DNA from: an uncultured Gammaproteobacteria bacterium | Lineage (GTDB): Bacteria; Patescibacteriota; Patescibacteriia; Patescibacteriales; UBA12465 | Length of the DNA: 50,863 nucleotides | Reading direction: 5' to 3' | Assembly (NCBI GenBank): GCA_964435515.1 | Contig: CAYSZD010000006.1 | Location: forward strand, 1-50,863 | Shown here: piece by piece, positions 1 through 50,863 of the stretch | How positions within the stretch are numbered: position 1 is the first letter of the stretch | How the letters are laid out: every line of letters starts with the position of its first letter | Notes under the pieces: model-generated | What the model was told of the DNA's origin: nothing | Database searches by the model: none | The model's input: the letters and a program-made list of their open reading frames with translations, nothing else | Translations under genes and position numbers: made by a program

Positions 1-46
1 GTAACAAGGCATCCGTAGCGGAAGCTGTGGATGGATCACCTCCTTT
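1..46 (+). rRNA. rrs: 16S rRNA, 3' end (partial; runs off window start)
   Basis: GTAACAAGG, then the helix-45 hairpin GCATCCGTAGC-GGAA-GCTGTGGATG, then GGATCACCTCCTTT (anti-SD tail). Exact mature 3' end is uncertain by 1-3 nt. Confidence 0.97.
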
Positions 47-198
47 CTAGGGAGAATTTGCTCTTTATCATTGATAAAGCAAGCAATAGTCGACATCTTA
101 TTTCGGTAAGATGCGTAGTATTTGTGAAAATACTACAAAAACAATATTGTTCGAATCGGTGCCGATTTGACTCAAAATTTTTATTAGTTTGAAATTAC

Positions 199-225
199 AA
201 AAACCATCTTATAGGTGGTTTTTTG
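199..225 (+). terminator. Intrinsic terminator closing the 16S transcript
   Basis: AAAAACCATC-TTATA-GGTGGTTTTTTG stem-loop with U-tract, ~150 nt after the 16S end. Confidence 0.8.
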
Positions 226-233
226 TTACACTC

Positions 234-262
234 TAGACAAATTGCAAAATAATTGTTATATT
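234..262 (+). promoter_or_regulatory. Sigma70-type promoter upstream of ORF 298
   Basis: TAGACA-17 nt-TATATT with a TG extended -10 element. Confidence 0.55.
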
Positions 263-297
263 AATTAATTCATTAACAATCAAAAAAAGCAGAAACC

Positions 298-723
298 ATG
301 AAAGGAAAAATTGCCCTAACCGGGAAGATGAGGCTAGAAAGCAACGAGCAACAATGGCAGCTCTTGTTAAACGGTCTAATTGATAAGATAGAGACTTCAG
401 CTCTTATTGAGCAAGAAGACAAAACTATTCGCATTAGAATAGTCATTACAGATATTAAGCCACCCGAGCACAGACAAGTACATACCGACTGTCGTGTGCA
501 AACTAATATCGGAGCAGATGTGAGTAAAGGAATAGCCAGAATTAGCACTTACCTTAATCAAATGATTGAGCAAAATGCTTGGCTATTTATAGCTCACATC
601 CTTGGCACAGAACAAGTGCCGATAATAATCATATATTATCCGCTATTAAATATTTTCCTTTATTCTCAAAAAAAGAAAAATGAAGAAAAGGAAAATTTTC
701 TACCGATATTTATGCAGAATTAA
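298..723 (+). CDS. Hypothetical protein, 141 aa
   Basis: ORF with an upstream promoter-like element and a downstream terminator; no family recognised. Confidence 0.45.
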   Translation: MKGKIALTGKMRLESNEQQWQLLLNGLIDKIETSALIEQEDKTIRIRIVITDIKPPEHRQVHTDCRVQTNIGADVSKGIARISTYLNQMIEQNAWLFIAHILGTEQVPIIIIYYPLLNIFLYSQKKKNEEKENFLPIFMQN

Positions 724-743
724 TAATCTTTCTGCTAAAACAT

Positions 744-778
744 AAAAGGACAACTTTAACAGTTGTCCTCTTTTTTTT
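744..778. terminator. Bidirectional intrinsic terminator between ORF 298 and trpS
   Basis: AAAAGGACAACT-TTAAC-AGTTGTCCTCTTTTTTTT. Confidence 0.8.
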
Positions 779-791
779 AATACAAATAATT

Positions 792-1781
792 TTATCTCAC
801 ACCAATAACTTTCCTCACCTCTTCCATTTTTACTTTAACTAGCTTAGCTGCCTGAATACGACCTTCTTCTAAAACTGCTTGCACTTGCTTATCAGAAATT
901 TTATTAAATTTAGTTTGGAATTCAGTTAAGAACTTAGCCACGACTTCCGCCAAGTCTTTCTTAAATTCACCATAACCCTTCCCTTGATAATCTTTGACTA
1001 AACGTTTAATTTGGCGATTACCTAATTGGGCATAGATGGTAAGGAGGTTAGCCAAAGCTGGTCTATTTTCAGGATCATAATCAATATCTGTACCTGAGTC
1101 AGTCACAGCTTTCATAATTTTTTTCTTAGCTAAATCAATATCGTCTAATAAATAAATGTAGGAATTAACATTAGTATCACTTTTAGACATCTTTTTAGAA
1201 GGATCTGTAAGACTCATAATTCTAGCTCCTTCTTGACGTAATATTGCCTGAGGTATTGTAAAAATAGGACCATGTAAATTATTAAAACGTTTAGCAATAT
1301 CACGAGCTAACTCAACGTGTTGTTTTTGATCATCACCAACTGGCACAGCTTGAGTATTATATAACAATATATCAGCTGCCATCAGAATCGGATAAGTAAA
1401 TAAGCCAACTGAAACTGCATCTTGCTTTTCTCCTGCCTTATCTTTAAACTGAGTCATTTTTTTTAAATCTGCTACGTAAGCTCCGTTACAAGATAATATC
1501 CAAGCTAATTCAGTATGTTCACTAATAGCTGATTGTTGAAAAATGATTGACTTATCACTATCTATTCCAGCAGCTAAATAAATTTTAGTAATTTCTAAAA
1601 TTCTCTTTCTTAACACTTCTGGGTCATAATTTACGGTAATAGCATGATAATCAACTACACAAAAAATACAATGATATTTTTCTTGCATTTCTGACCACTG
1701 GCTTAAAGCACCAATATAATTACCTATCGTTAAACTTCCACTTGGTTGTACCCCTGAAAAAATTATTTTCTCTTTTTCCAT
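792..1781 (-). CDS. trpS: Tryptophan--tRNA ligase
   Basis: FSGVQPSG..TIGN (HIGH-equivalent), YPILMAADIL, VPVGDDQKQH, KMSKS. Confidence 0.98.
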   Translation of the reverse strand: MEKEKIIFSGVQPSGSLTIGNYIGALSQWSEMQEKYHCIFCVVDYHAITVNYDPEVLRKRILEITKIYLAAGIDSDKSIIFQQSAISEHTELAWILSCNGAYVADLKKMTQFKDKAGEKQDAVSVGLFTYPILMAADILLYNTQAVPVGDDQKQHVELARDIAKRFNNLHGPIFTIPQAILRQEGARIMSLTDPSKKMSKSDTNVNSYIYLLDDIDLAKKKIMKAVTDSGTDIDYDPENRPALANLLTIYAQLGNRQIKRLVKDYQGKGYGEFKKDLAEVVAKFLTEFQTKFNKISDKQVQAVLEEGRIQAAKLVKVKMEEVRKVIGVR

Positions 1782-2067
1782 AAATTTATAATTACCCTAT
1801 TATTCTAAGGCATTTTAAATATAAAGGCAATAAAATAAAAAAAGCTATTTTTTACACTTCCCACAAATGAGATAATGATAAAATAGCTTATAGACACTAG
1901 GATAATGACAAGATAGCAGATATATTTCAAAAAGTCAAAATAAAAAATTCATAAAAAACCATTACTTTCAAAAAAGAATAAAAACAGCTACAATATATTC
2001 AGCTAATCAAAGATATAAGCTCACTTTGACAAAGCAAATTAATTAACTTAATATAAGAAAAAAATAT

Positions 2068-2289
2068 ATGAATAATTTTGACAAACCTGGTAAAGATCCA
2101 ATTAGCGAGGCTTTAAAAAAAGACCTGGAAGACCATGGCTATAAGTTTGCTACCGAAAATAAAAATCGTCGTCGTACACCTGAAGAAATAGCTGCTTTAA
2201 AAGCTGAAGCAGATAAAAAACTTGAATTAAGCTCAAAGAAAAATATTGACGGCACACAGCTAGACATAGACTTTGAAGAAGAAAAATAA
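2068..2289 (+). CDS. Small charged hypothetical protein, 73 aa
   Basis: ATG ORF after TTGACA(2026)-17-TAATAT; lies 21 nt upstream of tRNA-Pro and is probably co-transcribed with it. Confidence 0.6.
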   Translation: MNNFDKPGKDPISEALKKDLEDHGYKFATENKNRRRTPEEIAALKAEADKKLELSSKKNIDGTQLDIDFEEEK

Positions 2290-2310
2290 TCTCTCCATCA
2301 ATAATAGAAA

Positions 2311-2381
2311 CGGGGTGTAGTATACCGGTAGTACGCATGCATGGGGTGCATGTAGACCGGGTTCAATTCCCGGCACCCCGA
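2311..2381 (+). tRNA. tRNA-Pro(GGG)
   Basis: Acceptor stem CGGGGTG/CACCCCG, anticodon arm CATGC-ATGGGGT-GCATG (A32/U38 as in Pro-GGG), T-arm CCGGG-TTCAATT-CCCGG; no encoded CCA. Confidence 0.95.
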
Positions 2382-2448
2382 CACACACTAGAAAACTACA
2401 TTCGCATTACAGAACTAAAGACCTTGATTCCCCTCAAGTACACCCCAG

Positions 2449-2520
2449 CGGGCTGTGGTATAAAGGCTATTATATACGCTTCGGGTGCGTGTGATCCCGG
2501 TTCAATTCCGGGCAGCCCGA
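2449..2520 (+). tRNA. tRNA-Pro(CGG)
   Basis: Acceptor stem CGGGCTG/CAGCCCG, anticodon arm TACGC-TTCGGGT-GCGTG, T-arm CCCGG-TTCAATT-CCGGG. Confidence 0.95.
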
Positions 2521-2642
2521 CTATAAAAATAGCGCCAATAGCGCTTTTTTTATCTATTTGCCTAAACTCACAAATATACATATAATAGAATTACGAATAA
2601 ACACAATTCAGGCTTCAATGCTGATGATTTTTTTAATATTTT

Positions 2643-4127
2643 ATGATAGATTTTAAGCAAAAAATAGAAGAAAGTGATAAGGACATATATGCAGAAAGTC
2701 AACAATATGAGGAAGAAGAAATTTTAGCTGACTTAAAAAAGAAGCGAAAAGTTAAAAATTATCTAATCATATTTTTGGCCATTGCTTTTATTTTATCTGG
2801 TAAGATCCTTATGTCTAGCCAGGGTATTAGTCAATGGTTTAGTGACAACCCTTTTTGGGATAGAATTACTCACTTAACAGAAAATAATGATAATAATATT
2901 AAAGGAGAAGATGAAGACAGAATTAATATATTACTCATTGGTATAGGTGGGGCTAATCATGATGGAGGTTATTTAGCTGATACAATTATGTTGAGTAGTA
3001 TTAAACCTTCAACAAAACAAGTCTCCCTAATATCAATCCCTCGTGATCTTAGCGTGCCTACTGCAAATGGTACTTGGCGAAAAGTTAATTCCATTCATGC
3101 TATTGCTGAAAGTCAAGAAGAGGGTAGCGGCGGACCAGCTATGATGGAAAATTTAAGTTCTAATTTAGGAACTCAAATAGATTACTATATACGCCTTGAT
3201 TTTCAAGGATTTATTAAAATTATTGATGAACTTGGTGGCATAGATGTTAATGTAGAAAATACTCTTGATGATTATAGTTATCCAATTCTAGGAGAAGAAG
3301 ACAATTCTGACTACTACGCTCGCTATGAACATCTACACGTTGAAAAAGGAGAACAACACATGAATGGCTCTTTAGCTTTAAAATATGCACGTAGTCGTCA
3401 TGCTGCTGGAGTTGAAGGATCTGATTTTGCTCGAGCCAGACGACAACAATTAATTATTTCCGCTGTTAAAGAAAAATTACTATCACGCAACAACCTTCTA
3501 AAACCAATGATGATTAGTCGCATTATTTCTGAGCTAAACAAAAATATCAAAACAAACTTAGATGTTTGGGAAATCCTCAAATTATGGAACGATTATAAAG
3601 ACATTAATAAAGATGATATTATCAGTAAAGTTTTTGATGATGGACCAGGAGGCTTCCTCATGGCTAGTCGCAGTGAAGATGGCGCCTATATTCTTATTCC
3701 TCAAAATGGTAATTTTAATTTAATAAAAGAAGAAGTGAACAATATTTTTGGTACAGCTGAAATAATCAAAAGCACCGAAGAAAAACCTGCCAAATTAATA
3801 CCAGCGCCAGAAATAGATATTGAAAACATTGATAAAGAAATAAAAGTTAGTGTTTTGAATGGTACTTGGATTAGTGGACTGGCTGCCAAAAATGCTATAA
3901 GCTTACAAGAGTATGGCTTTACCATCCTGGAAACAGGTAATGCTCCAACCAGAGAATATGAGAATTCTGTAATCTATGATTTAAGTTATGGTCAAGAAAT
4001 TAAATCATTAGAAATTTTACAAGCAATAAGTGGAGCAAAATTAGCTTACGACGCTCCTTCATGGCTTGAAACATATAAAAATAAAACAAAGCAAACTGAT
4101 TTTATTCTTATCATCGGAACTGACTAA
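2643..4127 (+). CDS. LCP (LytR-CpsA-Psr) family glycopolymer transferase with C-terminal LytR_C-like domain
   Basis: N-terminal TM helix; RINILLIG, ADTIML, SIPRD, KVNS, ALKYARSRH, DFARARRQQ; C-terminal VSVLNGT..SGLA. Confidence 0.92.
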   Translation: MIDFKQKIEESDKDIYAESQQYEEEEILADLKKKRKVKNYLIIFLAIAFILSGKILMSSQGISQWFSDNPFWDRITHLTENNDNNIKGEDEDRINILLIGIGGANHDGGYLADTIMLSSIKPSTKQVSLISIPRDLSVPTANGTWRKVNSIHAIAESQEEGSGGPAMMENLSSNLGTQIDYYIRLDFQGFIKIIDELGGIDVNVENTLDDYSYPILGEEDNSDYYARYEHLHVEKGEQHMNGSLALKYARSRHAAGVEGSDFARARRQQLIISAVKEKLLSRNNLLKPMMISRIISELNKNIKTNLDVWEILKLWNDYKDINKDDIISKVFDDGPGGFLMASRSEDGAYILIPQNGNFNLIKEEVNNIFGTAEIIKSTEEKPAKLIPAPEIDIENIDKEIKVSVLNGTWISGLAAKNAISLQEYGFTILETGNAPTREYENSVIYDLSYGQEIKSLEILQAISGAKLAYDAPSWLETYKNKTKQTDFILIIGTD

Positions 4128-4150
4128 AATAAGCAATAATAAATAAAAAT

Positions 4151-5536
4151 ATGAATGACACGATGCCATTAGTTGCAATATGCGGTAGAACAAATGTAGG
4201 TAAATCAACCCTCTTTAATCGTCTAATTGAAAAAAGACAAGCTTTAATTTCTAATATTGCTGGCACAACTAGGGATGCTAATGAAGGTATTGTCCATTGG
4301 AATAAAAAAGTCTTTCAATTAGTTGATACGGCTGGTTTGTTTGATTTGGCTTTATTTGATAATAAAAAGAATACTATTAAAGATAATATTGACACGCTAG
4401 CACAAGAACAAGCTCTAAAATATTTAAAAGAATCACAGTTAATAATCTTATTAGTTGATGGCAAGGCAGGTATTATGCCCGAAGATCAAGCGTTAGCTAA
4501 AAAAATCCGTAGCAATCCTAAATATCTTAAAAAAACCATTTTGGTAGTCAATAAAATAGACAGCGGCAAACTAAGAACTGAGGCCGCCTCTTTTAACAAA
4601 CTAGGCTTAGGGGAGCCAGTGGCGCTTTCTGCTCAAACTGGAGCTGGTACTGGAGACTTTTTAGATATTGTGTTGGAAAAAATTAACGGCAAGGAAGATA
4701 TAAATGAAGAATATGAACAAATTGTTGCTGCTCGTTTATGTATTGTTGGTAAGCCAAATGTAGGCAAATCTTCGCTTCTTAACTCTCTACTAGGCTATGA
4801 AAGAGTAATCGTTAGCGATAAGCCTCATACCACTAGAGAATCACAGGACATTGAAATACAACATAATGAACAAATAATACGACTTATAGATACTGCCGGT
4901 ATTTCACGCCATGGACATAAAAGTAAAGGTTTAGAGAAAGAAGGTATTGCCATGTCACTCAACTCTCTACATAAAGCTGATGTTGCTCTCTTAGTTTTAG
5001 ATCTTAGCGAAGTGTTAACTCATCAAGATGCTAAAATGGTTGAAGAAATTGTAGACCGACATAAAAGTCTTATTATAATTGCTAATAAATGGGATAAACT
5101 AGAAGAAAAAAATCCTAAACACTGGCAAGAAGTTATTTATCAAAAACTTCCTTTTGCAAGCTGGGCACCAATTCTATTTATTTCAGCTAAAACTGGAGCT
5201 AAAATTAACAAGATATTAGATGTGGCTCTTGAAGTAGCCGAAGCCAGAAAAACCAAAGTCAGCGAAACACAATTAAAAAAATTTTTAGCCCGTGCAGTAA
5301 AAACTCATTTACCCGCCAAAGGTAAAGGTTTAAAAGCTCCTCATATATTTGAAATTGTACAAACAAAAAGCAATCCACCTGTTTTTAATATTCGCATTGG
5401 CTCACGAGATGATCTTCACTTTTCCTATGTTAGATTTTTAGAGAATAGACTACGTAAAGAATTTTCTTTTACTGGAACACCTATACACTTAAGGGTTATT
5501 AAAAACAAAAAGACACACGGAGTAAGAGAAGTTTAA
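4151..5536 (+). CDS. der: Ribosome biogenesis GTPase Der (EngA)
   Basis: Two G-domains (GRTNVGKS/DTAG/NKID and GKPNVGKS/DTAG/NKWD) followed by a KH-like C-terminus (YVRFLENRLR..F.FTGTPI). Confidence 0.97.
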   Translation: MNDTMPLVAICGRTNVGKSTLFNRLIEKRQALISNIAGTTRDANEGIVHWNKKVFQLVDTAGLFDLALFDNKKNTIKDNIDTLAQEQALKYLKESQLIILLVDGKAGIMPEDQALAKKIRSNPKYLKKTILVVNKIDSGKLRTEAASFNKLGLGEPVALSAQTGAGTGDFLDIVLEKINGKEDINEEYEQIVAARLCIVGKPNVGKSSLLNSLLGYERVIVSDKPHTTRESQDIEIQHNEQIIRLIDTAGISRHGHKSKGLEKEGIAMSLNSLHKADVALLVLDLSEVLTHQDAKMVEEIVDRHKSLIIIANKWDKLEEKNPKHWQEVIYQKLPFASWAPILFISAKTGAKINKILDVALEVAEARKTKVSETQLKKFLARAVKTHLPAKGKGLKAPHIFEIVQTKSNPPVFNIRIGSRDDLHFSYVRFLENRLRKEFSFTGTPIHLRVIKNKKTHGVREV

Positions 5537-5542
5537 GTTAAT

Positions 5543-5572
5543 AAAATAACCGTTAGCTAGCGGTTATTTTTT
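5543..5572 (+). terminator. Intrinsic terminator after der
   Basis: AAAATAACCG-TTAGCTAG-CGGTTATTTTTT. Confidence 0.75.
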
Positions 5573-5627
5573 CTTAATCGTAATTTTAACTATAATAGCT
5601 TATAATAAAATAATAATTTATATAAAT

Positions 5628-6188
5628 ATGAAGCTAATTATCGGCTTAGGCAATCCTGGCGAACGCTTTCAAAATACAAGACATAATATTGGTTGGATTG
5701 CACTAGATAAGCTAGTTGGTCCTAATGATTGGCAATTAGAAAAAAAATTTAATGCTCTGATAAAAAAAGATAGTGGTAATATTTACCTCAAACCTCTATC
5801 TTTTATGAACAGATCCGGAGAAAGCGCCTATCAAGCATTAAAATACTATCAACTTCTTAACAGACAGTTCGGTTTTTTTATTAAAAAAGAACAAGATTTA
5901 AGTGAAGTTTTAGCTGTTATCCATGATGACTTAGATTTAAACTTAGGTACTTGGAAAATTAGCTCCGATTCTCGCAGTGGTGGTAATAAAGGAGTACAAT
6001 CAATAATTCAGCAATTAAAAACTAAACATTTTCAACGCCTGAGAATAGGGATAAAAAATGATTTACTCAGAAATGTAATTCCAGCAGAAAAATTTGTACT
6101 GCAAAGATTTAATCAAGAAGAACTAACAGATTTAAATAATATCATTCCAAAAGGCCTAGAAGATCTAAAAAAATCATTTTTAATATAA
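5628..6188 (+). CDS. pth: Peptidyl-tRNA hydrolase
   Basis: LIIGLGNPG..NTRHNIG, KPLSFMNRSG, HDDLDL, GGNKG, RLRIGI. Confidence 0.96.
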   Translation: MKLIIGLGNPGERFQNTRHNIGWIALDKLVGPNDWQLEKKFNALIKKDSGNIYLKPLSFMNRSGESAYQALKYYQLLNRQFGFFIKKEQDLSEVLAVIHDDLDLNLGTWKISSDSRSGGNKGVQSIIQQLKTKHFQRLRIGIKNDLLRNVIPAEKFVLQRFNQEELTDLNNIIPKGLEDLKKSFLI

Positions 6189-6294
6189 AAACCCCCTTAA
6201 CTGCTTGTACAAAAAGTAACAAAACGAGTAACCTCTAGGAGGAAAGTGGTTAAACGTGAAACTTTTGTCCAAGCAGTTAAAAGGATTTTTAACC
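6185..6294 (-). ncRNA. Candidate ~105-nt rod-shaped small RNA (may also serve as the pth terminator)
   Basis: Long imperfect inverted repeat with core TTAACTGCTTG/CAAGCAGTTAA that pairs better on the minus strand (G-U), ends in a U-tract, and sits directly downstream of a consensus minus-strand promoter. Confidence 0.5.
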
Positions 6295-6298
6295 TTTT

Positions 6299-6327
6299 AA
6301 TATAGTAAATATTTTAGTACTTGTCAA
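6299..6327 (-). promoter_or_regulatory. Sigma70-type promoter firing leftward into the 6185-6294 hairpin
   Basis: Minus strand TTGACA(6327-6322)-17 nt-TATATT(6304-6299); no minus-strand ATG ORF follows it. Confidence 0.7.
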
Positions 6328-6347
6328 GAATAAAGAGATTAATATCC

Positions 6348-6375
6348 TTGACAGAGGCCACATAAACAGTAAACT
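6348..6375 (+). promoter_or_regulatory. Probable topA promoter (divergent from the previous one)
   Basis: TTGACA-16 nt-TAAACT upstream of the topA start. Confidence 0.5.
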
Positions 6376-6399
6376 AAATATTACTATAATAAAAAAATT

Positions 6400-8616
6400 A
6401 TGCAATTAATAATAGTTGAGTCACCGACAAAAGCTAAAACTATCAGCAAATTTCTAGCTAAAGACTATCGTGTAGAGTCGTCTTTTGGGCACATGAGAGA
6501 CCTACCAAGTAGTAAGATGGGTATTGATATTGAAAATAATTTTGAACCTACATACGTAATTCCAACAAAAAGCAAAAAAAATGTCACTGCCCTGAAAACT
6601 ATTGCCAATAAAGCCAGTTCTATTATTTTAGCCTCTGATGAAGACCGTGAAGGAGAGGCTATCGCTTGGCACTTAGCTCAAATCCTTAAATTAAAACCTG
6701 AGCAAATCCAAAGAATTGTTTTTCACGAAATCACTAAATCAGCAATTTTACATGCACTCACAGAACCAAGAAAAATAAATCAAAATCTAGTAGATGCTCA
6801 ACAAGCTCGTCGTATTTTAGACCGTCTGGTTGGATATGAATTATCTCCTTTTCTTTGGAAAAAAGTCGCTAAAGGCTTATCCGCCGGAAGAGTACAAAGT
6901 GTAGCTATCCGTTTAGTTGTTGAAAGAGAAAGAGAAATACAAGCTTTTAACGCTCAAGAATATTGGACTGTATCTGCTCAATATGAAAGTAATGATCAAC
7001 AAAAATATTTAGCTAATTTATTAAAAATAAACAATAAAAGCTTTGATAAGCTGTCTATTAACCAAGATTTAGCTAATGAAATAATTTCTGATTCTAAAAA
7101 ATCAAATAATAAAATTAGTAAATTAGAGAAAAAGAAAGTTAGTAAAAATCCCAATCCACCTTTTACCACCTCTACCCTACAGCAAGCAGCTAACCGACAT
7201 TTAGGCTTTAGTGCTAAACAAACAATGACTTTAGCTCAAAAACTATATGAACAAGGCTATATTAGTTACATGCGTACTGACTCAGTTAATTTGTCGGCCC
7301 AATTTTTAGAAGAAGCAAAAGAATACTTAAATAACAGTCTAGGCAAAGAGTATACTTTACAGTCTCCCAGATTATTTAAAAATAAAAATAAAAATAGCCA
7401 AGAAGCTCACGAAGCTATCAGGCCAACTCTTGCTAAAAATACCCCCGATGAACTAGAAAAAAAATTAGAAAAAGGACAATATCGTCTTTATAATCTTATT
7501 TGGCAAAGAGCTATCGCTACCCAAATGCCAGCCGCAGAATTCAATACCACTAGTATAGACACTGAAATGACCTGTCTAAATAAGAAAATCTATCTTTTTA
7601 GAAGTAGTGGTCAAATAATGATATTCCCTGGTTATCTTAAAATATATCCCGAAAAAACCAACGAACAAGAACTGCCTGACATTAAAGAAAATGAAATTGT
7701 TTCTTTAAAGAAAATAGAAAGCGAACAACATTTTACTAAAGCACCAGCTCGTTATAGTGATGCGGGCTTAGTAAAAGAACTAGAAAAATATGGCATTGGT
7801 CGTCCTTCTACCTATGCTCCCACAATAGCAACAATCATTAATCGTAATTATGTTGAACGAAACTTAGAAAAAAGACTCCAAGCCACGGCAATCAGTTTTG
7901 TGGTTAACGATTTACTAGTTGAACATTTTCCTAAAATTGTAGACTATAACTTTACCGCTAAATTAGAAGATTCTTTAGATGAAATAGCGCTGGGACAAAA
8001 AGAATGGCAACCTGTCATTAAAGAATTCTATACTGATTTTCATGATAATTTAGAAAAAAAATACGAAAATATTAAAAAAAGTGATATTATGCCTGAAGAA
8101 AAATCTGAAGAAAAATGTGATAAGTGCGGAGCCTTAATGCTCATTAAAACAGGAAGATATGGCAAATTTTTAGCCTGTAGCGCCTATCCTGATTGCAAAA
8201 ATATTAAAAAAATGAGTGGAGAAAAAACCACAGCTCAAGATGATCCTATTCTTGAAGAATTACGAGATAAATATAAAAGTGAGGTTTGTAATAAATGTGG
8301 AGCTGATATGATTGTTAGAATGGGTAAATATGGACCATTTTTAGCTTGTAGCGCTTATCCAAAATGTAAAAACATTAAAAACATTAACGAAGACAACGCT
8401 GTAGATATTATTTGCCCGGCTTGTAAGAAAGGTAAAATTGTAAAAAAATTTAGCAAAAGAGGAATTTTTTATGCCTGCGATGCTTATCCTGATTGTAAAA
8501 ATGCTTACTGGGGTAAACCCACTGGAGAAAAATGTCCTGATTGCGAATCTTTATTAATTACTGATAAAGATGGCCATATCGTATGTAGCGACAAAGGTTG
8601 CGGCTATAAAAAATAA
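6400..8616 (+). CDS. topA: DNA topoisomerase I (type IA) with C-terminal Zn-ribbon repeats
   Basis: LIIVESPTKAKTI, ASDEDREGEAIAWH, SAGRVQS, YMRTDS, AHEAIRPT, GIGRPSTY; repeated C..C...GRYGKFLAC..YP.C ribbons. Confidence 0.98.
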   Translation: MQLIIVESPTKAKTISKFLAKDYRVESSFGHMRDLPSSKMGIDIENNFEPTYVIPTKSKKNVTALKTIANKASSIILASDEDREGEAIAWHLAQILKLKPEQIQRIVFHEITKSAILHALTEPRKINQNLVDAQQARRILDRLVGYELSPFLWKKVAKGLSAGRVQSVAIRLVVEREREIQAFNAQEYWTVSAQYESNDQQKYLANLLKINNKSFDKLSINQDLANEIISDSKKSNNKISKLEKKKVSKNPNPPFTTSTLQQAANRHLGFSAKQTMTLAQKLYEQGYISYMRTDSVNLSAQFLEEAKEYLNNSLGKEYTLQSPRLFKNKNKNSQEAHEAIRPTLAKNTPDELEKKLEKGQYRLYNLIWQRAIATQMPAAEFNTTSIDTEMTCLNKKIYLFRSSGQIMIFPGYLKIYPEKTNEQELPDIKENEIVSLKKIESEQHFTKAPARYSDAGLVKELEKYGIGRPSTYAPTIATIINRNYVERNLEKRLQATAISFVVNDLLVEHFPKIVDYNFTAKLEDSLDEIALGQKEWQPVIKEFYTDFHDNLEKKYENIKKSDIMPEEKSEEKCDKCGALMLIKTGRYGKFLACSAYPDCKNIKKMSGEKTTAQDDPILEELRDKYKSEVCNKCGADMIVRMGKYGPFLACSAYPKCKNIKNINEDNAVDIICPACKKGKIVKKFSKRGIFYACDAYPDCKNAYWGKPTGEKCPDCESLLITDKDGHIVCSDKGCGYKK

Positions 8617-8625
8617 TTAAAGTTC

Positions 8626-8658
8626 AAAAAAATAAGCTAATATAATAGCTTATTTTTT
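8626..8658. terminator. Bidirectional terminator between topA and the pheST operon tail
   Basis: AAAAAAATAAGCTA-ATATAA-TAGCTTATTTTTT. Confidence 0.75.
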
Positions 8659-8682
8659 GTTATCTTTTTTTATTCTATTATT

Positions 8683-9006
8683 TTATTTTTCTTTTCTTGA
8701 AGCCTGCTTAGACTTTTTATTATCATCTTCTTGTTTATTATCTTTTCTATTTTCAGCAAATTCAATCCCCTTTTTAATCAGATTACTAATTAAAAGCAGG
8801 TAAGAAGCGCTACTAGAAATTTTATCTCTAATCAAATCTATTAATGACTCTGCTTTTTCTACTCCTTTCTCTACTCGCTTAATTAACCTAAAGGTACGAC
8901 GAGCACTCGAAATAACATAAAATAACGCCCAACATAGAAAAAATACTAAAACCGCAATAGAAATAGCTGCTACTAAATTTAATAAATCTCTTGAGCTTTC
9001 CAACAT
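8683..9006 (-). CDS. Hypothetical single-TM membrane protein with coiled-coil tail
   Basis: 107-aa ORF with N-terminal hydrophobic helix, downstream of pheT. Confidence 0.8.
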   Translation of the reverse strand: MLESSRDLLNLVAAISIAVLVFFLCWALFYVISSARRTFRLIKRVEKGVEKAESLIDLIRDKISSSASYLLLISNLIKKGIEFAENRKDNKQEDDNKKSKQASRKEK

Positions 9007-9060
9007 AAATTTATTATTGTTATAACAGCAGATTCCTCCTCCTGTTTAACAAAATGATTA

Positions 9061-11487
9061 TTAAAAACTTCTTATTTTTGCCTCAAACTTATTTTGCAAA
9101 TGATTAATTAACTCTTGCTGTACACGGTCTACCTCTTCTGAAGTTAAGGTTTGAGAAAGATCTTGATAAGTAAGGTGAAAAGCCCAGCTTTTTAAATTAT
9201 CACCCAATCCGTTTCCTTGATATACATCAAACAACTCCACTACATTTAACAAAGGATTAAAATTAATCATCTCCTTCCAAAAATCATTATATAATATTTT
9301 TTCATTAACCACAAAGGCTAAATCTCTAGTAACTGGTGGGTATTTTGGTACAGGCTCATACAAAGCAACTGAAGACGATAATAAAAGGTTTAATATATCT
9401 TGAAAATTAAGCTCTGCTACCACTGTTTTTATTTTTAAACCTAAACTATTTGCTACTTTTTGATCTACCTGGGCTAAAAATCCAATTTCTTTACCATCCC
9501 AAATAACATTTAAAGAAGTATTATTATCAGCCCAATTTAAATCATCCTCAACCGGTACAAATTCTAACAAATAATTAGGTGCTAAATTTTTTAACAATAA
9601 TTGTAATATACCTTTTAATCGACTAAAAGCTTTATCGGCTTCATTGTTGGCTACCAGCAAAGCTAAACGCTTACCTTGATAAGGTAAAACGTCTTCCGGC
9701 TTTAAAGCATTTTTTGCATATATACCTGGAATAGGTAAAAAAACACGTCCTAATTCAAATAAAGAAAAGTGATTAAAATTAGACTGATTTAAACGAGCAT
9801 TAGAAATAAGACCAACTAAAAGATTTTGCCTTAAAAATTGATGATTATTATTTAATGGATTAAGTAAGCGTAAATAATGGCTACTACTTAAATTTAATTT
9901 TGATAAAAGATGCTCTCCAACAAAAGAATAATTATAAACTTCATTCATAGCCGCCGCTCCACTAAGAATATCCTGAATTTTTTTTTCTAACTTATTTTCT
10001 TCTAACTTTGGTCTAAAATGCATTTCTATCAAAGGTGAGCTAGAAACAATTTTATTATAACCAACAATTCTGGCCACCTCTTCTAAAATGTCCTCTGGTA
10101 AACTAACGTCTTTGACTGCACGCCAACTTGGAATAAGTATATTAAATATATTTTTCTCTACCAATACTTGAAAACCTAACCTTTCTAAAATATTAATCAC
10201 CTCTTTGCGACTAATATCGTATCCTAATTTCTTTTTGAGCCAAGAAAAATCAAGCAAAACTCTTTTTTCAGCAGGCACTTCAGGAAAAATATCAATTGGT
10301 TCTCCAGCTAGTTCAGCTTCAGGAATAATTTGTTTTATTAACTGCCAAGCTCTTTGCCAAGCAATAGTTGGTAATTGTGGATCTAAAGATTTTTCGAAAC
10401 GAACAGAAGCATCAGTACGTAAATTTAAAGCCTGAGCACTACGTCTAACAGAAACTGCATCAAAGGTGGCCGCTTCTAAAATAATACTAGTAGTATTTTC
10501 ATTAATTGAACTTTTTGAAGCTCCCATTATTCCAGCAATAGCAATAGCCTCATTAGAATCGCTTATAACAATAGTGTTTTCGGGCAATAATCTTTCTTTA
10601 TTGTCTAAAGTTTCTAAACTTTCTCCTTTTTTAGACTCTCTCACAACTATTTTTTTAATACCAGTCGCATCAAAAGCATGAAGTGGCTGACCAAGTTCTA
10701 ACATTACATAATTAGTAATATCAACCAAAGCATTTATAGGCTTTAAGCCTAAAGCAGATAACCTATCTTTTAACCATTGAGGGGACTCAACAGCTTTTAC
10801 ATTATTAATTTTTAAAGCTAAATAACGTGAACAAATATTTTTGCCCTCTATTTTAACACTAATTTTTTCAGAATTTTTTATTTCAAGTAAATCATCACTA
10901 ATTTGAATCGCCGGTTTTAATGGTGTTTTTAATAACACACTCAATTCTCTAGCTAAACCATAATGACCCCAAAGATCAGCTCTATTAGAAAGTGACTTAT
11001 TATCTATTTCTAAAATAATATCATTTAAAGCCAAATAATCAGCAAAATCTTGTCCTGTTTTAGCCTTCTCGGACAAAACCATAATACCTTCATGATTATT
11101 ACCTAAACCTAATTCATCTTCAGCACAAATCATACCATATGATTTTTCTCCTCTAATCTCTGATTCTTTAATTTCTAAACCATTACTTAACTTAGCGCCA
11201 ATTAAAGCAACTGCTACTTTTTGCCCTTTAGCTAAATTTGTCGCCCCACAAACAATATCTAAAATTTCTTTTCCTATATCAACTTTTGCCAAACGCAAAC
11301 GATCAGCATTAGGATGCGGACTAACTGAAATTACCTTAGCTACCACCACTTGATTAAAATCATCTTTTTGTAAACGCCAAGATTCAACCTCTACTGTGTG
11401 CAAGGTTAATAATTCCGATATTTCAGCTGCTCCTAATTTATTAGGAACTTTAATAAAATCTTTTAAACAATTAAGAGAAAGATACAT
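9061..11487 (-). CDS. pheT: Phenylalanine--tRNA ligase beta subunit
   Basis: HPNADRL, IVCGA, NRADLWGHYGLARE, DITNYVMLELGQPLHAFD, EEVARIVGY, C-terminal FDX-ACB domain (PPVTRDLAF). Confidence 0.97.
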   Translation of the reverse strand: MYLSLNCLKDFIKVPNKLGAAEISELLTLHTVEVESWRLQKDDFNQVVVAKVISVSPHPNADRLRLAKVDIGKEILDIVCGATNLAKGQKVAVALIGAKLSNGLEIKESEIRGEKSYGMICAEDELGLGNNHEGIMVLSEKAKTGQDFADYLALNDIILEIDNKSLSNRADLWGHYGLARELSVLLKTPLKPAIQISDDLLEIKNSEKISVKIEGKNICSRYLALKINNVKAVESPQWLKDRLSALGLKPINALVDITNYVMLELGQPLHAFDATGIKKIVVRESKKGESLETLDNKERLLPENTIVISDSNEAIAIAGIMGASKSSINENTTSIILEAATFDAVSVRRSAQALNLRTDASVRFEKSLDPQLPTIAWQRAWQLIKQIIPEAELAGEPIDIFPEVPAEKRVLLDFSWLKKKLGYDISRKEVINILERLGFQVLVEKNIFNILIPSWRAVKDVSLPEDILEEVARIVGYNKIVSSSPLIEMHFRPKLEENKLEKKIQDILSGAAAMNEVYNYSFVGEHLLSKLNLSSSHYLRLLNPLNNNHQFLRQNLLVGLISNARLNQSNFNHFSLFELGRVFLPIPGIYAKNALKPEDVLPYQGKRLALLVANNEADKAFSRLKGILQLLLKNLAPNYLLEFVPVEDDLNWADNNTSLNVIWDGKEIGFLAQVDQKVANSLGLKIKTVVAELNFQDILNLLLSSSVALYEPVPKYPPVTRDLAFVVNEKILYNDFWKEMINFNPLLNVVELFDVYQGNGLGDNLKSWAFHLTYQDLSQTLTSEEVDRVQQELINHLQNKFEAKIRSF

Positions 11488-11495
11488 AAATTATT

Positions 11496-12524
11496 TTAAA
11501 ATTGTTTTAGAAAACGCAAATCGCCACTATTAAATAGCCTAATATCATTAATATTATATTTAAGCATTACTAAGCGATCTAAACCAAAACCAAAAGCAAA
11601 GCCAGAATAAATTTCTGGATCTAATCCACCTGCTCGCATAACATTAGGATGAATTAAACCACAACCAAGTATTTCTAACCAACCAGAATATTTACATACT
11701 CGACAACCCTTGCCTTGACATAAAAAACAAGTATATTCCCCATTAGAACCCGGCTCAACAAAAGGATAAAACTTAGGTCGCATACGTATTTTAGTCTCAG
11801 GTCCATAAAGTTTTTTACCAACTTGTTCTAAAACACTTTTTAAATGAGTGAAATTAATATTTTTACCAATCATCACGCCTTCCAGTTGATAGAAAGTATG
11901 TTCATGTCTAGCATCAGTAGACTCACAACGAAATACTCTTCCGGGCATAATAGCCCGTAAAGGAGCTCCATATTTTTGCATTGCTCTTACTTGTGTATTT
12001 GATGTTTGAGTACGCATGGTTAAATTATTACCATCGTCTTTATTTTTATAATCAACATAAAAAGTATCCTGCATGTCTCTAGCTGGATGATTAGCTGGAA
12101 CATTTAAAGCTTCAAAATTATAATACTCACTTTCAAGTTCTGGTCCATCAAGAATTATAAATCCTAAAGCACTAAAAAATTCCTCCAATTCCCTTTGAAC
12201 CTGAGTAATAGGATGCAGTGAACCAGATTCTATTTTATCTCCAGGCAAGCTAGGATCAAATACTTCAGCTTTTGTATCTGAATCCTCCAGGCTCAATCTA
12301 AGTTCATTAAATTTATCGTATAATTCTTTTTTAACAGCATTAGCAGCTTCACCTGTCTCCTTTCGTAATTCCACGCTTAATTCTTTTAACTCACCTAAAA
12401 GCTTACTTAACTCACCTTTACGAGATAAATAACGAAGCTCTAGTTCTCTTAAACTACTTAAATCGCGTACCTGATTTAAAGCCTCTAAGAACTCTTCTTT
12501 TAATTTTTGTAATTTTATTTTCAT
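11496..12524 (-). CDS. pheS: Phenylalanine--tRNA ligase alpha subunit
   Basis: HPARDMQDTFY, RTQTS, GRVFR, FYPFVEP, LEILGCG, GFAFGFGLDR. Confidence 0.98.
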   Translation of the reverse strand: MKIKLQKLKEEFLEALNQVRDLSSLRELELRYLSRKGELSKLLGELKELSVELRKETGEAANAVKKELYDKFNELRLSLEDSDTKAEVFDPSLPGDKIESGSLHPITQVQRELEEFFSALGFIILDGPELESEYYNFEALNVPANHPARDMQDTFYVDYKNKDDGNNLTMRTQTSNTQVRAMQKYGAPLRAIMPGRVFRCESTDARHEHTFYQLEGVMIGKNINFTHLKSVLEQVGKKLYGPETKIRMRPKFYPFVEPGSNGEYTCFLCQGKGCRVCKYSGWLEILGCGLIHPNVMRAGGLDPEIYSGFAFGFGLDRLVMLKYNINDIRLFNSGDLRFLKQF

Positions 12525-12541
12525 AATTTTAACCCTACTGT

Positions 12542-12922
12542 CTATTTTCCTTTTTTATAGCTAGAAATAAAAAGTTCTAAAACAATAAAAATAATTAATA
12601 GCAAAATAACATTAAGCCAAGTAAATAAATCCGACGCTAAAAGAAATAAAGAAATCACAATGAATAAAGCAAATAAAAATGATTGACGAAAAGCATTTCT
12701 AACAGATTGAAACACTAATGATTTACGTAAAGCAACAAAACGAAAAACAAAACCTGCTAAAGCAGCTGTTCCTGAAAGAGAAAGAAATAAAGAAAAATAA
12801 AATAAGCCAAAACCTAAATAATTAGTAGTTGCAGGATTAATCACATTAAGCATTAAAGCAAAAATAGCCCAACACATAATAGTTAATACACTCATTACAA
12901 TTAAATAATTCTTTAAAGTCAT
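12542..12922 (-). CDS. Hypothetical 4-TM membrane protein
   Basis: 126-aa hydrophobic ORF tightly packed between valS and pheS. Confidence 0.85.
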   Translation of the reverse strand: MTLKNYLIVMSVLTIMCWAIFALMLNVINPATTNYLGFGLFYFSLFLSLSGTAALAGFVFRFVALRKSLVFQSVRNAFRQSFLFALFIVISLFLLASDLFTWLNVILLLIIFIVLELFISSYKKGK

Positions 12923-12928
12923 ATTATT

Positions 12929-15568
12929 TTAAATCTTTATTTCTAAGGCTTGATTAATTTTTTCTAACTCTAATTCATAGCGATTAAATTTTTCTCTCTC
13001 TGCCTTAATAACTTGCACAGGAGCTTTTTCGCTAAATTCTTTATTATCCAAACGATTTTTCACCCCAGCAATTAATTTAATAAGCTGTTCTTTTTCTTTT
13101 AGTAATCGAGCTTTTTCTTTTTCAGGATCAATAGCACCAAGTAAATATATTTCTGTAGTCCCTAAAACAATTTTTATTGTATCACCTTCTGGGGCTATTT
13201 TACTAACACTTATTTCCTCAATCCCTGTCTTTAATCTACTTATTAGAGAGGCTTGTAACATTAAAATGTCTGCCTTTTCTCCAATAACAATAGCTTTCAC
13301 TTTTTTACTTGGTTCAATCTTATTCTGACTACGAGCATTACGAATTGCAATAATTGCTTCTTGTATAAAAATAAAATCAGAGCTTAGGGATGAATTATCA
13401 TCCTTTTTATTCACCTCATTTTTATCAACTGGCCAGGAACTTATCATTAATAAATCATCATTAAAACTCTGCCAAATAGCTTCAGTAACAAAAGGAATAA
13501 AAGGGTGCCACATTATTAATATATTTTTTAATAAATAAATTAATAACTCATCTTTGCCTTTCTCTATTTTAGCAATTTCTAAATACCAATCAGCTAATTT
13601 ATTCCAAGTAAAATCATACAAGGCTTCAGCGGCAACTGAGAACTCCGACTGGTCTAAAAAGCTTGTAACCATCTTTTTTAATTTATCAATTTCATTAATA
13701 ATCCATTTATCTGAAAGGGAAACTGTTGTCGGTATTAATTCTACTCCCGTATTAAGTTTATTGCCATCTACGCTACTTAAAATAAAACGAGAAATATTCC
13801 ACAACTTATTAATAAAATTTCTTTTAGCTGCAATTTTATCCTCACTATAACGAGCGTCATTGCCAGGAGTAGCCCCCATAAGCAATGACAAACGTACGGC
13901 ATCGGCCCCATATTTATCTATTACTTCTAATGGATCAACACCATTACCTTTTGATTTTGACATTTTTTTCCCTTTTTCATCTAAAATAGTTCCGTGTAAA
14001 TAAACTAAGGAAAAAGGTTTTTCTCCTAAAGCAAAAAGGGACATCATAACCATTCGAGATACCCATAAAGTTAATATTTCATAACCAGTTTCTAAAGTTT
14101 GCGTAGGATGAAAACGAGCTAAATCTCCTTTCTTAATACCACCGATATAATTATCTGGCCAACCTAAAGTAGAAAAACTCCACATACCAGAAGAAAACCA
14201 AGTATCCAAAGTATCTTCATCTTTTATCCAGCCATCTCCCTCAGGCTCATCTTCGGAGACATAAATTTCATCGCCCCGATACCAAGCAGGAATACTGTGA
14301 CCAAACCATATTTGTCTAGAAATACACCAATCATGTAAGTTTTCCATCCAATCTTGATAACGTTTAGCAAATCGAACTGGTAAAAATTTAATTTCTTCTG
14401 TTTTTGCCAATTCTAGTGCCGCTTGTTTCATAGATTTGCCTCCTAGCCTTACTAAAGGTTCATCAACAGCTACAAACCATTGACGTGATGGAAGTGGCTC
14501 AATGGGCGTATCACAACGATAACAACAAGAAAGATTGTTAAGCATCTCTTCTTCTTTAATCATTAAGCCTTTGGCTCTTAAATCATCTATTATTTGAGTA
14601 CGTGCCTCTAGTACTGATAAGCCTGAATATTTACCAAAACCACTTAATATATTTGCACCCTCATCAATAACTTTTTTCTTCTCTAAATTATTTAATTCAG
14701 CCATTTGCCAATCAACTGCTGAATGAGCCGGTGTAACACCTAAAGCGCCTGTACCGAAATTCTGATCAACATTATAATCAGCAATCACTTTTAATTTTAA
14801 TTTCTGTCCACAAAAATCAATTTTATAGGTTTTTCCTATCTCTTTTTGATATCTTTTATCTTTAGGATTAACCGCTATAGCAGTATCTCCTAATTTAGTT
14901 TCTGGACGAGTAGTAGAAATAATAATGGGACAATCTTGACTATAACGAAAAGTATAAAGCGTAGTTTTTTGCTCTTTATACTCAACCTCATCATCCGCTA
15001 AAGTTGAATGACAACGAGGGCACCAATTAACCAATCTTTCACCCCGATAAATAACCCCAGCCTCATACATATCAATAAACATTCTTTGAACTGCTCTTTT
15101 ACGTTGATTATCAAGAGTAAAGGATAGTCTGGACCAATCTAAAGAAGCCCCCATTTTGCGAGTTTGTTTTAAAATAGTGGCCTGAGTTAAGTCCACAAAA
15201 TTATTAACCTCTTGTAAAAACTTCTCTTTACCTAAATCATGTCTAGATTTACCACTTTCTGCCAATAGTTTCTTTTCAACTATATTCTGGGTAGCAATAG
15301 CAGCGTGATCAGTACCAGGAAGCCATAGAGTTAAATAGCCACGTTGACGATGATAGCGCACCATTAAATCCTCAATAGCTAACATTGCGCTATGCCCTAA
15401 ATGTAATTTTGCCGTAATATTAGGCGGCGGAAGAATAACAGTATAGCTAGGAGTTGAGTCGGGCAATTTTAAATTATCAGGATTAAAAAAACCCGATTCT
15501 TCCCATTTATGATAAATAGCATCTTCATTAGAAGAAGGGCTATATATTTTATCTAATTCTTGTTTCAT
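12929..15568 (-). CDS. valS: Valine--tRNA ligase (start set at MKQELD rather than at 15604)
   Basis: PPPNITAKLHLGH, PGTDHAAIATQ, DWCISRQIWFGH, DTWFSS, KMSKS, C-terminal coiled coil. Confidence 0.97.
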   Translation of the reverse strand: MKQELDKIYSPSSNEDAIYHKWEESGFFNPDNLKLPDSTPSYTVILPPPNITAKLHLGHSAMLAIEDLMVRYHRQRGYLTLWLPGTDHAAIATQNIVEKKLLAESGKSRHDLGKEKFLQEVNNFVDLTQATILKQTRKMGASLDWSRLSFTLDNQRKRAVQRMFIDMYEAGVIYRGERLVNWCPRCHSTLADDEVEYKEQKTTLYTFRYSQDCPIIISTTRPETKLGDTAIAVNPKDKRYQKEIGKTYKIDFCGQKLKLKVIADYNVDQNFGTGALGVTPAHSAVDWQMAELNNLEKKKVIDEGANILSGFGKYSGLSVLEARTQIIDDLRAKGLMIKEEEMLNNLSCCYRCDTPIEPLPSRQWFVAVDEPLVRLGGKSMKQAALELAKTEEIKFLPVRFAKRYQDWMENLHDWCISRQIWFGHSIPAWYRGDEIYVSEDEPEGDGWIKDEDTLDTWFSSGMWSFSTLGWPDNYIGGIKKGDLARFHPTQTLETGYEILTLWVSRMVMMSLFALGEKPFSLVYLHGTILDEKGKKMSKSKGNGVDPLEVIDKYGADAVRLSLLMGATPGNDARYSEDKIAAKRNFINKLWNISRFILSSVDGNKLNTGVELIPTTVSLSDKWIINEIDKLKKMVTSFLDQSEFSVAAEALYDFTWNKLADWYLEIAKIEKGKDELLIYLLKNILIMWHPFIPFVTEAIWQSFNDDLLMISSWPVDKNEVNKKDDNSSLSSDFIFIQEAIIAIRNARSQNKIEPSKKVKAIVIGEKADILMLQASLISRLKTGIEEISVSKIAPEGDTIKIVLGTTEIYLLGAIDPEKEKARLLKEKEQLIKLIAGVKNRLDNKEFSEKAPVQVIKAEREKFNRYELELEKINQALEIKI

Positions 15569-15679
15569 ACCTTTTAAATTAACAAAAATAAGGCTATACG
15601 TCAACTATAAATTAGCTTGACTCTAGCTAAAAATCATTATATATTAAATGGTTGGCTATTAATATATGACTTATAAAAA

Positions 15680-16843
15680 ATGCTCAATTTAGAAGAACAA
15701 ATTATCAACCAAATAGAGAAAGCTAAAAGCATTTTAATCGTTTTTAGTTCTAATTGGGAAGGAGACTCTATTGCTTCTTCCTTAGCTTTATATTGGTTTA
15801 TAAAAAAGTTAGGCAAAGAAGTGGCTGTAGCCTCTTATGACAAAGAAAACAATCAACAAGGAAAAGAAAAGAGTGTTTGGAACTTTTTACCTGGCTATAA
15901 TAATATCAAAAATAGTTTAAATAATCTAAGAAAATTTATTGTTTCAGTTAATATAAAAAATGCAACCATTAGTCAAATTAAATATAATTTAGAAGGTGAA
16001 AATTTAAACTTTATTATTGCTCCAGAGAAAGGTTGGTTTAAGCCAGAAGATGTTCGCTCTTATTCTGGCGGCTTTAGTTATGATTTAATATTTACTATTG
16101 ACACCCCTGACTTAGAATCTCTAGAAAGAATTTATGACAACAACGTAGAATTTTTCTACAAAACACCTATTATTAATATTGACCATCAAGCTGACAACGA
16201 AGAATATGGACAAATAAACTATCTTGATTTAAATGTAGCTTCTTGCGCAGAATTAGTGTTTAGTCTTATTGAAAAATATAATCAAAACTTAATAGATGAA
16301 AGTATCGCCACCTGCTTACTAACTGGTATAATTAGCAAGACTAGAAATTATAAAAATCCCAACTTAACTCCCCGTACCCTCTTAGCTAGCTCTAAACTTA
16401 TTGGTATAGGTGCCCGTCGAGAAGAGATAGTAGAAAATTTATATCGATCTCGTTCTCTTGATTCATTAAAAGCCTGGGGAGGAATTCTTAACAAACTCAA
16501 AAATGATGAATCAAAAAAATTAGCTTGGTCAACACTAGATTGGCCAAATGATAAATTTAAAAACTATGAATCACTACATCTCGAAGAGTTAGCTGAAGAA
16601 ATTTTTAACGGTTCTCAAAACATACAAATATTTCTTATTATCATTAAAACAAGCGATGATAGTAATTTAAACTTAATCGCCTTTGCTAATAAGGGTTATT
16701 CTGCCAATACAGCTTTACAAGATTTTAACATCATTAAAAGCAATAAATATCAGGCAATCGCTGAAATAACTCCAAGTAAAAACTACGAGGAAGACATTAT
16801 TAACTTAATAAAATTGCGCCTTGATAAAAATATCAGTCAATGA
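15680..16843 (+). CDS. DHH/DHHA1-family phosphoesterase-like protein with degenerate motifs
   Basis: GDSIAS, IDTPD, INIDHQ (DHH-equivalent), ASCAELV, ATCLLTGI layout. Confidence 0.8.
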   Translation: MLNLEEQIINQIEKAKSILIVFSSNWEGDSIASSLALYWFIKKLGKEVAVASYDKENNQQGKEKSVWNFLPGYNNIKNSLNNLRKFIVSVNIKNATISQIKYNLEGENLNFIIAPEKGWFKPEDVRSYSGGFSYDLIFTIDTPDLESLERIYDNNVEFFYKTPIINIDHQADNEEYGQINYLDLNVASCAELVFSLIEKYNQNLIDESIATCLLTGIISKTRNYKNPNLTPRTLLASSKLIGIGARREEIVENLYRSRSLDSLKAWGGILNKLKNDESKKLAWSTLDWPNDKFKNYESLHLEELAEEIFNGSQNIQIFLIIIKTSDDSNLNLIAFANKGYSANTALQDFNIIKSNKYQAIAEITPSKNYEEDIINLIKLRLDKNISQ

Positions 16844-16875
16844 TATAACAAAAAAGGTAGAGTAATAATAAATTT

Positions 16876-16951
16876 GCGCCTATAGCTCAGGGGTTAGAGC
16901 ACCGCTCTTATAAAGCGGGGGTCGATGGTTCAATTCCATCTAGGCGCACCA
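16876..16951 (+). tRNA. tRNA-Ile(UAU)
   Basis: Acceptor stem GCGCCTA/TAGGCGC, discriminator A, encoded CCA; anticodon arm CCGCT-CTTATAA-AGCGG gives anticodon TAT. Confidence 0.93.
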
Positions 16952-17009
16952 ATTAAGATTCTAAGTATTAGACAATAAAATGCTTAGATTTTTTTTAAAC
17001 TAATTACTG

Positions 17010-17038
17010 TTGCCAACTTAAGCGCTATACAATATAAT
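17010..17038 (+). promoter_or_regulatory. Promoter for tRNA-Val and probably the hsp20 operon
   Basis: TTGCCA-17 nt-TATAAT, about 11 nt upstream of the tRNA. Confidence 0.7.
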
Positions 17039-17049
17039 AAAAGCATAAC

Positions 17050-17123
17050 GGGCTCGTAGCTCAGTTGGTTAGAGCGTTACGTCGACATCGTAAAGGTCGC
17101 CCGTTCGAATCGGGCCGGGCCCA
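17050..17123 (+). tRNA. tRNA-Val(GAC)
   Basis: Acceptor stem GGGCTCG/CGGGCCC, anticodon arm TTACG-TCGACAT-CGTAA, T-loop TTCGAAT. Confidence 0.96.
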
Positions 17124-17144
17124 CATTATATATATTTTAATTTT

Positions 17145-17561
17145 ATGCTTAAATTTTTTTCTGGACGTCAACAAAAACTAATAAGCTCAGAAGAAAGCTC
17201 CTCTATCAATGAATGGATAGACCAAGAGGCTCACGAAGATGGTCAATTATCAATTGACGTATATCAAACATCAAAAAAGATTGTGATTCAATCTACTATC
17301 GCTGGAGCAAAAGCAGAGGATTTAAAGATTTCCCTTCACCATGATTTATTAAGTATTCACGGCACCAGAAAACAACCACAATCACTTTCTGACGAGGATT
17401 ACTTATACCGCGAGTGCTATTGGGGACCATTCTCTAGATCAATTATTTTACCGACTGAAGTAGATAGTCATAAAATTGAGGCCCTACTAGAGAATGGCGT
17501 TCTTACTATCACTCTACAAAAAAGTAAAACGGAAGAAATATCTGTATCATCTCAAAAATAA
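17145..17561 (+). CDS. Hsp20/alpha-crystallin small heat-shock protein
   Basis: LSIDVYQT, IAGAKAEDL, YRECYWGPFSRSIILP, A.LENGVLTITL.K. Confidence 0.95.
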   Translation: MLKFFSGRQQKLISSEESSSINEWIDQEAHEDGQLSIDVYQTSKKIVIQSTIAGAKAEDLKISLHHDLLSIHGTRKQPQSLSDEDYLYRECYWGPFSRSIILPTEVDSHKIEALLENGVLTITLQKSKTEEISVSSQK

Positions 17562-17562
17562 T

Positions 17563-17769
17563 ATGCAATATAAATTAAAAGTGATTAATTTTAATGACGA
17601 TGAAGTAATACTAGAAGACGAAACTAAAAATATTATTTATTGGCCAAAAACTAAATTAAAAGAAATTCCAGAAATAGGAGAAATACTAAATTTTAATATT
17701 GGCGATGACAAGCCAAATATTAGCCCCGAGGAATTACTGAACGAATTATTAAACATAGAAAAACATTAA
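17563..17769 (+). CDS. Small protein, DUF3006-like, 68 aa (start at 17563, not 17494)
   Basis: ATG 1 nt after the hsp20 stop; F.DD.VILED....I.WPK..L....G pattern resembles DUF3006. Confidence 0.7.
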   Translation: MQYKLKVINFNDDEVILEDETKNIIYWPKTKLKEIPEIGEILNFNIGDDKPNISPEELLNELLNIEKH

Positions 17770-17782
17770 ACAATCAAACAAT

Positions 17783-19627
17783 ATGATTACTCGCAAAACC
17801 ACTATTATTAGCCTATCTATTATATTAGTGGTTTTTTTGATAGCAGGAATACTTATCTTCACTATGAATACAGATAGTAACCGTCTACCTAACAAGCTAT
17901 ATATTGGATCTATTGATATCAGTGGCCTAGATAAAAATGAGGCTTTTAGTATCATATCGGAACAATGCGTCAAAACTGAAGCTAGGGGCATTAACTTAGA
18001 TTATCAAGGGCAAAAAATAACTCTCCCCTCAATTGCTAGTTCTTTTGACGCTGATTTAGCGTATACTCTTTTCTATTGCGACAAAGAGGGCATAAATAAA
18101 TCTTTAGCCACTTATCAAAATTTAAATCCATTTATTGCCTTTTGGAAAAATACCATTCAAAGAAAGGCAACTATTATTAAACCGACTTTTTTTATTGATG
18201 AAAATAGAATCAAAGAATTTATCTATCATTCATTACCTGAAATAGAAAAGGACTCTCAAGACGCAGCCTTTATCTTCTCTCAAAAAGACATTCAAATACA
18301 AACTGAAGTTATAGGACGTGCAATTAATTGGGATAAAACATTAAAAGAAATTAATAATAGATTAGAATATTTTTCCCAAGCAAATGCTAATATTTACACC
18401 GAAGAAGTTCAACCTAAAATCTATTCTTCAGACTTATTGGGATTAGAAAATCAAGCTAAAAATCTAAGTGATAGACAACTTTCTCTAAGTTATCAAAATC
18501 AAAAATGGACAGTAGAACAAGCTGATATTGCTTCATGGCTAGATATTAACAAAAATAAACAAGGTATTAATTTAGAATTTAGCCAAGAAAGAATTGCTAA
18601 TTATTTAGAAAAAGAATTAGCTCCTAAAATTAATTTAGAAGCTAAAAATCATCGTTTTGAAATAGAAAATGGCAAAATACATAATTGGCAACCAGGCCAA
18701 AATGGTCAAATTTTAAATACCGAAGAAAGCGCTAAACAAATAATAATAGACTATAGTATAAAACAACAAAACAATTCTCTCTTAAGTATAGAAAGCATTA
18801 CTCCATCAGAAGTAGATAGCTTAAATATTAAAGATATTATTGGCGTTGGGCATTCTAACTTCGCTGGCTCCCCCTATAATAGACGCCACAATATTGCCGT
18901 AGGCATTGAAGCCCTACATGGTCTGTTAATAAAAGCTGATGAGGAATTTTCTTTAGTTAAAGCTTTAGGAGATATTGATGCAACTACAGGCTATCTACCA
19001 GAACTTGTTATCAAAGGAGATAAAACAATCCCTGAATATGGAGGTGGTCTTTGCCAAGTAGCTACTACTCTTTTTCGAGGAGCAATAGCATCTGGCTTGC
19101 CAATTACTGCCCGACAAAATCATTCATATAGAGTTTCATATTACGAACCAGCAGGAACAGACGCTGCTGTATACGATCCCTGGCCAGATGTAAAATTTAT
19201 TAATGACACTGGTAATGATATTTTAATTCAAGCCAAGATAGAGGGTGATGATGTTTATTTAGATTTCTGGGGAGTGAATGATGGACGTTTAGTTGAAATT
19301 AGTGAACCAGTAATATATAGCATAACAGCTCCTCCTCCTAAGAAAATAATTGAAACTGACAATTTAAAACCAGGCGAACAAAAATGTACCGAAAGAGCTC
19401 ACAATGGAGCAAAAGCATATTTTGATTATACTGTAATCTATCCTACAATTGATGAAGCTACTGGCGAAAAAATTAAAGCCTATCGTCGATTTAACTCCTC
19501 CTATGTTCCTTGGCAAGAAGTTTGTCTAGTGGGAAGAGAAAAAACTGAAGAGCCTACAAGTGAAACAGAAAATCAAATAGAGATTAATACTGATCAAGCC
19601 TCTAGCACAAACGCTGTTAGTGAATAA
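17783..19627 (+). CDS. VanW/YoaR family protein with N-terminal anchor and putative peptidoglycan-binding domains
   Basis: RRHNI, GYLPELVI, YGGGLCQVATTLFR, R.NHSYRVSYYEP.GTDAAVY (VanW domain). Confidence 0.92.
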   Translation: MITRKTTIISLSIILVVFLIAGILIFTMNTDSNRLPNKLYIGSIDISGLDKNEAFSIISEQCVKTEARGINLDYQGQKITLPSIASSFDADLAYTLFYCDKEGINKSLATYQNLNPFIAFWKNTIQRKATIIKPTFFIDENRIKEFIYHSLPEIEKDSQDAAFIFSQKDIQIQTEVIGRAINWDKTLKEINNRLEYFSQANANIYTEEVQPKIYSSDLLGLENQAKNLSDRQLSLSYQNQKWTVEQADIASWLDINKNKQGINLEFSQERIANYLEKELAPKINLEAKNHRFEIENGKIHNWQPGQNGQILNTEESAKQIIIDYSIKQQNNSLLSIESITPSEVDSLNIKDIIGVGHSNFAGSPYNRRHNIAVGIEALHGLLIKADEEFSLVKALGDIDATTGYLPELVIKGDKTIPEYGGGLCQVATTLFRGAIASGLPITARQNHSYRVSYYEPAGTDAAVYDPWPDVKFINDTGNDILIQAKIEGDDVYLDFWGVNDGRLVEISEPVIYSITAPPPKKIIETDNLKPGEQKCTERAHNGAKAYFDYTVIYPTIDEATGEKIKAYRRFNSSYVPWQEVCLVGREKTEEPTSETENQIEINTDQASSTNAVSE

Positions 19628-19642
19628 AACTATAATTAAATT

Positions 19643-19671
19643 AAAAAATTCTCTTTAACAGAGAATTTTTT
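19643..19671. terminator. Bidirectional terminator after vanW-like gene
   Basis: AAAAAATTCTCT-TTAAC-AGAGAATTTTTT. Confidence 0.8.
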
Positions 19672-19674
19672 AAT

Positions 19675-19847
19675 AAAAAAAGACCAACTTAAACGGGTAG
19701 GCAAGAAAATTTCTTCTAGGTATCACCGAGCCTGTCATTAGCGCCTTAATAAAGCGACAATGAAAGGCCCAAAAAATCCTAGCAAGGAATTCTCCATGCT
19801 TGTCGTGCCTGACCCGTTAAAATTGGCCTTTTGATGTTTTTAAGCAA
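19675..19847 (-). ncRNA. Candidate ~170-nt rod-shaped RNA (6S-like or type I toxin-like mRNA)
   Basis: Nested long-range pairing on the minus strand: AAAAGGCCAA/TTGGTCTTTT, TTAACGGGT/ACCCGTTTAA, AGGCA/TGCCT, CTAGG/CCTAG, GGGCC/GGCTC, TCATT/AATGA; own promoter; U-tract at the 3' end. Confidence 0.6.
19738..19797 (-). CDS. Possible 19-aa hydrophobic peptide MENSLLGFFGPFIVALLRR
   Basis: ATG at 19797 to TAA at 19738, inside the rod RNA; no SD; could be a chance ORF. Confidence 0.25.
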   Translation of the reverse strand: MENSLLGFFGPFIVALLRR

Positions 19848-19853
19848 CTATTC

Positions 19854-19882
19854 AATATATCACATTAAAAATAGTTTGTCAA
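19854..19882 (-). promoter_or_regulatory. Sigma70-type promoter for the 19675-19847 RNA
   Basis: Minus strand TTGACA(19882-19877)-17 nt-TATATT(19859-19854) with TG extended -10. Confidence 0.75.
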
Positions 19883-19913
19883 CACTATTTATACACAAGT
19901 AAAAACTAAGCTT

Positions 19914-20744
19914 TTAAGGAAAGTCTTGTTTATAAATTATTCCTTTATTATTAGAGAAAAACATCAAAGAATGAGAGCTGTCAGTACGCCAAATACTAAT
20001 ATATCTTTCTTTTAAGCTGTTGATAACTTCTAGGCCTGGATGTTTATATATATTATTTGTTCCAACGGAAATAATAGCAAATTTAGGATCCACTGCATCA
20101 AGAAATTTACTATCAGAAGAAGCACTTGATCCATGATGTGATATTTTTAAAATATCCGCCCGATTAAAAAAAATAGAATTTAATAAATCTAATTCTCTAT
20201 CAGCCGAAGCATCACCCGCCCCAAAAACAGTCAGGCCGGAACAATTAAAATATGTAGCTAATGAAAGATCGTTATCATCATCAGATCCTTTAAACTTTTC
20301 AGAAGGAGAAAAAATACACAAAGAACAATCAGAATTAAAATCTATACACAAATCTTTTTCAGGATAAATTATTTCGACTTCATCACTTAATGAATTAATT
20401 AAAGCGATACTTTCAGCACCATCTAAATTTTCCGGTAAATATATTTTTTTTACTTTATATCTTTTTATTATTTCTGGCAGTGAACTAATATGATCAGCAT
20501 GAGTGTGAGTTAAGATAATTATTTCAATATCTCGCTTAAAAAAATTTAACCATCTACCAAGACCATGCAAACTTGTCCAGTCTGGTCCTCCATCAATTAA
20601 AATTATTTTATTATCATTCGTTCTAAAAGCATACGAGTCGCCTTGGCCAACATCAAAGAAAACAACTTCAGCTCTTTTTTTATTAACAAAGCTTACAAAA
20701 AAAATTATAGAAAAAATTATTAGTATAATAAAAATAAAGCGCAT
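19914..20744 (-). CDS. ComEC/Rec2-type metallo-beta-lactamase-fold protein (stand-alone MBL domain)
   Basis: FFDVGQGDS, LIDGG, THTHADH, ILKISHHGS, AIISVG.NN.YKHP. Confidence 0.92.
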   Translation of the reverse strand: MRFIFIILIIFSIIFFVSFVNKKRAEVVFFDVGQGDSYAFRTNDNKIILIDGGPDWTSLHGLGRWLNFFKRDIEIIILTHTHADHISSLPEIIKRYKVKKIYLPENLDGAESIALINSLSDEVEIIYPEKDLCIDFNSDCSLCIFSPSEKFKGSDDDNDLSLATYFNCSGLTVFGAGDASADRELDLLNSIFFNRADILKISHHGSSASSDSKFLDAVDPKFAIISVGTNNIYKHPGLEVINSLKERYISIWRTDSSHSLMFFSNNKGIIYKQDFP

Positions 20745-20864
20745 GAATAAAGAATAACATAAACATCCTGAATAAAGCTAAAAAATAAAATAAAGTCTTA
20801 TATACAAAAAGCACCGTAAAAACGGTACTTTTTGTATAATTTTCAAATCAACTAAAAAATAAAA

Positions 20865-21026
20865 CTATTTTTTCTTAGTGACTTTTTTCACAGCTTTTTT
20901 AACAGTCTTTTTTGGAGCTGCTTTTTTCACAGCTTTTTTAACAGTCTTTTTTGGAGCTGCTTTTTTCACTGCTTTTTTAACCACCTTCTTAACAGCTTTT
21001 TTTACGGTCTTCTTTTTAGTAGCCAT
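20865..21026 (-). CDS. Histone H1-like Lys/Ala/Val-rich basic protein, 53 aa (absent from ORF track)
   Basis: MATKKKTVKKAVKKVVKKAVKKAAPKKTVKKAVKKAAPKKTVKKAVKKVTKKK*; perfect SD AAGGAGGTGA upstream; terminator at 20806-20833 downstream. Confidence 0.92.
   Translation of the reverse strand: MATKKKTVKKAVKKVVKKAVKKAAPKKTVKKAVKKAAPKKTVKKAVKKVTKKK
20882..20968. repeat. 39-bp tandem repeat (about 2.2 copies) encoding KKAAPKKTVKKAV
   Basis: TTTTTTCACAGCTTTTTTAACAGTCTTTTTTGGAGCTGC occurs twice in tandem. Confidence 0.9.
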
Positions 21027-21214
21027 ATTATTCACCTCCTTTCTGGGAAAATTCCCATTTATATTTTTTTTAAAAAAATAAAATAATTTTTTTAAAAATA
21101 ATTTTTTATTAAAGTACTTATATTATACTCTGATAAAATTTTTATAGCAATAGTTTTTTAATAAAAAAACAAAAAAAGAGTGTTAACTCTTTTTATGAAA
21201 ATATATTTTTATTT

Positions 21215-22606
21215 TTAAAGAGATAAATTATTAAAAAAATATTTTTCTAACTCTGTAATGGCTATCTTTTCTTGTTCCATGCTATCTCTGTGACGCACGG
21301 TCACAATATTATTTTCTAAAGTATCAAAATCAACAGTGACGCAAAAAGGAGTTCCTATTTCATCTTGACGACGATAGCGTTTACCAATATTACCATTATC
21401 ATCAAATTCACAACGCCAATTTATTTTTAATTTATTAAAAATTTCTCTAGCCTTTTCAACTAGTTCTACTTTATTTTTTAATAAAGGAAAAATTGCTATC
21501 TTAATCGGCGCTAAATTTGTAGGAAATGCCAAAACAATTCTCGTTTCCCCCTCTAACTCTTCCTCTCGATAGAATTCTGTAAGCGCAGCTAAAAATATAC
21601 GACCAACACCAGCTGAGCTTTCAACAATATGAGGAGTAATTTTTTCATTATTTACAGGATCATGATAAAGCAAAGCTTGGCCCGAGCCTTCACTGTGACA
21701 TTTTAGGTCGTAATCGCCTCGAGCATGCAAACCTTCTAGTTCTTTAAAGCCAAAAGGGAAATTATATTCAATATCATATGCCTCTGTCGCATAAAAAACT
21801 AGATTTTCATGTTTATGCCAACGAATATTTTCCTCCTTAAATCCTAAATCTAGATAAAACTGCCAACGAATATTACGCCACTCTTCATAATATTTTTTAT
21901 CTTCTCCTGGACGAATAAAATATTGTAATTCCATTTGTTCAAATTCTCTAGTACGAAAAATAAATTGACGAGCAGTAATTTCATTCCGAAAAGCTTTACC
22001 AATTTGAGCCACACCAAAAGGTAATTTAACCCTCGTAGAATCTAAAATGTTTTTATAATTAACATATATACCTTGGCAGGTTTCTCCTCTTAAATAAACC
22101 GCCTCTTTATCCCAATCACCAGTAAAATTTCCTAAATTAGATTTCACTAATAGATTAAACTTCTTTCCAGAAGAAAAATTTTGAGCTCCGCAATTAGGAC
22201 ATTTAAATTTATTTTTATTCTTATCAAAAATTTCATTAATTTCTTCTTCTGACATTTTTTCATCCGCAAAAATACCAGCGTCCTCTAGCATTGTATCCAA
22301 TCGAAAACGAGTATGGCACTTATTACATTCAGTCAGAGGATCAGAAAAACCTTTTACGTGGCCAGAGGCCTCCCATACTTTTGGGCTCATAAAAATAGCA
22401 GCATCTAATCCTACTACATCATCACGAAGCTGAGTCATAGCTCTCCACCAAATCTTTTTTATATTATTAGCTAACTCAACGCCGTATGGACCAAAATCAT
22501 AAACAGCCGCCAGACCATCATATATTTCTGATGAGGGAAACACAAATCCTCGACGCTTACATAATGATACTATTTTATCTAAACTTTGATTTTTCTCTTG
22601 TTTCAT
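21215..22606 (-). CDS. glyQS: Glycine--tRNA ligase, alpha2 (glyQS, archaeal/eukaryote-like) type
   Basis: CKRRGFVFPSSEIY, ASGHV..F.DP, LRGETCQG, AQIGKAFRNEI, FRTREFEQME, IGKRYRRQDEIGTPFC. Confidence 0.97.
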   Translation of the reverse strand: MKQEKNQSLDKIVSLCKRRGFVFPSSEIYDGLAAVYDFGPYGVELANNIKKIWWRAMTQLRDDVVGLDAAIFMSPKVWEASGHVKGFSDPLTECNKCHTRFRLDTMLEDAGIFADEKMSEEEINEIFDKNKNKFKCPNCGAQNFSSGKKFNLLVKSNLGNFTGDWDKEAVYLRGETCQGIYVNYKNILDSTRVKLPFGVAQIGKAFRNEITARQFIFRTREFEQMELQYFIRPGEDKKYYEEWRNIRWQFYLDLGFKEENIRWHKHENLVFYATEAYDIEYNFPFGFKELEGLHARGDYDLKCHSEGSGQALLYHDPVNNEKITPHIVESSAGVGRIFLAALTEFYREEELEGETRIVLAFPTNLAPIKIAIFPLLKNKVELVEKAREIFNKLKINWRCEFDDNGNIGKRYRRQDEIGTPFCVTVDFDTLENNIVTVRHRDSMEQEKIAITELEKYFFNNLSL

Positions 22607-22619
22607 ATAAATATTTTAA

Positions 22620-24326
22620 TTACATTTCATCTAAATATTCTAATCCTAATAAATTAAAAGCGCTTTTCAACACCACTTGAACTGAAAGCAACAAACTCAA
22701 CCTGACCTGAACCAATTCTTTCTCTGTTTTTAAAATAGGAACAGAATGATAATAATCATTAAATAATTGACATAACTCAAATAAATAACGAGCAATAAGA
22801 GATGGATCTCTTTTTTCACTAGCTTGTTTTATTAATTCAGAAAATTTTTGTAAATATATTAATAAAGCTTTTTCTTTATTTTCAATTAACAATTCATATT
22901 TAACACCAGTTTTGTCTAATTTGTCCTTTCTGAGCACACTGGCTAAGCGAGCACCTGTATATTGCAAATAAGCAGCGGTAAAACCATCAAAACGTAAAGC
23001 CTCTTCTGTATCGAATATTATCACTTTTTCTCTGCCAACTTTTAACATTTCAAATTTTAAAGCTGAAACAGCCAAAGAAGTAGCAATCTTTTTTATTTTC
23101 TTTTCCTCCCAATCAGTATGTCTTAATTTAACTTCTTTTTCTGCTCTAGTATTCGCTTCGGCAAAAATTGAATTATAACTAATAATATTACCACTACGAG
23201 AAGCCATCATACCGCTCTTTAAAGTAACAAAATCATAAGTCAGATGACTAATTTTAAACTTTTCTCCAGCTAATTCAAATATTTTAGCTAATTGTTTAAA
23301 ATATAAGGACTGTCTAACATCAACAACATAAATAGATTCCTTAATATTATAATCTTGAAATTTTTTCTTAGCTAAAGCTAAGTCAGCTACAGGATAAAGA
23401 GCTGTACCATCAGAACGAATAATAGGTAATACCCCTAAATTAAATTCGGACAAATCAGCAATAATAGCACCTTCACTTTTTTTCAATATTTTATTTTCTA
23501 ACAATTCCGCTACAATTTTTAATCCTTGTTCAATAAATTCACTTTCATAAAAAATATGATCAAAATGAATATTTAATTCTTTATAGACAGAATCTAAATA
23601 AGCGATGCTCCAATTTCTTGTTTCTTGCCATAGTGTATATTGTTGCCCCTTTTTACTCTCTATTTCCTGCATAATAGAAACTACCTCCTTTTTTTTCTCT
23701 GGATAATCAGCTAATTCCTGGCTAGCAGAGGCATAAGCAGACCCTAAAAGATAGCCTTTATTTTCTCCGTCTTTTAAAGCTTTTTCCCATTTAGATTTAT
23801 TCTCACTAAACTGCCAAGCCCACAAGGCCTTGGCTACATGAATACCAAAATCATTAATATAGGAAACAGGAATAGTAGAATAACCAGCAAAAGATAATAC
23901 TTTTGTTAAGCTTGAACCAAAAAACAAATTACGTAAATGACCAACATGATATTCTTTATGAGTGTTAGCGTTAGAATATTCTATCATTACACCTTCTTTG
24001 TTATTCAACTCTAAACGACCAAAATTTACTCCCAATTTTTTTATCTCTTCTAGAGTTTTTGTGGCTAATTTCTCTGCTTTCAAAAAAATATTCAAATAAG
24101 GGCCAACGACTCTTATCTCTAAAATATCATCCGCTAAACTTTTATCATTTTCTAAACTTTGTTTTAATGTTAAAGCTAAGTCTACTGGATTAGCGTTCAT
24201 CTTTTTAGCTAAATTAAAAAGAGCCAAACTTAAATCGCCTAAATTTTCTTGAGGAGGATAAATAAAATCAGAAGCTAAGACCTGACATTTTTTGGCTAAT
24301 TTGTTTTTTAAATCTTCAAGATACAT
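22620..24326 (-). CDS. argS: Arginine--tRNA ligase
   Basis: IEYSNANTHKEYHVGHLRN, NDFG, RSDGTALY, YVVDVRQ, AYLQYTGAR, DALR-type C-terminus. Confidence 0.97.
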   Translation of the reverse strand: MYLEDLKNKLAKKCQVLASDFIYPPQENLGDLSLALFNLAKKMNANPVDLALTLKQSLENDKSLADDILEIRVVGPYLNIFLKAEKLATKTLEEIKKLGVNFGRLELNNKEGVMIEYSNANTHKEYHVGHLRNLFFGSSLTKVLSFAGYSTIPVSYINDFGIHVAKALWAWQFSENKSKWEKALKDGENKGYLLGSAYASASQELADYPEKKKEVVSIMQEIESKKGQQYTLWQETRNWSIAYLDSVYKELNIHFDHIFYESEFIEQGLKIVAELLENKILKKSEGAIIADLSEFNLGVLPIIRSDGTALYPVADLALAKKKFQDYNIKESIYVVDVRQSLYFKQLAKIFELAGEKFKISHLTYDFVTLKSGMMASRSGNIISYNSIFAEANTRAEKEVKLRHTDWEEKKIKKIATSLAVSALKFEMLKVGREKVIIFDTEEALRFDGFTAAYLQYTGARLASVLRKDKLDKTGVKYELLIENKEKALLIYLQKFSELIKQASEKRDPSLIARYLFELCQLFNDYYHSVPILKTEKELVQVRLSLLLSVQVVLKSAFNLLGLEYLDEM

Positions 24327-24328
24327 AT

Positions 24329-25546
24329 TTATTTAACAATCAATTTAATAAACTGCCTTTTACCTCTTTGAATAATTAACTCATCATTTACCTCTAACTT
24401 TTCATTAACATCTTGCTGTATCTTTAAATTATCATCATATCCCAGCTTAATTCCTCCCTGAGTAATCAAACGACGAGCCTCATTTTTACTAGCAGACAGA
24501 TTACATAATAATAATAAATCTACTAAAGAATAATTACCTTTTTTTATTTCCATACGAGGAATTTCTTCTGGAATCTCCTTATTTTGAACAGTTTTAATAA
24601 AATATTCTTGAGCTAAATCAGCTTTTTCTTCATTATGATTAATTTTAGTAATTTCCCAAGCTAAACGCATTTTAGCGTCTCTAGGGTTTTTAATGTTATT
24701 AAGTATATCCTTGGCCTCTTGCCAGTCTAAAAAAGTACAAAGTTCAAAAGCGGAATCTAAAACATCATCAGGCCAAGACATTATCTTAGCATACATAGTA
24801 TTATAATCTTCATCAAGCATAACAATATTTCCTTCACTTTTACCCATTTTTTTACCCTCGCTATCTGTTAAAAGTTTCATTGTTATCACACCTTTGTCTT
24901 TATTTTTGACCGCTTTTAGTAAATCCCTTCCGCACAACATATTAAACATCTGATCATTACCGCCCACTTCTATGTCCACATCCAATTCAAGGCTGTCATA
25001 AGCCTGAGCCAAAGGATAGAAGAACTCATGTAAAAAAATTGGTTTCTCTTCTTGCAGACGCTTCTGAAACATATCCCTTTGAATCATGTTTTGAACTGTA
25101 AAATTAGAAGCTAATGCAATCAAGTCTTTAAAGCTAAGCTTGTCTTGCCACTCATGATTAAAACGTATTTCCGCAGCATTATCTCCATCAAACTTAAGGT
25201 AAGCACCAGCTTGTAATTTAAAATTACTAGCATTATCTAGAACTTCTTCACGACTTAATTGTTTTCTAGTAGCTGTTTTATCAGTAGGATCTCCAATCAT
25301 ACCAGTAAAAGTTCCTATTAAGAAAATTACCTTATGGCCAGCTTCCTGAAATTGTCTTAATTTAACCAAAGCAATAGCGTTGCCAATATGTAAAGACTTA
25401 GCACTAGGGTCAAAGCCACAATAAACACGTAAAGGCGTGGCCGAATCTAACTTTTGTTCCAACTCTTTATAGTTAGGATACAGATTAGACACCCCTCGAT
25501 TTAGAATTTCATTCATTTGTTCTTTTTTTATTTTACCCTTAGTCAT
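24329..25546 (-). CDS. tyrS: Tyrosine--tRNA ligase (start set at MTKGKI rather than at 25609)
   Basis: YCGFDPSAKSLHIGN, EFFYPLAQAYD, GGNDQ, KMGKS, C-terminal S4 domain. Confidence 0.97.
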   Translation of the reverse strand: MTKGKIKKEQMNEILNRGVSNLYPNYKELEQKLDSATPLRVYCGFDPSAKSLHIGNAIALVKLRQFQEAGHKVIFLIGTFTGMIGDPTDKTATRKQLSREEVLDNASNFKLQAGAYLKFDGDNAAEIRFNHEWQDKLSFKDLIALASNFTVQNMIQRDMFQKRLQEEKPIFLHEFFYPLAQAYDSLELDVDIEVGGNDQMFNMLCGRDLLKAVKNKDKGVITMKLLTDSEGKKMGKSEGNIVMLDEDYNTMYAKIMSWPDDVLDSAFELCTFLDWQEAKDILNNIKNPRDAKMRLAWEITKINHNEEKADLAQEYFIKTVQNKEIPEEIPRMEIKKGNYSLVDLLLLCNLSASKNEARRLITQGGIKLGYDDNLKIQQDVNEKLEVNDELIIQRGKRQFIKLIVK

Positions 25547-25663
25547 AAATGCTTGGTAATAATTTATTAAATATGTTATAATACTAGCAGACTTAAGTGA
25601 TTTTTTCAATTGAAGAAGTCTCTCTATTATTTAAATAATATTATCTAAAATTAAAATAATTTT

Positions 25664-26635
25664 ATGTTTTCTTATCGTCTATTTCTTAAACAGGCCTGGA
25701 ATATAACCAAAAAATATCGCTATCTTTGGTTTTTTGGAATATTTGCCTCCTTGCTTTCTATCGGTGGAGAATACCAATTAATAACCCAAAGCGCAACGAC
25801 ACAGCCAGGCGGCAGTTTTTTAAGTAATGGTAATATTATCTGGCAAATAATATTAAGCCCTGATTTTTATCAAGGTTTTGTAAGTTTGGCTACAGAAAAT
25901 AGCGCTGCCTTTTTAGCAGTAATTTGTATATTCTTATTATCCGTAGGCCTAGCAATTATAATGCTTTATTTAGCTATCCTTTCCCAGTCTGCCATTGTAA
26001 GCCAGAGTGCTCAAATCTTATTAAACAAAAAGAAAAAAAATAATTTAAATATCAGTGATGGACTAGCTGAGGCAAAGCCACATTTTTGGAGAGTATTAGG
26101 TCTAAATTTATTTAGCTATATCATTGTTGTATTAAGCTTATTTTTAATTAGTTTGCCTTTAGTATTTTTAATTATCACTGACACTCTAGCAATAAGCATC
26201 GCTTATACCTTATTATTCATTATTTTTGCCCCGATTGCCCTCTCAATAGCATTGCTCATAAAATATGCTATCGCAGCTAGAGTGCTAGAAAACACTAGTT
26301 TTGTTTCATCAATACAAAAAGGTATAAAGATATTTAAAAATAATTGGCTAGTGAGCTTAGAAATGGCTTTAATATTGTTTATCATTAATTTTGCTGTTGG
26401 CATTGTAACCCTATTCTTTATTGCTCTATTGTTTATGCCTATGCTATTTATAGCAATACAGTTCTATGCCCCAATTCTCGCAGCTATTAGCCTGGTATTA
26501 TCCATTGGCACTATGTTAGTAATAGCATCTTGGTTAAATACCTTTCAGATTAGCACTTGGACCGGTCTATATCTCCATCTTCAAGATAAAAAGGGTAGAA
26601 GTAAATTAGAAAGATTATTTGCCAAGAAAAAATAA
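25664..26635 (+). CDS. Multi-pass membrane protein of unknown function
   Basis: About 6-7 hydrophobic segments; AW.....YRYLW.FG N-terminal motif. Confidence 0.85.
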   Translation: MFSYRLFLKQAWNITKKYRYLWFFGIFASLLSIGGEYQLITQSATTQPGGSFLSNGNIIWQIILSPDFYQGFVSLATENSAAFLAVICIFLLSVGLAIIMLYLAILSQSAIVSQSAQILLNKKKKNNLNISDGLAEAKPHFWRVLGLNLFSYIIVVLSLFLISLPLVFLIITDTLAISIAYTLLFIIFAPIALSIALLIKYAIAARVLENTSFVSSIQKGIKIFKNNWLVSLEMALILFIINFAVGIVTLFFIALLFMPMLFIAIQFYAPILAAISLVLSIGTMLVIASWLNTFQISTWTGLYLHLQDKKGRSKLERLFAKKK

Positions 26636-26708
26636 ACAACTATATTAGTATCTAAAACGCGACCAGCGCTCTGTTTATAGCGTTTAGGTCGCGCTTTAAT
26701 AAAGAACT

Positions 26709-29700
26709 ATGAGTGATCTCGCTTCAATAGAAAATTTAATTAATCCTCAATCTGCCCAAGACGAAGATAGTGTTCAGGGTAAATTTGCCACCAAGCAAGC
26801 TGAGATTAAATTAAAAGAAATTGAAACACAAACAGAAAAAAGGGCAAACAGCTTAGGCTTGTCTTATGTTAATCTTTTTAGCTTTCCTGTTAGTCCTGAC
26901 GCTATTATATTAATACCCGAAGAAAGGGCTATAGAAATACAAGCTGTATGTTTTTTTTATGATGGCAAGAATGTTAGAATTGCTTGTGTCAAGCCAAGTC
27001 AAGAGATTGCTGATGAAATCCAAAGAATTAATGAAGAATATTATACGGACGCTAAACTGTATCTTGTATCACAAAATAGCCTACAACAAGCTTTAAATGT
27101 ATATAAGACACTACCTAAAATTAAAAAATATCAATCAGGAATAGAAATCAATGAACTCAGTCTAGAGAAATTTAAAAAAGATATTTCAAGTTATAAAAAT
27201 CTAGCTGAAATTATTAATGAAGTAAATGTTAGCGACATTGTAACTCTGATTCTAGCCACAGCGATGAAAGTAGGAGCTAGTGATATTCATATAGAAGCAG
27301 AAGAACATGGAGTAGCGGTTAGATTAAGAATTGATGGCGTTTTACAAGAGGCTGCTTTAATCGATAGAGATAAATGGAAAAAAGTAGTCACTAGAATGAA
27401 AATATTAGCTAGAGTAAAAATTAACGTAAGCAATAAGCCACAAGATGGTCGTTATACTATTTATCTCAAAGATGGCAAAATTGATGTTCGCTCATCATTT
27501 CTGCCTACCGCTTTTGGAGAAAGTGTAGTAATGAGACTTTTGGATTCCAAGGCTGTAGCTCTAGATTTTGAAAAATTAGGCATTAGGCCAGAAATATTAA
27601 AAAAGCTAAAAGAAGAAATTAGTAAGCCAAATGGCCTAATACTAACTACCGGTCCAACTGGTTCAGGTAAAACAACTTCTCTATACGCTATTTTAAAAAA
27701 ATTAAACCAACCTGGCACCAAGATTGTCACCCTTGAAGATCCAATTGAATATCAACTAGAAGGCATTAACCAGAGCCAAGTTGAAACTAGTAAAGGATAC
27801 AGTTTCTCGGATGGTTTAAGATCAATTTTAAGACAAGACCCAAATATTATTATGGTTGGCGAAATTAGAGATTTAGAAACTGCCGAAATATCAGTTCAAG
27901 CTTCTCTAACAGGTCATCTAGTGTTATCAACTCTTCATACAAACGATGCAGCTGGAGTTATTCCTCGTCTAATTGACATCGGAGTAAAGCCATATTTTTT
28001 AGTACCCTCTATTAATGCTGTTATAGGTCAAAGACTAATACGAAAATTATGTCCTAAATGTCGTGTTGAACACATACTTAGTGCCGAAGAAGAAGAGCAG
28101 GTACATAAAATTTTAGCCGTTATTTCTCCTCGAGCTAATATTGACATTCCCTCCACTTTACCAAAAATGTATAAAGCTGGCGCTGGCTGTCCCTATTGTA
28201 ACGACATTGGCTACAAGGGACGTCTTGGAATTTATGAAATATTTACCATGGATGATAAGCTCAAACAACTCACTATAGACAAAGCTCCATCATTTAAAAT
28301 ACTTCAACAAGCTATTGAGAATGGAATGATTACCATGCTTCAAGATGGTGTTTTAAAATGTTTAGACGGCATCTCATCATTAGAAGAAGTATATCGAGTA
28401 ATTGGAAATTTTGACTATGTAAATGACTTATACGATATAGTAATTTCTCAAACTATTGGCAGGGGAATAAAAATAACTCCCGAAATATACACTAAAGCCG
28501 AAACTCTTACTCAAAATATTGGACAAAGTTTAAATTTAACAGATTTACCATCAAAAAAATTAATTCAATTAATTATGGGAATGGCCGTGGCTAGTGACGC
28601 GGGTGATATCCATATTGAGCCCACAGAGACTACTGTTAAAGTGCGTTTTCGTATTGATGGAGTTATGCATAATATTTTAGAGCTACCAAAAACTAGCTAT
28701 CTTCCTATATTATCAGAAATAAAAATTTTAGCCGGTTTCGCTACTAATATAAAAAGAGCTACTTTAGATGGTCGCTTTAGCATCTATTTGCCTAATCATA
28801 AAATAGATTGTCGTCTTTCTATTATTTCTGGTGGATACGGAGAAACTATAGTAGTTCGATTATTGTCTAACTCTGCCGCTGATTTAGATTTAGAAAAATT
28901 AGGAATTACCTCAGTTGCAAATACTCAGCTTCACAAAGCTATGACAAAGACTAAGGGAATCATTATTACCACTGGACCAACTGGATCAGGAAAAACCACT
29001 ACTCTATATGCAATTTTAAATCAATTAAATAAATCTGATATTAAAATAATTACAGTAGAAGATCCAATTGAATATCAGCTGCCAGGAGTAATGCAAACCC
29101 AAATAGACACAGAAAATGGCTACACTTTTGCTGCTGCCATGCGCTCATTATTACGACAAAATCCAAACATCATGATGATCGGAGAAATAAGAGACAGTGA
29201 AACAGCTAAAGTTGCCATTGAAGCTGCTATGACAGGCCATTTAGTTTTATCAACTATTCACGCCAATAGCGCCGCTGGAGCTATTTCTCGTTTTGCTGGA
29301 CTAGGTGTAGAGAAATCTTCTCTAGCTAACGCTTTAGAATTTTCAATAGGACAAAGACTAGCCCGCAGAATTTGTCCTCATTGTAAAGTTATAGACGAAT
29401 CTAATCCTGCCTACATTCAAAGAGCTCAAGAAATATTAGATAGTATTAAAAATCCATCAATAATTATTCCTAAAAAATTAGAATTCTATCGTGGCGCCGG
29501 TTGTGACCAGTGTAAAAAACTTGGATATAAAGGCAGAATTGGTTTTTATGAAACTATTAGCTCTACCCCAAATATTCAAAAAATTATTCAAAACGAAAAC
29601 TCTAATGATTATGACTTAGAACAAGAAGCTATTAAAAATGGCACAGTAACAATGGCTCAGGATGCAGTTCTAAAAGCTTTAGCAGGAGAAACTAGTTTAG

Positions 29701-29723
29701 ATGAAGTATTTAGAGTAATATAA
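26709..29723 (+). CDS. GspE/PulE/PilB-family secretion/pilus ATPase with two tandem ATPase modules
   Basis: Two copies each of ASD/GDIHIE, GPTGSGKTT, EDPIEY, GEIRD, HLVLST.H and tetracysteine Zn motifs. Confidence 0.95.
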   Translation: MSDLASIENLINPQSAQDEDSVQGKFATKQAEIKLKEIETQTEKRANSLGLSYVNLFSFPVSPDAIILIPEERAIEIQAVCFFYDGKNVRIACVKPSQEIADEIQRINEEYYTDAKLYLVSQNSLQQALNVYKTLPKIKKYQSGIEINELSLEKFKKDISSYKNLAEIINEVNVSDIVTLILATAMKVGASDIHIEAEEHGVAVRLRIDGVLQEAALIDRDKWKKVVTRMKILARVKINVSNKPQDGRYTIYLKDGKIDVRSSFLPTAFGESVVMRLLDSKAVALDFEKLGIRPEILKKLKEEISKPNGLILTTGPTGSGKTTSLYAILKKLNQPGTKIVTLEDPIEYQLEGINQSQVETSKGYSFSDGLRSILRQDPNIIMVGEIRDLETAEISVQASLTGHLVLSTLHTNDAAGVIPRLIDIGVKPYFLVPSINAVIGQRLIRKLCPKCRVEHILSAEEEEQVHKILAVISPRANIDIPSTLPKMYKAGAGCPYCNDIGYKGRLGIYEIFTMDDKLKQLTIDKAPSFKILQQAIENGMITMLQDGVLKCLDGISSLEEVYRVIGNFDYVNDLYDIVISQTIGRGIKITPEIYTKAETLTQNIGQSLNLTDLPSKKLIQLIMGMAVASDAGDIHIEPTETTVKVRFRIDGVMHNILELPKTSYLPILSEIKILAGFATNIKRATLDGRFSIYLPNHKIDCRLSIISGGYGETIVVRLLSNSAADLDLEKLGITSVANTQLHKAMTKTKGIIITTGPTGSGKTTTLYAILNQLNKSDIKIITVEDPIEYQLPGVMQTQIDTENGYTFAAAMRSLLRQNPNIMMIGEIRDSETAKVAIEAAMTGHLVLSTIHANSAAGAISRFAGLGVEKSSLANALEFSIGQRLARRICPHCKVIDESNPAYIQRAQEILDSIKNPSIIIPKKLEFYRGAGCDQCKKLGYKGRIGFYETISSTPNIQKIIQNENSNDYDLEQEAIKNGTVTMAQDAVLKALAGETSLDEVFRVI

Positions 29724-29740
29724 TAATAATTAATAACAAT

Positions 29741-30316
29741 ATGATTGACAAAGTATTCATAAAAAAATTAAGAGAAGAATATCAATTAAAAGGCAAAACT
29801 AGACGTCAGATTATTAGTCGCTCCAATGATGTATTATTTCAAGCTAAAAAAACAATTTTTGCCCTGCACAGAGAAGACATGAAACTATCAGCAGAAAATT
29901 TCAAATTAATGGAACTATCTTTAAAAAAAATGGAAAAAGATTTTGGCTATCTTCGATTAAAAGAAGAAGGTCCCTATCAAGCTGCAATAGAAGAGTATGT
30001 TGAAGCAAAAACTTTAGATGCTATTATAAGAGAACAAAAGATAAGCACTATTAAAGGATTAAAAATTGGCTATGACAGTTATATTGGTGGGCTCTGTGAT
30101 TTAATTGGCGAAATGGTAAGACTAGCCACTAATCGCTCTGCCAAAGGAGATTATAAAAGTGCTTCTATCTTAAAAAATAAAGCCGAAATGATTATGATGG
30201 AACTATTAGATTTTGACTTAACTGGTTATTTAAGGACTAAATACGACCAAGCTAGAGGACATTTAAGAAAATTGGAACAAATAAGCTATGACATTAAACT
30301 ACATAAAGAAAAATAA
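29741..30316 (+). CDS. Translin/TRAX-family protein
   Basis: All-helical; EEYVEA, YIGGLCDLIGEMVR and LRTKYD match translin-family conserved blocks. Confidence 0.85.
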   Translation: MIDKVFIKKLREEYQLKGKTRRQIISRSNDVLFQAKKTIFALHREDMKLSAENFKLMELSLKKMEKDFGYLRLKEEGPYQAAIEEYVEAKTLDAIIREQKISTIKGLKIGYDSYIGGLCDLIGEMVRLATNRSAKGDYKSASILKNKAEMIMMELLDFDLTGYLRTKYDQARGHLRKLEQISYDIKLHKEK

Positions 30317-30318
30317 TT

Positions 30319-30810
30319 ATGCTTATCGCGATTGCCTCAGACTTGCATGATAATATTGCTAATTGGCACAAATTTAATGAATATTTAAAAAAACAGGCTA
30401 TTAAAATCCTGTTTTTCTGTGGCGATATGTGTAACCAAGACACTTTATCAATTATAAATGAAAGTTTCGTTGGTGATATGTATTTTATTGCCGGCAATGG
30501 AGAATTATATCTTCCAGAAACATTGAATAAATGCGCTAATTTACACTTCCTAGGACGCTATGGCGATATTACTATAGATGGACTCCATTTTGGATTAATA
30601 CACGAAATAGATTATCGCCAAGATTTAGAAAAAAAAGCGCAATCACTAAATTATATCTTTTATGGCCATAGTCATAAACCATGGATAGAAATAGAAAAAA
30701 GATTAATTATCGCTAACCCTGGTACTTTAGGAGGTATTTTCTATCCAGCTAGTTTTGCAATTTTTGACACCATTAATAAAAAAATCGAACTTAAATTATT
30801 ACATCAATAA
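30319..30810 (+). CDS. YfcE/MJ0936-type metallophosphoesterase
   Basis: ASDLHDN, CGD, GNGE, H, YGHSH.P, NPG motifs. Confidence 0.92.
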   Translation: MLIAIASDLHDNIANWHKFNEYLKKQAIKILFFCGDMCNQDTLSIINESFVGDMYFIAGNGELYLPETLNKCANLHFLGRYGDITIDGLHFGLIHEIDYRQDLEKKAQSLNYIFYGHSHKPWIEIEKRLIIANPGTLGGIFYPASFAIFDTINKKIELKLLHQ

Positions 30811-30820
30811 ACTATAAATT

Positions 30821-33292
30821 TTAAAAATATTCTTTAAGATATTTACCCGTGATACTGTTTTTATTTTTTGCCACTGTCACAGGAGTACCAGACGCAACAA
30901 CTCTACCTCCCTTTTCTCCTCCTTCTGGACCCATATCTATCACCCAATCAACCGCTTTAATGACATCTAAATTATGTTCAATAATTAAAACCGTATTTCC
31001 TTGATCAACTAACATATTTAAAACTTTAAGTAATTTATCAATATCGGCAAAATGAAGACCAGTTGTTGGCTCGTCTAAAATATATAAAGTTCGTCCAGTG
31101 GCTCTGCGTGATAATTCGGTTGCCAGTTTTATTCTTTGTGCTTCTCCACCTGAAAAAGTAGTGGCTGATTGACCCAAGGTAATATATCCCAAACCAACCT
31201 CTTCTAAAGTAGCAAGTTTTTGACAGACAGCTGAATGTCCTTGAAAAAAGAGCAAAGCTTCACTAACTGTAAGTTGTAATACTTCGTATATATTTTTATC
31301 TTTATATTTTATATCAAGAATTTTTTGCTGAAAACGAAAACCATGACATGCTTCACAAGTTAAATAAACATCATTTAAAAATTGCATTTCAACCTTAATA
31401 GCACCATCCCCTGCACAACGCTCACAACGTCCACCTGGAACATTAAAAGAAAAATGACCAGGACTTAAGCGTTTTAATTTTGCTTCTGGTAATTCAGCAA
31501 AAATATCACGAATATAGGTATAAAGACCAGTATAAGTGGCTGGATTGGAACGAGGAGTTCGTCCAATTGGCGACTGATTAATGTCTATAACTTTATCAAT
31601 ATTATCTATACCTCTTATCTCTTTATGTTGTCCTACTTCTGCCTTTGCACGGTAGAATTTTTTATTTAAAGCATTCGCTAAAATATCAGACATTAAAGTA
31701 GATTTTCCAGAACCAGAAACACCAGTTATAGCTATTAATTTACCCAAAGGAATATCAACATCAATGTTTTTTAAATTATGATGTTTCGCTCCTATTATTG
31801 ATAAATGTAATTTATTACCTGCCCTAAAATTACTTTTAGTAGGAATTGATAATTTACCAGATAAATACGCTCCCGTAAGAGAAGCTTTAGACTTAACAAT
31901 GTCTTCTGGTAATCCAGAAAAAATAATCTCTCCTCCATGTTCTCCTGCACCAGGACCAACGTCAATTAAATGATCAGCTGCCCTCATCATAGCTGCATCA
32001 TGTTCTACTACAATGACAGTGTTTCCATTATCTCTCAAGTCTTTTAACATTGCTATTAACTTATCATTATCTCTTTGATGCAATCCTACTGATGGTTCAT
32101 CTAAAATATAGAGTACTCCACTTAAAGTAGAGCCAACCTGAGCCGCTAAACGAATACGCTGAGCTTCTCCACCTGACAAACTGGAAGCTGGACGATTAAG
32201 TGTAAGATACGAAAGACCAACTCTTTCTAAAAATTCTAAATTTTTTATCACTTCTTTCAAAATCGGCATAACAATAATTTGATCAGAATCTTTAGAGCGC
32301 ACGTTTAACCATTCCAATAACAATATACGCAAATTATCAATGGTCATTTCCGTAAGATCATAAATGCTTTTTCCTTTAATGCGGATAGCTAAAAATTCAG
32401 GCTTTAAACGAGTCCCCATGCAAACTGGACAAACAGCTAAACGCATACACTTCTCTATTTCTTGTTTAACAAAATTAGATTTTGTTTCTTCATATCTTGC
32501 CATTAAATCAGAGTTTAAACCTTGCCAAAGACGATCGCCATTTAAAATAGCCGCCCTTTGCGCAACGGTAAATTCAGACAAAGGCTTATCTAAACTAAAA
32601 CCAAAACGCAAAGCCAAAGCTTCTAAATTTATAAAAAAACTGCTTTTAGCATTTAAATTAGCATGTGCTAATGGCTTTATTGCTCCTTGTAATAAACTTA
32701 ACTTCAGATTAAACACTAATTCCGGATCAATTTCTGTGCGATAACCTAAGCCATTGCAATGAGAACAGGCTCCATAATTAGAATTAAAAGAAAAATTTCT
32801 TGGCTCTATTTGTGCTAATACAAAACTACAACTAGTACAAGCAAAAGAATATGGAGATTCTTGTTCTTGTTTGTTTTTAGTTCTTTGTTTCTTATTAATT
32901 TTTTTTAAACGAGTTTTACAATGTGGACAATATGGCCAAGCAACACGAGCATATAAAAGCCTAAGATAATCATATATCTCAGTAACAGTTCCAACCGTAG
33001 ACCTTGGATTATTGCCAACTGTGCGTTGATCAATAGCAATAGCAGGAGATAAGCCTTCAATTAAATCAAAATCAGGTTTATCCATTAAACCTACAAATTG
33101 ACGAGCATAGGCAGATAAAGATTCTACATATCGTCTTTGTCCCTCTGCATAAATAGTATCAAAAGCTAAAGAAGATTTACCTGAACCAGACAAACCCGTA
33201 ATTACTACTAGTTTATTACGTGGTAGATCCAGATTAATGTTCTTTAAATTATGAGTTCTAGCCCCTCTAATCCTAATATTATTTTCTGACAT
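30821..33292 (-). CDS. uvrA: UvrA-family ABC ATPase lacking the UvrB-binding domain (class II / UvrA2-like)
   Basis: [46 protein letters not shown]; 823 aa; only ~26 aa between CPHC and CTSC. Confidence 0.9.
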
Positions 33293-33384
33293 GATGAGAA
33301 AAATTAATTTTTAAAAGCAGTGTGTATTATACAGGAATTATTCAAAAAAAACAAGAAAGACTTATTCTGATCTAAATTTATATC

Positions 33385-34422
33385 TTAAAAAAAGTTTAAA
33401 AAACGACGTAAAACAAAAGCTAAGATACGATCAAAAAAATGAAGTTTCTCAAAATCCAATAGCTTTTTTTCAGATTGTTCACGCCAATGTTTAAAAATTA
33501 TAGACAGTTTTTCAACTTCTTTTTTTTGCGAGAAAAAAACCCCAATTTCTAAATTTAAGCCAAAAGATAAAACATCTAAATTTTGCGAGCCAACAACAGC
33601 TTCTTGATTATCAATAATCATTGCCTTACCATGATTCATTTCTTTAGAAAAATAAAATTGCACCCCCACCGAAGCCAAGCGACAAGCATTAATATAATTT
33701 ATACGATTTAACATTTTTACATCAGTATTTTCAGGAATGATTATAGAAACCAAAACCCCTCTTTTAACAGCATTATCTAAAGCGGCCAACAGCCATCGAG
33801 GTGGTAATAAATATGGGGTTAAAATATCAATCGAAGTAACTGCATTAGCAATCTTTTTTTGATAATAATTTTTAAAAGAAGACTGTTTATCTGCCCCATC
33901 TAAAGAATCTAAAGTCCACGCTTTAATTTTCTTCACTAAAGTAGCACGAGAAAAATTAATAATAGCCTGATTTTTACCACCACATCTTTCATAACTTTTG
34001 GCAAATGACCTTAATAGTGGCTTCACCACCTTACCTTTTAACTTAATTTGTAAATCATGCCAATTAGATATTTTTTGATAAATATTTACGCCTCCCAAAA
34101 AAGCAATATCCTCATCAATTATAATTAATTTACGATGAGTTCTTTTAAACCAACGAGAAAAGAAAATAAATTCTACCCCAGCCTCTTTTAATCGATCAAC
34201 TGATTCTGCTTTTAAATTACTACTACCATAGGAATCAACAATTACTACCACCCTCAAACCAGCGCGAGCTTTTTTTTCCAGTGTTCCAAGAAAATCATGT
34301 GTTTCGTTGGTATCATCTAAAAAAATATACATTTCAATATAAATGGAAGTCTGAGCTTTTTCTAATTCACGTAAAATACCATCCCAAGCTTTCACTGAAG
34401 TTGTATAAAATTTATAATGCAT
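33385..34422 (-). CDS. Phospholipase D / cardiolipin synthase-like protein (no N-terminal TM anchor)
   Basis: Two HKD motifs: HRKLIIID..AFLGGVN and HGKAMIID..AVVGSQN. Confidence 0.92.
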   Translation of the reverse strand: MHYKFYTTSVKAWDGILRELEKAQTSIYIEMYIFLDDTNETHDFLGTLEKKARAGLRVVVIVDSYGSSNLKAESVDRLKEAGVEFIFFSRWFKRTHRKLIIIDEDIAFLGGVNIYQKISNWHDLQIKLKGKVVKPLLRSFAKSYERCGGKNQAIINFSRATLVKKIKAWTLDSLDGADKQSSFKNYYQKKIANAVTSIDILTPYLLPPRWLLAALDNAVKRGVLVSIIIPENTDVKMLNRINYINACRLASVGVQFYFSKEMNHGKAMIIDNQEAVVGSQNLDVLSFGLNLEIGVFFSQKKEVEKLSIIFKHWREQSEKKLLDFEKLHFFDRILAFVLRRFLNFF

Positions 34423-34431
34423 GAAAAAAAA

Positions 34432-35484
34432 TTATTTTTTATTTTTTATAATCCTATAATACATCTCTTCATATGAATCAGCCATTTTATTTAAAGAAAA
34501 TTTATCTATTATGCTATCAGAACAATTATCTCTATTCAGCTTATCTATTCTTTTAGTAGCCTTAATCATTTGCGCTAAATTATTCACAATATAGCCTGTT
34601 TTACCATCTTGAATTAATTCTTTATTAGAACCAGAATCAAAGGCAATTACTGGTACATTAGAAGCCATAGCTTCTAAAATTGTATTGCTACAAGCCTCAA
34701 AAACTAAATTAGGATGAAGCAAGCAACACGCACCTGCTAATAATTTCTTTTTTTCTTTACCTAAAACTTCACCTAAATATATTATCCTTTTATTATCAAT
34801 AAATGGATACACTTTTTTATCTAAAAAGTCAGAATCAGTGTTAGATATCCTCCCTGCTATAAAAAGAGATTTTTTTAATTTAATAGCTACTTTAATAGCT
34901 ATATCAATACCCTTTTGCGGACTTAAGCGATCTAAATATAATAAATATTCTCCAGCATTTTTATTTCTAATAAAATTATCAACATCAATGCCATTATAAA
35001 TAACTCCCTGCCAATTCAAAAAATTTAATTTTTTCTTAATAGCCAAAGAGTTGCTAACATAATTTAAATTTTTATAATCTTTCAAAAGTTGTAATTCATG
35101 ATCAAAAAATTCACCATAGCGGATAGAGTGTAAGGAAGGAGTCTTAACTAATTCAGCAAATAAAACACTTTTTTGCTCTACGGCACAATGAATAATATCA
35201 AAGTTATCAGCTAGACGAAAAGCGGCCGCTATATTAGCATATTCATGAATCTCTGAATAATCTCCTTGATAATGTTTAGCTCTAACAGAAATTAGCTTTT
35301 GAGCTTTAGTTCTAGAATTGCCACTAGCAAATAGAGTAACATGATGACCCTTATCCACTAAAGCATTAACTAACAGGCCAATTGAAGAACCTGTTCCTCC
35401 TCTGGCATCAGGAGAAGTTTCCTCCCATAACTTAGACACTATCGCTATTTTTAACTTCCTATTTTTCTTTATCATTTTTTTCAT
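34432..35484 (-). CDS. Glycosyltransferase family 4 (GT-B)
   Basis: GHHVTLFASG, IYNGID, RLSPQKG, E.......EAMASNVPVIAF...S.KELI.DG.TG. Confidence 0.92.
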   Translation of the reverse strand: MKKMIKKNRKLKIAIVSKLWEETSPDARGGTGSSIGLLVNALVDKGHHVTLFASGNSRTKAQKLISVRAKHYQGDYSEIHEYANIAAAFRLADNFDIIHCAVEQKSVLFAELVKTPSLHSIRYGEFFDHELQLLKDYKNLNYVSNSLAIKKKLNFLNWQGVIYNGIDVDNFIRNKNAGEYLLYLDRLSPQKGIDIAIKVAIKLKKSLFIAGRISNTDSDFLDKKVYPFIDNKRIIYLGEVLGKEKKKLLAGACCLLHPNLVFEACSNTILEAMASNVPVIAFDSGSNKELIQDGKTGYIVNNLAQMIKATKRIDKLNRDNCSDSIIDKFSLNKMADSYEEMYYRIIKNKK

Positions 35485-36283
35485 TAATTATTTTATAAAT
35501 TTTCCTCATCGCCTTTTTTGTCTGCTTATAACCAATATTAACAGACTCTGCAGAATCTGCGCTTGAAAAAAGATATTTCAGTCCAGCTGAAATAACAAAT
35601 TTTGAAAGATTAATATTAATAACATAGTCGGCTTCCTTACATTTTTCCTGGGCTAAGTGATACATCATAATTCTCCCAGATCTAAACAAATTAGAAGCAG
35701 CATTAAAACTTTGAGCCTTAAATTCACTTTCGTGATACAAATTAACAGCAATCACAATATCTGCTCCTGCTTTACGTAATATATCAACTGGAACAGGGTC
35801 AGACAAAGCGCCATCAGCGAATTGTGTATCTTGATGATTAATTGGCTTAAAAATAAAAGGCATTGAACAACTAGCCTGCACGGCATCAATAATTAAAGAA
35901 TTTTTAAAAATTTTATTATTTCCATTATCTAGATTAGTTGAACTAATAAATAAAGGTATTTTGGTATGTGTAAATTTTTCTAAACCAATAATACCAAAAA
36001 GCGCCTCTACAATTTTTTTCTGATTTATTAAGCCTTTGGTAAAATGAATATCAAATAATTTAAAAAGATTCATCTTTACTACTTTCAACATCTTTTCCTC
36101 GAGTCCTTCAACACTTTTATGCAAGGCATAATATGAAGCAACTACTGACCCAATAGACGAGCCGCTAATAAGGTCTATATCTATCCCCGCTTGTTCGAAG
36201 GCCCGCAAGACACCAATATGAGCAAAGCCCCGAGGACCACCACTTCCTAAAGCTAATCCAATTTTTATTTTTTTCTGATTCAT
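35459..36283 (-). CDS. Patatin-like phospholipase (RssA/NTE type)
   Basis: LGSGGPRGFAHIGV (oxyanion), GSSIG (nucleophile elbow), DGAL (catalytic Asp). Confidence 0.93.
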   Translation of the reverse strand: MNQKKIKIGLALGSGGPRGFAHIGVLRAFEQAGIDIDLISGSSIGSVVASYYALHKSVEGLEEKMLKVVKMNLFKLFDIHFTKGLINQKKIVEALFGIIGLEKFTHTKIPLFISSTNLDNGNNKIFKNSLIIDAVQASCSMPFIFKPINHQDTQFADGALSDPVPVDILRKAGADIVIAVNLYHESEFKAQSFNAASNLFRSGRIMMYHLAQEKCKEADYVININLSKFVISAGLKYLFSSADSAESVNIGYKQTKKAMRKIYKIINEKNDKEK

Positions 36284-36366
36284 AAATTATAAACTACTAT
36301 TTTATTCTATCCTCTTTTGGCTTTTCAGGCAACAAAAAATAGGCTTTATGCCTATTTTTCAATTCG

Positions 36367-36438
36367 TAGTCCCTAGGGGAATCGAACCCCTGTTACCAGG
36401 ATGAAAACCTGGTGTCCTAACCACTAGACGAAGAGACC
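36367..36438 (-). tRNA. tRNA-Glu(TTC)
   Basis: Reverse complement reads GGTCTCT..CCAGG-TTTTCAT-CCTGG..AGGGG-TTCGATT-CCCCT-AGGGACT-A. Confidence 0.96.
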
Positions 36439-36550
36439 GTACACAAAAAAATATGAAATTAATAATAGCTAATTTCATCAACATTGTATAAACATTTTTT
36501 TTCTTTGTCAAATATTGCCTTTATTCTAAAAACCTTTACAATACTTATAT

Positions 36551-37588
36551 ATGTATATATTAGGATTAGAAAGTAGTTGTGATGAAAGCGCTGCCGCTGT
36601 TTTAGAAGCTAAAGGCACTAAAACTAAAATTCTTAGCAATGTCATTGCATCTCAAATAGATATTCACGCTCAATATGGAGGCGTTGTTCCAGAAGTCGCT
36701 GCTCGCGAACATGTTTTGCATATATTGCCTACAATAGATGAAGCTCTGAGAAAGGCTAAAATAGGTCCTAAGGATTTAAAAGCCATTGCGGTTACTCAAG
36801 GACCAGGACTTGTTAGTTCTCTATTAGCTGCCACTGAAAATGCCAAGGCGCTATCACTTATTTGGAAAAAAGAAATTATTCCCGTTCATCATATTGTTGG
36901 TCATATCTATGCTTCTTTTATTGATACCAATCCGAACCCAGCCTTTCCTCTAATAGCCTTGGTAATCTCTGGCGGTCATAGTAATCTTATCTACATGTCC
37001 GATCATTATAATTTTAAAGTAATTGGCGAAACCAGGGACGATGCTGCCGGAGAGGCCTATGACAAAGCAGCTAAAATGATGGGCCTATCATATCCTGGTG
37101 GACCTATTATCGCTAAATATGCAGAAGAGTTTAGACGAAGCGCTAAAGAATGTAAAATCGAATTACCTAGACCAATGTTAAATTCGAATAATTTAGATTT
37201 TTCTTTCTCTGGACTAAAGACCGCCCTCCTATACAAACTACAAAAAGATAAACAATGGAAAAATAGGGTTCCGGAATATTGCTTTGCCCTAGAATCTGCC
37301 ATTATTGACACTTTAGTACATAAAAGCCTAAAAGCTATAGCTAAATATCAACCTAAAAGCTTTATTTTAGCGGGAGGAGTATCAGCTAATATTGCTCTTA
37401 GAAACACTTTATCAACTAAAATAAAAGAAAAATCACCAAAAACTAATATTTTCTTAGCAAATCTAGCTTATACCACTGACAATGCCGCCATGATTGCAGC
37501 GGCAGGCTATTTTAAATATTATAAGCAAAAAAATAAGGCTTTTGTAGATTATTCCACATTAAATGTAAAATGCGATTTAAAATTTTAA
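36551..37588 (+). CDS. tsaD: tRNA N6-threonylcarbamoyladenosine transferase TsaD
   Basis: ILGLESSCDESAAA, GGVVPEVAAREH, HHIVGH, ISGGHS, DDAAGEAYDK, FSFSGLKT, TDNAAMIA. Confidence 0.98.
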   Translation: MYILGLESSCDESAAAVLEAKGTKTKILSNVIASQIDIHAQYGGVVPEVAAREHVLHILPTIDEALRKAKIGPKDLKAIAVTQGPGLVSSLLAATENAKALSLIWKKEIIPVHHIVGHIYASFIDTNPNPAFPLIALVISGGHSNLIYMSDHYNFKVIGETRDDAAGEAYDKAAKMMGLSYPGGPIIAKYAEEFRRSAKECKIELPRPMLNSNNLDFSFSGLKTALLYKLQKDKQWKNRVPEYCFALESAIIDTLVHKSLKAIAKYQPKSFILAGGVSANIALRNTLSTKIKEKSPKTNIFLANLAYTTDNAAMIAAAGYFKYYKQKNKAFVDYSTLNVKCDLKF

Positions 37589-37633
37589 AATTTGCTTTTT
37601 TTAGCAATATCTTATAAAATATCTATTAATAAA

Positions 37634-37707
37634 GGCTCGGTGGTGAAGTGGTCTAACACTGCAGTTTGCAAAACTGTCATTCGTGGGTTCGAATCCCACT
37701 CGAGCCT
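37634..37707 (+). tRNA. tRNA-Cys(GCA)
   Basis: Acceptor stem GGCTCGG/TCGAGCC, discriminator U, anticodon arm GCAGT-TTGCAAA-ACTGT. Confidence 0.96.
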
Positions 37708-37748
37708 CAAACTCCTTTAAGTTTTACTTAAAGGTTTTTTAATAAAGT

Positions 37749-37900
37749 TGTGGATAACTTGTGATTTCTGTGTAAAACAAATAAACTTTAGTCTACAAAT
37801 ATCTAGACTTAAGTCTAAAAACTCTTTAATTTTTTGCCTAAAATTAAATAAAATAATTAATATTACCACAAAATAAGCATTAGGGCTTGCGTTGTCCACA
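37749..37900. promoter_or_regulatory. Cluster of DnaA-box-like 9-mers
   Basis: TGTGGATAA (37749), TGTGTAAAA (37769) and TTGTCCACA (37892, 1 mismatch to TTWTNCACA). Confidence 0.45.
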
Positions 37901-37915
37901 AATATGTGCTATAAT
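37887..37915 (+). promoter_or_regulatory. Strong sigma70-type promoter for the 37921-38258 transcript
   Basis: TTGCGT-17 nt-TATAAT with TG extended -10. Confidence 0.8.
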
Positions 37916-37920
37916 ACTTA

Positions 37921-38258
37921 TAGTTAGATAAAGTTCTTTTTACTAAATCTTGAAAATATCATCAGCGCTAGCATGATGAGAGAAGGACTAATAGTCCATG
38001 GAGTAGGATAAACAGAGCTAATCAAAATTATTAAATAATATATTTAATAAAATTAGCAATAGAAATCATAAAGAAAATCTTACAAAGAATTGGTGAAAAG
38101 AAAACAGCTTAAGCTAGCAAGCTCCAAATATAATCCTGGCCGAAAAAATTGATAAAAATCAATGAAACAGTATGCTAGGATTGGAGCTCAGACGCGGCCT
38201 ATTATTTATAATTACTTTATACTATATAAAGAGGGGCCCGTTCTGGGCTCCTTTTTTA
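37921..38258 (+). ncRNA. Candidate large structured ncRNA of unknown class (RNase-P-like motifs, non-canonical)
   Basis: Own promoter and terminator, no credible ORF, several complementary helices with A-rich linkers. Confidence 0.6.
38231..38258 (+). terminator. Intrinsic terminator of the candidate ncRNA
   Basis: GGGGCCC-GTTCT-GGGCTCC followed by TTTTTT. Confidence 0.85.
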
Positions 38259-38345
38259 TTAGTAAAAACAAGACTAAACTTGAATTATTATTGCTTTATT
38301 TCTCTATTACTGCTAAAAATTAATTATTATAAATACAACATATAT

Positions 38346-39410
38346 ATGTCTTTATCCATAGCAATTGTAGGACTACCTAATGTAGGCAAATCTAGCCTAT
38401 TTAATATCCTCACTAAAAAAAGCGTTGAAGCTGCTAATTATCCTTTTTGTACCATTGATCCAAATGTCGGGATAGTAAAAGTGCCAGATGAGCGACTATA
38501 CAAACTCGCCGAAGTGTCTAAACCAGCTAAAATTATAGCCACTAGTATTGAATTTGTAGACATAGCGGGATTAGTGGCCGGTGCGAGCAAGGGTGAAGGA
38601 CTTGGTAATCAATTTTTAGCTCATATTAGAGAATGTGACGCTATTTGTGAGGTTATCCGTGATTTTAAAGATGAAAACATTATTCATGTTAATGGACAAA
38701 TTGATCCAGAATCTGACAAAGAAACAATAAACATCGAATTAATATTAGCTGATTTAGCCAGTGTTAGTAAAAGATTAGAAAAAACAAAAAAAGAAAGCCG
38801 AAGCGGAAACAAAGAATTAGTTTTTCAAGCATCAATATTAGAAAAAATAAATCAACATTTGGAGGCTGGCTTAGCTTTAAGGTCTCTGTCTTTTACTGAA
38901 GAAGAATTACCATACGTTAATAGTTTAAATTTACTAACTATAAAGCCCATTATCTATCTCTTAAATACTGATAACTTAGATACAATACCAAATCTAAATA
39001 ATTTAGACGGAGAAATAATTGCAGTTAATGTAAAAATAGAAGCAGAAATTAATTCTCTTCCAGAAGAAGAGCAGGCAGAATATATAAAAGAATTAGGCTT
39101 AGAACAAAGTGGTTTAGATAAATTAATTGCTGCCTCCTATAAATTATTAGGTCTGGACACTTTCTTTACTACTGGCACCGACGAAACAAGAGCTTGGACT
39201 GTTAAACATGGAGCTAAAGCACCTGAAGCAGCTGGAGTAATTCATACTGATTTTATTAAAGGTTTTATTAGGGCCGAGGTTATTAGCTGTGAACAACTAA
39301 TTGCTATTGGCAATGAAACAAAGGCTCGCGAACAAGGTTTAATCAGAACTGAAGGAAAAGAATATATTATAAAAGATGGAGATGTCTGTCATTTCTTAGT
39401 AAATCGCTAA
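38346..39410 (+). CDS. ychF: Ribosome-binding ATPase YchF (start set at MSLSIAIVG rather than at 38172)
   Basis: GLPNVGKS, ANYPFCTIDPN, DIAGLV.GASKGEGLGNQFL, FFTTG.DETRAW, APEAAGVIHTDF, C-terminal TGS domain. Confidence 0.97.
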   Translation: MSLSIAIVGLPNVGKSSLFNILTKKSVEAANYPFCTIDPNVGIVKVPDERLYKLAEVSKPAKIIATSIEFVDIAGLVAGASKGEGLGNQFLAHIRECDAICEVIRDFKDENIIHVNGQIDPESDKETINIELILADLASVSKRLEKTKKESRSGNKELVFQASILEKINQHLEAGLALRSLSFTEEELPYVNSLNLLTIKPIIYLLNTDNLDTIPNLNNLDGEIIAVNVKIEAEINSLPEEEQAEYIKELGLEQSGLDKLIAASYKLLGLDTFFTTGTDETRAWTVKHGAKAPEAAGVIHTDFIKGFIRAEVISCEQLIAIGNETKAREQGLIRTEGKEYIIKDGDVCHFLVNR

Positions 39411-39455
39411 ATTAAATTTAAATAAGCAAAAAGCACTTTTAAGTGCTTTTTTATA

Positions 39456-40001
39456 TTAACGAGATAAAGGAATTCTTGATGAATGAGAAGGGCTGGATGA
39501 AACAGGCGATGATTTTGTATTCTTTCTATCACTAGTTACTTGACTGATAGATGTAGAAGTTTCTCTGTTACCAACTGATACCCTTGATTTAGGAGAAGAT
39601 ACATCACTTAAACCTGAGCCTCTATTAAATTGTTGACTGGCAAAACCTGGAGTAACTATTTCACCATCGTCTGCCCTAATAATACGTACATGAGATTTTT
39701 CTTTCTTTATTTCTCCGCCACTAGCCAATTTATCTACAATTTTTTGCACCGTTTTAAGCTCAGTTGATTTTAAATCGCCACTAGCTTTAATCCTGTGGAG
39801 CATGGTATTTTGCTGAGATTTACTAAAAGTACCACGACGAATAGAATCTTGCGAGACCTTTACGGCCTTCATAATTGCTTCCTGATTTGCAGATAATTTA
39901 GCAATATCTCCACCTTGCTTACTCAAATATTTAAACTTACTGTTAAAAGCATTAGCGCTAAATTTTTTGCCTCCTCCTGGCAGGCTATTAATTCCGCTCA
40001 T
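39456..40001 (-). CDS. Hypothetical basic protein with Ser-rich disordered tail
   Basis: 181-aa ORF 9 nt downstream of the methyltransferase; bidirectional terminator at 39428-39452. Confidence 0.75.
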   Translation of the reverse strand: MSGINSLPGGGKKFSANAFNSKFKYLSKQGGDIAKLSANQEAIMKAVKVSQDSIRRGTFSKSQQNTMLHRIKASGDLKSTELKTVQKIVDKLASGGEIKKEKSHVRIIRADDGEIVTPGFASQQFNRGSGLSDVSSPKSRVSVGNRETSTSISQVTSDRKNTKSSPVSSSPSHSSRIPLSR

Positions 40002-40010
40002 AAAATATAG

Positions 40011-41189
40011 TTATTTTTCTAAAATTATTAATTCGCGCCATACTTTTTGACCCGCTCTATTATATAATAAAGTATTACGTAAACTTTTTTTAAGCCAAGG
40101 TAAGTCCTTAAATTTTGATGGCAATGGATCTATGAATTTCCACTTATCTAGATTTACTTGTAAAAATTCTCTACCAAAAAATACTGGCCAAACCATCACT
40201 ACTCTGCCACCGTCTTTCATAATTTGATAAAAAGCCTCTAAGGATTTAGTATATAAAACTTCTAATTCAGTAATTACTGATGAAATTGAATTTAAATCTC
40301 GTTGTGGGCCTAAATAAGGCTCAGTAACTATGGTTCCAACCGTATTTGGCTTAATAAATTGAGACAGACGAGTAGCGTTTTTAATATGAAATTTAGCTTT
40401 TATCTCTAAAGAATATAAAGTTCTTAACCATTCAGCATTCACTCGACTATCATTAATAGCTTTTTCCGATAAATCGGTGCCCATCAAATTAGTATAGCCC
40501 ATCAACATTGCTTCATTAATAACTGTACCAGAGCCGCAAAAAGGATCAAGAATTAAATCTTCCTGTGTATTAGGAGAGGCTATATTTAACATCATCTGGG
40601 CTAATTTAGGCGGAAGCATGCCTGAATGATCATCTCTAACTGGACGACCATAATCACGACGAGAGAGGTCTTTATAATCTTGAATCGCTAATGTAAGAGC
40701 AATATAAAGATTATTATCGTCTACATAAAAAATAAGCTCAGCTCCTTTGCTTAATAATTTATTCTGCCCCACAACCACACTAGATAATTCTTTTTCTCTA
40801 CTTGTAACTAATCTTGATGAAATATTAGCCGCTTTTAACTCTTTTTTAATCTGTAAACCTATTTTCTCCGCTTGAAAACGACCACCCACTCCTTGATCAG
40901 ACAGACCAAATACTAATTTTCCTTCACCTCTTTTAGCTTTAGCTATTAAAAGTTTTGAACAAATTTTAGCTATTTCAGTAAAAGGTGCATTAACTATCAT
41001 TTTTTCTTCTAATACAGCTATTTTAAGAGTACCTCCTAATCTTTTAATTAATTTATCTGCATTTATTTCACTATTTTGCTTCATTAAAATTCTCTCATTT
41101 TGCCAAAATAAGTTATTTTCACCTAAAACTGAGCTAATTTCTGCCACTGACCAGGCAGGATGTGTACCTAAAATAAAAATATAATCCAT
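40011..41189 (-). CDS. THUMP-like + SAM-dependent RNA amino-methyltransferase (Trm11/TrmG10-like)
   Basis: GMLPPKLAQMMLN, LDPFCGSGT (motif I), GTDLS, IVTEPYLGP (motif IV-like); N-terminal extension. Confidence 0.8.
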   Translation of the reverse strand: MDYIFILGTHPAWSVAEISSVLGENNLFWQNERILMKQNSEINADKLIKRLGGTLKIAVLEEKMIVNAPFTEIAKICSKLLIAKAKRGEGKLVFGLSDQGVGGRFQAEKIGLQIKKELKAANISSRLVTSREKELSSVVVGQNKLLSKGAELIFYVDDNNLYIALTLAIQDYKDLSRRDYGRPVRDDHSGMLPPKLAQMMLNIASPNTQEDLILDPFCGSGTVINEAMLMGYTNLMGTDLSEKAINDSRVNAEWLRTLYSLEIKAKFHIKNATRLSQFIKPNTVGTIVTEPYLGPQRDLNSISSVITELEVLYTKSLEAFYQIMKDGGRVVMVWPVFFGREFLQVNLDKWKFIDPLPSKFKDLPWLKKSLRNTLLYNRAGQKVWRELIILEK

Positions 41190-41261
41190 ATGCTATTACT
41201 ATGCCCTAAGTCTTGCTTTTTTTCAAGCATTATGATAACTTAAATACATAAATTAATATTT

Positions 41262-41380
41262 ATCATATCTTTCCCACGTTTTGAGCTAGTCTCAAAATAA
41301 TTCCGCTATTTATCAGACGGAATTAAAGGTATTCTTAGAAAACCCTGATTCTCTAGAATACTTGGGTTTTTATTTAATAA
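41262..41380 (+). promoter_or_regulatory. Structured 5' leader of the rpsF-ssb-rpsR operon
   Basis: Hairpins TTTTGAG/CTCAAAA, AATTCCG/CGGAATT and AAACCC/GGGTTT(T), the last with alternative pairing GTATTCT/AGAATAC. Confidence 0.4.
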
Positions 41381-41440
41381 TGAGTGTTAGAAAAATGTTA
41401 AATAATAATAACATCCTTTTTAAGCTCAATATGTTACACT

Positions 41441-41956
41441 ATGTCAAAGACAAAAAAAAGTGGCCCAGGTCGCTATGAAATGCTTTTTATCATCGCTAAC
41501 AACTACACAGAAGATGAAGCTAAACAAATTATCAGTAAAACCGAAGCTTTATTAGAAGAAAATAATGCTACTATCGTGTACCGAGAATATTGGGGTAAGA
41601 AAAAACTTGCTTATCCTATTGGACAAAATCACTATGGCTACTATAGCTTATGTGAATTCGAAACCGAAAGACAGCATGTATTAGAATTAAATCGTCTTCT
41701 TAGCCTTTCTAAAGAAATTTTACGTCATCAAATTGTAAGTGTTCCTGCATTGAGCAATGAAGAGAGAGAAAAGATGAAACAAAAACAAATAGAAGCTTCT
41801 GCAAAAGATGGCAAAGAAGAAAAAGGAGCTAAAGAAAAAATTGAAAAAGTAAGTGATAAAATTGAAAAAATTGAGAAAAAGGATGAGAAAAAAACTAACC
41901 TTAAAGATTTAGATGAAAAATTAGAAGGCATTATTAGTGCCAAAGATCTTATATAA
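41441..41956 (+). CDS. rpsF: 30S ribosomal protein S6 with long charged C-terminal extension
   Basis: RYEMLFII, WGKKKLAYPI, GYY, EILRH; precedes ssb-rpsR. Confidence 0.96.
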   Translation: MSKTKKSGPGRYEMLFIIANNYTEDEAKQIISKTEALLEENNATIVYREYWGKKKLAYPIGQNHYGYYSLCEFETERQHVLELNRLLSLSKEILRHQIVSVPALSNEEREKMKQKQIEASAKDGKEEKGAKEKIEKVSDKIEKIEKKDEKKTNLKDLDEKLEGIISAKDLI

Positions 41957-42009
41957 ATTAATCTGCTTAATTTTATAAGCGCGTTTATAAAGTTAAGTTC
42001 TACAAAAAT

Positions 42010-42468
42010 ATGAACTTAAACAAAGCTATGGTCATCGGTAATCTAACTCGTGACCCAGAAATGCGATCAACCCCATCAGGTCAAAACGTTGCATCTTTCA
42101 GCGTTGCGACTAGCCTAACCTGGACAGATAATTCTGGCCAACAACAAAAGAAAACTGAATTTCATAATATTATTGCTTGGAGAAAATTAGCTGATATCTG
42201 TGGCCAATATCTCCACAAAGGATCTAAAGTATATATTGAAGGTAGATTACAAACTAGTGATTGGACCGGTCAAGATGGAGTAAAAAAATATCGTACTGAA
42301 ATTATTGTAGAAAATATGATTATGCTTGATAAAGCTGGCGATAATAATAATTCAAATAGTAATTTTAATCCTAAGCAAAACAATGCTCCTCGTCAGCAAG
42401 AAGAAGAATTACCTACTATCAACGCTGATGAAGAAGAAGAAATAAGTGTGGAAAATATTCCTTTCTAA
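42010..42468 (+). CDS. ssb: Single-stranded DNA-binding protein
   Basis: NKAMVIGNLTRDPEMR, GSKVYIEGRLQT, acidic tail ending ENIPF. Confidence 0.98.
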   Translation: MNLNKAMVIGNLTRDPEMRSTPSGQNVASFSVATSLTWTDNSGQQQKKTEFHNIIAWRKLADICGQYLHKGSKVYIEGRLQTSDWTGQDGVKKYRTEIIVENMIMLDKAGDNNNSNSNFNPKQNNAPRQQEEELPTINADEEEEISVENIPF

Positions 42469-42492
42469 AAATTAAAACTATAATAAGCTTAT

Positions 42493-42702
42493 ATGAACAC
42501 TAAACACAAAGACTGTTATTTCTGCGTCAATCAAGTTGAAGTAGATTACAAAGATGTAAGAACCTTACGTCGTTTCATTAATTTCTATATGAAAATTTTG
42601 CCTGGAGATCGTACTGGTATCTGCGCTTGGCATCAAAGAAAATTAACCCAAGCTATTAAAAGAGCTCGCGTAATGGCTCTATTATCTCCAACTCATAAAT
42701 AA
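42493..42702 (+). CDS. rpsR: 30S ribosomal protein S18 (C+ zinc-ribbon type)
   Basis: CYFC..VDYKD..L..F..KILP..RTGIC..HQR.L..AIKRAR..ALL. Confidence 0.97.
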
Positions 42703-42707
42703 ATTTT

Positions 42708-43268
42708 ATGTTGAATTTTAATGAAATAAAAACCGGTCGCATTATTCTTTTAAATGCAGAGCCTTATGTAATTGTAAAAGCTGACCATCATCAAATGGGC
42801 AGAGGTGGCGCTGTATTAAAAGTTAAATGTCGCAATTTAATTAGTGCTAATGTTTTAGAACGCACTTTTCAGGGAGCAGAAAAAGCTGAAGAGGCTGCAA
42901 CAGAAAGAAAAAAAGCTAACTTTATGTATAAAGATAAAGATGAAGCTTTTTTTATGGACAACGAATCCTACGAACAATTTGGTCTCGCTCTAGAGGAACT
43001 AGGAGATAAAGTGCAGTTTTTAAAAGAAGGGACTGATGTAAATGTATTATATTTTAATGCTAAACCAGTAAGTTTAGATTTACCAATAAAAATGGAATTT
43101 AAAGTAACTTCAGCTCCTCCTGGTATAAAAGGCAATTCAGCTGGTAATGTCAATAAACAAATTGAAATTGAAACTGGCGCCGTTATTAATGCTCCGATGT
43201 TTATTGAAGAAGGAGACTTAATAAGAATAAATACTGAAACTGGTGAATATGTAGAAAGAGTTAACTAA
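42708..43268 (+). CDS. efp: Translation elongation factor P
   Basis: HHQMGRGGA loop, GNSAG..K..ETGA.I..PMFI.EG..I.I.T.TG.YVER. Confidence 0.97.
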   Translation: MLNFNEIKTGRIILLNAEPYVIVKADHHQMGRGGAVLKVKCRNLISANVLERTFQGAEKAEEAATERKKANFMYKDKDEAFFMDNESYEQFGLALEELGDKVQFLKEGTDVNVLYFNAKPVSLDLPIKMEFKVTSAPPGIKGNSAGNVNKQIEIETGAVINAPMFIEEGDLIRINTETGEYVERVN

Positions 43269-43350
43269 AACAGTGAAAGGGTCGCCACTAAGGCGATTTT
43301 TTCTTATCACATTAAATCGACAAGTCCTTATTTCGTGTTATAATTATTAA

Positions 43351-44721
43351 ATGTCTAGTCTAATTATCATTGCTTTAATAGTTTTTACTGCCATTTCTAT
43401 TTTAAAATTAGATTGGGCTCTTTTTATTATTCTCGCCAGCTTACCAGCCTATCTTATTCGTTTTAATCTAGGACCAATTCCCTTTACCTTTTTAGAGGCG
43501 ATGATTATTATTATCTTTATCGCTTGGATAATAAAAAGTAAGCCTTGGCTGAGATTAAGAAAAAGCGCTTGGCAAGACAGAACAAAAAAATATCCATATT
43601 ATTTAGAAATAACAGGCATTCTTATCATTGCTTGGATAGCTTTAGCCATAGCGGGCTTTAATAATAGTTCTTTGGGAATTTTTAAAGCCTATTTTTTAGA
43701 GCCTATCATGCTCTATATAGTTATTATCAATTGTGGTAAGGGTGCAGAAAAAAAGTTTCTTTGGCCACTAACTATCTCCGCTTTATTATTAAGTCTCTTT
43801 GCCATCTTTCAGCAACTAACTGGATCTTTTATAGTCAATCCTTTTTGGGCCGCCCTAGAAACAAGAAGAGTAACATCCGTCTTTCCCTATCCTAATGCTC
43901 TAGGATTATTTTTAGCTCCTATTTTCTTTCTCAGCATATCTCTTTTCTACTTCTACCCCAAACGTAGCAATTTAATTACAGCTGCTAAAAAAATATTTAT
44001 TATCATCAGTCTTCTAAGTTCTATTTTAGCTATCTTTTTTGCTCGCTCAGAAGGTGCTCTCATTGGCATAATTGGCGCCCTGTTTATTGTGGCTATTTTA
44101 GCCAATAAAAAAAGTCGTCGCCTTGCTATTAGTTTAGCTGCACTGGGAATAATATTTCTCATAGCTTATGCACCGGCTTGGAAATATGTGCAACAAAAAG
44201 CTAGCCTTATGGATTTAAGCGGTCAAATTAGAAGACAACAATGGTCAGAGACAATAAGTATGTTAAAGGAAGGGAGAATTATAAGTGGTGCTGGACTAAG
44301 TAAATATCAAGAAAAAGTTTTACCCTTTCATCAAGAAGGAATATTTGTAAAAAATGATGACCCTGAATTTCAACGACACGTAGTCTGGAACGAAGAATAT
44401 CGTAAAAAAGTTTGGCAACCAGTAGAAATATATTTATATCCCCATAATATTTTTTTAAACTTCTGGACAGAACTTGGTTTATTTGGAGCCCTATTATTTA
44501 CCTGGCTAATAGCTCGTTATTTACTTGAAGCTCTTAAACTACTAAAAAATACTCAAGGCCGACATAAATATCTTATCCTTGGACTTATTGGCGCAATGAG
44601 CACTATCATTATTCATGGTTTAGTAGACGTTCCTTATTTTAAAAATGATTTAGCTATTCTTTTTTGGCTGCTAATTGCTCTTTTGGGAATTGTTAAGTTA
44701 AAACAAAAAACAAAAATATGA
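43351..44721 (+). CDS. O-antigen ligase / Wzy_C-family polytopic membrane protein
   Basis: R.TS.F.YPNALG, ARSEGA, R..QW, YPHNIFL..W.ELG, HGLVD. Confidence 0.88.
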   Translation: MSSLIIIALIVFTAISILKLDWALFIILASLPAYLIRFNLGPIPFTFLEAMIIIIFIAWIIKSKPWLRLRKSAWQDRTKKYPYYLEITGILIIAWIALAIAGFNNSSLGIFKAYFLEPIMLYIVIINCGKGAEKKFLWPLTISALLLSLFAIFQQLTGSFIVNPFWAALETRRVTSVFPYPNALGLFLAPIFFLSISLFYFYPKRSNLITAAKKIFIIISLLSSILAIFFARSEGALIGIIGALFIVAILANKKSRRLAISLAALGIIFLIAYAPAWKYVQQKASLMDLSGQIRRQQWSETISMLKEGRIISGAGLSKYQEKVLPFHQEGIFVKNDDPEFQRHVVWNEEYRKKVWQPVEIYLYPHNIFLNFWTELGLFGALLFTWLIARYLLEALKLLKNTQGRHKYLILGLIGAMSTIIIHGLVDVPYFKNDLAILFWLLIALLGIVKLKQKTKI

Positions 44722-45428
44722 TTTATTTAACAAAATATTTAGCTCAAGCTGGTGTAGCTAGTAGACGTCAAGCTGAAGAATTAATTAAAAAGAATAAAGT
44801 AACAGTAGATGGACAAAAAGCCTTTTTAGGTATGATGGTTGAAGGCAGCGAAGAAATAAAGGTGAGTAATCAAAAAGTTAATAATTCTTTAGCTAACAAA
44901 CAATTAGTTATCGCTCTTCACAAACCACTTGATTATACTTGTACTAATCGTCAGTTTAAAAATGAAAAAAATATATTCTCTCTTTTACCAGAAAAATATA
45001 AGAATCTAATTATTGCCGGAAGACTAGATAAAGAAAGTCGCGGTTTAGTTATTCTAACTAATGATGGTAATTTAGCTAATCACATTACTCATCCTAGATA
45101 TGAACATGATAAAAAATATTTAGTACGTTTTGCTAGGGAAGATGAGTTAAGATTAAATGAAAAAGATTTATACCAAAGAGCTAAAGAAGGAGTTAGAACA
45201 GAAGAAGGAGATATTCTGACAGCTAAAAGCATTCGCCAAGAAGGTGATCGTTGGGCTATTACCTTAGGAGAAGGAAAAAAACGGCATATTAGAAGACTCT
45301 TTTCTGGCATGGGTCTTAAAGTCTCAGATTTACAAAGAGTCAATATTGGCACCCTTGGTTTAGGTGGTTTAGATATTGGTCAATGGAGAGTATTATCAGA
45401 AAAAGATATTAAAAAACTTAGTAAATAA
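44718..45428 (+). CDS. RsuA/RluB-family rRNA pseudouridine synthase with S4 domain
   Basis: YLAQAGVASRRQAEELI, HKP, GRLDKESRGL (catalytic D), EGKKRHIRR; ATGA overlap with the upstream stop. Confidence 0.95.
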   Translation: MIYLTKYLAQAGVASRRQAEELIKKNKVTVDGQKAFLGMMVEGSEEIKVSNQKVNNSLANKQLVIALHKPLDYTCTNRQFKNEKNIFSLLPEKYKNLIIAGRLDKESRGLVILTNDGNLANHITHPRYEHDKKYLVRFAREDELRLNEKDLYQRAKEGVRTEEGDILTAKSIRQEGDRWAITLGEGKKRHIRRLFSGMGLKVSDLQRVNIGTLGLGGLDIGQWRVLSEKDIKKLSK

Positions 45429-45433
45429 GGAGA

Positions 45434-45520
45434 GGAGAGGTGACTGAGTGGTTGAAAGTACCGCTCTCGAAAAGCGGCAAGGGTGAAAGCCCTTCGGGAG
45501 TTCGAATCTCCCCCTCTCCG
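45434..45520 (+). tRNA. tRNA-Ser(CGA)
   Basis: Acceptor stem GGAGAGG/CCTCTCC, G73, anticodon arm CCGCT-CTCGAAA-AGCGG, long variable arm AAGGG-TGAAA-GCCCTT. Confidence 0.96.
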
Positions 45521-45525
45521 CAGAT

Positions 45526-45554
45526 TGACAAAAGTATATTAAAATGATATATTT
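45526..45554 (+). promoter_or_regulatory. Promoter upstream of ORF 45667
   Basis: TTGACA-17 nt-TATATT with TG extended -10. Confidence 0.65.
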
Positions 45555-45666
45555 TTTTACATAGAACATTCAAAAATAAGGCTAAATTGGTTTAATTATT
45601 GAATTTATCTCTCTGTAGGTAGGTTTTATAATTAATCCAATTGTTTAACCTTTAAAATTAATAAGC

Positions 45667-46218
45667 ATGAAAACAAAAACAATAGAATTACAGAAACAGG
45701 AATTATTTGAATTGATGAAAAGTGAAAAACTCTCTATCTCAGATGTTATTTACCTTATTAAAGGTAAAAAAAGACAACTAATCAGCTCACCAGAGCTAAG
45801 TGATGAAATAATTTTAACAGTAGACTACAGTCAAAATCTTGAGCAAATGATTAAATACTGCAAGCTTGACCTATATGAATTTGAGGATTGTCCTTTCCCG
45901 GATGAATTAATTAATAAAGAGGTGGCAGTGTTTACAAAGCTATATAGTTTTGAAGAGATTTCAGTTGAAGATATTGTTAAAAAAATGAACAAGGATGGTT
46001 ATCGCCCGGCTAGAATAGAAGAATTGTTGGCTTTGTGTAAAAAATTTCCTAAACTACAATCTAACTTTCCAATAGCTGCTATCGGTTTTTGGAGTGATGC
46101 TCATATTTTTCGCCAAATGCCTGTTTTGACAATGCGCTCTAGTAAACGCGTACTTGAACTAGTTTACCTTTATGAATACTATGCTTCTGACTATCGTTTC
46201 TTGGCTGTGCGCAAATAG
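45667..46218 (+). CDS. Hypothetical protein; C-terminus resembles CLec/FGE-fold DGR variable proteins
   Basis: GYRPARIEELLAL and terminal ..DYRFLAVRK*. Confidence 0.75.
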   Translation: MKTKTIELQKQELFELMKSEKLSISDVIYLIKGKKRQLISSPELSDEIILTVDYSQNLEQMIKYCKLDLYEFEDCPFPDELINKEVAVFTKLYSFEEISVEDIVKKMNKDGYRPARIEELLALCKKFPKLQSNFPIAAIGFWSDAHIFRQMPVLTMRSSKRVLELVYLYEYYASDYRFLAVRK

Positions 46219-46499
46219 CTCCTTAAATCATTAGCTTATACTTTCTTTTGCTTTTTGATGCTCTTGAATCTAAAAAAACTTCAATCTCGTTTTATAAAAA
46301 TAGAACGAGATTTTTATTTAAAACCGTTGCAGCCACATTCCGCTTTCTCAGCATTTGACAAAAGCATGCTAATACAGTATGCTTTTTTGTTATATAAATA
46401 GTTCTTTTAAAATTTTTTATTTGCTTAATTACTAAGCATATCTATAATTAGTTGCATTTAGTAATTAATCAAATAAATATTCACCAAAAAAACTAAAAA

Positions 46500-46862
46500 A
46501 TGAAACAAAAAGAAAGTAAAATTTTTCTTACCGTTGCAATAACAGTACTTTCAATGTTATTTACAATATTCAGCGCAGTACCACTAGTTGGCCCTAGTCT
46601 TGGATCTTATGGCCTTGGAATGAATCTGTGCAGATACAAGCATTACGGCTTTGTTTTTATTCATGGCTTAATCGCAATTCTAGTTGGACAACTAATTTTC
46701 GCGATTATGAGCTCGTTAATTCTCAGGTATATACTTGAATTATATAAACCTGACAGAATTGGTGTATTTTGGTTGCTTATTACCCTGTGCTTAATATTAA
46801 ATTACATTTTTTCAATTGTTTTCTACGTTTTAGGAATCAAGAAAGCAAAAAGAAATAACTAA
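46500..46862 (+). CDS. Hypothetical 3-TM membrane protein
   Basis: 120-aa hydrophobic ORF with upstream promoter-like motifs (TTGACA-17-TATGCT at 46356; TTGCTT-16-TATAAT). Confidence 0.65.
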   Translation: MKQKESKIFLTVAITVLSMLFTIFSAVPLVGPSLGSYGLGMNLCRYKHYGFVFIHGLIAILVGQLIFAIMSSLILRYILELYKPDRIGVFWLLITLCLILNYIFSIVFYVLGIKKAKRNN

Positions 46863-47025
46863 GCCACAGGCCAGTCTATAAGAAGCTCTAAATAAGCTTC
46901 TTTTTTATTTATAATACAAATCAAATTGAATTAAAACATTTCTTGCTTTGTGGCAGTATGATATAATAATTAAATAACGCTTTTAAAAAAATTGATAATT
47001 ATTTAATTAAATAAATTAGAAATTT

Positions 47026-48441
47026 ATGAAAAAAATCATAACTATTTCAGTTATTGCTTTGTTTGTTATAGCTCTTGGAGCATTTTATTTTTTAAAGAAC
47101 CAAAATACAAAAGCAATAGAAGAACAGAGGGTGCTAGAGCAAACTCTAAAAATCTCTCAAGAGTACGCCTCTTTGCGCTATCAAAGCGACAATGTCTTGC
47201 TCAACGCTAAGGAATATGAAGGTTATGATGCCTGGAAAGAAGAAATGACGAATATTATTCAAGAATGGGGAGAATTAGAAAAAAATGCTGCTAAGTTAGA
47301 AAAGGAGGCGAATGAACTAAATTTAGAAAAAGTCTCTTTTCATTTTGTAAGTGAAGCTTTAGCCTATGACCTGCAAGAAGCCAATCAAATTATTAATAGT
47401 GCACCACAGTTTCAAAAAATTTCTACTCTAGCTAAATATTATGGTGTTGACGCCAAAATGGCCCAATTAATCCTTAATCAAACCGCAGATCAAATGTCCA
47501 GAGATGCATATGGCGGAGAAGGAGATGTCGCAGCTACTTATGAAAATAGTGCTGTTCGAATTAAAAATAGCGCCAAGGTAACAGTATTTGTAGGAACAAT
47601 AGTCGCTACTGGAGGAACTTCAGCACTAGCTGCCTCTGGAGCTCTGGCTCAAACAGCTGTAGTTGTTTCTGGGGCTGATTTAGCTCTTGAAATAACTGAG
47701 GATGAGGCTAGGATTTCCTTAGGTGATAAAAATAAAGTTTCTAGTATGGTAAGTAAGATAAGAACAGTAACGGAACCAGCGGCAGGAATTTTATCTATCG
47801 CTAGCATGCCAAATAATCTTTCCAAGGCAATAGATAAATTTAGCGTTGCCTATCTTGGAGCTGATCAAATTAGATCAGTTATTCAGGATAAAAAGATTTT
47901 AGGAATTAGTATTAAAATCGATGAAAAAGGCGAAACTAAAACAGAAATAGCCGGTCTAACTGAAGATGAGCTGCCCCAATGGCAAAAAGAAAATAACGCT
48001 CCTGATAGCACGGAAACTGTAGAAGAAATCATTAAACAATTCAATCAAGTTTCAGTAACACCAATTAAGGAAGAAAAAATCGAAGAAAAGAAGACTATTG
48101 AAAAAAATGAATTAATGGGAGTTAGAGAATTCAATCAGTTAAGCGATGATGAACAATTAAAAACAATGAAACAAGTCAGAGAATTTTTTGGTGAACCAGA
48201 TTTTACCACGGTTAATAAATTTGGCCGCACTGTATATATCTATCTTGACCGAATTCAGGATGGACTTAGGTCTGGTATTCGTTTTACCTTTTACACTTTA
48301 GATGATTATAAAAAAATAGCAGAATCAGCTTTCGGATGGAATGAAGATTATCAAAAAATTTGGAACGATTCAGAGGGAGGATTAACAGCAACAACAGAAG
48401 TTAAAAATAATGAATATTTTCAAGCCTTGTACGGTTTATAA
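47026..48441 (+). CDS. Exported/anchored hypothetical protein, 471 aa
   Basis: N-terminal K-K-hydrophobic anchor, coiled coil, Gly/Ala/Thr-rich hydrophobic segment, C-terminal VREFFGEPD domain. Confidence 0.85.
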   Translation: MKKIITISVIALFVIALGAFYFLKNQNTKAIEEQRVLEQTLKISQEYASLRYQSDNVLLNAKEYEGYDAWKEEMTNIIQEWGELEKNAAKLEKEANELNLEKVSFHFVSEALAYDLQEANQIINSAPQFQKISTLAKYYGVDAKMAQLILNQTADQMSRDAYGGEGDVAATYENSAVRIKNSAKVTVFVGTIVATGGTSALAASGALAQTAVVVSGADLALEITEDEARISLGDKNKVSSMVSKIRTVTEPAAGILSIASMPNNLSKAIDKFSVAYLGADQIRSVIQDKKILGISIKIDEKGETKTEIAGLTEDELPQWQKENNAPDSTETVEEIIKQFNQVSVTPIKEEKIEEKKTIEKNELMGVREFNQLSDDEQLKTMKQVREFFGEPDFTTVNKFGRTVYIYLDRIQDGLRSGIRFTFYTLDDYKKIAESAFGWNEDYQKIWNDSEGGLTATTEVKNNEYFQALYGL

Positions 48442-48498
48442 TATTTATAGCACTAATTATTTTGAATTTATAAGTATATATTTAATCTTAACAATACA

Positions 48499-48927
48499 AT
48501 GAATACAAATAATTGGTATAAAAAATTAATTAAACCTAGTTGGTCTCCGCCTTCTTGGCTTTTTGGTCCGGTATGGACAGTCCTCTACTTCGTTATTGCT
48601 TTTTCTTTTGGCACAATATTCTATAAAGCATTCACGGGAAATATTTCATGGATGATAGCAATACCTTTTATTATTAATCTGATTTTTAATTTTTCCTTTA
48701 GCCTCTTACAATTTGGTCTAAAAAATAATGTTTTAGCAGCAATTGATATTTTATTAGTTTTAGGAACTCTAATCTGGGCACTGTACACTATTTGGAACAT
48801 ATCCCCTGACCTCCATTGGATAGTCTATATAAATATTCCTTACTTACTCTGGGTTTCTTTTGCTAGCTTTTTACAATTAACAATCACCTATTTAAATAGA
48901 CAAATAGATACTAGTATGCAAGAATAA
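48499..48927 (+). CDS. tspO: TspO/MBR tryptophan-rich sensory protein
   Basis: WYKKLIKPSWSPPSWLFGPVWTVLY, N..FS..QFG, PYLLWVSFAS.L. Confidence 0.95.
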   Translation: MNTNNWYKKLIKPSWSPPSWLFGPVWTVLYFVIAFSFGTIFYKAFTGNISWMIAIPFIINLIFNFSFSLLQFGLKNNVLAAIDILLVLGTLIWALYTIWNISPDLHWIVYINIPYLLWVSFASFLQLTITYLNRQIDTSMQE

Positions 48928-49003
48928 AAAATTAAAAACATTCTTCGAATATACTAAACATGCTAGACTATAAATAACTGTATTAATTTAAATTTTTAAT
49001 TCT

Positions 49004-49786
49004 ATGAAAAGCAAACAAACATTAGTGCTTAAAATTGCTACACTTGTTTCGTATTTGGGTATGATAGCGGTTAATTTTTTAGCTAACGCTCTCCCCATTG
49101 CTGGCAGAAATACCGGTGAAGTATCAGACTCTTACCCTAATCTTTTTGCCCCAGCTGGTATCACTTTTTCCATTTGGGGAATTATCTATCTTCTGCTAGC
49201 CTCTTTCCTTGTCTTTTATTTAATTAAAAAAGATAACAATAATAGAAGTTTATGGGAAAAAGTATCCAAACTATTTATTCTCTCATCTTTAGCAAATATT
49301 GCTTGGATTTTTTGCTGGCACTATGGACTAATAGCTCTATCAGTTGTCTTAATGCTAGTTATTTTAATAAGTCTGATAGTAATCGCCGATGCGTTTAATA
49401 AAGAAAAGTTAAATATCAAAGAGCAGATTTTTCTCCGTCTCCCTTTTAGTGTTTATTTTGGCTGGATAACAGTGGCCACCATTGCTAATATAAGCGCTCT
49501 ATTAGTTAGCCTTTCTTGGAATGGCTGGGGAATTGCTCCAAGTAGCTGGATGATAGTTATTCTTCTTGTTGGGGCCTTCATTGGCATACTAAGGGCTTTA
49601 AAAGATAAGAACACCCCTTATCTTCTAGTCTTTATTTGGGCCTATTTTGGTATTTGGTTTAAACACACTTCAGTGACTGGATTTAATGGACAATATCCCA
49701 CTATAATTAACACTGTTCTATTTAGCATTCTTCTCTTCATTTTAACCGCTATATTTATTATCCTTAAACAGAAAAAGAAGAAATAA
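49004..49786 (+). CDS. TspO-like 8-TM membrane protein
   Basis: N.LAN.LP, S..YPNLFAPAG.TFSIWG.IY, N.AWIF.WH, PFSVYFGW.TVATIAN. Confidence 0.85.
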   Translation: MKSKQTLVLKIATLVSYLGMIAVNFLANALPIAGRNTGEVSDSYPNLFAPAGITFSIWGIIYLLLASFLVFYLIKKDNNNRSLWEKVSKLFILSSLANIAWIFCWHYGLIALSVVLMLVILISLIVIADAFNKEKLNIKEQIFLRLPFSVYFGWITVATIANISALLVSLSWNGWGIAPSSWMIVILLVGAFIGILRALKDKNTPYLLVFIWAYFGIWFKHTSVTGFNGQYPTIINTVLFSILLFILTAIFIILKQKKKK

Positions 49787-49806
49787 ATTACAAATCTTAA
49801 ACAAAC

Positions 49807-49834
49807 AAAAATCACTGCTTTGCAGTGATTTTTT
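49807..49834. terminator. Bidirectional terminator between the TspO-like gene and the peroxiredoxin
   Basis: AAAAATCACTGC-TTT-GCAGTGATTTTTT. Confidence 0.8.
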
Positions 49835-49860
49835 GATAAATATAATATTAGAAGATTCTA

Positions 49861-50385
49861 TTAAACCTTTCCCAACGTCTTGTCTCCTTCATGCCATTCA
49901 ATTGGACAAAGCTCACCGCTTTGAATTGCTTTTAACACTCTCAAGGTTTCAGTAACTGAACGACCCACTGAACCCGGAGAAACTACCACATACTGAATAT
50001 TAGACTCAGGATCAATGATAAACAGCCCCCTGTCAGCTGAACCATCCTTTTCATTTAAAACACCATAGCTTTTAGCTAGTGTTTGAGTAGTATCAGCTAA
50101 AATAGGATATTTTACCTCAGGTAAATCTCTTTCAAACCAAGCTTTATGTGACCATTCAGAGTCAGTAGAAACTGCTACAATGTCACAATTTAATGTTTTA
50201 AACTCTTCTTCATGCTTGGCAAATCCACGAATTTCTGTAGGACAAACAAAGGTAAAATCACGAGGATAAAAGAATAGTACTAACCAGCGGCCACTATAAT
50301 CTGCAAGGTTAATTTCTTTGAATTCTCCACCATGATATGCTTTTACTCCTTTAAAATCAGGAGCTGATTGATTTATGTTAAACAT
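49861..50385 (-). CDS. ahpC: 2-Cys peroxiredoxin (AhpC/TSA)
   Basis: FFYPRDFTFVCPTE (peroxidatic Cys), RGLFIIDP, GRS..E.LR, ELCP..W (resolving Cys). Confidence 0.93.
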   Translation of the reverse strand: MFNINQSAPDFKGVKAYHGGEFKEINLADYSGRWLVLFFYPRDFTFVCPTEIRGFAKHEEEFKTLNCDIVAVSTDSEWSHKAWFERDLPEVKYPILADTTQTLAKSYGVLNEKDGSADRGLFIIDPESNIQYVVVSPGSVGRSVTETLRVLKAIQSGELCPIEWHEGDKTLGKV

Positions 50386-50562
50386 ATATTTAAATAGTTA
50401 TTAATTACTAAGGAATATCAATTATACAAAAATATTACATTATCGTCAATTATTTGAGTATTTTACATAAATTAGCAATAGGCTGATTATAAGTCTTTAC
50501 AAGAAAAATTCTTTCTGCTACTATTTTTTTGTACCGCTACAAGCGGTATTATGTTAAATCTT

Positions 50563-50637
50563 GGACCGGTAGCTCAGTCTGGTTAGAGCGCTGCCCTGTC
50601 ACGGCAGAGGTCGCGGGTTCGAGCCCCGTCCGGTCCG
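50563..50637 (+). tRNA. tRNA-Asp(GTC)
   Basis: Acceptor stem GGACCGG/CCGGTCC, G73, anticodon arm CTGCC-CTGTCAC-GGCAG. Confidence 0.97.
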
Positions 50638-50730
50638 CACAATCTAAGAAATCGCCTTATTGGTGATTTTTTTGTAAAGAATAAAAGTAATTTGCTTTTT
50701 TTCTTAAAATGTATAAAAATAAAGAAATCA

Positions 50731-50817
50731 GGAGAGGTGCCAGAGTGGTCTAATGGAACAGTCTTGAAAACTGTCGCTGGTGAAAGCCGGCCCAGGGTTC
50801 GAATCCCTGCCTCTCCG
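50731..50817 (+). tRNA. tRNA-Ser(TGA)
   Basis: Acceptor stem GGAGAGG/CCTCTCC, G73, anticodon arm ACAGT-CTTGAAA-ACTGT, long variable arm CTGG-TGAAA-GCCGG. Confidence 0.96.
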
Positions 50818-50863
50818 CAACATCGTGCTAGCACGAGGTACTTGAAAATAGAGCTTTTTTTGA

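Follow-up and report, generated by a model that had tools for sequence, protein, structure and literature searches.

What does a translin/TRAX-type nuclease do in a bacterium for which we know of no RNAi, and why is its gene followed so closely by that of a metallophosphoesterase (MPE)? Eukaryotic nucleases of this family have been studied in RNAi activation and tRNA processing, and those of two archaea by their structures. The two genes considered here lie in a stretch of 50,863 nucleotides of Patescibacteria (CPR) DNA, referred to as the window. An earlier note had read them as an RNA cut-and-heal module, with nucleic-acid salvage as an alternative.

The first gene (positions 29,741 to 30,316, forward strand) encodes a 191-aa protein that matched the Pfam Translin profile (PF01997) with 58.8 bits (gathering score 25.9, E=9.4e-16) over profile positions 2-204 of 205, a resemblance well beyond chance. 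Sequence searches of the PDB returned NEQ131 from N. equitans as the best match (6.8e-11), and AfTRAX was also found (1.7e-5). The AF2 monomer model (pLDDT 94.2) featured seven helices, and its comparison with Foldseek gave TM values of 0.81-0.86 to chains of NeC3PO, AfC3PO, and human TRAX. All of the top 49 PDB fold matches were translin, TRAX, or C3PO, with TRAX chains ranking above translin chains, so the structure is translin-like. In NCBIfam, the best matches were to PRK14562 ("haloacid dehalogenase superfamily protein"), far below the cut-offs; we took this name for an artefact and not for a sign of a HAD fold.

When the active-site residues were examined, the motifs EEYVEA (residues 84-89) and GLCDLIGE (residues 117-124) were found to contain E85, E88, D120, and E124, which correspond to E82, E85, D117, and E121 of NeC3PO in a phmmer alignment to NEQ131 (numbering of PMC5100593). 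This tetrad, E-x-x-E ... D-x-x-x-E, did not vary among 38 close homologues, and its residues were kept in 133-134 of 134 representatives obtained by 50% clustering, which argues for catalysis. Residues S28, K36, and R127, predicted to bind the substrate, correspond to S26, K34, and R124 of NeC3PO, and R165 and D169, predicted to form inter-subunit contacts, to R163 and D167. The catalytic, substrate, and inter-subunit residues were conserved in 131-134 of the 134 representatives, except at the position of S28, which was occupied by Ser in 99 and Ala in 22. E124, R127, R165, and D169 are near-invariant counterparts of residues that form salt bridges between NeC3PO subunits; this pattern would be compatible with a hollow octamer or hexamer, although it is no proof of one. 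The C-terminal motif GYLRTKYDQARGHLRKLEQ was clade-specific and nearly invariant. We concluded firmly that the 191-aa protein is a genuine translin/TRAX-family member with an intact active site. The earlier note was thus right about the family and about the acidic residues that it listed (EEYVEA and the Asp of GLCDLIGE), but it had not mentioned the fourth catalytic residue, E124.

The closest known protein, in both sequence and fold (25% identity in the fold match), was N. equitans C3PO (NEQ131/NeTrax; PDB 5JR9, 5JRC, and 5JRE). Both proteins are of similar length and of the single-gene type, which is predicted to be homomeric here as in NeC3PO, with all catalytic, substrate, and inter-subunit residues matched, whereas the protein from the window is bacterial, has EEY in place of QEY, and carries the C-terminal GYLRTKYDQARGHLRKLEQ. 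AfTRAX (PDB 3ZC0 and 3ZC1) and human and Drosophila TRAX (3PJA and 3AXJ) share the fold, with TM values of 0.78-0.86, and the catalytic tetrad. In eukaryotic C3PO, translin is inactive and is combined with active TRAX in a heteromer that functions in RNAi and tRNA processing. No second translin-family paralogue was found in the 50.9-kb window, in which respect the locus resembles the single-gene archaeal type.

Searches with the window's protein gave 1137 matches, and a divergent translin profile, built from a 14-sequence alignment and used to scan metagenomes, gave 1824. Grouped at 90% identity, the family amounted to more than 1,800 clusters; the window's own clade was represented in 267 species genomes, and labels of the carriers included Falkowbacteria, Uhrbacteria, and Pacebacteria. 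Some Patescibacteria proteins already bear the label "translin family" at JGI and NCBI, but our literature search found no paper on translin in Patescibacteria/CPR. Bacterial translins have been listed for Chloroflexi, according to the papers that cite this work (Gupta, Kale and Kumar 2012, cited in PMC5100593 and PMC5424206). As cited there, the Chloroflexi proteins are likewise encoded by a single translin-superfamily gene and lie near archaeal proteins; ours differ in phylum. Judged from its sequences, a highly conserved translin family with predicted intact catalytic residues is widespread in Patescibacteria, across hundreds of species. Small and easy to express, the protein is a defined target with which to learn what role a C3PO-type nuclease has in a cell without RNAi. 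A two-domain translin was also seen, on contigs of only 2-3 kb.

The same-strand run containing the translin gene opens with a polytopic membrane protein of 323 aa (25,664 to 26,635, forward strand), for which no match was found in Pfam, NCBIfam, or PADLOC and whose family is unassigned; it is the constant partner of PilB, lying directly 5' of it in 75 of 78 related loci. It is followed by a tandem-fused double PilB/GspE-type type IV pilus/type II secretion ATPase of 1004 aa (26,709 to 29,723, forward strand), with two Pfam T2SSE domains (E=3e-231) and with TIGR02533 and TIGR02538 both above their cut-offs. The translin gene starts 17 nt after PilB, and its TAA stop (30,314 to 30,316) is separated by "tt" from the ATG of the 163-aa phosphoesterase (30,319 to 30,810, forward strand), which confirmed the reading frames and the 2-nt gap reported earlier. 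Ten nucleotides beyond the phosphoesterase stop, the convergent UvrA gene (30,821 to 33,292, reverse strand) bounds the unit downstream and lies outside the operon. Its product is 60-82% identical to the UvrA at the equivalent position in related loci, for which the precomputed Pfam entries include UvrA_DNA-bind.

Among 74 related loci, the median gap between the translin and phosphoesterase genes was 3 nt, with an overlap in 13-15. No RNA-seq run carrying the locus was found, only DNA metagenomes (wastewater, landfill, and bioreactor), and a scan of positions 25,400 to 31,200 for promoter and terminator consensus sequences returned counts equal to those in shuffled sequence and therefore says nothing about the operon. 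It is thus the spacing by which PilB, translin, and the phosphoesterase look co-transcribed, in agreement with the operon proposed earlier. The domain scan of the window covered 41 of its 42 ORFs with 100 aa or more, and neither PilC, a pilin, nor ComEC adjoined PilB among the scanned ORFs. In PADLOC, the membrane protein, translin, and the phosphoesterase had no match and PilB had only weak generic P-loop matches; a role as an anti-phage defence system was rejected, there being no matches to defence-system models.

By its sequence and fold, the 163-aa protein belongs to the MJ0936/YfcE class (COG0622) of minimal binuclear metallophosphodiesterases, as had been suspected. It matched Pfam Metallophos_2 with 79.1 bits (cut-off 27, E=4.7e-22) and NCBIfam TIGR00040 (yfcE) with 44 bits, below the cut-off of 56.25, and some of its orthologues are labeled "YfcE family phosphodiesterase" by NCBI. 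MJ0936 was its PDB sequence match (1.3e-7), and the AF2 model (pLDDT 93.4) aligned to MJ0936 with a TM of 0.86. The ligand motifs D-x-H, G-D, G-N, H, and G-H-x-H were all present, and the metal ligands D8, H10, D36, N60, H95, H117, and H119 were invariant in 29 homologues. These seven ligands are shared with MJ0936 (M. jannaschii) and YfcE (E. coli), the closest relatives in sequence and fold. All three proteins lack the determinants of end-healing enzymes, in which the His of G-N-H-(D/E) and the Arg of G-D-x-x-D-R are needed for cyclic-phosphodiesterase and monoesterase activity (PMC2190708, PMC7826289). Gly61 and Gln40 occupy these positions in the window's enzyme; the His is replaced by Asn in MJ0936 and by Cys in YfcE, and among the 29 homologues the His position is A, Q, G, C, L, or S and none has Arg at the Arg position. 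Enzymes of the MJ0936/YfcE class hydrolyze bis-pNPP and the p-nitrophenyl ester of thymidine-5'-monophosphate, but not cyclic nucleotides or monoesters (PMC2190708). The 163-aa enzyme is accordingly predicted, from its active-site residues, to act as a diesterase only.

Comparison of related loci revealed how far the pairing extends. In one Falkowbacteria-like clade, the genes for translin and the orthologous phosphoesterase stood side by side in 71 of 80 species loci, and the gene order persisted down to 40% translin identity. None of 79 loci from other CPR clades had the orthologous phosphoesterase near translin, and the pairing is thus confined to one CPR clade. The earlier note had made its case depend on a translin-like structure and on a conserved adjacency of the two genes; the former stood, whereas the latter was found in this clade only. 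Even there, the pairing was less conserved than that of PilB with translin. In 76 of the 79 species loci that could be assessed, PilB lies directly 5' of translin, and in none of the 79 is it more than 1.4 kb away. In rearranged loci, translin stayed with PilB and the phosphoesterase with the gene of an IMPase-family phosphatase, which follows the phosphoesterase in 17-22 loci. The conserved block consists of the membrane protein, PilB, translin, and MPE genes, followed by those for UvrA, PLD, and patatin in the opposite orientation, and it is kept as a whole, including genes without a plausible link.

Beyond this clade, about 14 distinct gene contexts were observed across CPR translins, most of them without a phosphoesterase; UvrD helicase, ExoVII, RecR, or unrelated genes were found instead. 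The neighbors mix DNA-repair genes (UvrD, XseAB, and RecR) with RNA-related ones (RNase J, QueA, and an RlmH-type methyltransferase), and Metallophos and NUDIX were the only Pfam families recurring across distinct neighbor clusters. Variable as they are, the contexts are not random and include UvrD, ExoVII, RecR, phosphoesterases, and PilB. A relaxed HMM and motif rescan detected MPEs of two other, non-orthologous families that a narrower phosphoesterase HMM had missed. These lie at +1 of translin in L139 and L142 and at +2 in L090, in separate lineages, and no other MPE was found among the 88 loci numbered L085 and higher, which are nearly all divergent CPR.

On balance, we consider it somewhat probable that the translin protein is a homomeric, archaeal-type (TRAX-like) C3PO nuclease, most likely a housekeeping enzyme that scavenges single-stranded fragments of RNA or DNA, encoded beside a diesterase-only phosphoesterase with which it would "cut and finish" if the two cooperate. 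By analogy with N. equitans and A. fulgidus, the seven-helix subunits would most likely form a hollow oligomer whose active sites point inward. Single-stranded nucleic acid would be cut there by two-metal-ion hydrolysis through E85, E88, D120, and E124, and the products would carry 5'-phosphate and 3'-OH ends; both ssRNA and ssDNA are degraded by NeC3PO (PMC5100593). In the Falkowbacteria-like clade, translin would be co-transcribed after the membrane protein and the double PilB and before the MJ0936/YfcE-class phosphodiesterase. If it cooperates, the latter may finish the short products towards nucleotides, which is more plausible than end repair. Cooperation between translin and an MPE receives faint support from the other MPE families beside translin in two further lineages, which make a degradative or salvage link possible but unproven.

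The earlier alternative, salvage, would carry this further: the translin cage chops, and diesterases, NUDIX hydrolases, and phosphatases finish the products to nucleotides for an organism unable to make them, the input being DNA taken up with help from the PilB-driven pilus or fragments from the cell's own turnover. The support is faint and circumstantial. It comprises the adjacency of PilB and translin in the window's clade, the IMPase-family phosphatase behind the phosphoesterase, a dCMP deaminase at +1 or +2 of translin in 7 loci, and the non-orthologous MPEs 3' of translin. It also includes the activity of NeC3PO on both ssDNA and ssRNA and the order translin-NUDIX-MPE-phosphoribosyltransferase in L090, where two small ORFs are followed by an AA_kinase-family gene, possibly of the UMP-kinase type. 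However, everything that speaks for PilB derives from one clade in which the whole block is syntenic and thus amounts to a single evolutionary observation, the pilus and uptake genes sought beside PilB were absent among the scanned ORFs, and most translin contexts contain no salvage gene. We regard salvage as possible but unlikely. A broader version, in which CPR depend on scavenged nucleotides and a homomeric C3PO-like cage is the entry point of nucleic-acid recycling, appears doubtful to us; its partners would vary with lineage among non-orthologous phosphodiesterases, NUDIX hydrolases, nucleotide-salvage enzymes, a pilus ATPase, and a helicase or exonuclease. Were it true, it would give a bacterial translin its first defined cellular role.

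Alternatively, the translin cage might be an accessory nuclease of repair or recombination that breaks down single strands generated by a UvrD-type helicase or acts beside ExoVII. A UvrD/PcrA-type helicase lies directly 3' of translin in 20 loci and occupies +2 in another 6; all belong to two translin subclades, with identity down to 33% and differing upstream genes. XseA/XseB adjoin translin in two separate clades in differing arrangements, the order DnaB-RecR-translin was observed in 8 loci, an RNase-H-fold exonuclease recurs nearby, and UvrA is the convergent neighbor in the window's clade. Operons combining a helicase with an ssDNA endonuclease have a precedent in the P. putida Lhr-Core helicase and MPE cluster (PMC7826289), in which a small MPE and a helicase acting on ssDNA share one operon. 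This cluster resembles the translin-UvrD pairing of other CPR clades, whereas no Lhr or UvrD lies beside the window's genes and the P. putida MPE belongs to a different, 216-aa clade. The window's UvrA gene, moreover, runs in the opposite direction. Small CPR genomes commonly carry repair genes, and the approximately 5 of 14 context types with a repair gene are not clearly above chance. In five further translin loci, representing two independent contexts (BacA-YceG-translin-methyltransferase and cation ATPase-translin-MFS), no repair gene was found within two genes of translin, and DNA-repair neighbors as a general rule failed; in L168 and L171, an Fpg-type glycosylase is encoded five or six genes 5' of translin. 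We hold a repair role to be rather improbable.

It is very unlikely that the protein is a non-catalytic, translin-like binder of nucleic acids or that its neighborhood has no functional meaning. Eukaryotic translin, which binds RNA and ssDNA without catalytic residues, provides a precedent for the former, and gene contexts are highly variable across CPR; however, the full tetrad is present in at least 133 of 134 representatives, and it was TRAX rather than translin chains that led the fold search.

Least likely of all, and barely credible, is the module proposed at the outset, in which translin cuts RNA and the phosphoesterase strips 2',3'-cyclic or 3'-phosphates from the ends for re-use or ligation. 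The two genes are tightly coupled in the window's clade, and some binuclear metallophosphoesterases, namely CthPnkp and lambda phosphatase, heal RNA ends (PMC2190708). These share the superfamily and the binuclear metal center with the 163-aa protein, but they possess the active-site His and Arg and a link to kinase and ligase partners, none of which occurs here, and no healing-type MPE was among its top 50 fold matches. Bacterial RNA repair systems (Pnkp/Hen1 and RtcA/RtcB) likewise encode a kinase or ligase alongside, whereas no such domain was detected in the 41 scanned ORFs of the window or among the genes called in L081, a related locus. Pairing with the orthologous phosphoesterase is absent from the 79 loci of other clades as well. 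The premise that some enzymes of this kind accept 2',3'-cyclic phosphates is contradicted by MJ0936 and YfcE themselves, which showed neither cyclic-phosphodiesterase nor monoesterase activity (PMC2190708). C3PO uses an RNase-H-like two-metal mechanism with attack by water and a 3'-O leaving group, so its products already carry 3'-OH and 5'-phosphate ends and need no healing (PMC5100593). By these product ends, together with the active site of the phosphoesterase and the genes nearby, an attractive reading is corrected as chemically unsound.

Four consecutive forward-strand genes make up the locus, in a window with a G+C content of about 32%: a 323-aa membrane protein without a family match (25664-26635), a 1004-aa tandem PilB/GspE ATPase (26709-29723; Pfam T2SSE in two stretches, TIGR02538), a 191-aa translin-family protein (29741-30316), and a 163-aa phosphoesterase (30319-30810). 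They are spaced by 73, 17, and 2 nt, in that order, and the run is ended by the convergent UvrA gene on the reverse strand (30821-33292). The coordinates, the 2-nt gap, and the motifs quoted in an earlier note were all correct, and its observation of a translin-like gene with an adjoining phosphoesterase was confirmed. The 1004-aa protein is a tandem fusion of two entire PilB/GspE ATPase units, and each half has the Walker A sequence GPTGSGKTT along with tetracysteine motifs; none of the scanned window ORFs of 100 aa or more was seen to be a PilC, pilin, or PilM gene. PADLOC defence models did not match the translin, the phosphoesterase, or the 323-aa membrane protein, and promoter and terminator consensus scans gave counts equal to those in shuffled sequence. 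Metagenomes from wastewater, landfill, and bioreactors contain the organism; no RNA-seq runs holding the locus were found. At 1-25609 and 36366-50818, the window carries an unusually high density of translation genes: seven ORFs for aminoacyl-tRNA synthetases (two TrpRS/TyrRS-type, PheRS alpha and beta, a ValRS-type class I enzyme, ArgRS, and a class II G/H/P/S/T-type enzyme), peptidyl-tRNA hydrolase, EF-P, TsaD, the GTPases Der (EngA) and YchF, and nine tRNA genes, including tRNA-Ile(UAU).

The translin family assignment of the 191-aa protein is solid. Pfam Translin matched with 58.8 bits (gathering score 25.9; E=9.4e-16) over the entire profile, and the best matches among solved structures by sequence were NEQ131, the C3PO of N. 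equitans (NeC3PO; E=6.8e-11), and A. fulgidus TRAX, followed by eukaryotic translin and TRAX. A confident AlphaFold model built with 38 homologues as input (pLDDT 94.2) contained seven helices, and the Foldseek comparison proposed in the earlier note showed a translin-like fold: the top 49 PDB matches were all translin, TRAX, or C3PO, with a TM-score of 0.81-0.86 to NeC3PO, and the TRAX chains of human C3PO ranked above the translin chains. When residues were mapped by phmmer alignment to NEQ131, using the numbering of PMC5100593, E85/E88/D120/E124 corresponded to the four cation-binding catalytic residues of NeC3PO (E82/E85/D117/E121), S28/K36/R127 to its substrate-binding S26/K34/R124, and R165/D169 to R163/D167, which form inter-subunit salt bridges in NeC3PO (PMC5100593). 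The acidic active site had been recognized rightly from the sequence. The catalytic four were invariant across 38 close homologues, and 133-134 of the 134 full-length cluster representatives (50% identity) have them; because they are near-universal, the protein is of the TRAX-like, predicted catalytic type rather than translin-like. Its best NCBIfam matches, NF011156-NF011161 (PRK14562 group; E down to 3e-19, far below the cut-offs), are named "haloacid dehalogenase superfamily protein", a name apparently given in error to archaeal translin homologues, since these models align over the entire translin-fold protein.

The neighbor is a YfcE/MJ0936-type phosphoesterase, as had been proposed. Metallophos_2 matched with E=4.7e-22, and the score fell below the NCBIfam YfcE cut-off; MJ0936 was the sole close solved relative by sequence (E=1.3e-7) and also the closest by fold (TM 0.86; confident model, pLDDT 93.4), followed by Vps29, YfcE, and a COG0622 protein. 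The metal ligands D8, H10, D36, N60, H95, H117, and H119 were invariant in 29 homologues. Gly61 and Gln40 occupy the positions of the His in G-N-H and the Arg in G-D-x-x-D-R, and neither position was ever His or Arg in those homologues.

Within the clade of the window, sampled as 80 species-level loci with translins 50-74% identical to that of the window plus one lineage at 40%, the phosphoesterase gene lay directly downstream of translin in 71 of 80 loci, with a median gap of 3 nt and overlap in 13-15 of 74. The conserved block reads membrane protein, PilB, translin, phosphoesterase, an optional inositol-monophosphatase-family (IMPase) gene, and then, on the opposite strand, UvrA, PLD, and patatin. 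Adjacency of PilB and translin was steadier (76 of 79 assessable loci); in rearranged loci, translin stayed with PilB and the phosphoesterase with the IMPase gene, and at L080 the phosphoesterase was absent from the translin neighborhood. The IMPase gene, absent from the window, followed the phosphoesterase in 17-22 related loci (e.g., L017, L081) and stayed beside it when it was displaced from translin. The 323-aa membrane protein almost always directly preceded the PilB fusion, and the double PilB was kept in most related loci, but L068, L073, and L074 have one unit of 585 aa instead. Outside the clade, no orthologue of the 163-aa enzyme was found within about 5 kb of translin in any of 79 loci with a recognizable translin gene (within L085-L165, almost entirely from other CPR clades). 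The expected conservation of the gene pair therefore held inside the clade and failed beyond it; the translin-diesterase link is clade-specific and functionally unproven.

Translin and a metallophosphoesterase (MPE) may cooperate in degradation or salvage, the first cutting and the second finishing. The 88 loci from L085 onward, almost all of them divergent CPR but including one archaeal locus pair, were searched again using a relaxed HMM together with a generic motif for MPEs. Of their 1,210 six-frame fragments, just three were MPE ORFs, all lying shortly after translin and none orthologous to the 163-aa enzyme. L139 and L142 have a 279-aa membrane-anchored PF00149 protein at the first downstream position, with genes for a small membrane protein and RNase J after it; L090 has a 301-aa PF00149 protein at the second, between a NUDIX gene and a phosphoribosyltransferase. 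When 108 non-redundant neighbor clusters were scanned with Pfam, Metallophos and NUDIX recurred in more than one distinct cluster, and no other family did so. However, three lineages are a small number, and the membrane-anchored protein of L139/L142 may act outside the cytoplasm. A DHH-family protein of 387 aa, encoded elsewhere in the window at 15680-16843, weakly matches the NrnA oligoribonuclease/pAp phosphatase (NCBIfam E=1e-9, well below cut-off) and is a candidate nanoRNase, relevant to any oligonucleotide-degradation model.

Chemistry, active-site residues, and genome comparison all fail to support the RNA cut-and-heal module suggested earlier, in which the phosphoesterase repairs ends left by translin. 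Cleavage by NeC3PO follows an RNase-H-like two-cation mechanism, with water as the attacking group at phosphorus and the 3' oxygen as leaving group (PMC5100593); the product ends would therefore be 3'-OH and 5'-phosphate, with nothing to heal. The claim that some YfcE/MJ0936-type enzymes act on 2',3'-cyclic phosphates runs against the record of both enzymes, which are reported to be diesterases only, inactive on 2',3'- and 3',5'-cyclic nucleotides and on monoesters because they lack the phosphate-binding His and Arg (PMC2190708), the positions held by Gly61 and Gln40 here. Wild-type YfcE does not hydrolyse cyclic nucleotides (PMC2190708); its C74H mutant hydrolyses 2',3'-cAMP (PMC7826289). Scanning 41 of the 42 window ORFs that reach 100 aa turned up no kinase or ligase, and the pairing is clade-limited.

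A DNA-repair-linked nuclease, suggested by UvrD, ExoVII, and RecR neighbors, failed as a general rule in five further loci examined as a test, which showed BacA-YceG-translin-methyltransferase and cation ATPase-translin-MFS contexts. A UvrD-type helicase was the commonest downstream neighbor outside the clade (first position in 20 loci, second in 6), spanning two translin subclades with identity as low as 33% and different upstream genes. ExoVII large and small subunit genes flanked translin in two clades, lying after it in one and before it in the other. DnaB-RecR-translin occurred in eight loci, six of them with dCMP deaminase at the first or second downstream position. About 14 context types were seen in all, the variability expected of a stand-alone housekeeping gene. 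The translin-UvrD/PcrA loci (including L094-L126, L149, and L156) often continue with riboflavin kinase and then a WYL-domain exonuclease of RNase-H fold; at L085 (6688-8141), the ExoVII genes precede one for a PD-(D/E)XK/Cas4-like nuclease and another for an RNase-H-fold exonuclease, and at L152 they are c55 and c56, upstream of translin.

Within a known nuclease family, the 191-aa protein and its relatives form a new bacterial branch that is well conserved. A word-indexed search returned 1137 homologues, those with named sources being mostly labelled Patescibacteria, and an exhaustive search gave 804 clusters (50% identity) at E<=1e-3. Clade-specific motifs occurred in 267 species-representative genomes, many labelled Candidatus Falkowbacteria, and a profile of more divergent bacterial-type members added 1824 proteins, with labels including Uhrbacteria and Pacebacteria. 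Two sequence types were distinguished: "EEY...LTG.LR.K.DQAK", in bacterial contexts, and "QEY...FNGELRKK.DS.KY", which resembles NEQ131 and whose one examined locus was archaeal, with ribosomal protein S8e nearby. In the searchable literature, prokaryotic translins are reported from five archaeal phyla and Chloroflexi only (PMC5100593; for Chloroflexi, Gupta et al. 2012, as cited elsewhere), and no paper was found that treats translin in Patescibacteria or in the candidate phyla radiation; JGI and NCBI records already name some members of the family "translin family". Eleven proteins of 345-523 aa (P0180, P0193, P0197, P0199, P0216, P0229, P0234, P0253, P0257, P0258, and P0269; loci L169 and L170) have two translin domains; their contigs span only 1.3-2.9 kb. 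In the N-terminal domain, the catalytic motifs E-x-x-E and D-x-x-G-E are missing but the interface motif LRRKYD is retained, and in the C-terminal domain the catalytic motifs are intact; judged by these motifs, the proteins look like a covalently fused pair of inactive translin and active TRAX.

Follow-up and report, generated by a model that had tools for sequence, protein, structure and literature searches.

The window, that is the whole 50,863-nt stretch of DNA analysed here (G+C ~32%), holds an interval between a tRNA gene and ychF that the earlier note had singled out as a structured RNA gene. Upstream, tsaD (36551-37588) precedes tRNA-Cys(GCA) on the plus strand, the usual upstream neighbour of the RNA, which together with its own terminator-like hairpin (37714-37734) occupies 37634-37734, the tRNA itself covering 37634-37708. 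Downstream lies the invariable neighbour, ychF (plus strand, 38346-39410), encoding a ribosome-associated ATPase with the Pfam domains MMR_HSR1 and YchF-GTPase_C, and nearby beyond it are a methyltransferase gene on the opposite strand and rpsF. The strong promoter proposed for the RNA at 37887-37915 (plus strand) is present, with a -35 element TTGCGT (37887-37892), a 17-bp spacer and an extended -10 element TGcTATAAT (37907-37915); it is conserved in the homologues described below, all of which keep a TTGNNN -35 element as well as the TGCTATAAT box. A simple consensus scanner missed this promoter because the -35 element agrees with the consensus at only 3/6 positions. With a start placed ~7 nt past the -10 element and an end at the U-tract, the predicted primary transcript spans 37922-38257 on the plus strand (~335 nt), and an nhmmer profile of the family matches the window over 37931-38257 (E = 5e-55). 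Transcription would end at a long, GC-rich intrinsic terminator with its stem within 38183-38251, followed by U6 at 38252-38257; the scanner run left it unflagged, but the hairpin is evident on inspection and covaries.

No coding signal was found within 37922-38257. Since the match to YchF homologues begins with residue 1 at the ATG at 38346, the alternative start at 38172 is a mere upstream extension of ychF, congruent with the earlier judgement that the interval holds no credible open reading frame. Compared with dinucleotide shuffles, the plus strand folds with z = -6.7 and the minus strand with z = -3.0, and the strand is set by conserved G-U pairs, whose minus-strand counterparts would be C-A (an example is alignment pair 326-400, U-G throughout the 20/20 sequences). 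A putative ychF promoter (plus strand, 38291-38319; TTGCTT, 17 bp, TGcTAAAAA) lies 3' of the RNA terminator. Its general form, TTGCTT-17-TGnTAAAnA, belongs to the sublineage of the window, and the arrangement is conserved in L001, L002, L082, L083, L100, L102 and L106; in other sublineages the equivalent place before ychF is taken by TTGGCA-17-TATACT, and an extended -10 box is found there as TGCTATAGT in L130 and TGCTATTAT in L110. Given the conserved ychF promoter past the terminator, the RNA of the window's clade is, as judged from the sequence, a separate transcription unit, and it is predicted to be an independent and probably abundant transcript.

The closest relatives of the YchF protein are found in Patescibacteria metagenome-assembled genomes labelled Parcubacteria or Falkowbacteria, including the complete 977-kb Falkowbacteria genome CP066698.1, in which the RNA is present as L108. 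Searches with nhmmer located the RNA upstream of ychF at five genome loci. Metagenome contigs were scanned with a degenerate exact pattern of the 3' domain, which gave 27 loci, 26 of them true homologues, and further loci were added via look-ups of YchF relatives. L092, where the pattern matched by chance within coding sequence, and the chimeric contig L097 were excluded, and a pattern scan of viral contigs found no match. The resulting collection comprises ~24 distinct full-length and nine distinct minimal homologues of ~170 nt, from Falkowbacteria-like Patescibacteria. At every locus with enough downstream sequence the RNA is directly upstream of ychF and on the same strand, and ychF is the only gene context found for it. 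This adjacency survives the loss of both tRNA-Cys and tsaD (L130/131), the loss of tsaD (L124/125) and an inserted open reading frame (L119). Certain relatives (L004/L126, L006 and L009) have a ychF without the RNA beside it.

The full-length RNA is predicted to form a multi-helix junction closed by a helix H1, with a large AU-rich expansion arm (H4/H5), followed by H6 and H7 (window coordinates, all on the plus strand). The long-range closing helix H1, supported by minimum-free-energy (MFE) folding and partner permutation, pairs a 5' strand at 37931-37951 (AAGUUCUUUUUACUAAAUCUU) with a 3' strand at 38085-38110 (AAGA.UUGGUGAAAAGA..AGCUU) that includes GGUGAAA. Hairpin H2 (37959-37979) consists of the stem UCAUCA/UGAUGA, with compensatory changes at 6/6 pairs, and the loop GCGCUAGCA, where GCUAGC (37967-37972) pairs with a second GCUAGC at 38113-38118. 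This pseudoknot is of the H-type; its 3' strand starts 2-4 nt past the 3' strand of H1, and an A-rich strand comes next. H3 (37985-37997, GGACU-AAU-AGUCC) is a variable, dispensable arm, an alignment gap in 12/20 homologues and of other sequence in the remainder; as a proposed helix it is real and covaries, though limited to one subgroup. H4 joins 38003-38009 with 38077-38083 (GUAGGAU/AUCUUAC) and encloses H5, the AU-rich arm of 38017-38022 with 38052-38057 (GCUAAU/AUUAGC). The long hairpin H6 (38120-38188) has the base AGCUCCA/UGGAGCU, the middle AAUCCUGGC/GCUAGGAUU and the tip UUGAU/AUCAA. Finally, the terminator H7 (38183-38257) pairs GGAGCUCAGACG.CGGCC (38183-38199) with GGCC.CG.UCUGGGCUCC (38235-38251) ahead of U6, and its first 6 bases are the last 6 bases of H6, located in the H6 base. 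The terminator hairpin described before, GGGGCCC-GUUCU-GGGCUCC-U6, is thus real and covarying, but its extent had been drawn too short. The helices H2 and H5 and the three segments of H6, likewise recognized earlier, are real and covary; H1, the pseudoknot, H4 and the bases that the terminator shares with the H6 base are additional to that description.

To weigh this fold we turned to covariation. In an alignment of 20 full-length sequences (A1), H2, the pseudoknot, inner H6 and H7 were cleanly aligned by MAFFT, and 97.7% of their cells are paired vs 87.6% in shuffles, with 18 pairs changed on both sides (slid controls 33-51%). The pseudoknot is paired in 100% of cells, 4/6 of its pairs are changed on both sides, and its variants include GCUAGC/GCUAGC, GCUAAC/GUUAGC, GCUGAC/GUCAGC, ACUGAC/GUCAGU and GUUGAC/GUCAAC, as well as GCUUAC/GUAAGC in L110. 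The lower stem of H7 is also 100% paired, with 3 compensatory pairs, and is compensated across all 20 sequences. From the unmodified MAFFT alignment of the full-length form, RNAalifold recovered only H2, inner H6 and H7. Because MAFFT misaligned H1, H4 and the H6 base, we assessed these helices by comparing duplex energies between cognate strands, both from one sequence, and strands swapped between sequences, using 5000 partner permutations per helix. The cognate and swapped energies were -16.6 and -12.3 kcal/mol for H1, -6.4 and -2.8 for H2, -9.9 and -6.6 for the pseudoknot, -8.8 and -6.0 for H4, -18.3 and -13.5 for H6, and -28.3 and -22.8 for H7, with 0/5000 permutations attaining the observed mean in each case. 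The RNA gene that had been proposed is in this respect borne out, with homologues collected upstream of ychF in which the main helices covary. Furthermore, three strands co-vary where the H6 base meets the terminator in the full-length clade, AGCUCCA/UGGAGCU/GGGCUCC vs AGCUUCA/UGAGGCU/GGGCCUC, and in L130 a C-G to U-A change in the H6 base is accompanied by GGGUCUC on the terminator side.

A sister clade, with YchF proteins ~68-75% identical, harbours the minimal form: tRNA-Cys is followed by a 3-10 nt gap, an element of ~170 nt and then ychF. The element consists of H1, H2 with the pseudoknot, a small hairpin, H6 and a terminator (A-tract/GC-stem/U-tract), the latter 12-35 nt before the ychF ATG in most loci and ~140 nt in L132. 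With no promoter separating this terminator from ychF, polymerase starting at the tRNA-Cys promoter must pass through the element to transcribe ychF. In an alignment of eight minimal sequences (A2), 90.3% of cells are paired vs 82.5% in shuffles, with 22 double-change pairs (slid controls 35-50%). Unguided RNAalifold returned H1, H2, the small third hairpin, H6 and the terminator, and separate MFE folds of the nine minimal sequences gave the same three-way junction with H6 and terminator. A covariance model of A2 scores L132, which is outside the training set, at 86 bits; a 24-bit match at L008:2537-2669 proved to be an ordinary terminator and was rejected. Invariant bases of the minimal form fall mainly in the pseudoknot strands, an A-run after H2 and the terminator, while the junction strands vary.

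The relationship between the two forms is apparent in position and architecture. Both precede ychF, usually after tRNA-Cys, and both have the order H1 5' strand, H2, third arm, H1 3' strand, 2-5 nt, pseudoknot strand, A-rich linker, H6 and terminator, as well as the pseudoknot motif GCUNAC with GUNAGC and the A-run after H2. A sequence profile of either form fails to detect the other, and the minimal covariance model gives only 10-15-bit local matches on the full-length RNAs, several of them on the H2 region and on the correct strand. Based on position, architecture and the pseudoknot motif, homology of the two forms is probable, and co-transcription of the minimal form with tRNA-Cys may be the ancestral arrangement. 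The latter recalls the E. coli thrU-tyrU-glyT-thrT-tufB operon of tRNAs and a translation factor, in that a tRNA, a structured spacer and the gene of a translation-associated NTPase make up one unit in the minimal clade. Here, however, the spacer is a conserved pseudoknotted 170-nt RNA with a terminator, and in the window's clade an independent gene.

As a separate observation on the region upstream of the RNA promoter, a perfect DnaA box TGTGGATAA is present at 37749-37757. Its position relative to the RNA -10 element is fixed, at -155 to -168, in 20/22 full-length loci, and TGTGTATAA usually follows 20 bp after it. Subgroup 1 has a third, DnaA-box-like sequence, TTGTCCACA, in the promoter spacer (37892-37900 in the window). 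The minimal clade is without the whole spacer that holds these boxes.

Scans against Rfam 15, covering 661 nt of the window as well as five loci of full-length homologues and two of the minimal form, gave no family match even at E<=10, RNase P included. On the comparative evidence, the locus is a real gene for a ~335-nt structured ncRNA, of a lineage-restricted family outside Rfam. Of the two readings offered by the earlier note, a new large ncRNA class or a divergent RNase P RNA, the former holds, with covarying helices, >30 distinct homologues and no Rfam match, and the latter falls. The persistent ychF adjacency points to an independent RNA that is functionally tied to YchF or translation, a reading which we consider evenly poised. 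Such a molecule would act as a free RNA, most probably protein-binding or regulatory, its function being coupled to YchF or translation, and the terminator hairpin would either coexist dynamically with the H6 base or be trimmed off so that H6 closes. Orphan ncRNAs linked to one gene and with their own promoter and terminator have precedents in the raiA-motif RNA by raiA, the OLE RNA with oapA and the bacterial Y RNA by rsr. The likeness is that of a discrete, highly structured and pseudoknotted RNA, conserved by one protein gene and probably protein-associated; the RNA here differs in finding no match in the Rfam scans, in occurring in Patescibacteria and in having ychF as its partner gene.

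The main rival is a cis-acting ychF leader, i.e. a transcription attenuator or riboswitch-like element, which we deem possible but unlikely. Here the junction and pseudoknot domain might sense an effector, a protein such as YchF or a nucleotide, whereupon a stabilized H6 base might withhold GGAGCU from the terminator and let polymerase read into ychF. In the full-length clade, the 6 nt common to terminator and H6 base, with three co-varying strands, do have the look of an antiterminator/terminator switch. The same covariation is, however, explained equally well by a co-transcriptional terminator combined with H6 closing in a 3'-trimmed mature RNA, and the supposed competitor is a helix of 4-7 bp, weakened in L002, L083 and L130, against a terminator of about -28 kcal/mol. 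The minimal clade, where the terminator is close to the ATG, no promoter intervenes and transcription comes from the tRNA-Cys promoter, is what one would expect of a leader; on the other hand, its alignment, consensus fold and single-sequence folds reveal no H6/terminator overlap, alternative helix or conserved antiterminator. The position of the RNA, always directly before ychF and on the same strand even after rearrangements, is also in keeping with attenuation, but near-consensus promoters past the terminator in the window's clade would bypass the switch, and only a single gene context is known. Moreover, the junction nucleotides are poorly conserved in the minimal-form alignment, in which a conserved ligand pocket is not seen, and a protein-binding or structural RNA therefore fits better than a metabolite aptamer. 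The comparison with attenuating leaders and riboswitches such as SAM-IV, ydaO and T-box is divided in the same manner. Common to them are the location upstream of a same-strand gene, a long-range helix closing the junction, a pseudoknot to a strand just 3' of the closing helix and then an intrinsic terminator, and a helix that would compete with the terminator (for the RNA here in the full-length clade only). Unlike them, the RNA has no family match, unconserved junction strands, a single gene context, a separate ychF promoter in the window's clade and no visible antiterminator in the minimal clade. Cis-acting attenuation may nonetheless have been the ancestral role.

A disguised housekeeping RNA (6S, SRP/4.5S, tmRNA or Y RNA), or as a variant a replication-initiation-linked transcript, is very improbable. 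Stable RNAs are often co-transcribed with tRNAs, as the minimal form is, but neither 6S, SRP/4.5S, tmRNA nor Y RNA is matched in Rfam, ARAGORN detects no tmRNA, and the hallmarks are missing: the 5'/3' closing stem and central bubble of 6S, the GNRA-capped domain IV motif of SRP, and the tRNA-like end and tag reading frame of tmRNA. As a tmRNA candidate, a frame from the conserved GCUAAU was tried and rejected; it yields tags of variable length without a conserved C-terminus, and GCUAAU pairs with AUUAGC. SRP, 6S and T-box were also rejected as candidates, having no Rfam match and lacking their hallmark motifs on inspection. The replication variant draws on the paired DnaA boxes, whose spacing to the downstream promoter is constant in at least 20/22 full-length loci, but the minimal clade is entirely without DnaA boxes.

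The idea of an extremely divergent, minimized RNase P RNA is already contradicted and we give it next to no credence. Similar length (~335 nt), a stable-RNA-type transcription unit with a strong promoter and a terminator, and the lack of a canonical rnpB within the 50-kb window would suit it, but RNase P models (RNaseP_bact_a/b) find no match in either the window or the homologues, whether at gathering threshold or E<=10, so that the relaxed search proposed with this idea came back empty. The colinear motifs on which it had been built, AGUCC, AACAGAG, GGUGAAA, AGCAAG..CCAAAU and CAGA..CGGCCUAUU, are sequence coincidences of the window copy and unconserved in homologues, which lose every such landmark. 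The AGUCC hairpin is H3, missing from 12/20 of them. GGUGAAA (GGUGAAAAG) lies on the 3' side of H1 and changes in step with the opposite strand (CUUUUUAC/GUGAAAAG vs CUCUUUAC/GUAAGAG). CAGA..CGGC.UA makes up the 5' side of the terminator stem, in which CAGA changes to CAAA, CAU or CACA as UCUG changes to UUUG, AUG or UGUG; instead of the invariant, unpaired ACAGAA..GGCUUA (CR-IV/V, J2/4, P4 3' strand), column pair 329-397 is GC in 8, UA in 8 and CG in 1. Analogously, the P4-like long-range helix AAUAGUCC/GGCCUAUU that had been suggested, possible in the window at -7.2 kcal/mol, exists only there, the 19 homologues reaching 0 to -6.4 kcal/mol and just one falling below -4.6, and a P4 with the conserved GAGGAAAGUCC (CR-I) as its 5' strand is not found. 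The P1-like pairing of the window, UAUAGU..AUAAAGU/ACUUUAU..ACUAUA, is missing in L001 and L002; the ends are unpaired, with a self-contained terminator hairpin as the 3' end. The topology also differs, the pseudoknot being built from a hairpin loop, unlike P4. P4, the nucleotides of CR-I to CR-V, terminal P1 pairing and the S-domain are all lacking, and the 170-nt minimal homologues are without any RNase P core. A full-text literature search on Patescibacteria RNase P RNA or structured RNAs, and on a ychF leader or motif, turned up no relevant work.

Aggregated, these findings remove a false lead, as these genomes should receive no annotation of an aberrant RNase P RNA at the locus, and the RNA is instead a new family of gene-linked structured ncRNA or leader. 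The Patescibacteria (CPR) have tiny genomes, and to our knowledge very few ncRNAs have been described in them. That a pseudoknotted RNA of 170-340 nt is kept beside ychF across many species hence suggests a function worth its space. YchF is universally conserved, yet its role is still debated and poorly understood. Returning to the independent RNA tied to YchF or translation, a bolder proposal, which we put forward as speculative and rather improbable, is that it is a dedicated partner or regulator of YchF/Ola1, either in a new small RNP formed via the TGS/coiled-coil cleft or as an effector-sensing leader that sets YchF levels. If true, either version would be the first RNA handle on the role of YchF in minimal-genome cells, and an RNA tied to YchF, as partner or regulator, would offer a concrete and testable lead.

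The plain GC hairpin followed by U6 at window 38233-38257, which ends the predicted structured RNA between tRNA-Cys and ychF, was not reported by the consensus terminator scanner, and the extended -10 promoter of the RNA (37887-37915) likewise went undetected by the promoter scanner. Negatives from these two scanners should not be taken to mean that a signal is absent. Among the homologous or related loci (designated L001 to L132), L092 was rejected as a homologue, being a chance match of the search pattern within coding sequence. In L097 the RNA is present but gives way to unrelated sequence where the terminator loop has its AU-rich repeat; this contig is probably a chimera created during assembly.

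A minimal form of the RNA, about 170 nt long, is found in the sister clade, at L008 (5808-5995) and also at L114, L116, L117, L119, L121, L124, L129 and L132. In this clade it starts 3-10 nt after tRNA-Cys and closes at its 3' end with the conserved terminator, AAGAGAGGC-loop-GCCUCUUUUGCC, from which the ychF ATG lies 12-35 nt away in most minimal loci and about 140 nt away in L132. In this arrangement tRNA-Cys, the minimal RNA and ychF would make up one transcription unit. Comparison of the spacers between RNA terminator and ychF, including those of L005, L081, L086, L090, L091 and L094, points to a conserved, putative sigma-70-type promoter of ychF's own, 3' of the terminator (window 38291-38319). 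The window's subgroup has TTGCTT-17-TGnTAAAnA there, and a different subgroup has TTGGCA-17-TATACT. All ychF start regions inspected lack a Shine-Dalgarno sequence.

Downstream of the RNA follow ychF, a methyltransferase gene on the opposite strand, rpsF, ssb, rpsR and efp (window 38346-41956), an order kept in L108 and L110-L113 and similar to yyaF-rpsF-ssbA-rpsR near the origin of Bacillus subtilis. Elsewhere in the window, ARAGORN predicts a tRNA-Ile with anticodon UAU (16876-16951), which is uncommon because AUA is usually decoded in bacteria by a lysidine-modified CAU tRNA.

Upstream of the RNA promoter, a conserved inverted repeat of the form TTTAGTCYAG..N..CTAGACTTAA (window 37790-37820, AGTCTACAAATATCTAGACTTAAGTCTAAAA) has equivalents in L001, L002, L003, L005, L007, L108, L110 and L130, with an additional TTAAGTCCACA copy directly against the -35 in subgroup 2. 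The repeat resembles a recurring binding site for a protein, either a degenerate DnaA box or the target of another regulator. Of the 22 full-length loci (RNA of about 335 nt, the window's clade), 20 keep a perfect DnaA box, TGTGGATAA, at constant spacing 5' of the promoter. In the window this box (37749-37757, about -158 from the RNA's -10) is the only perfect one in 50 kb. It is usually followed after 20 bp by TGTGTATAA (about -138), and the loci of subgroup 1 have a third, TTGTCCACA or TTATCCACA, inside the promoter spacer (window 37892-37900, about -15); the positions in L001-L110 match those of the window. The cumulative GC skew reaches its minimum at ~37-42 kb of the window, a value confounded by gene orientation. 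The boxes could mean that DnaA controls the promoter of the RNA, or could be a piece of an origin-like region.
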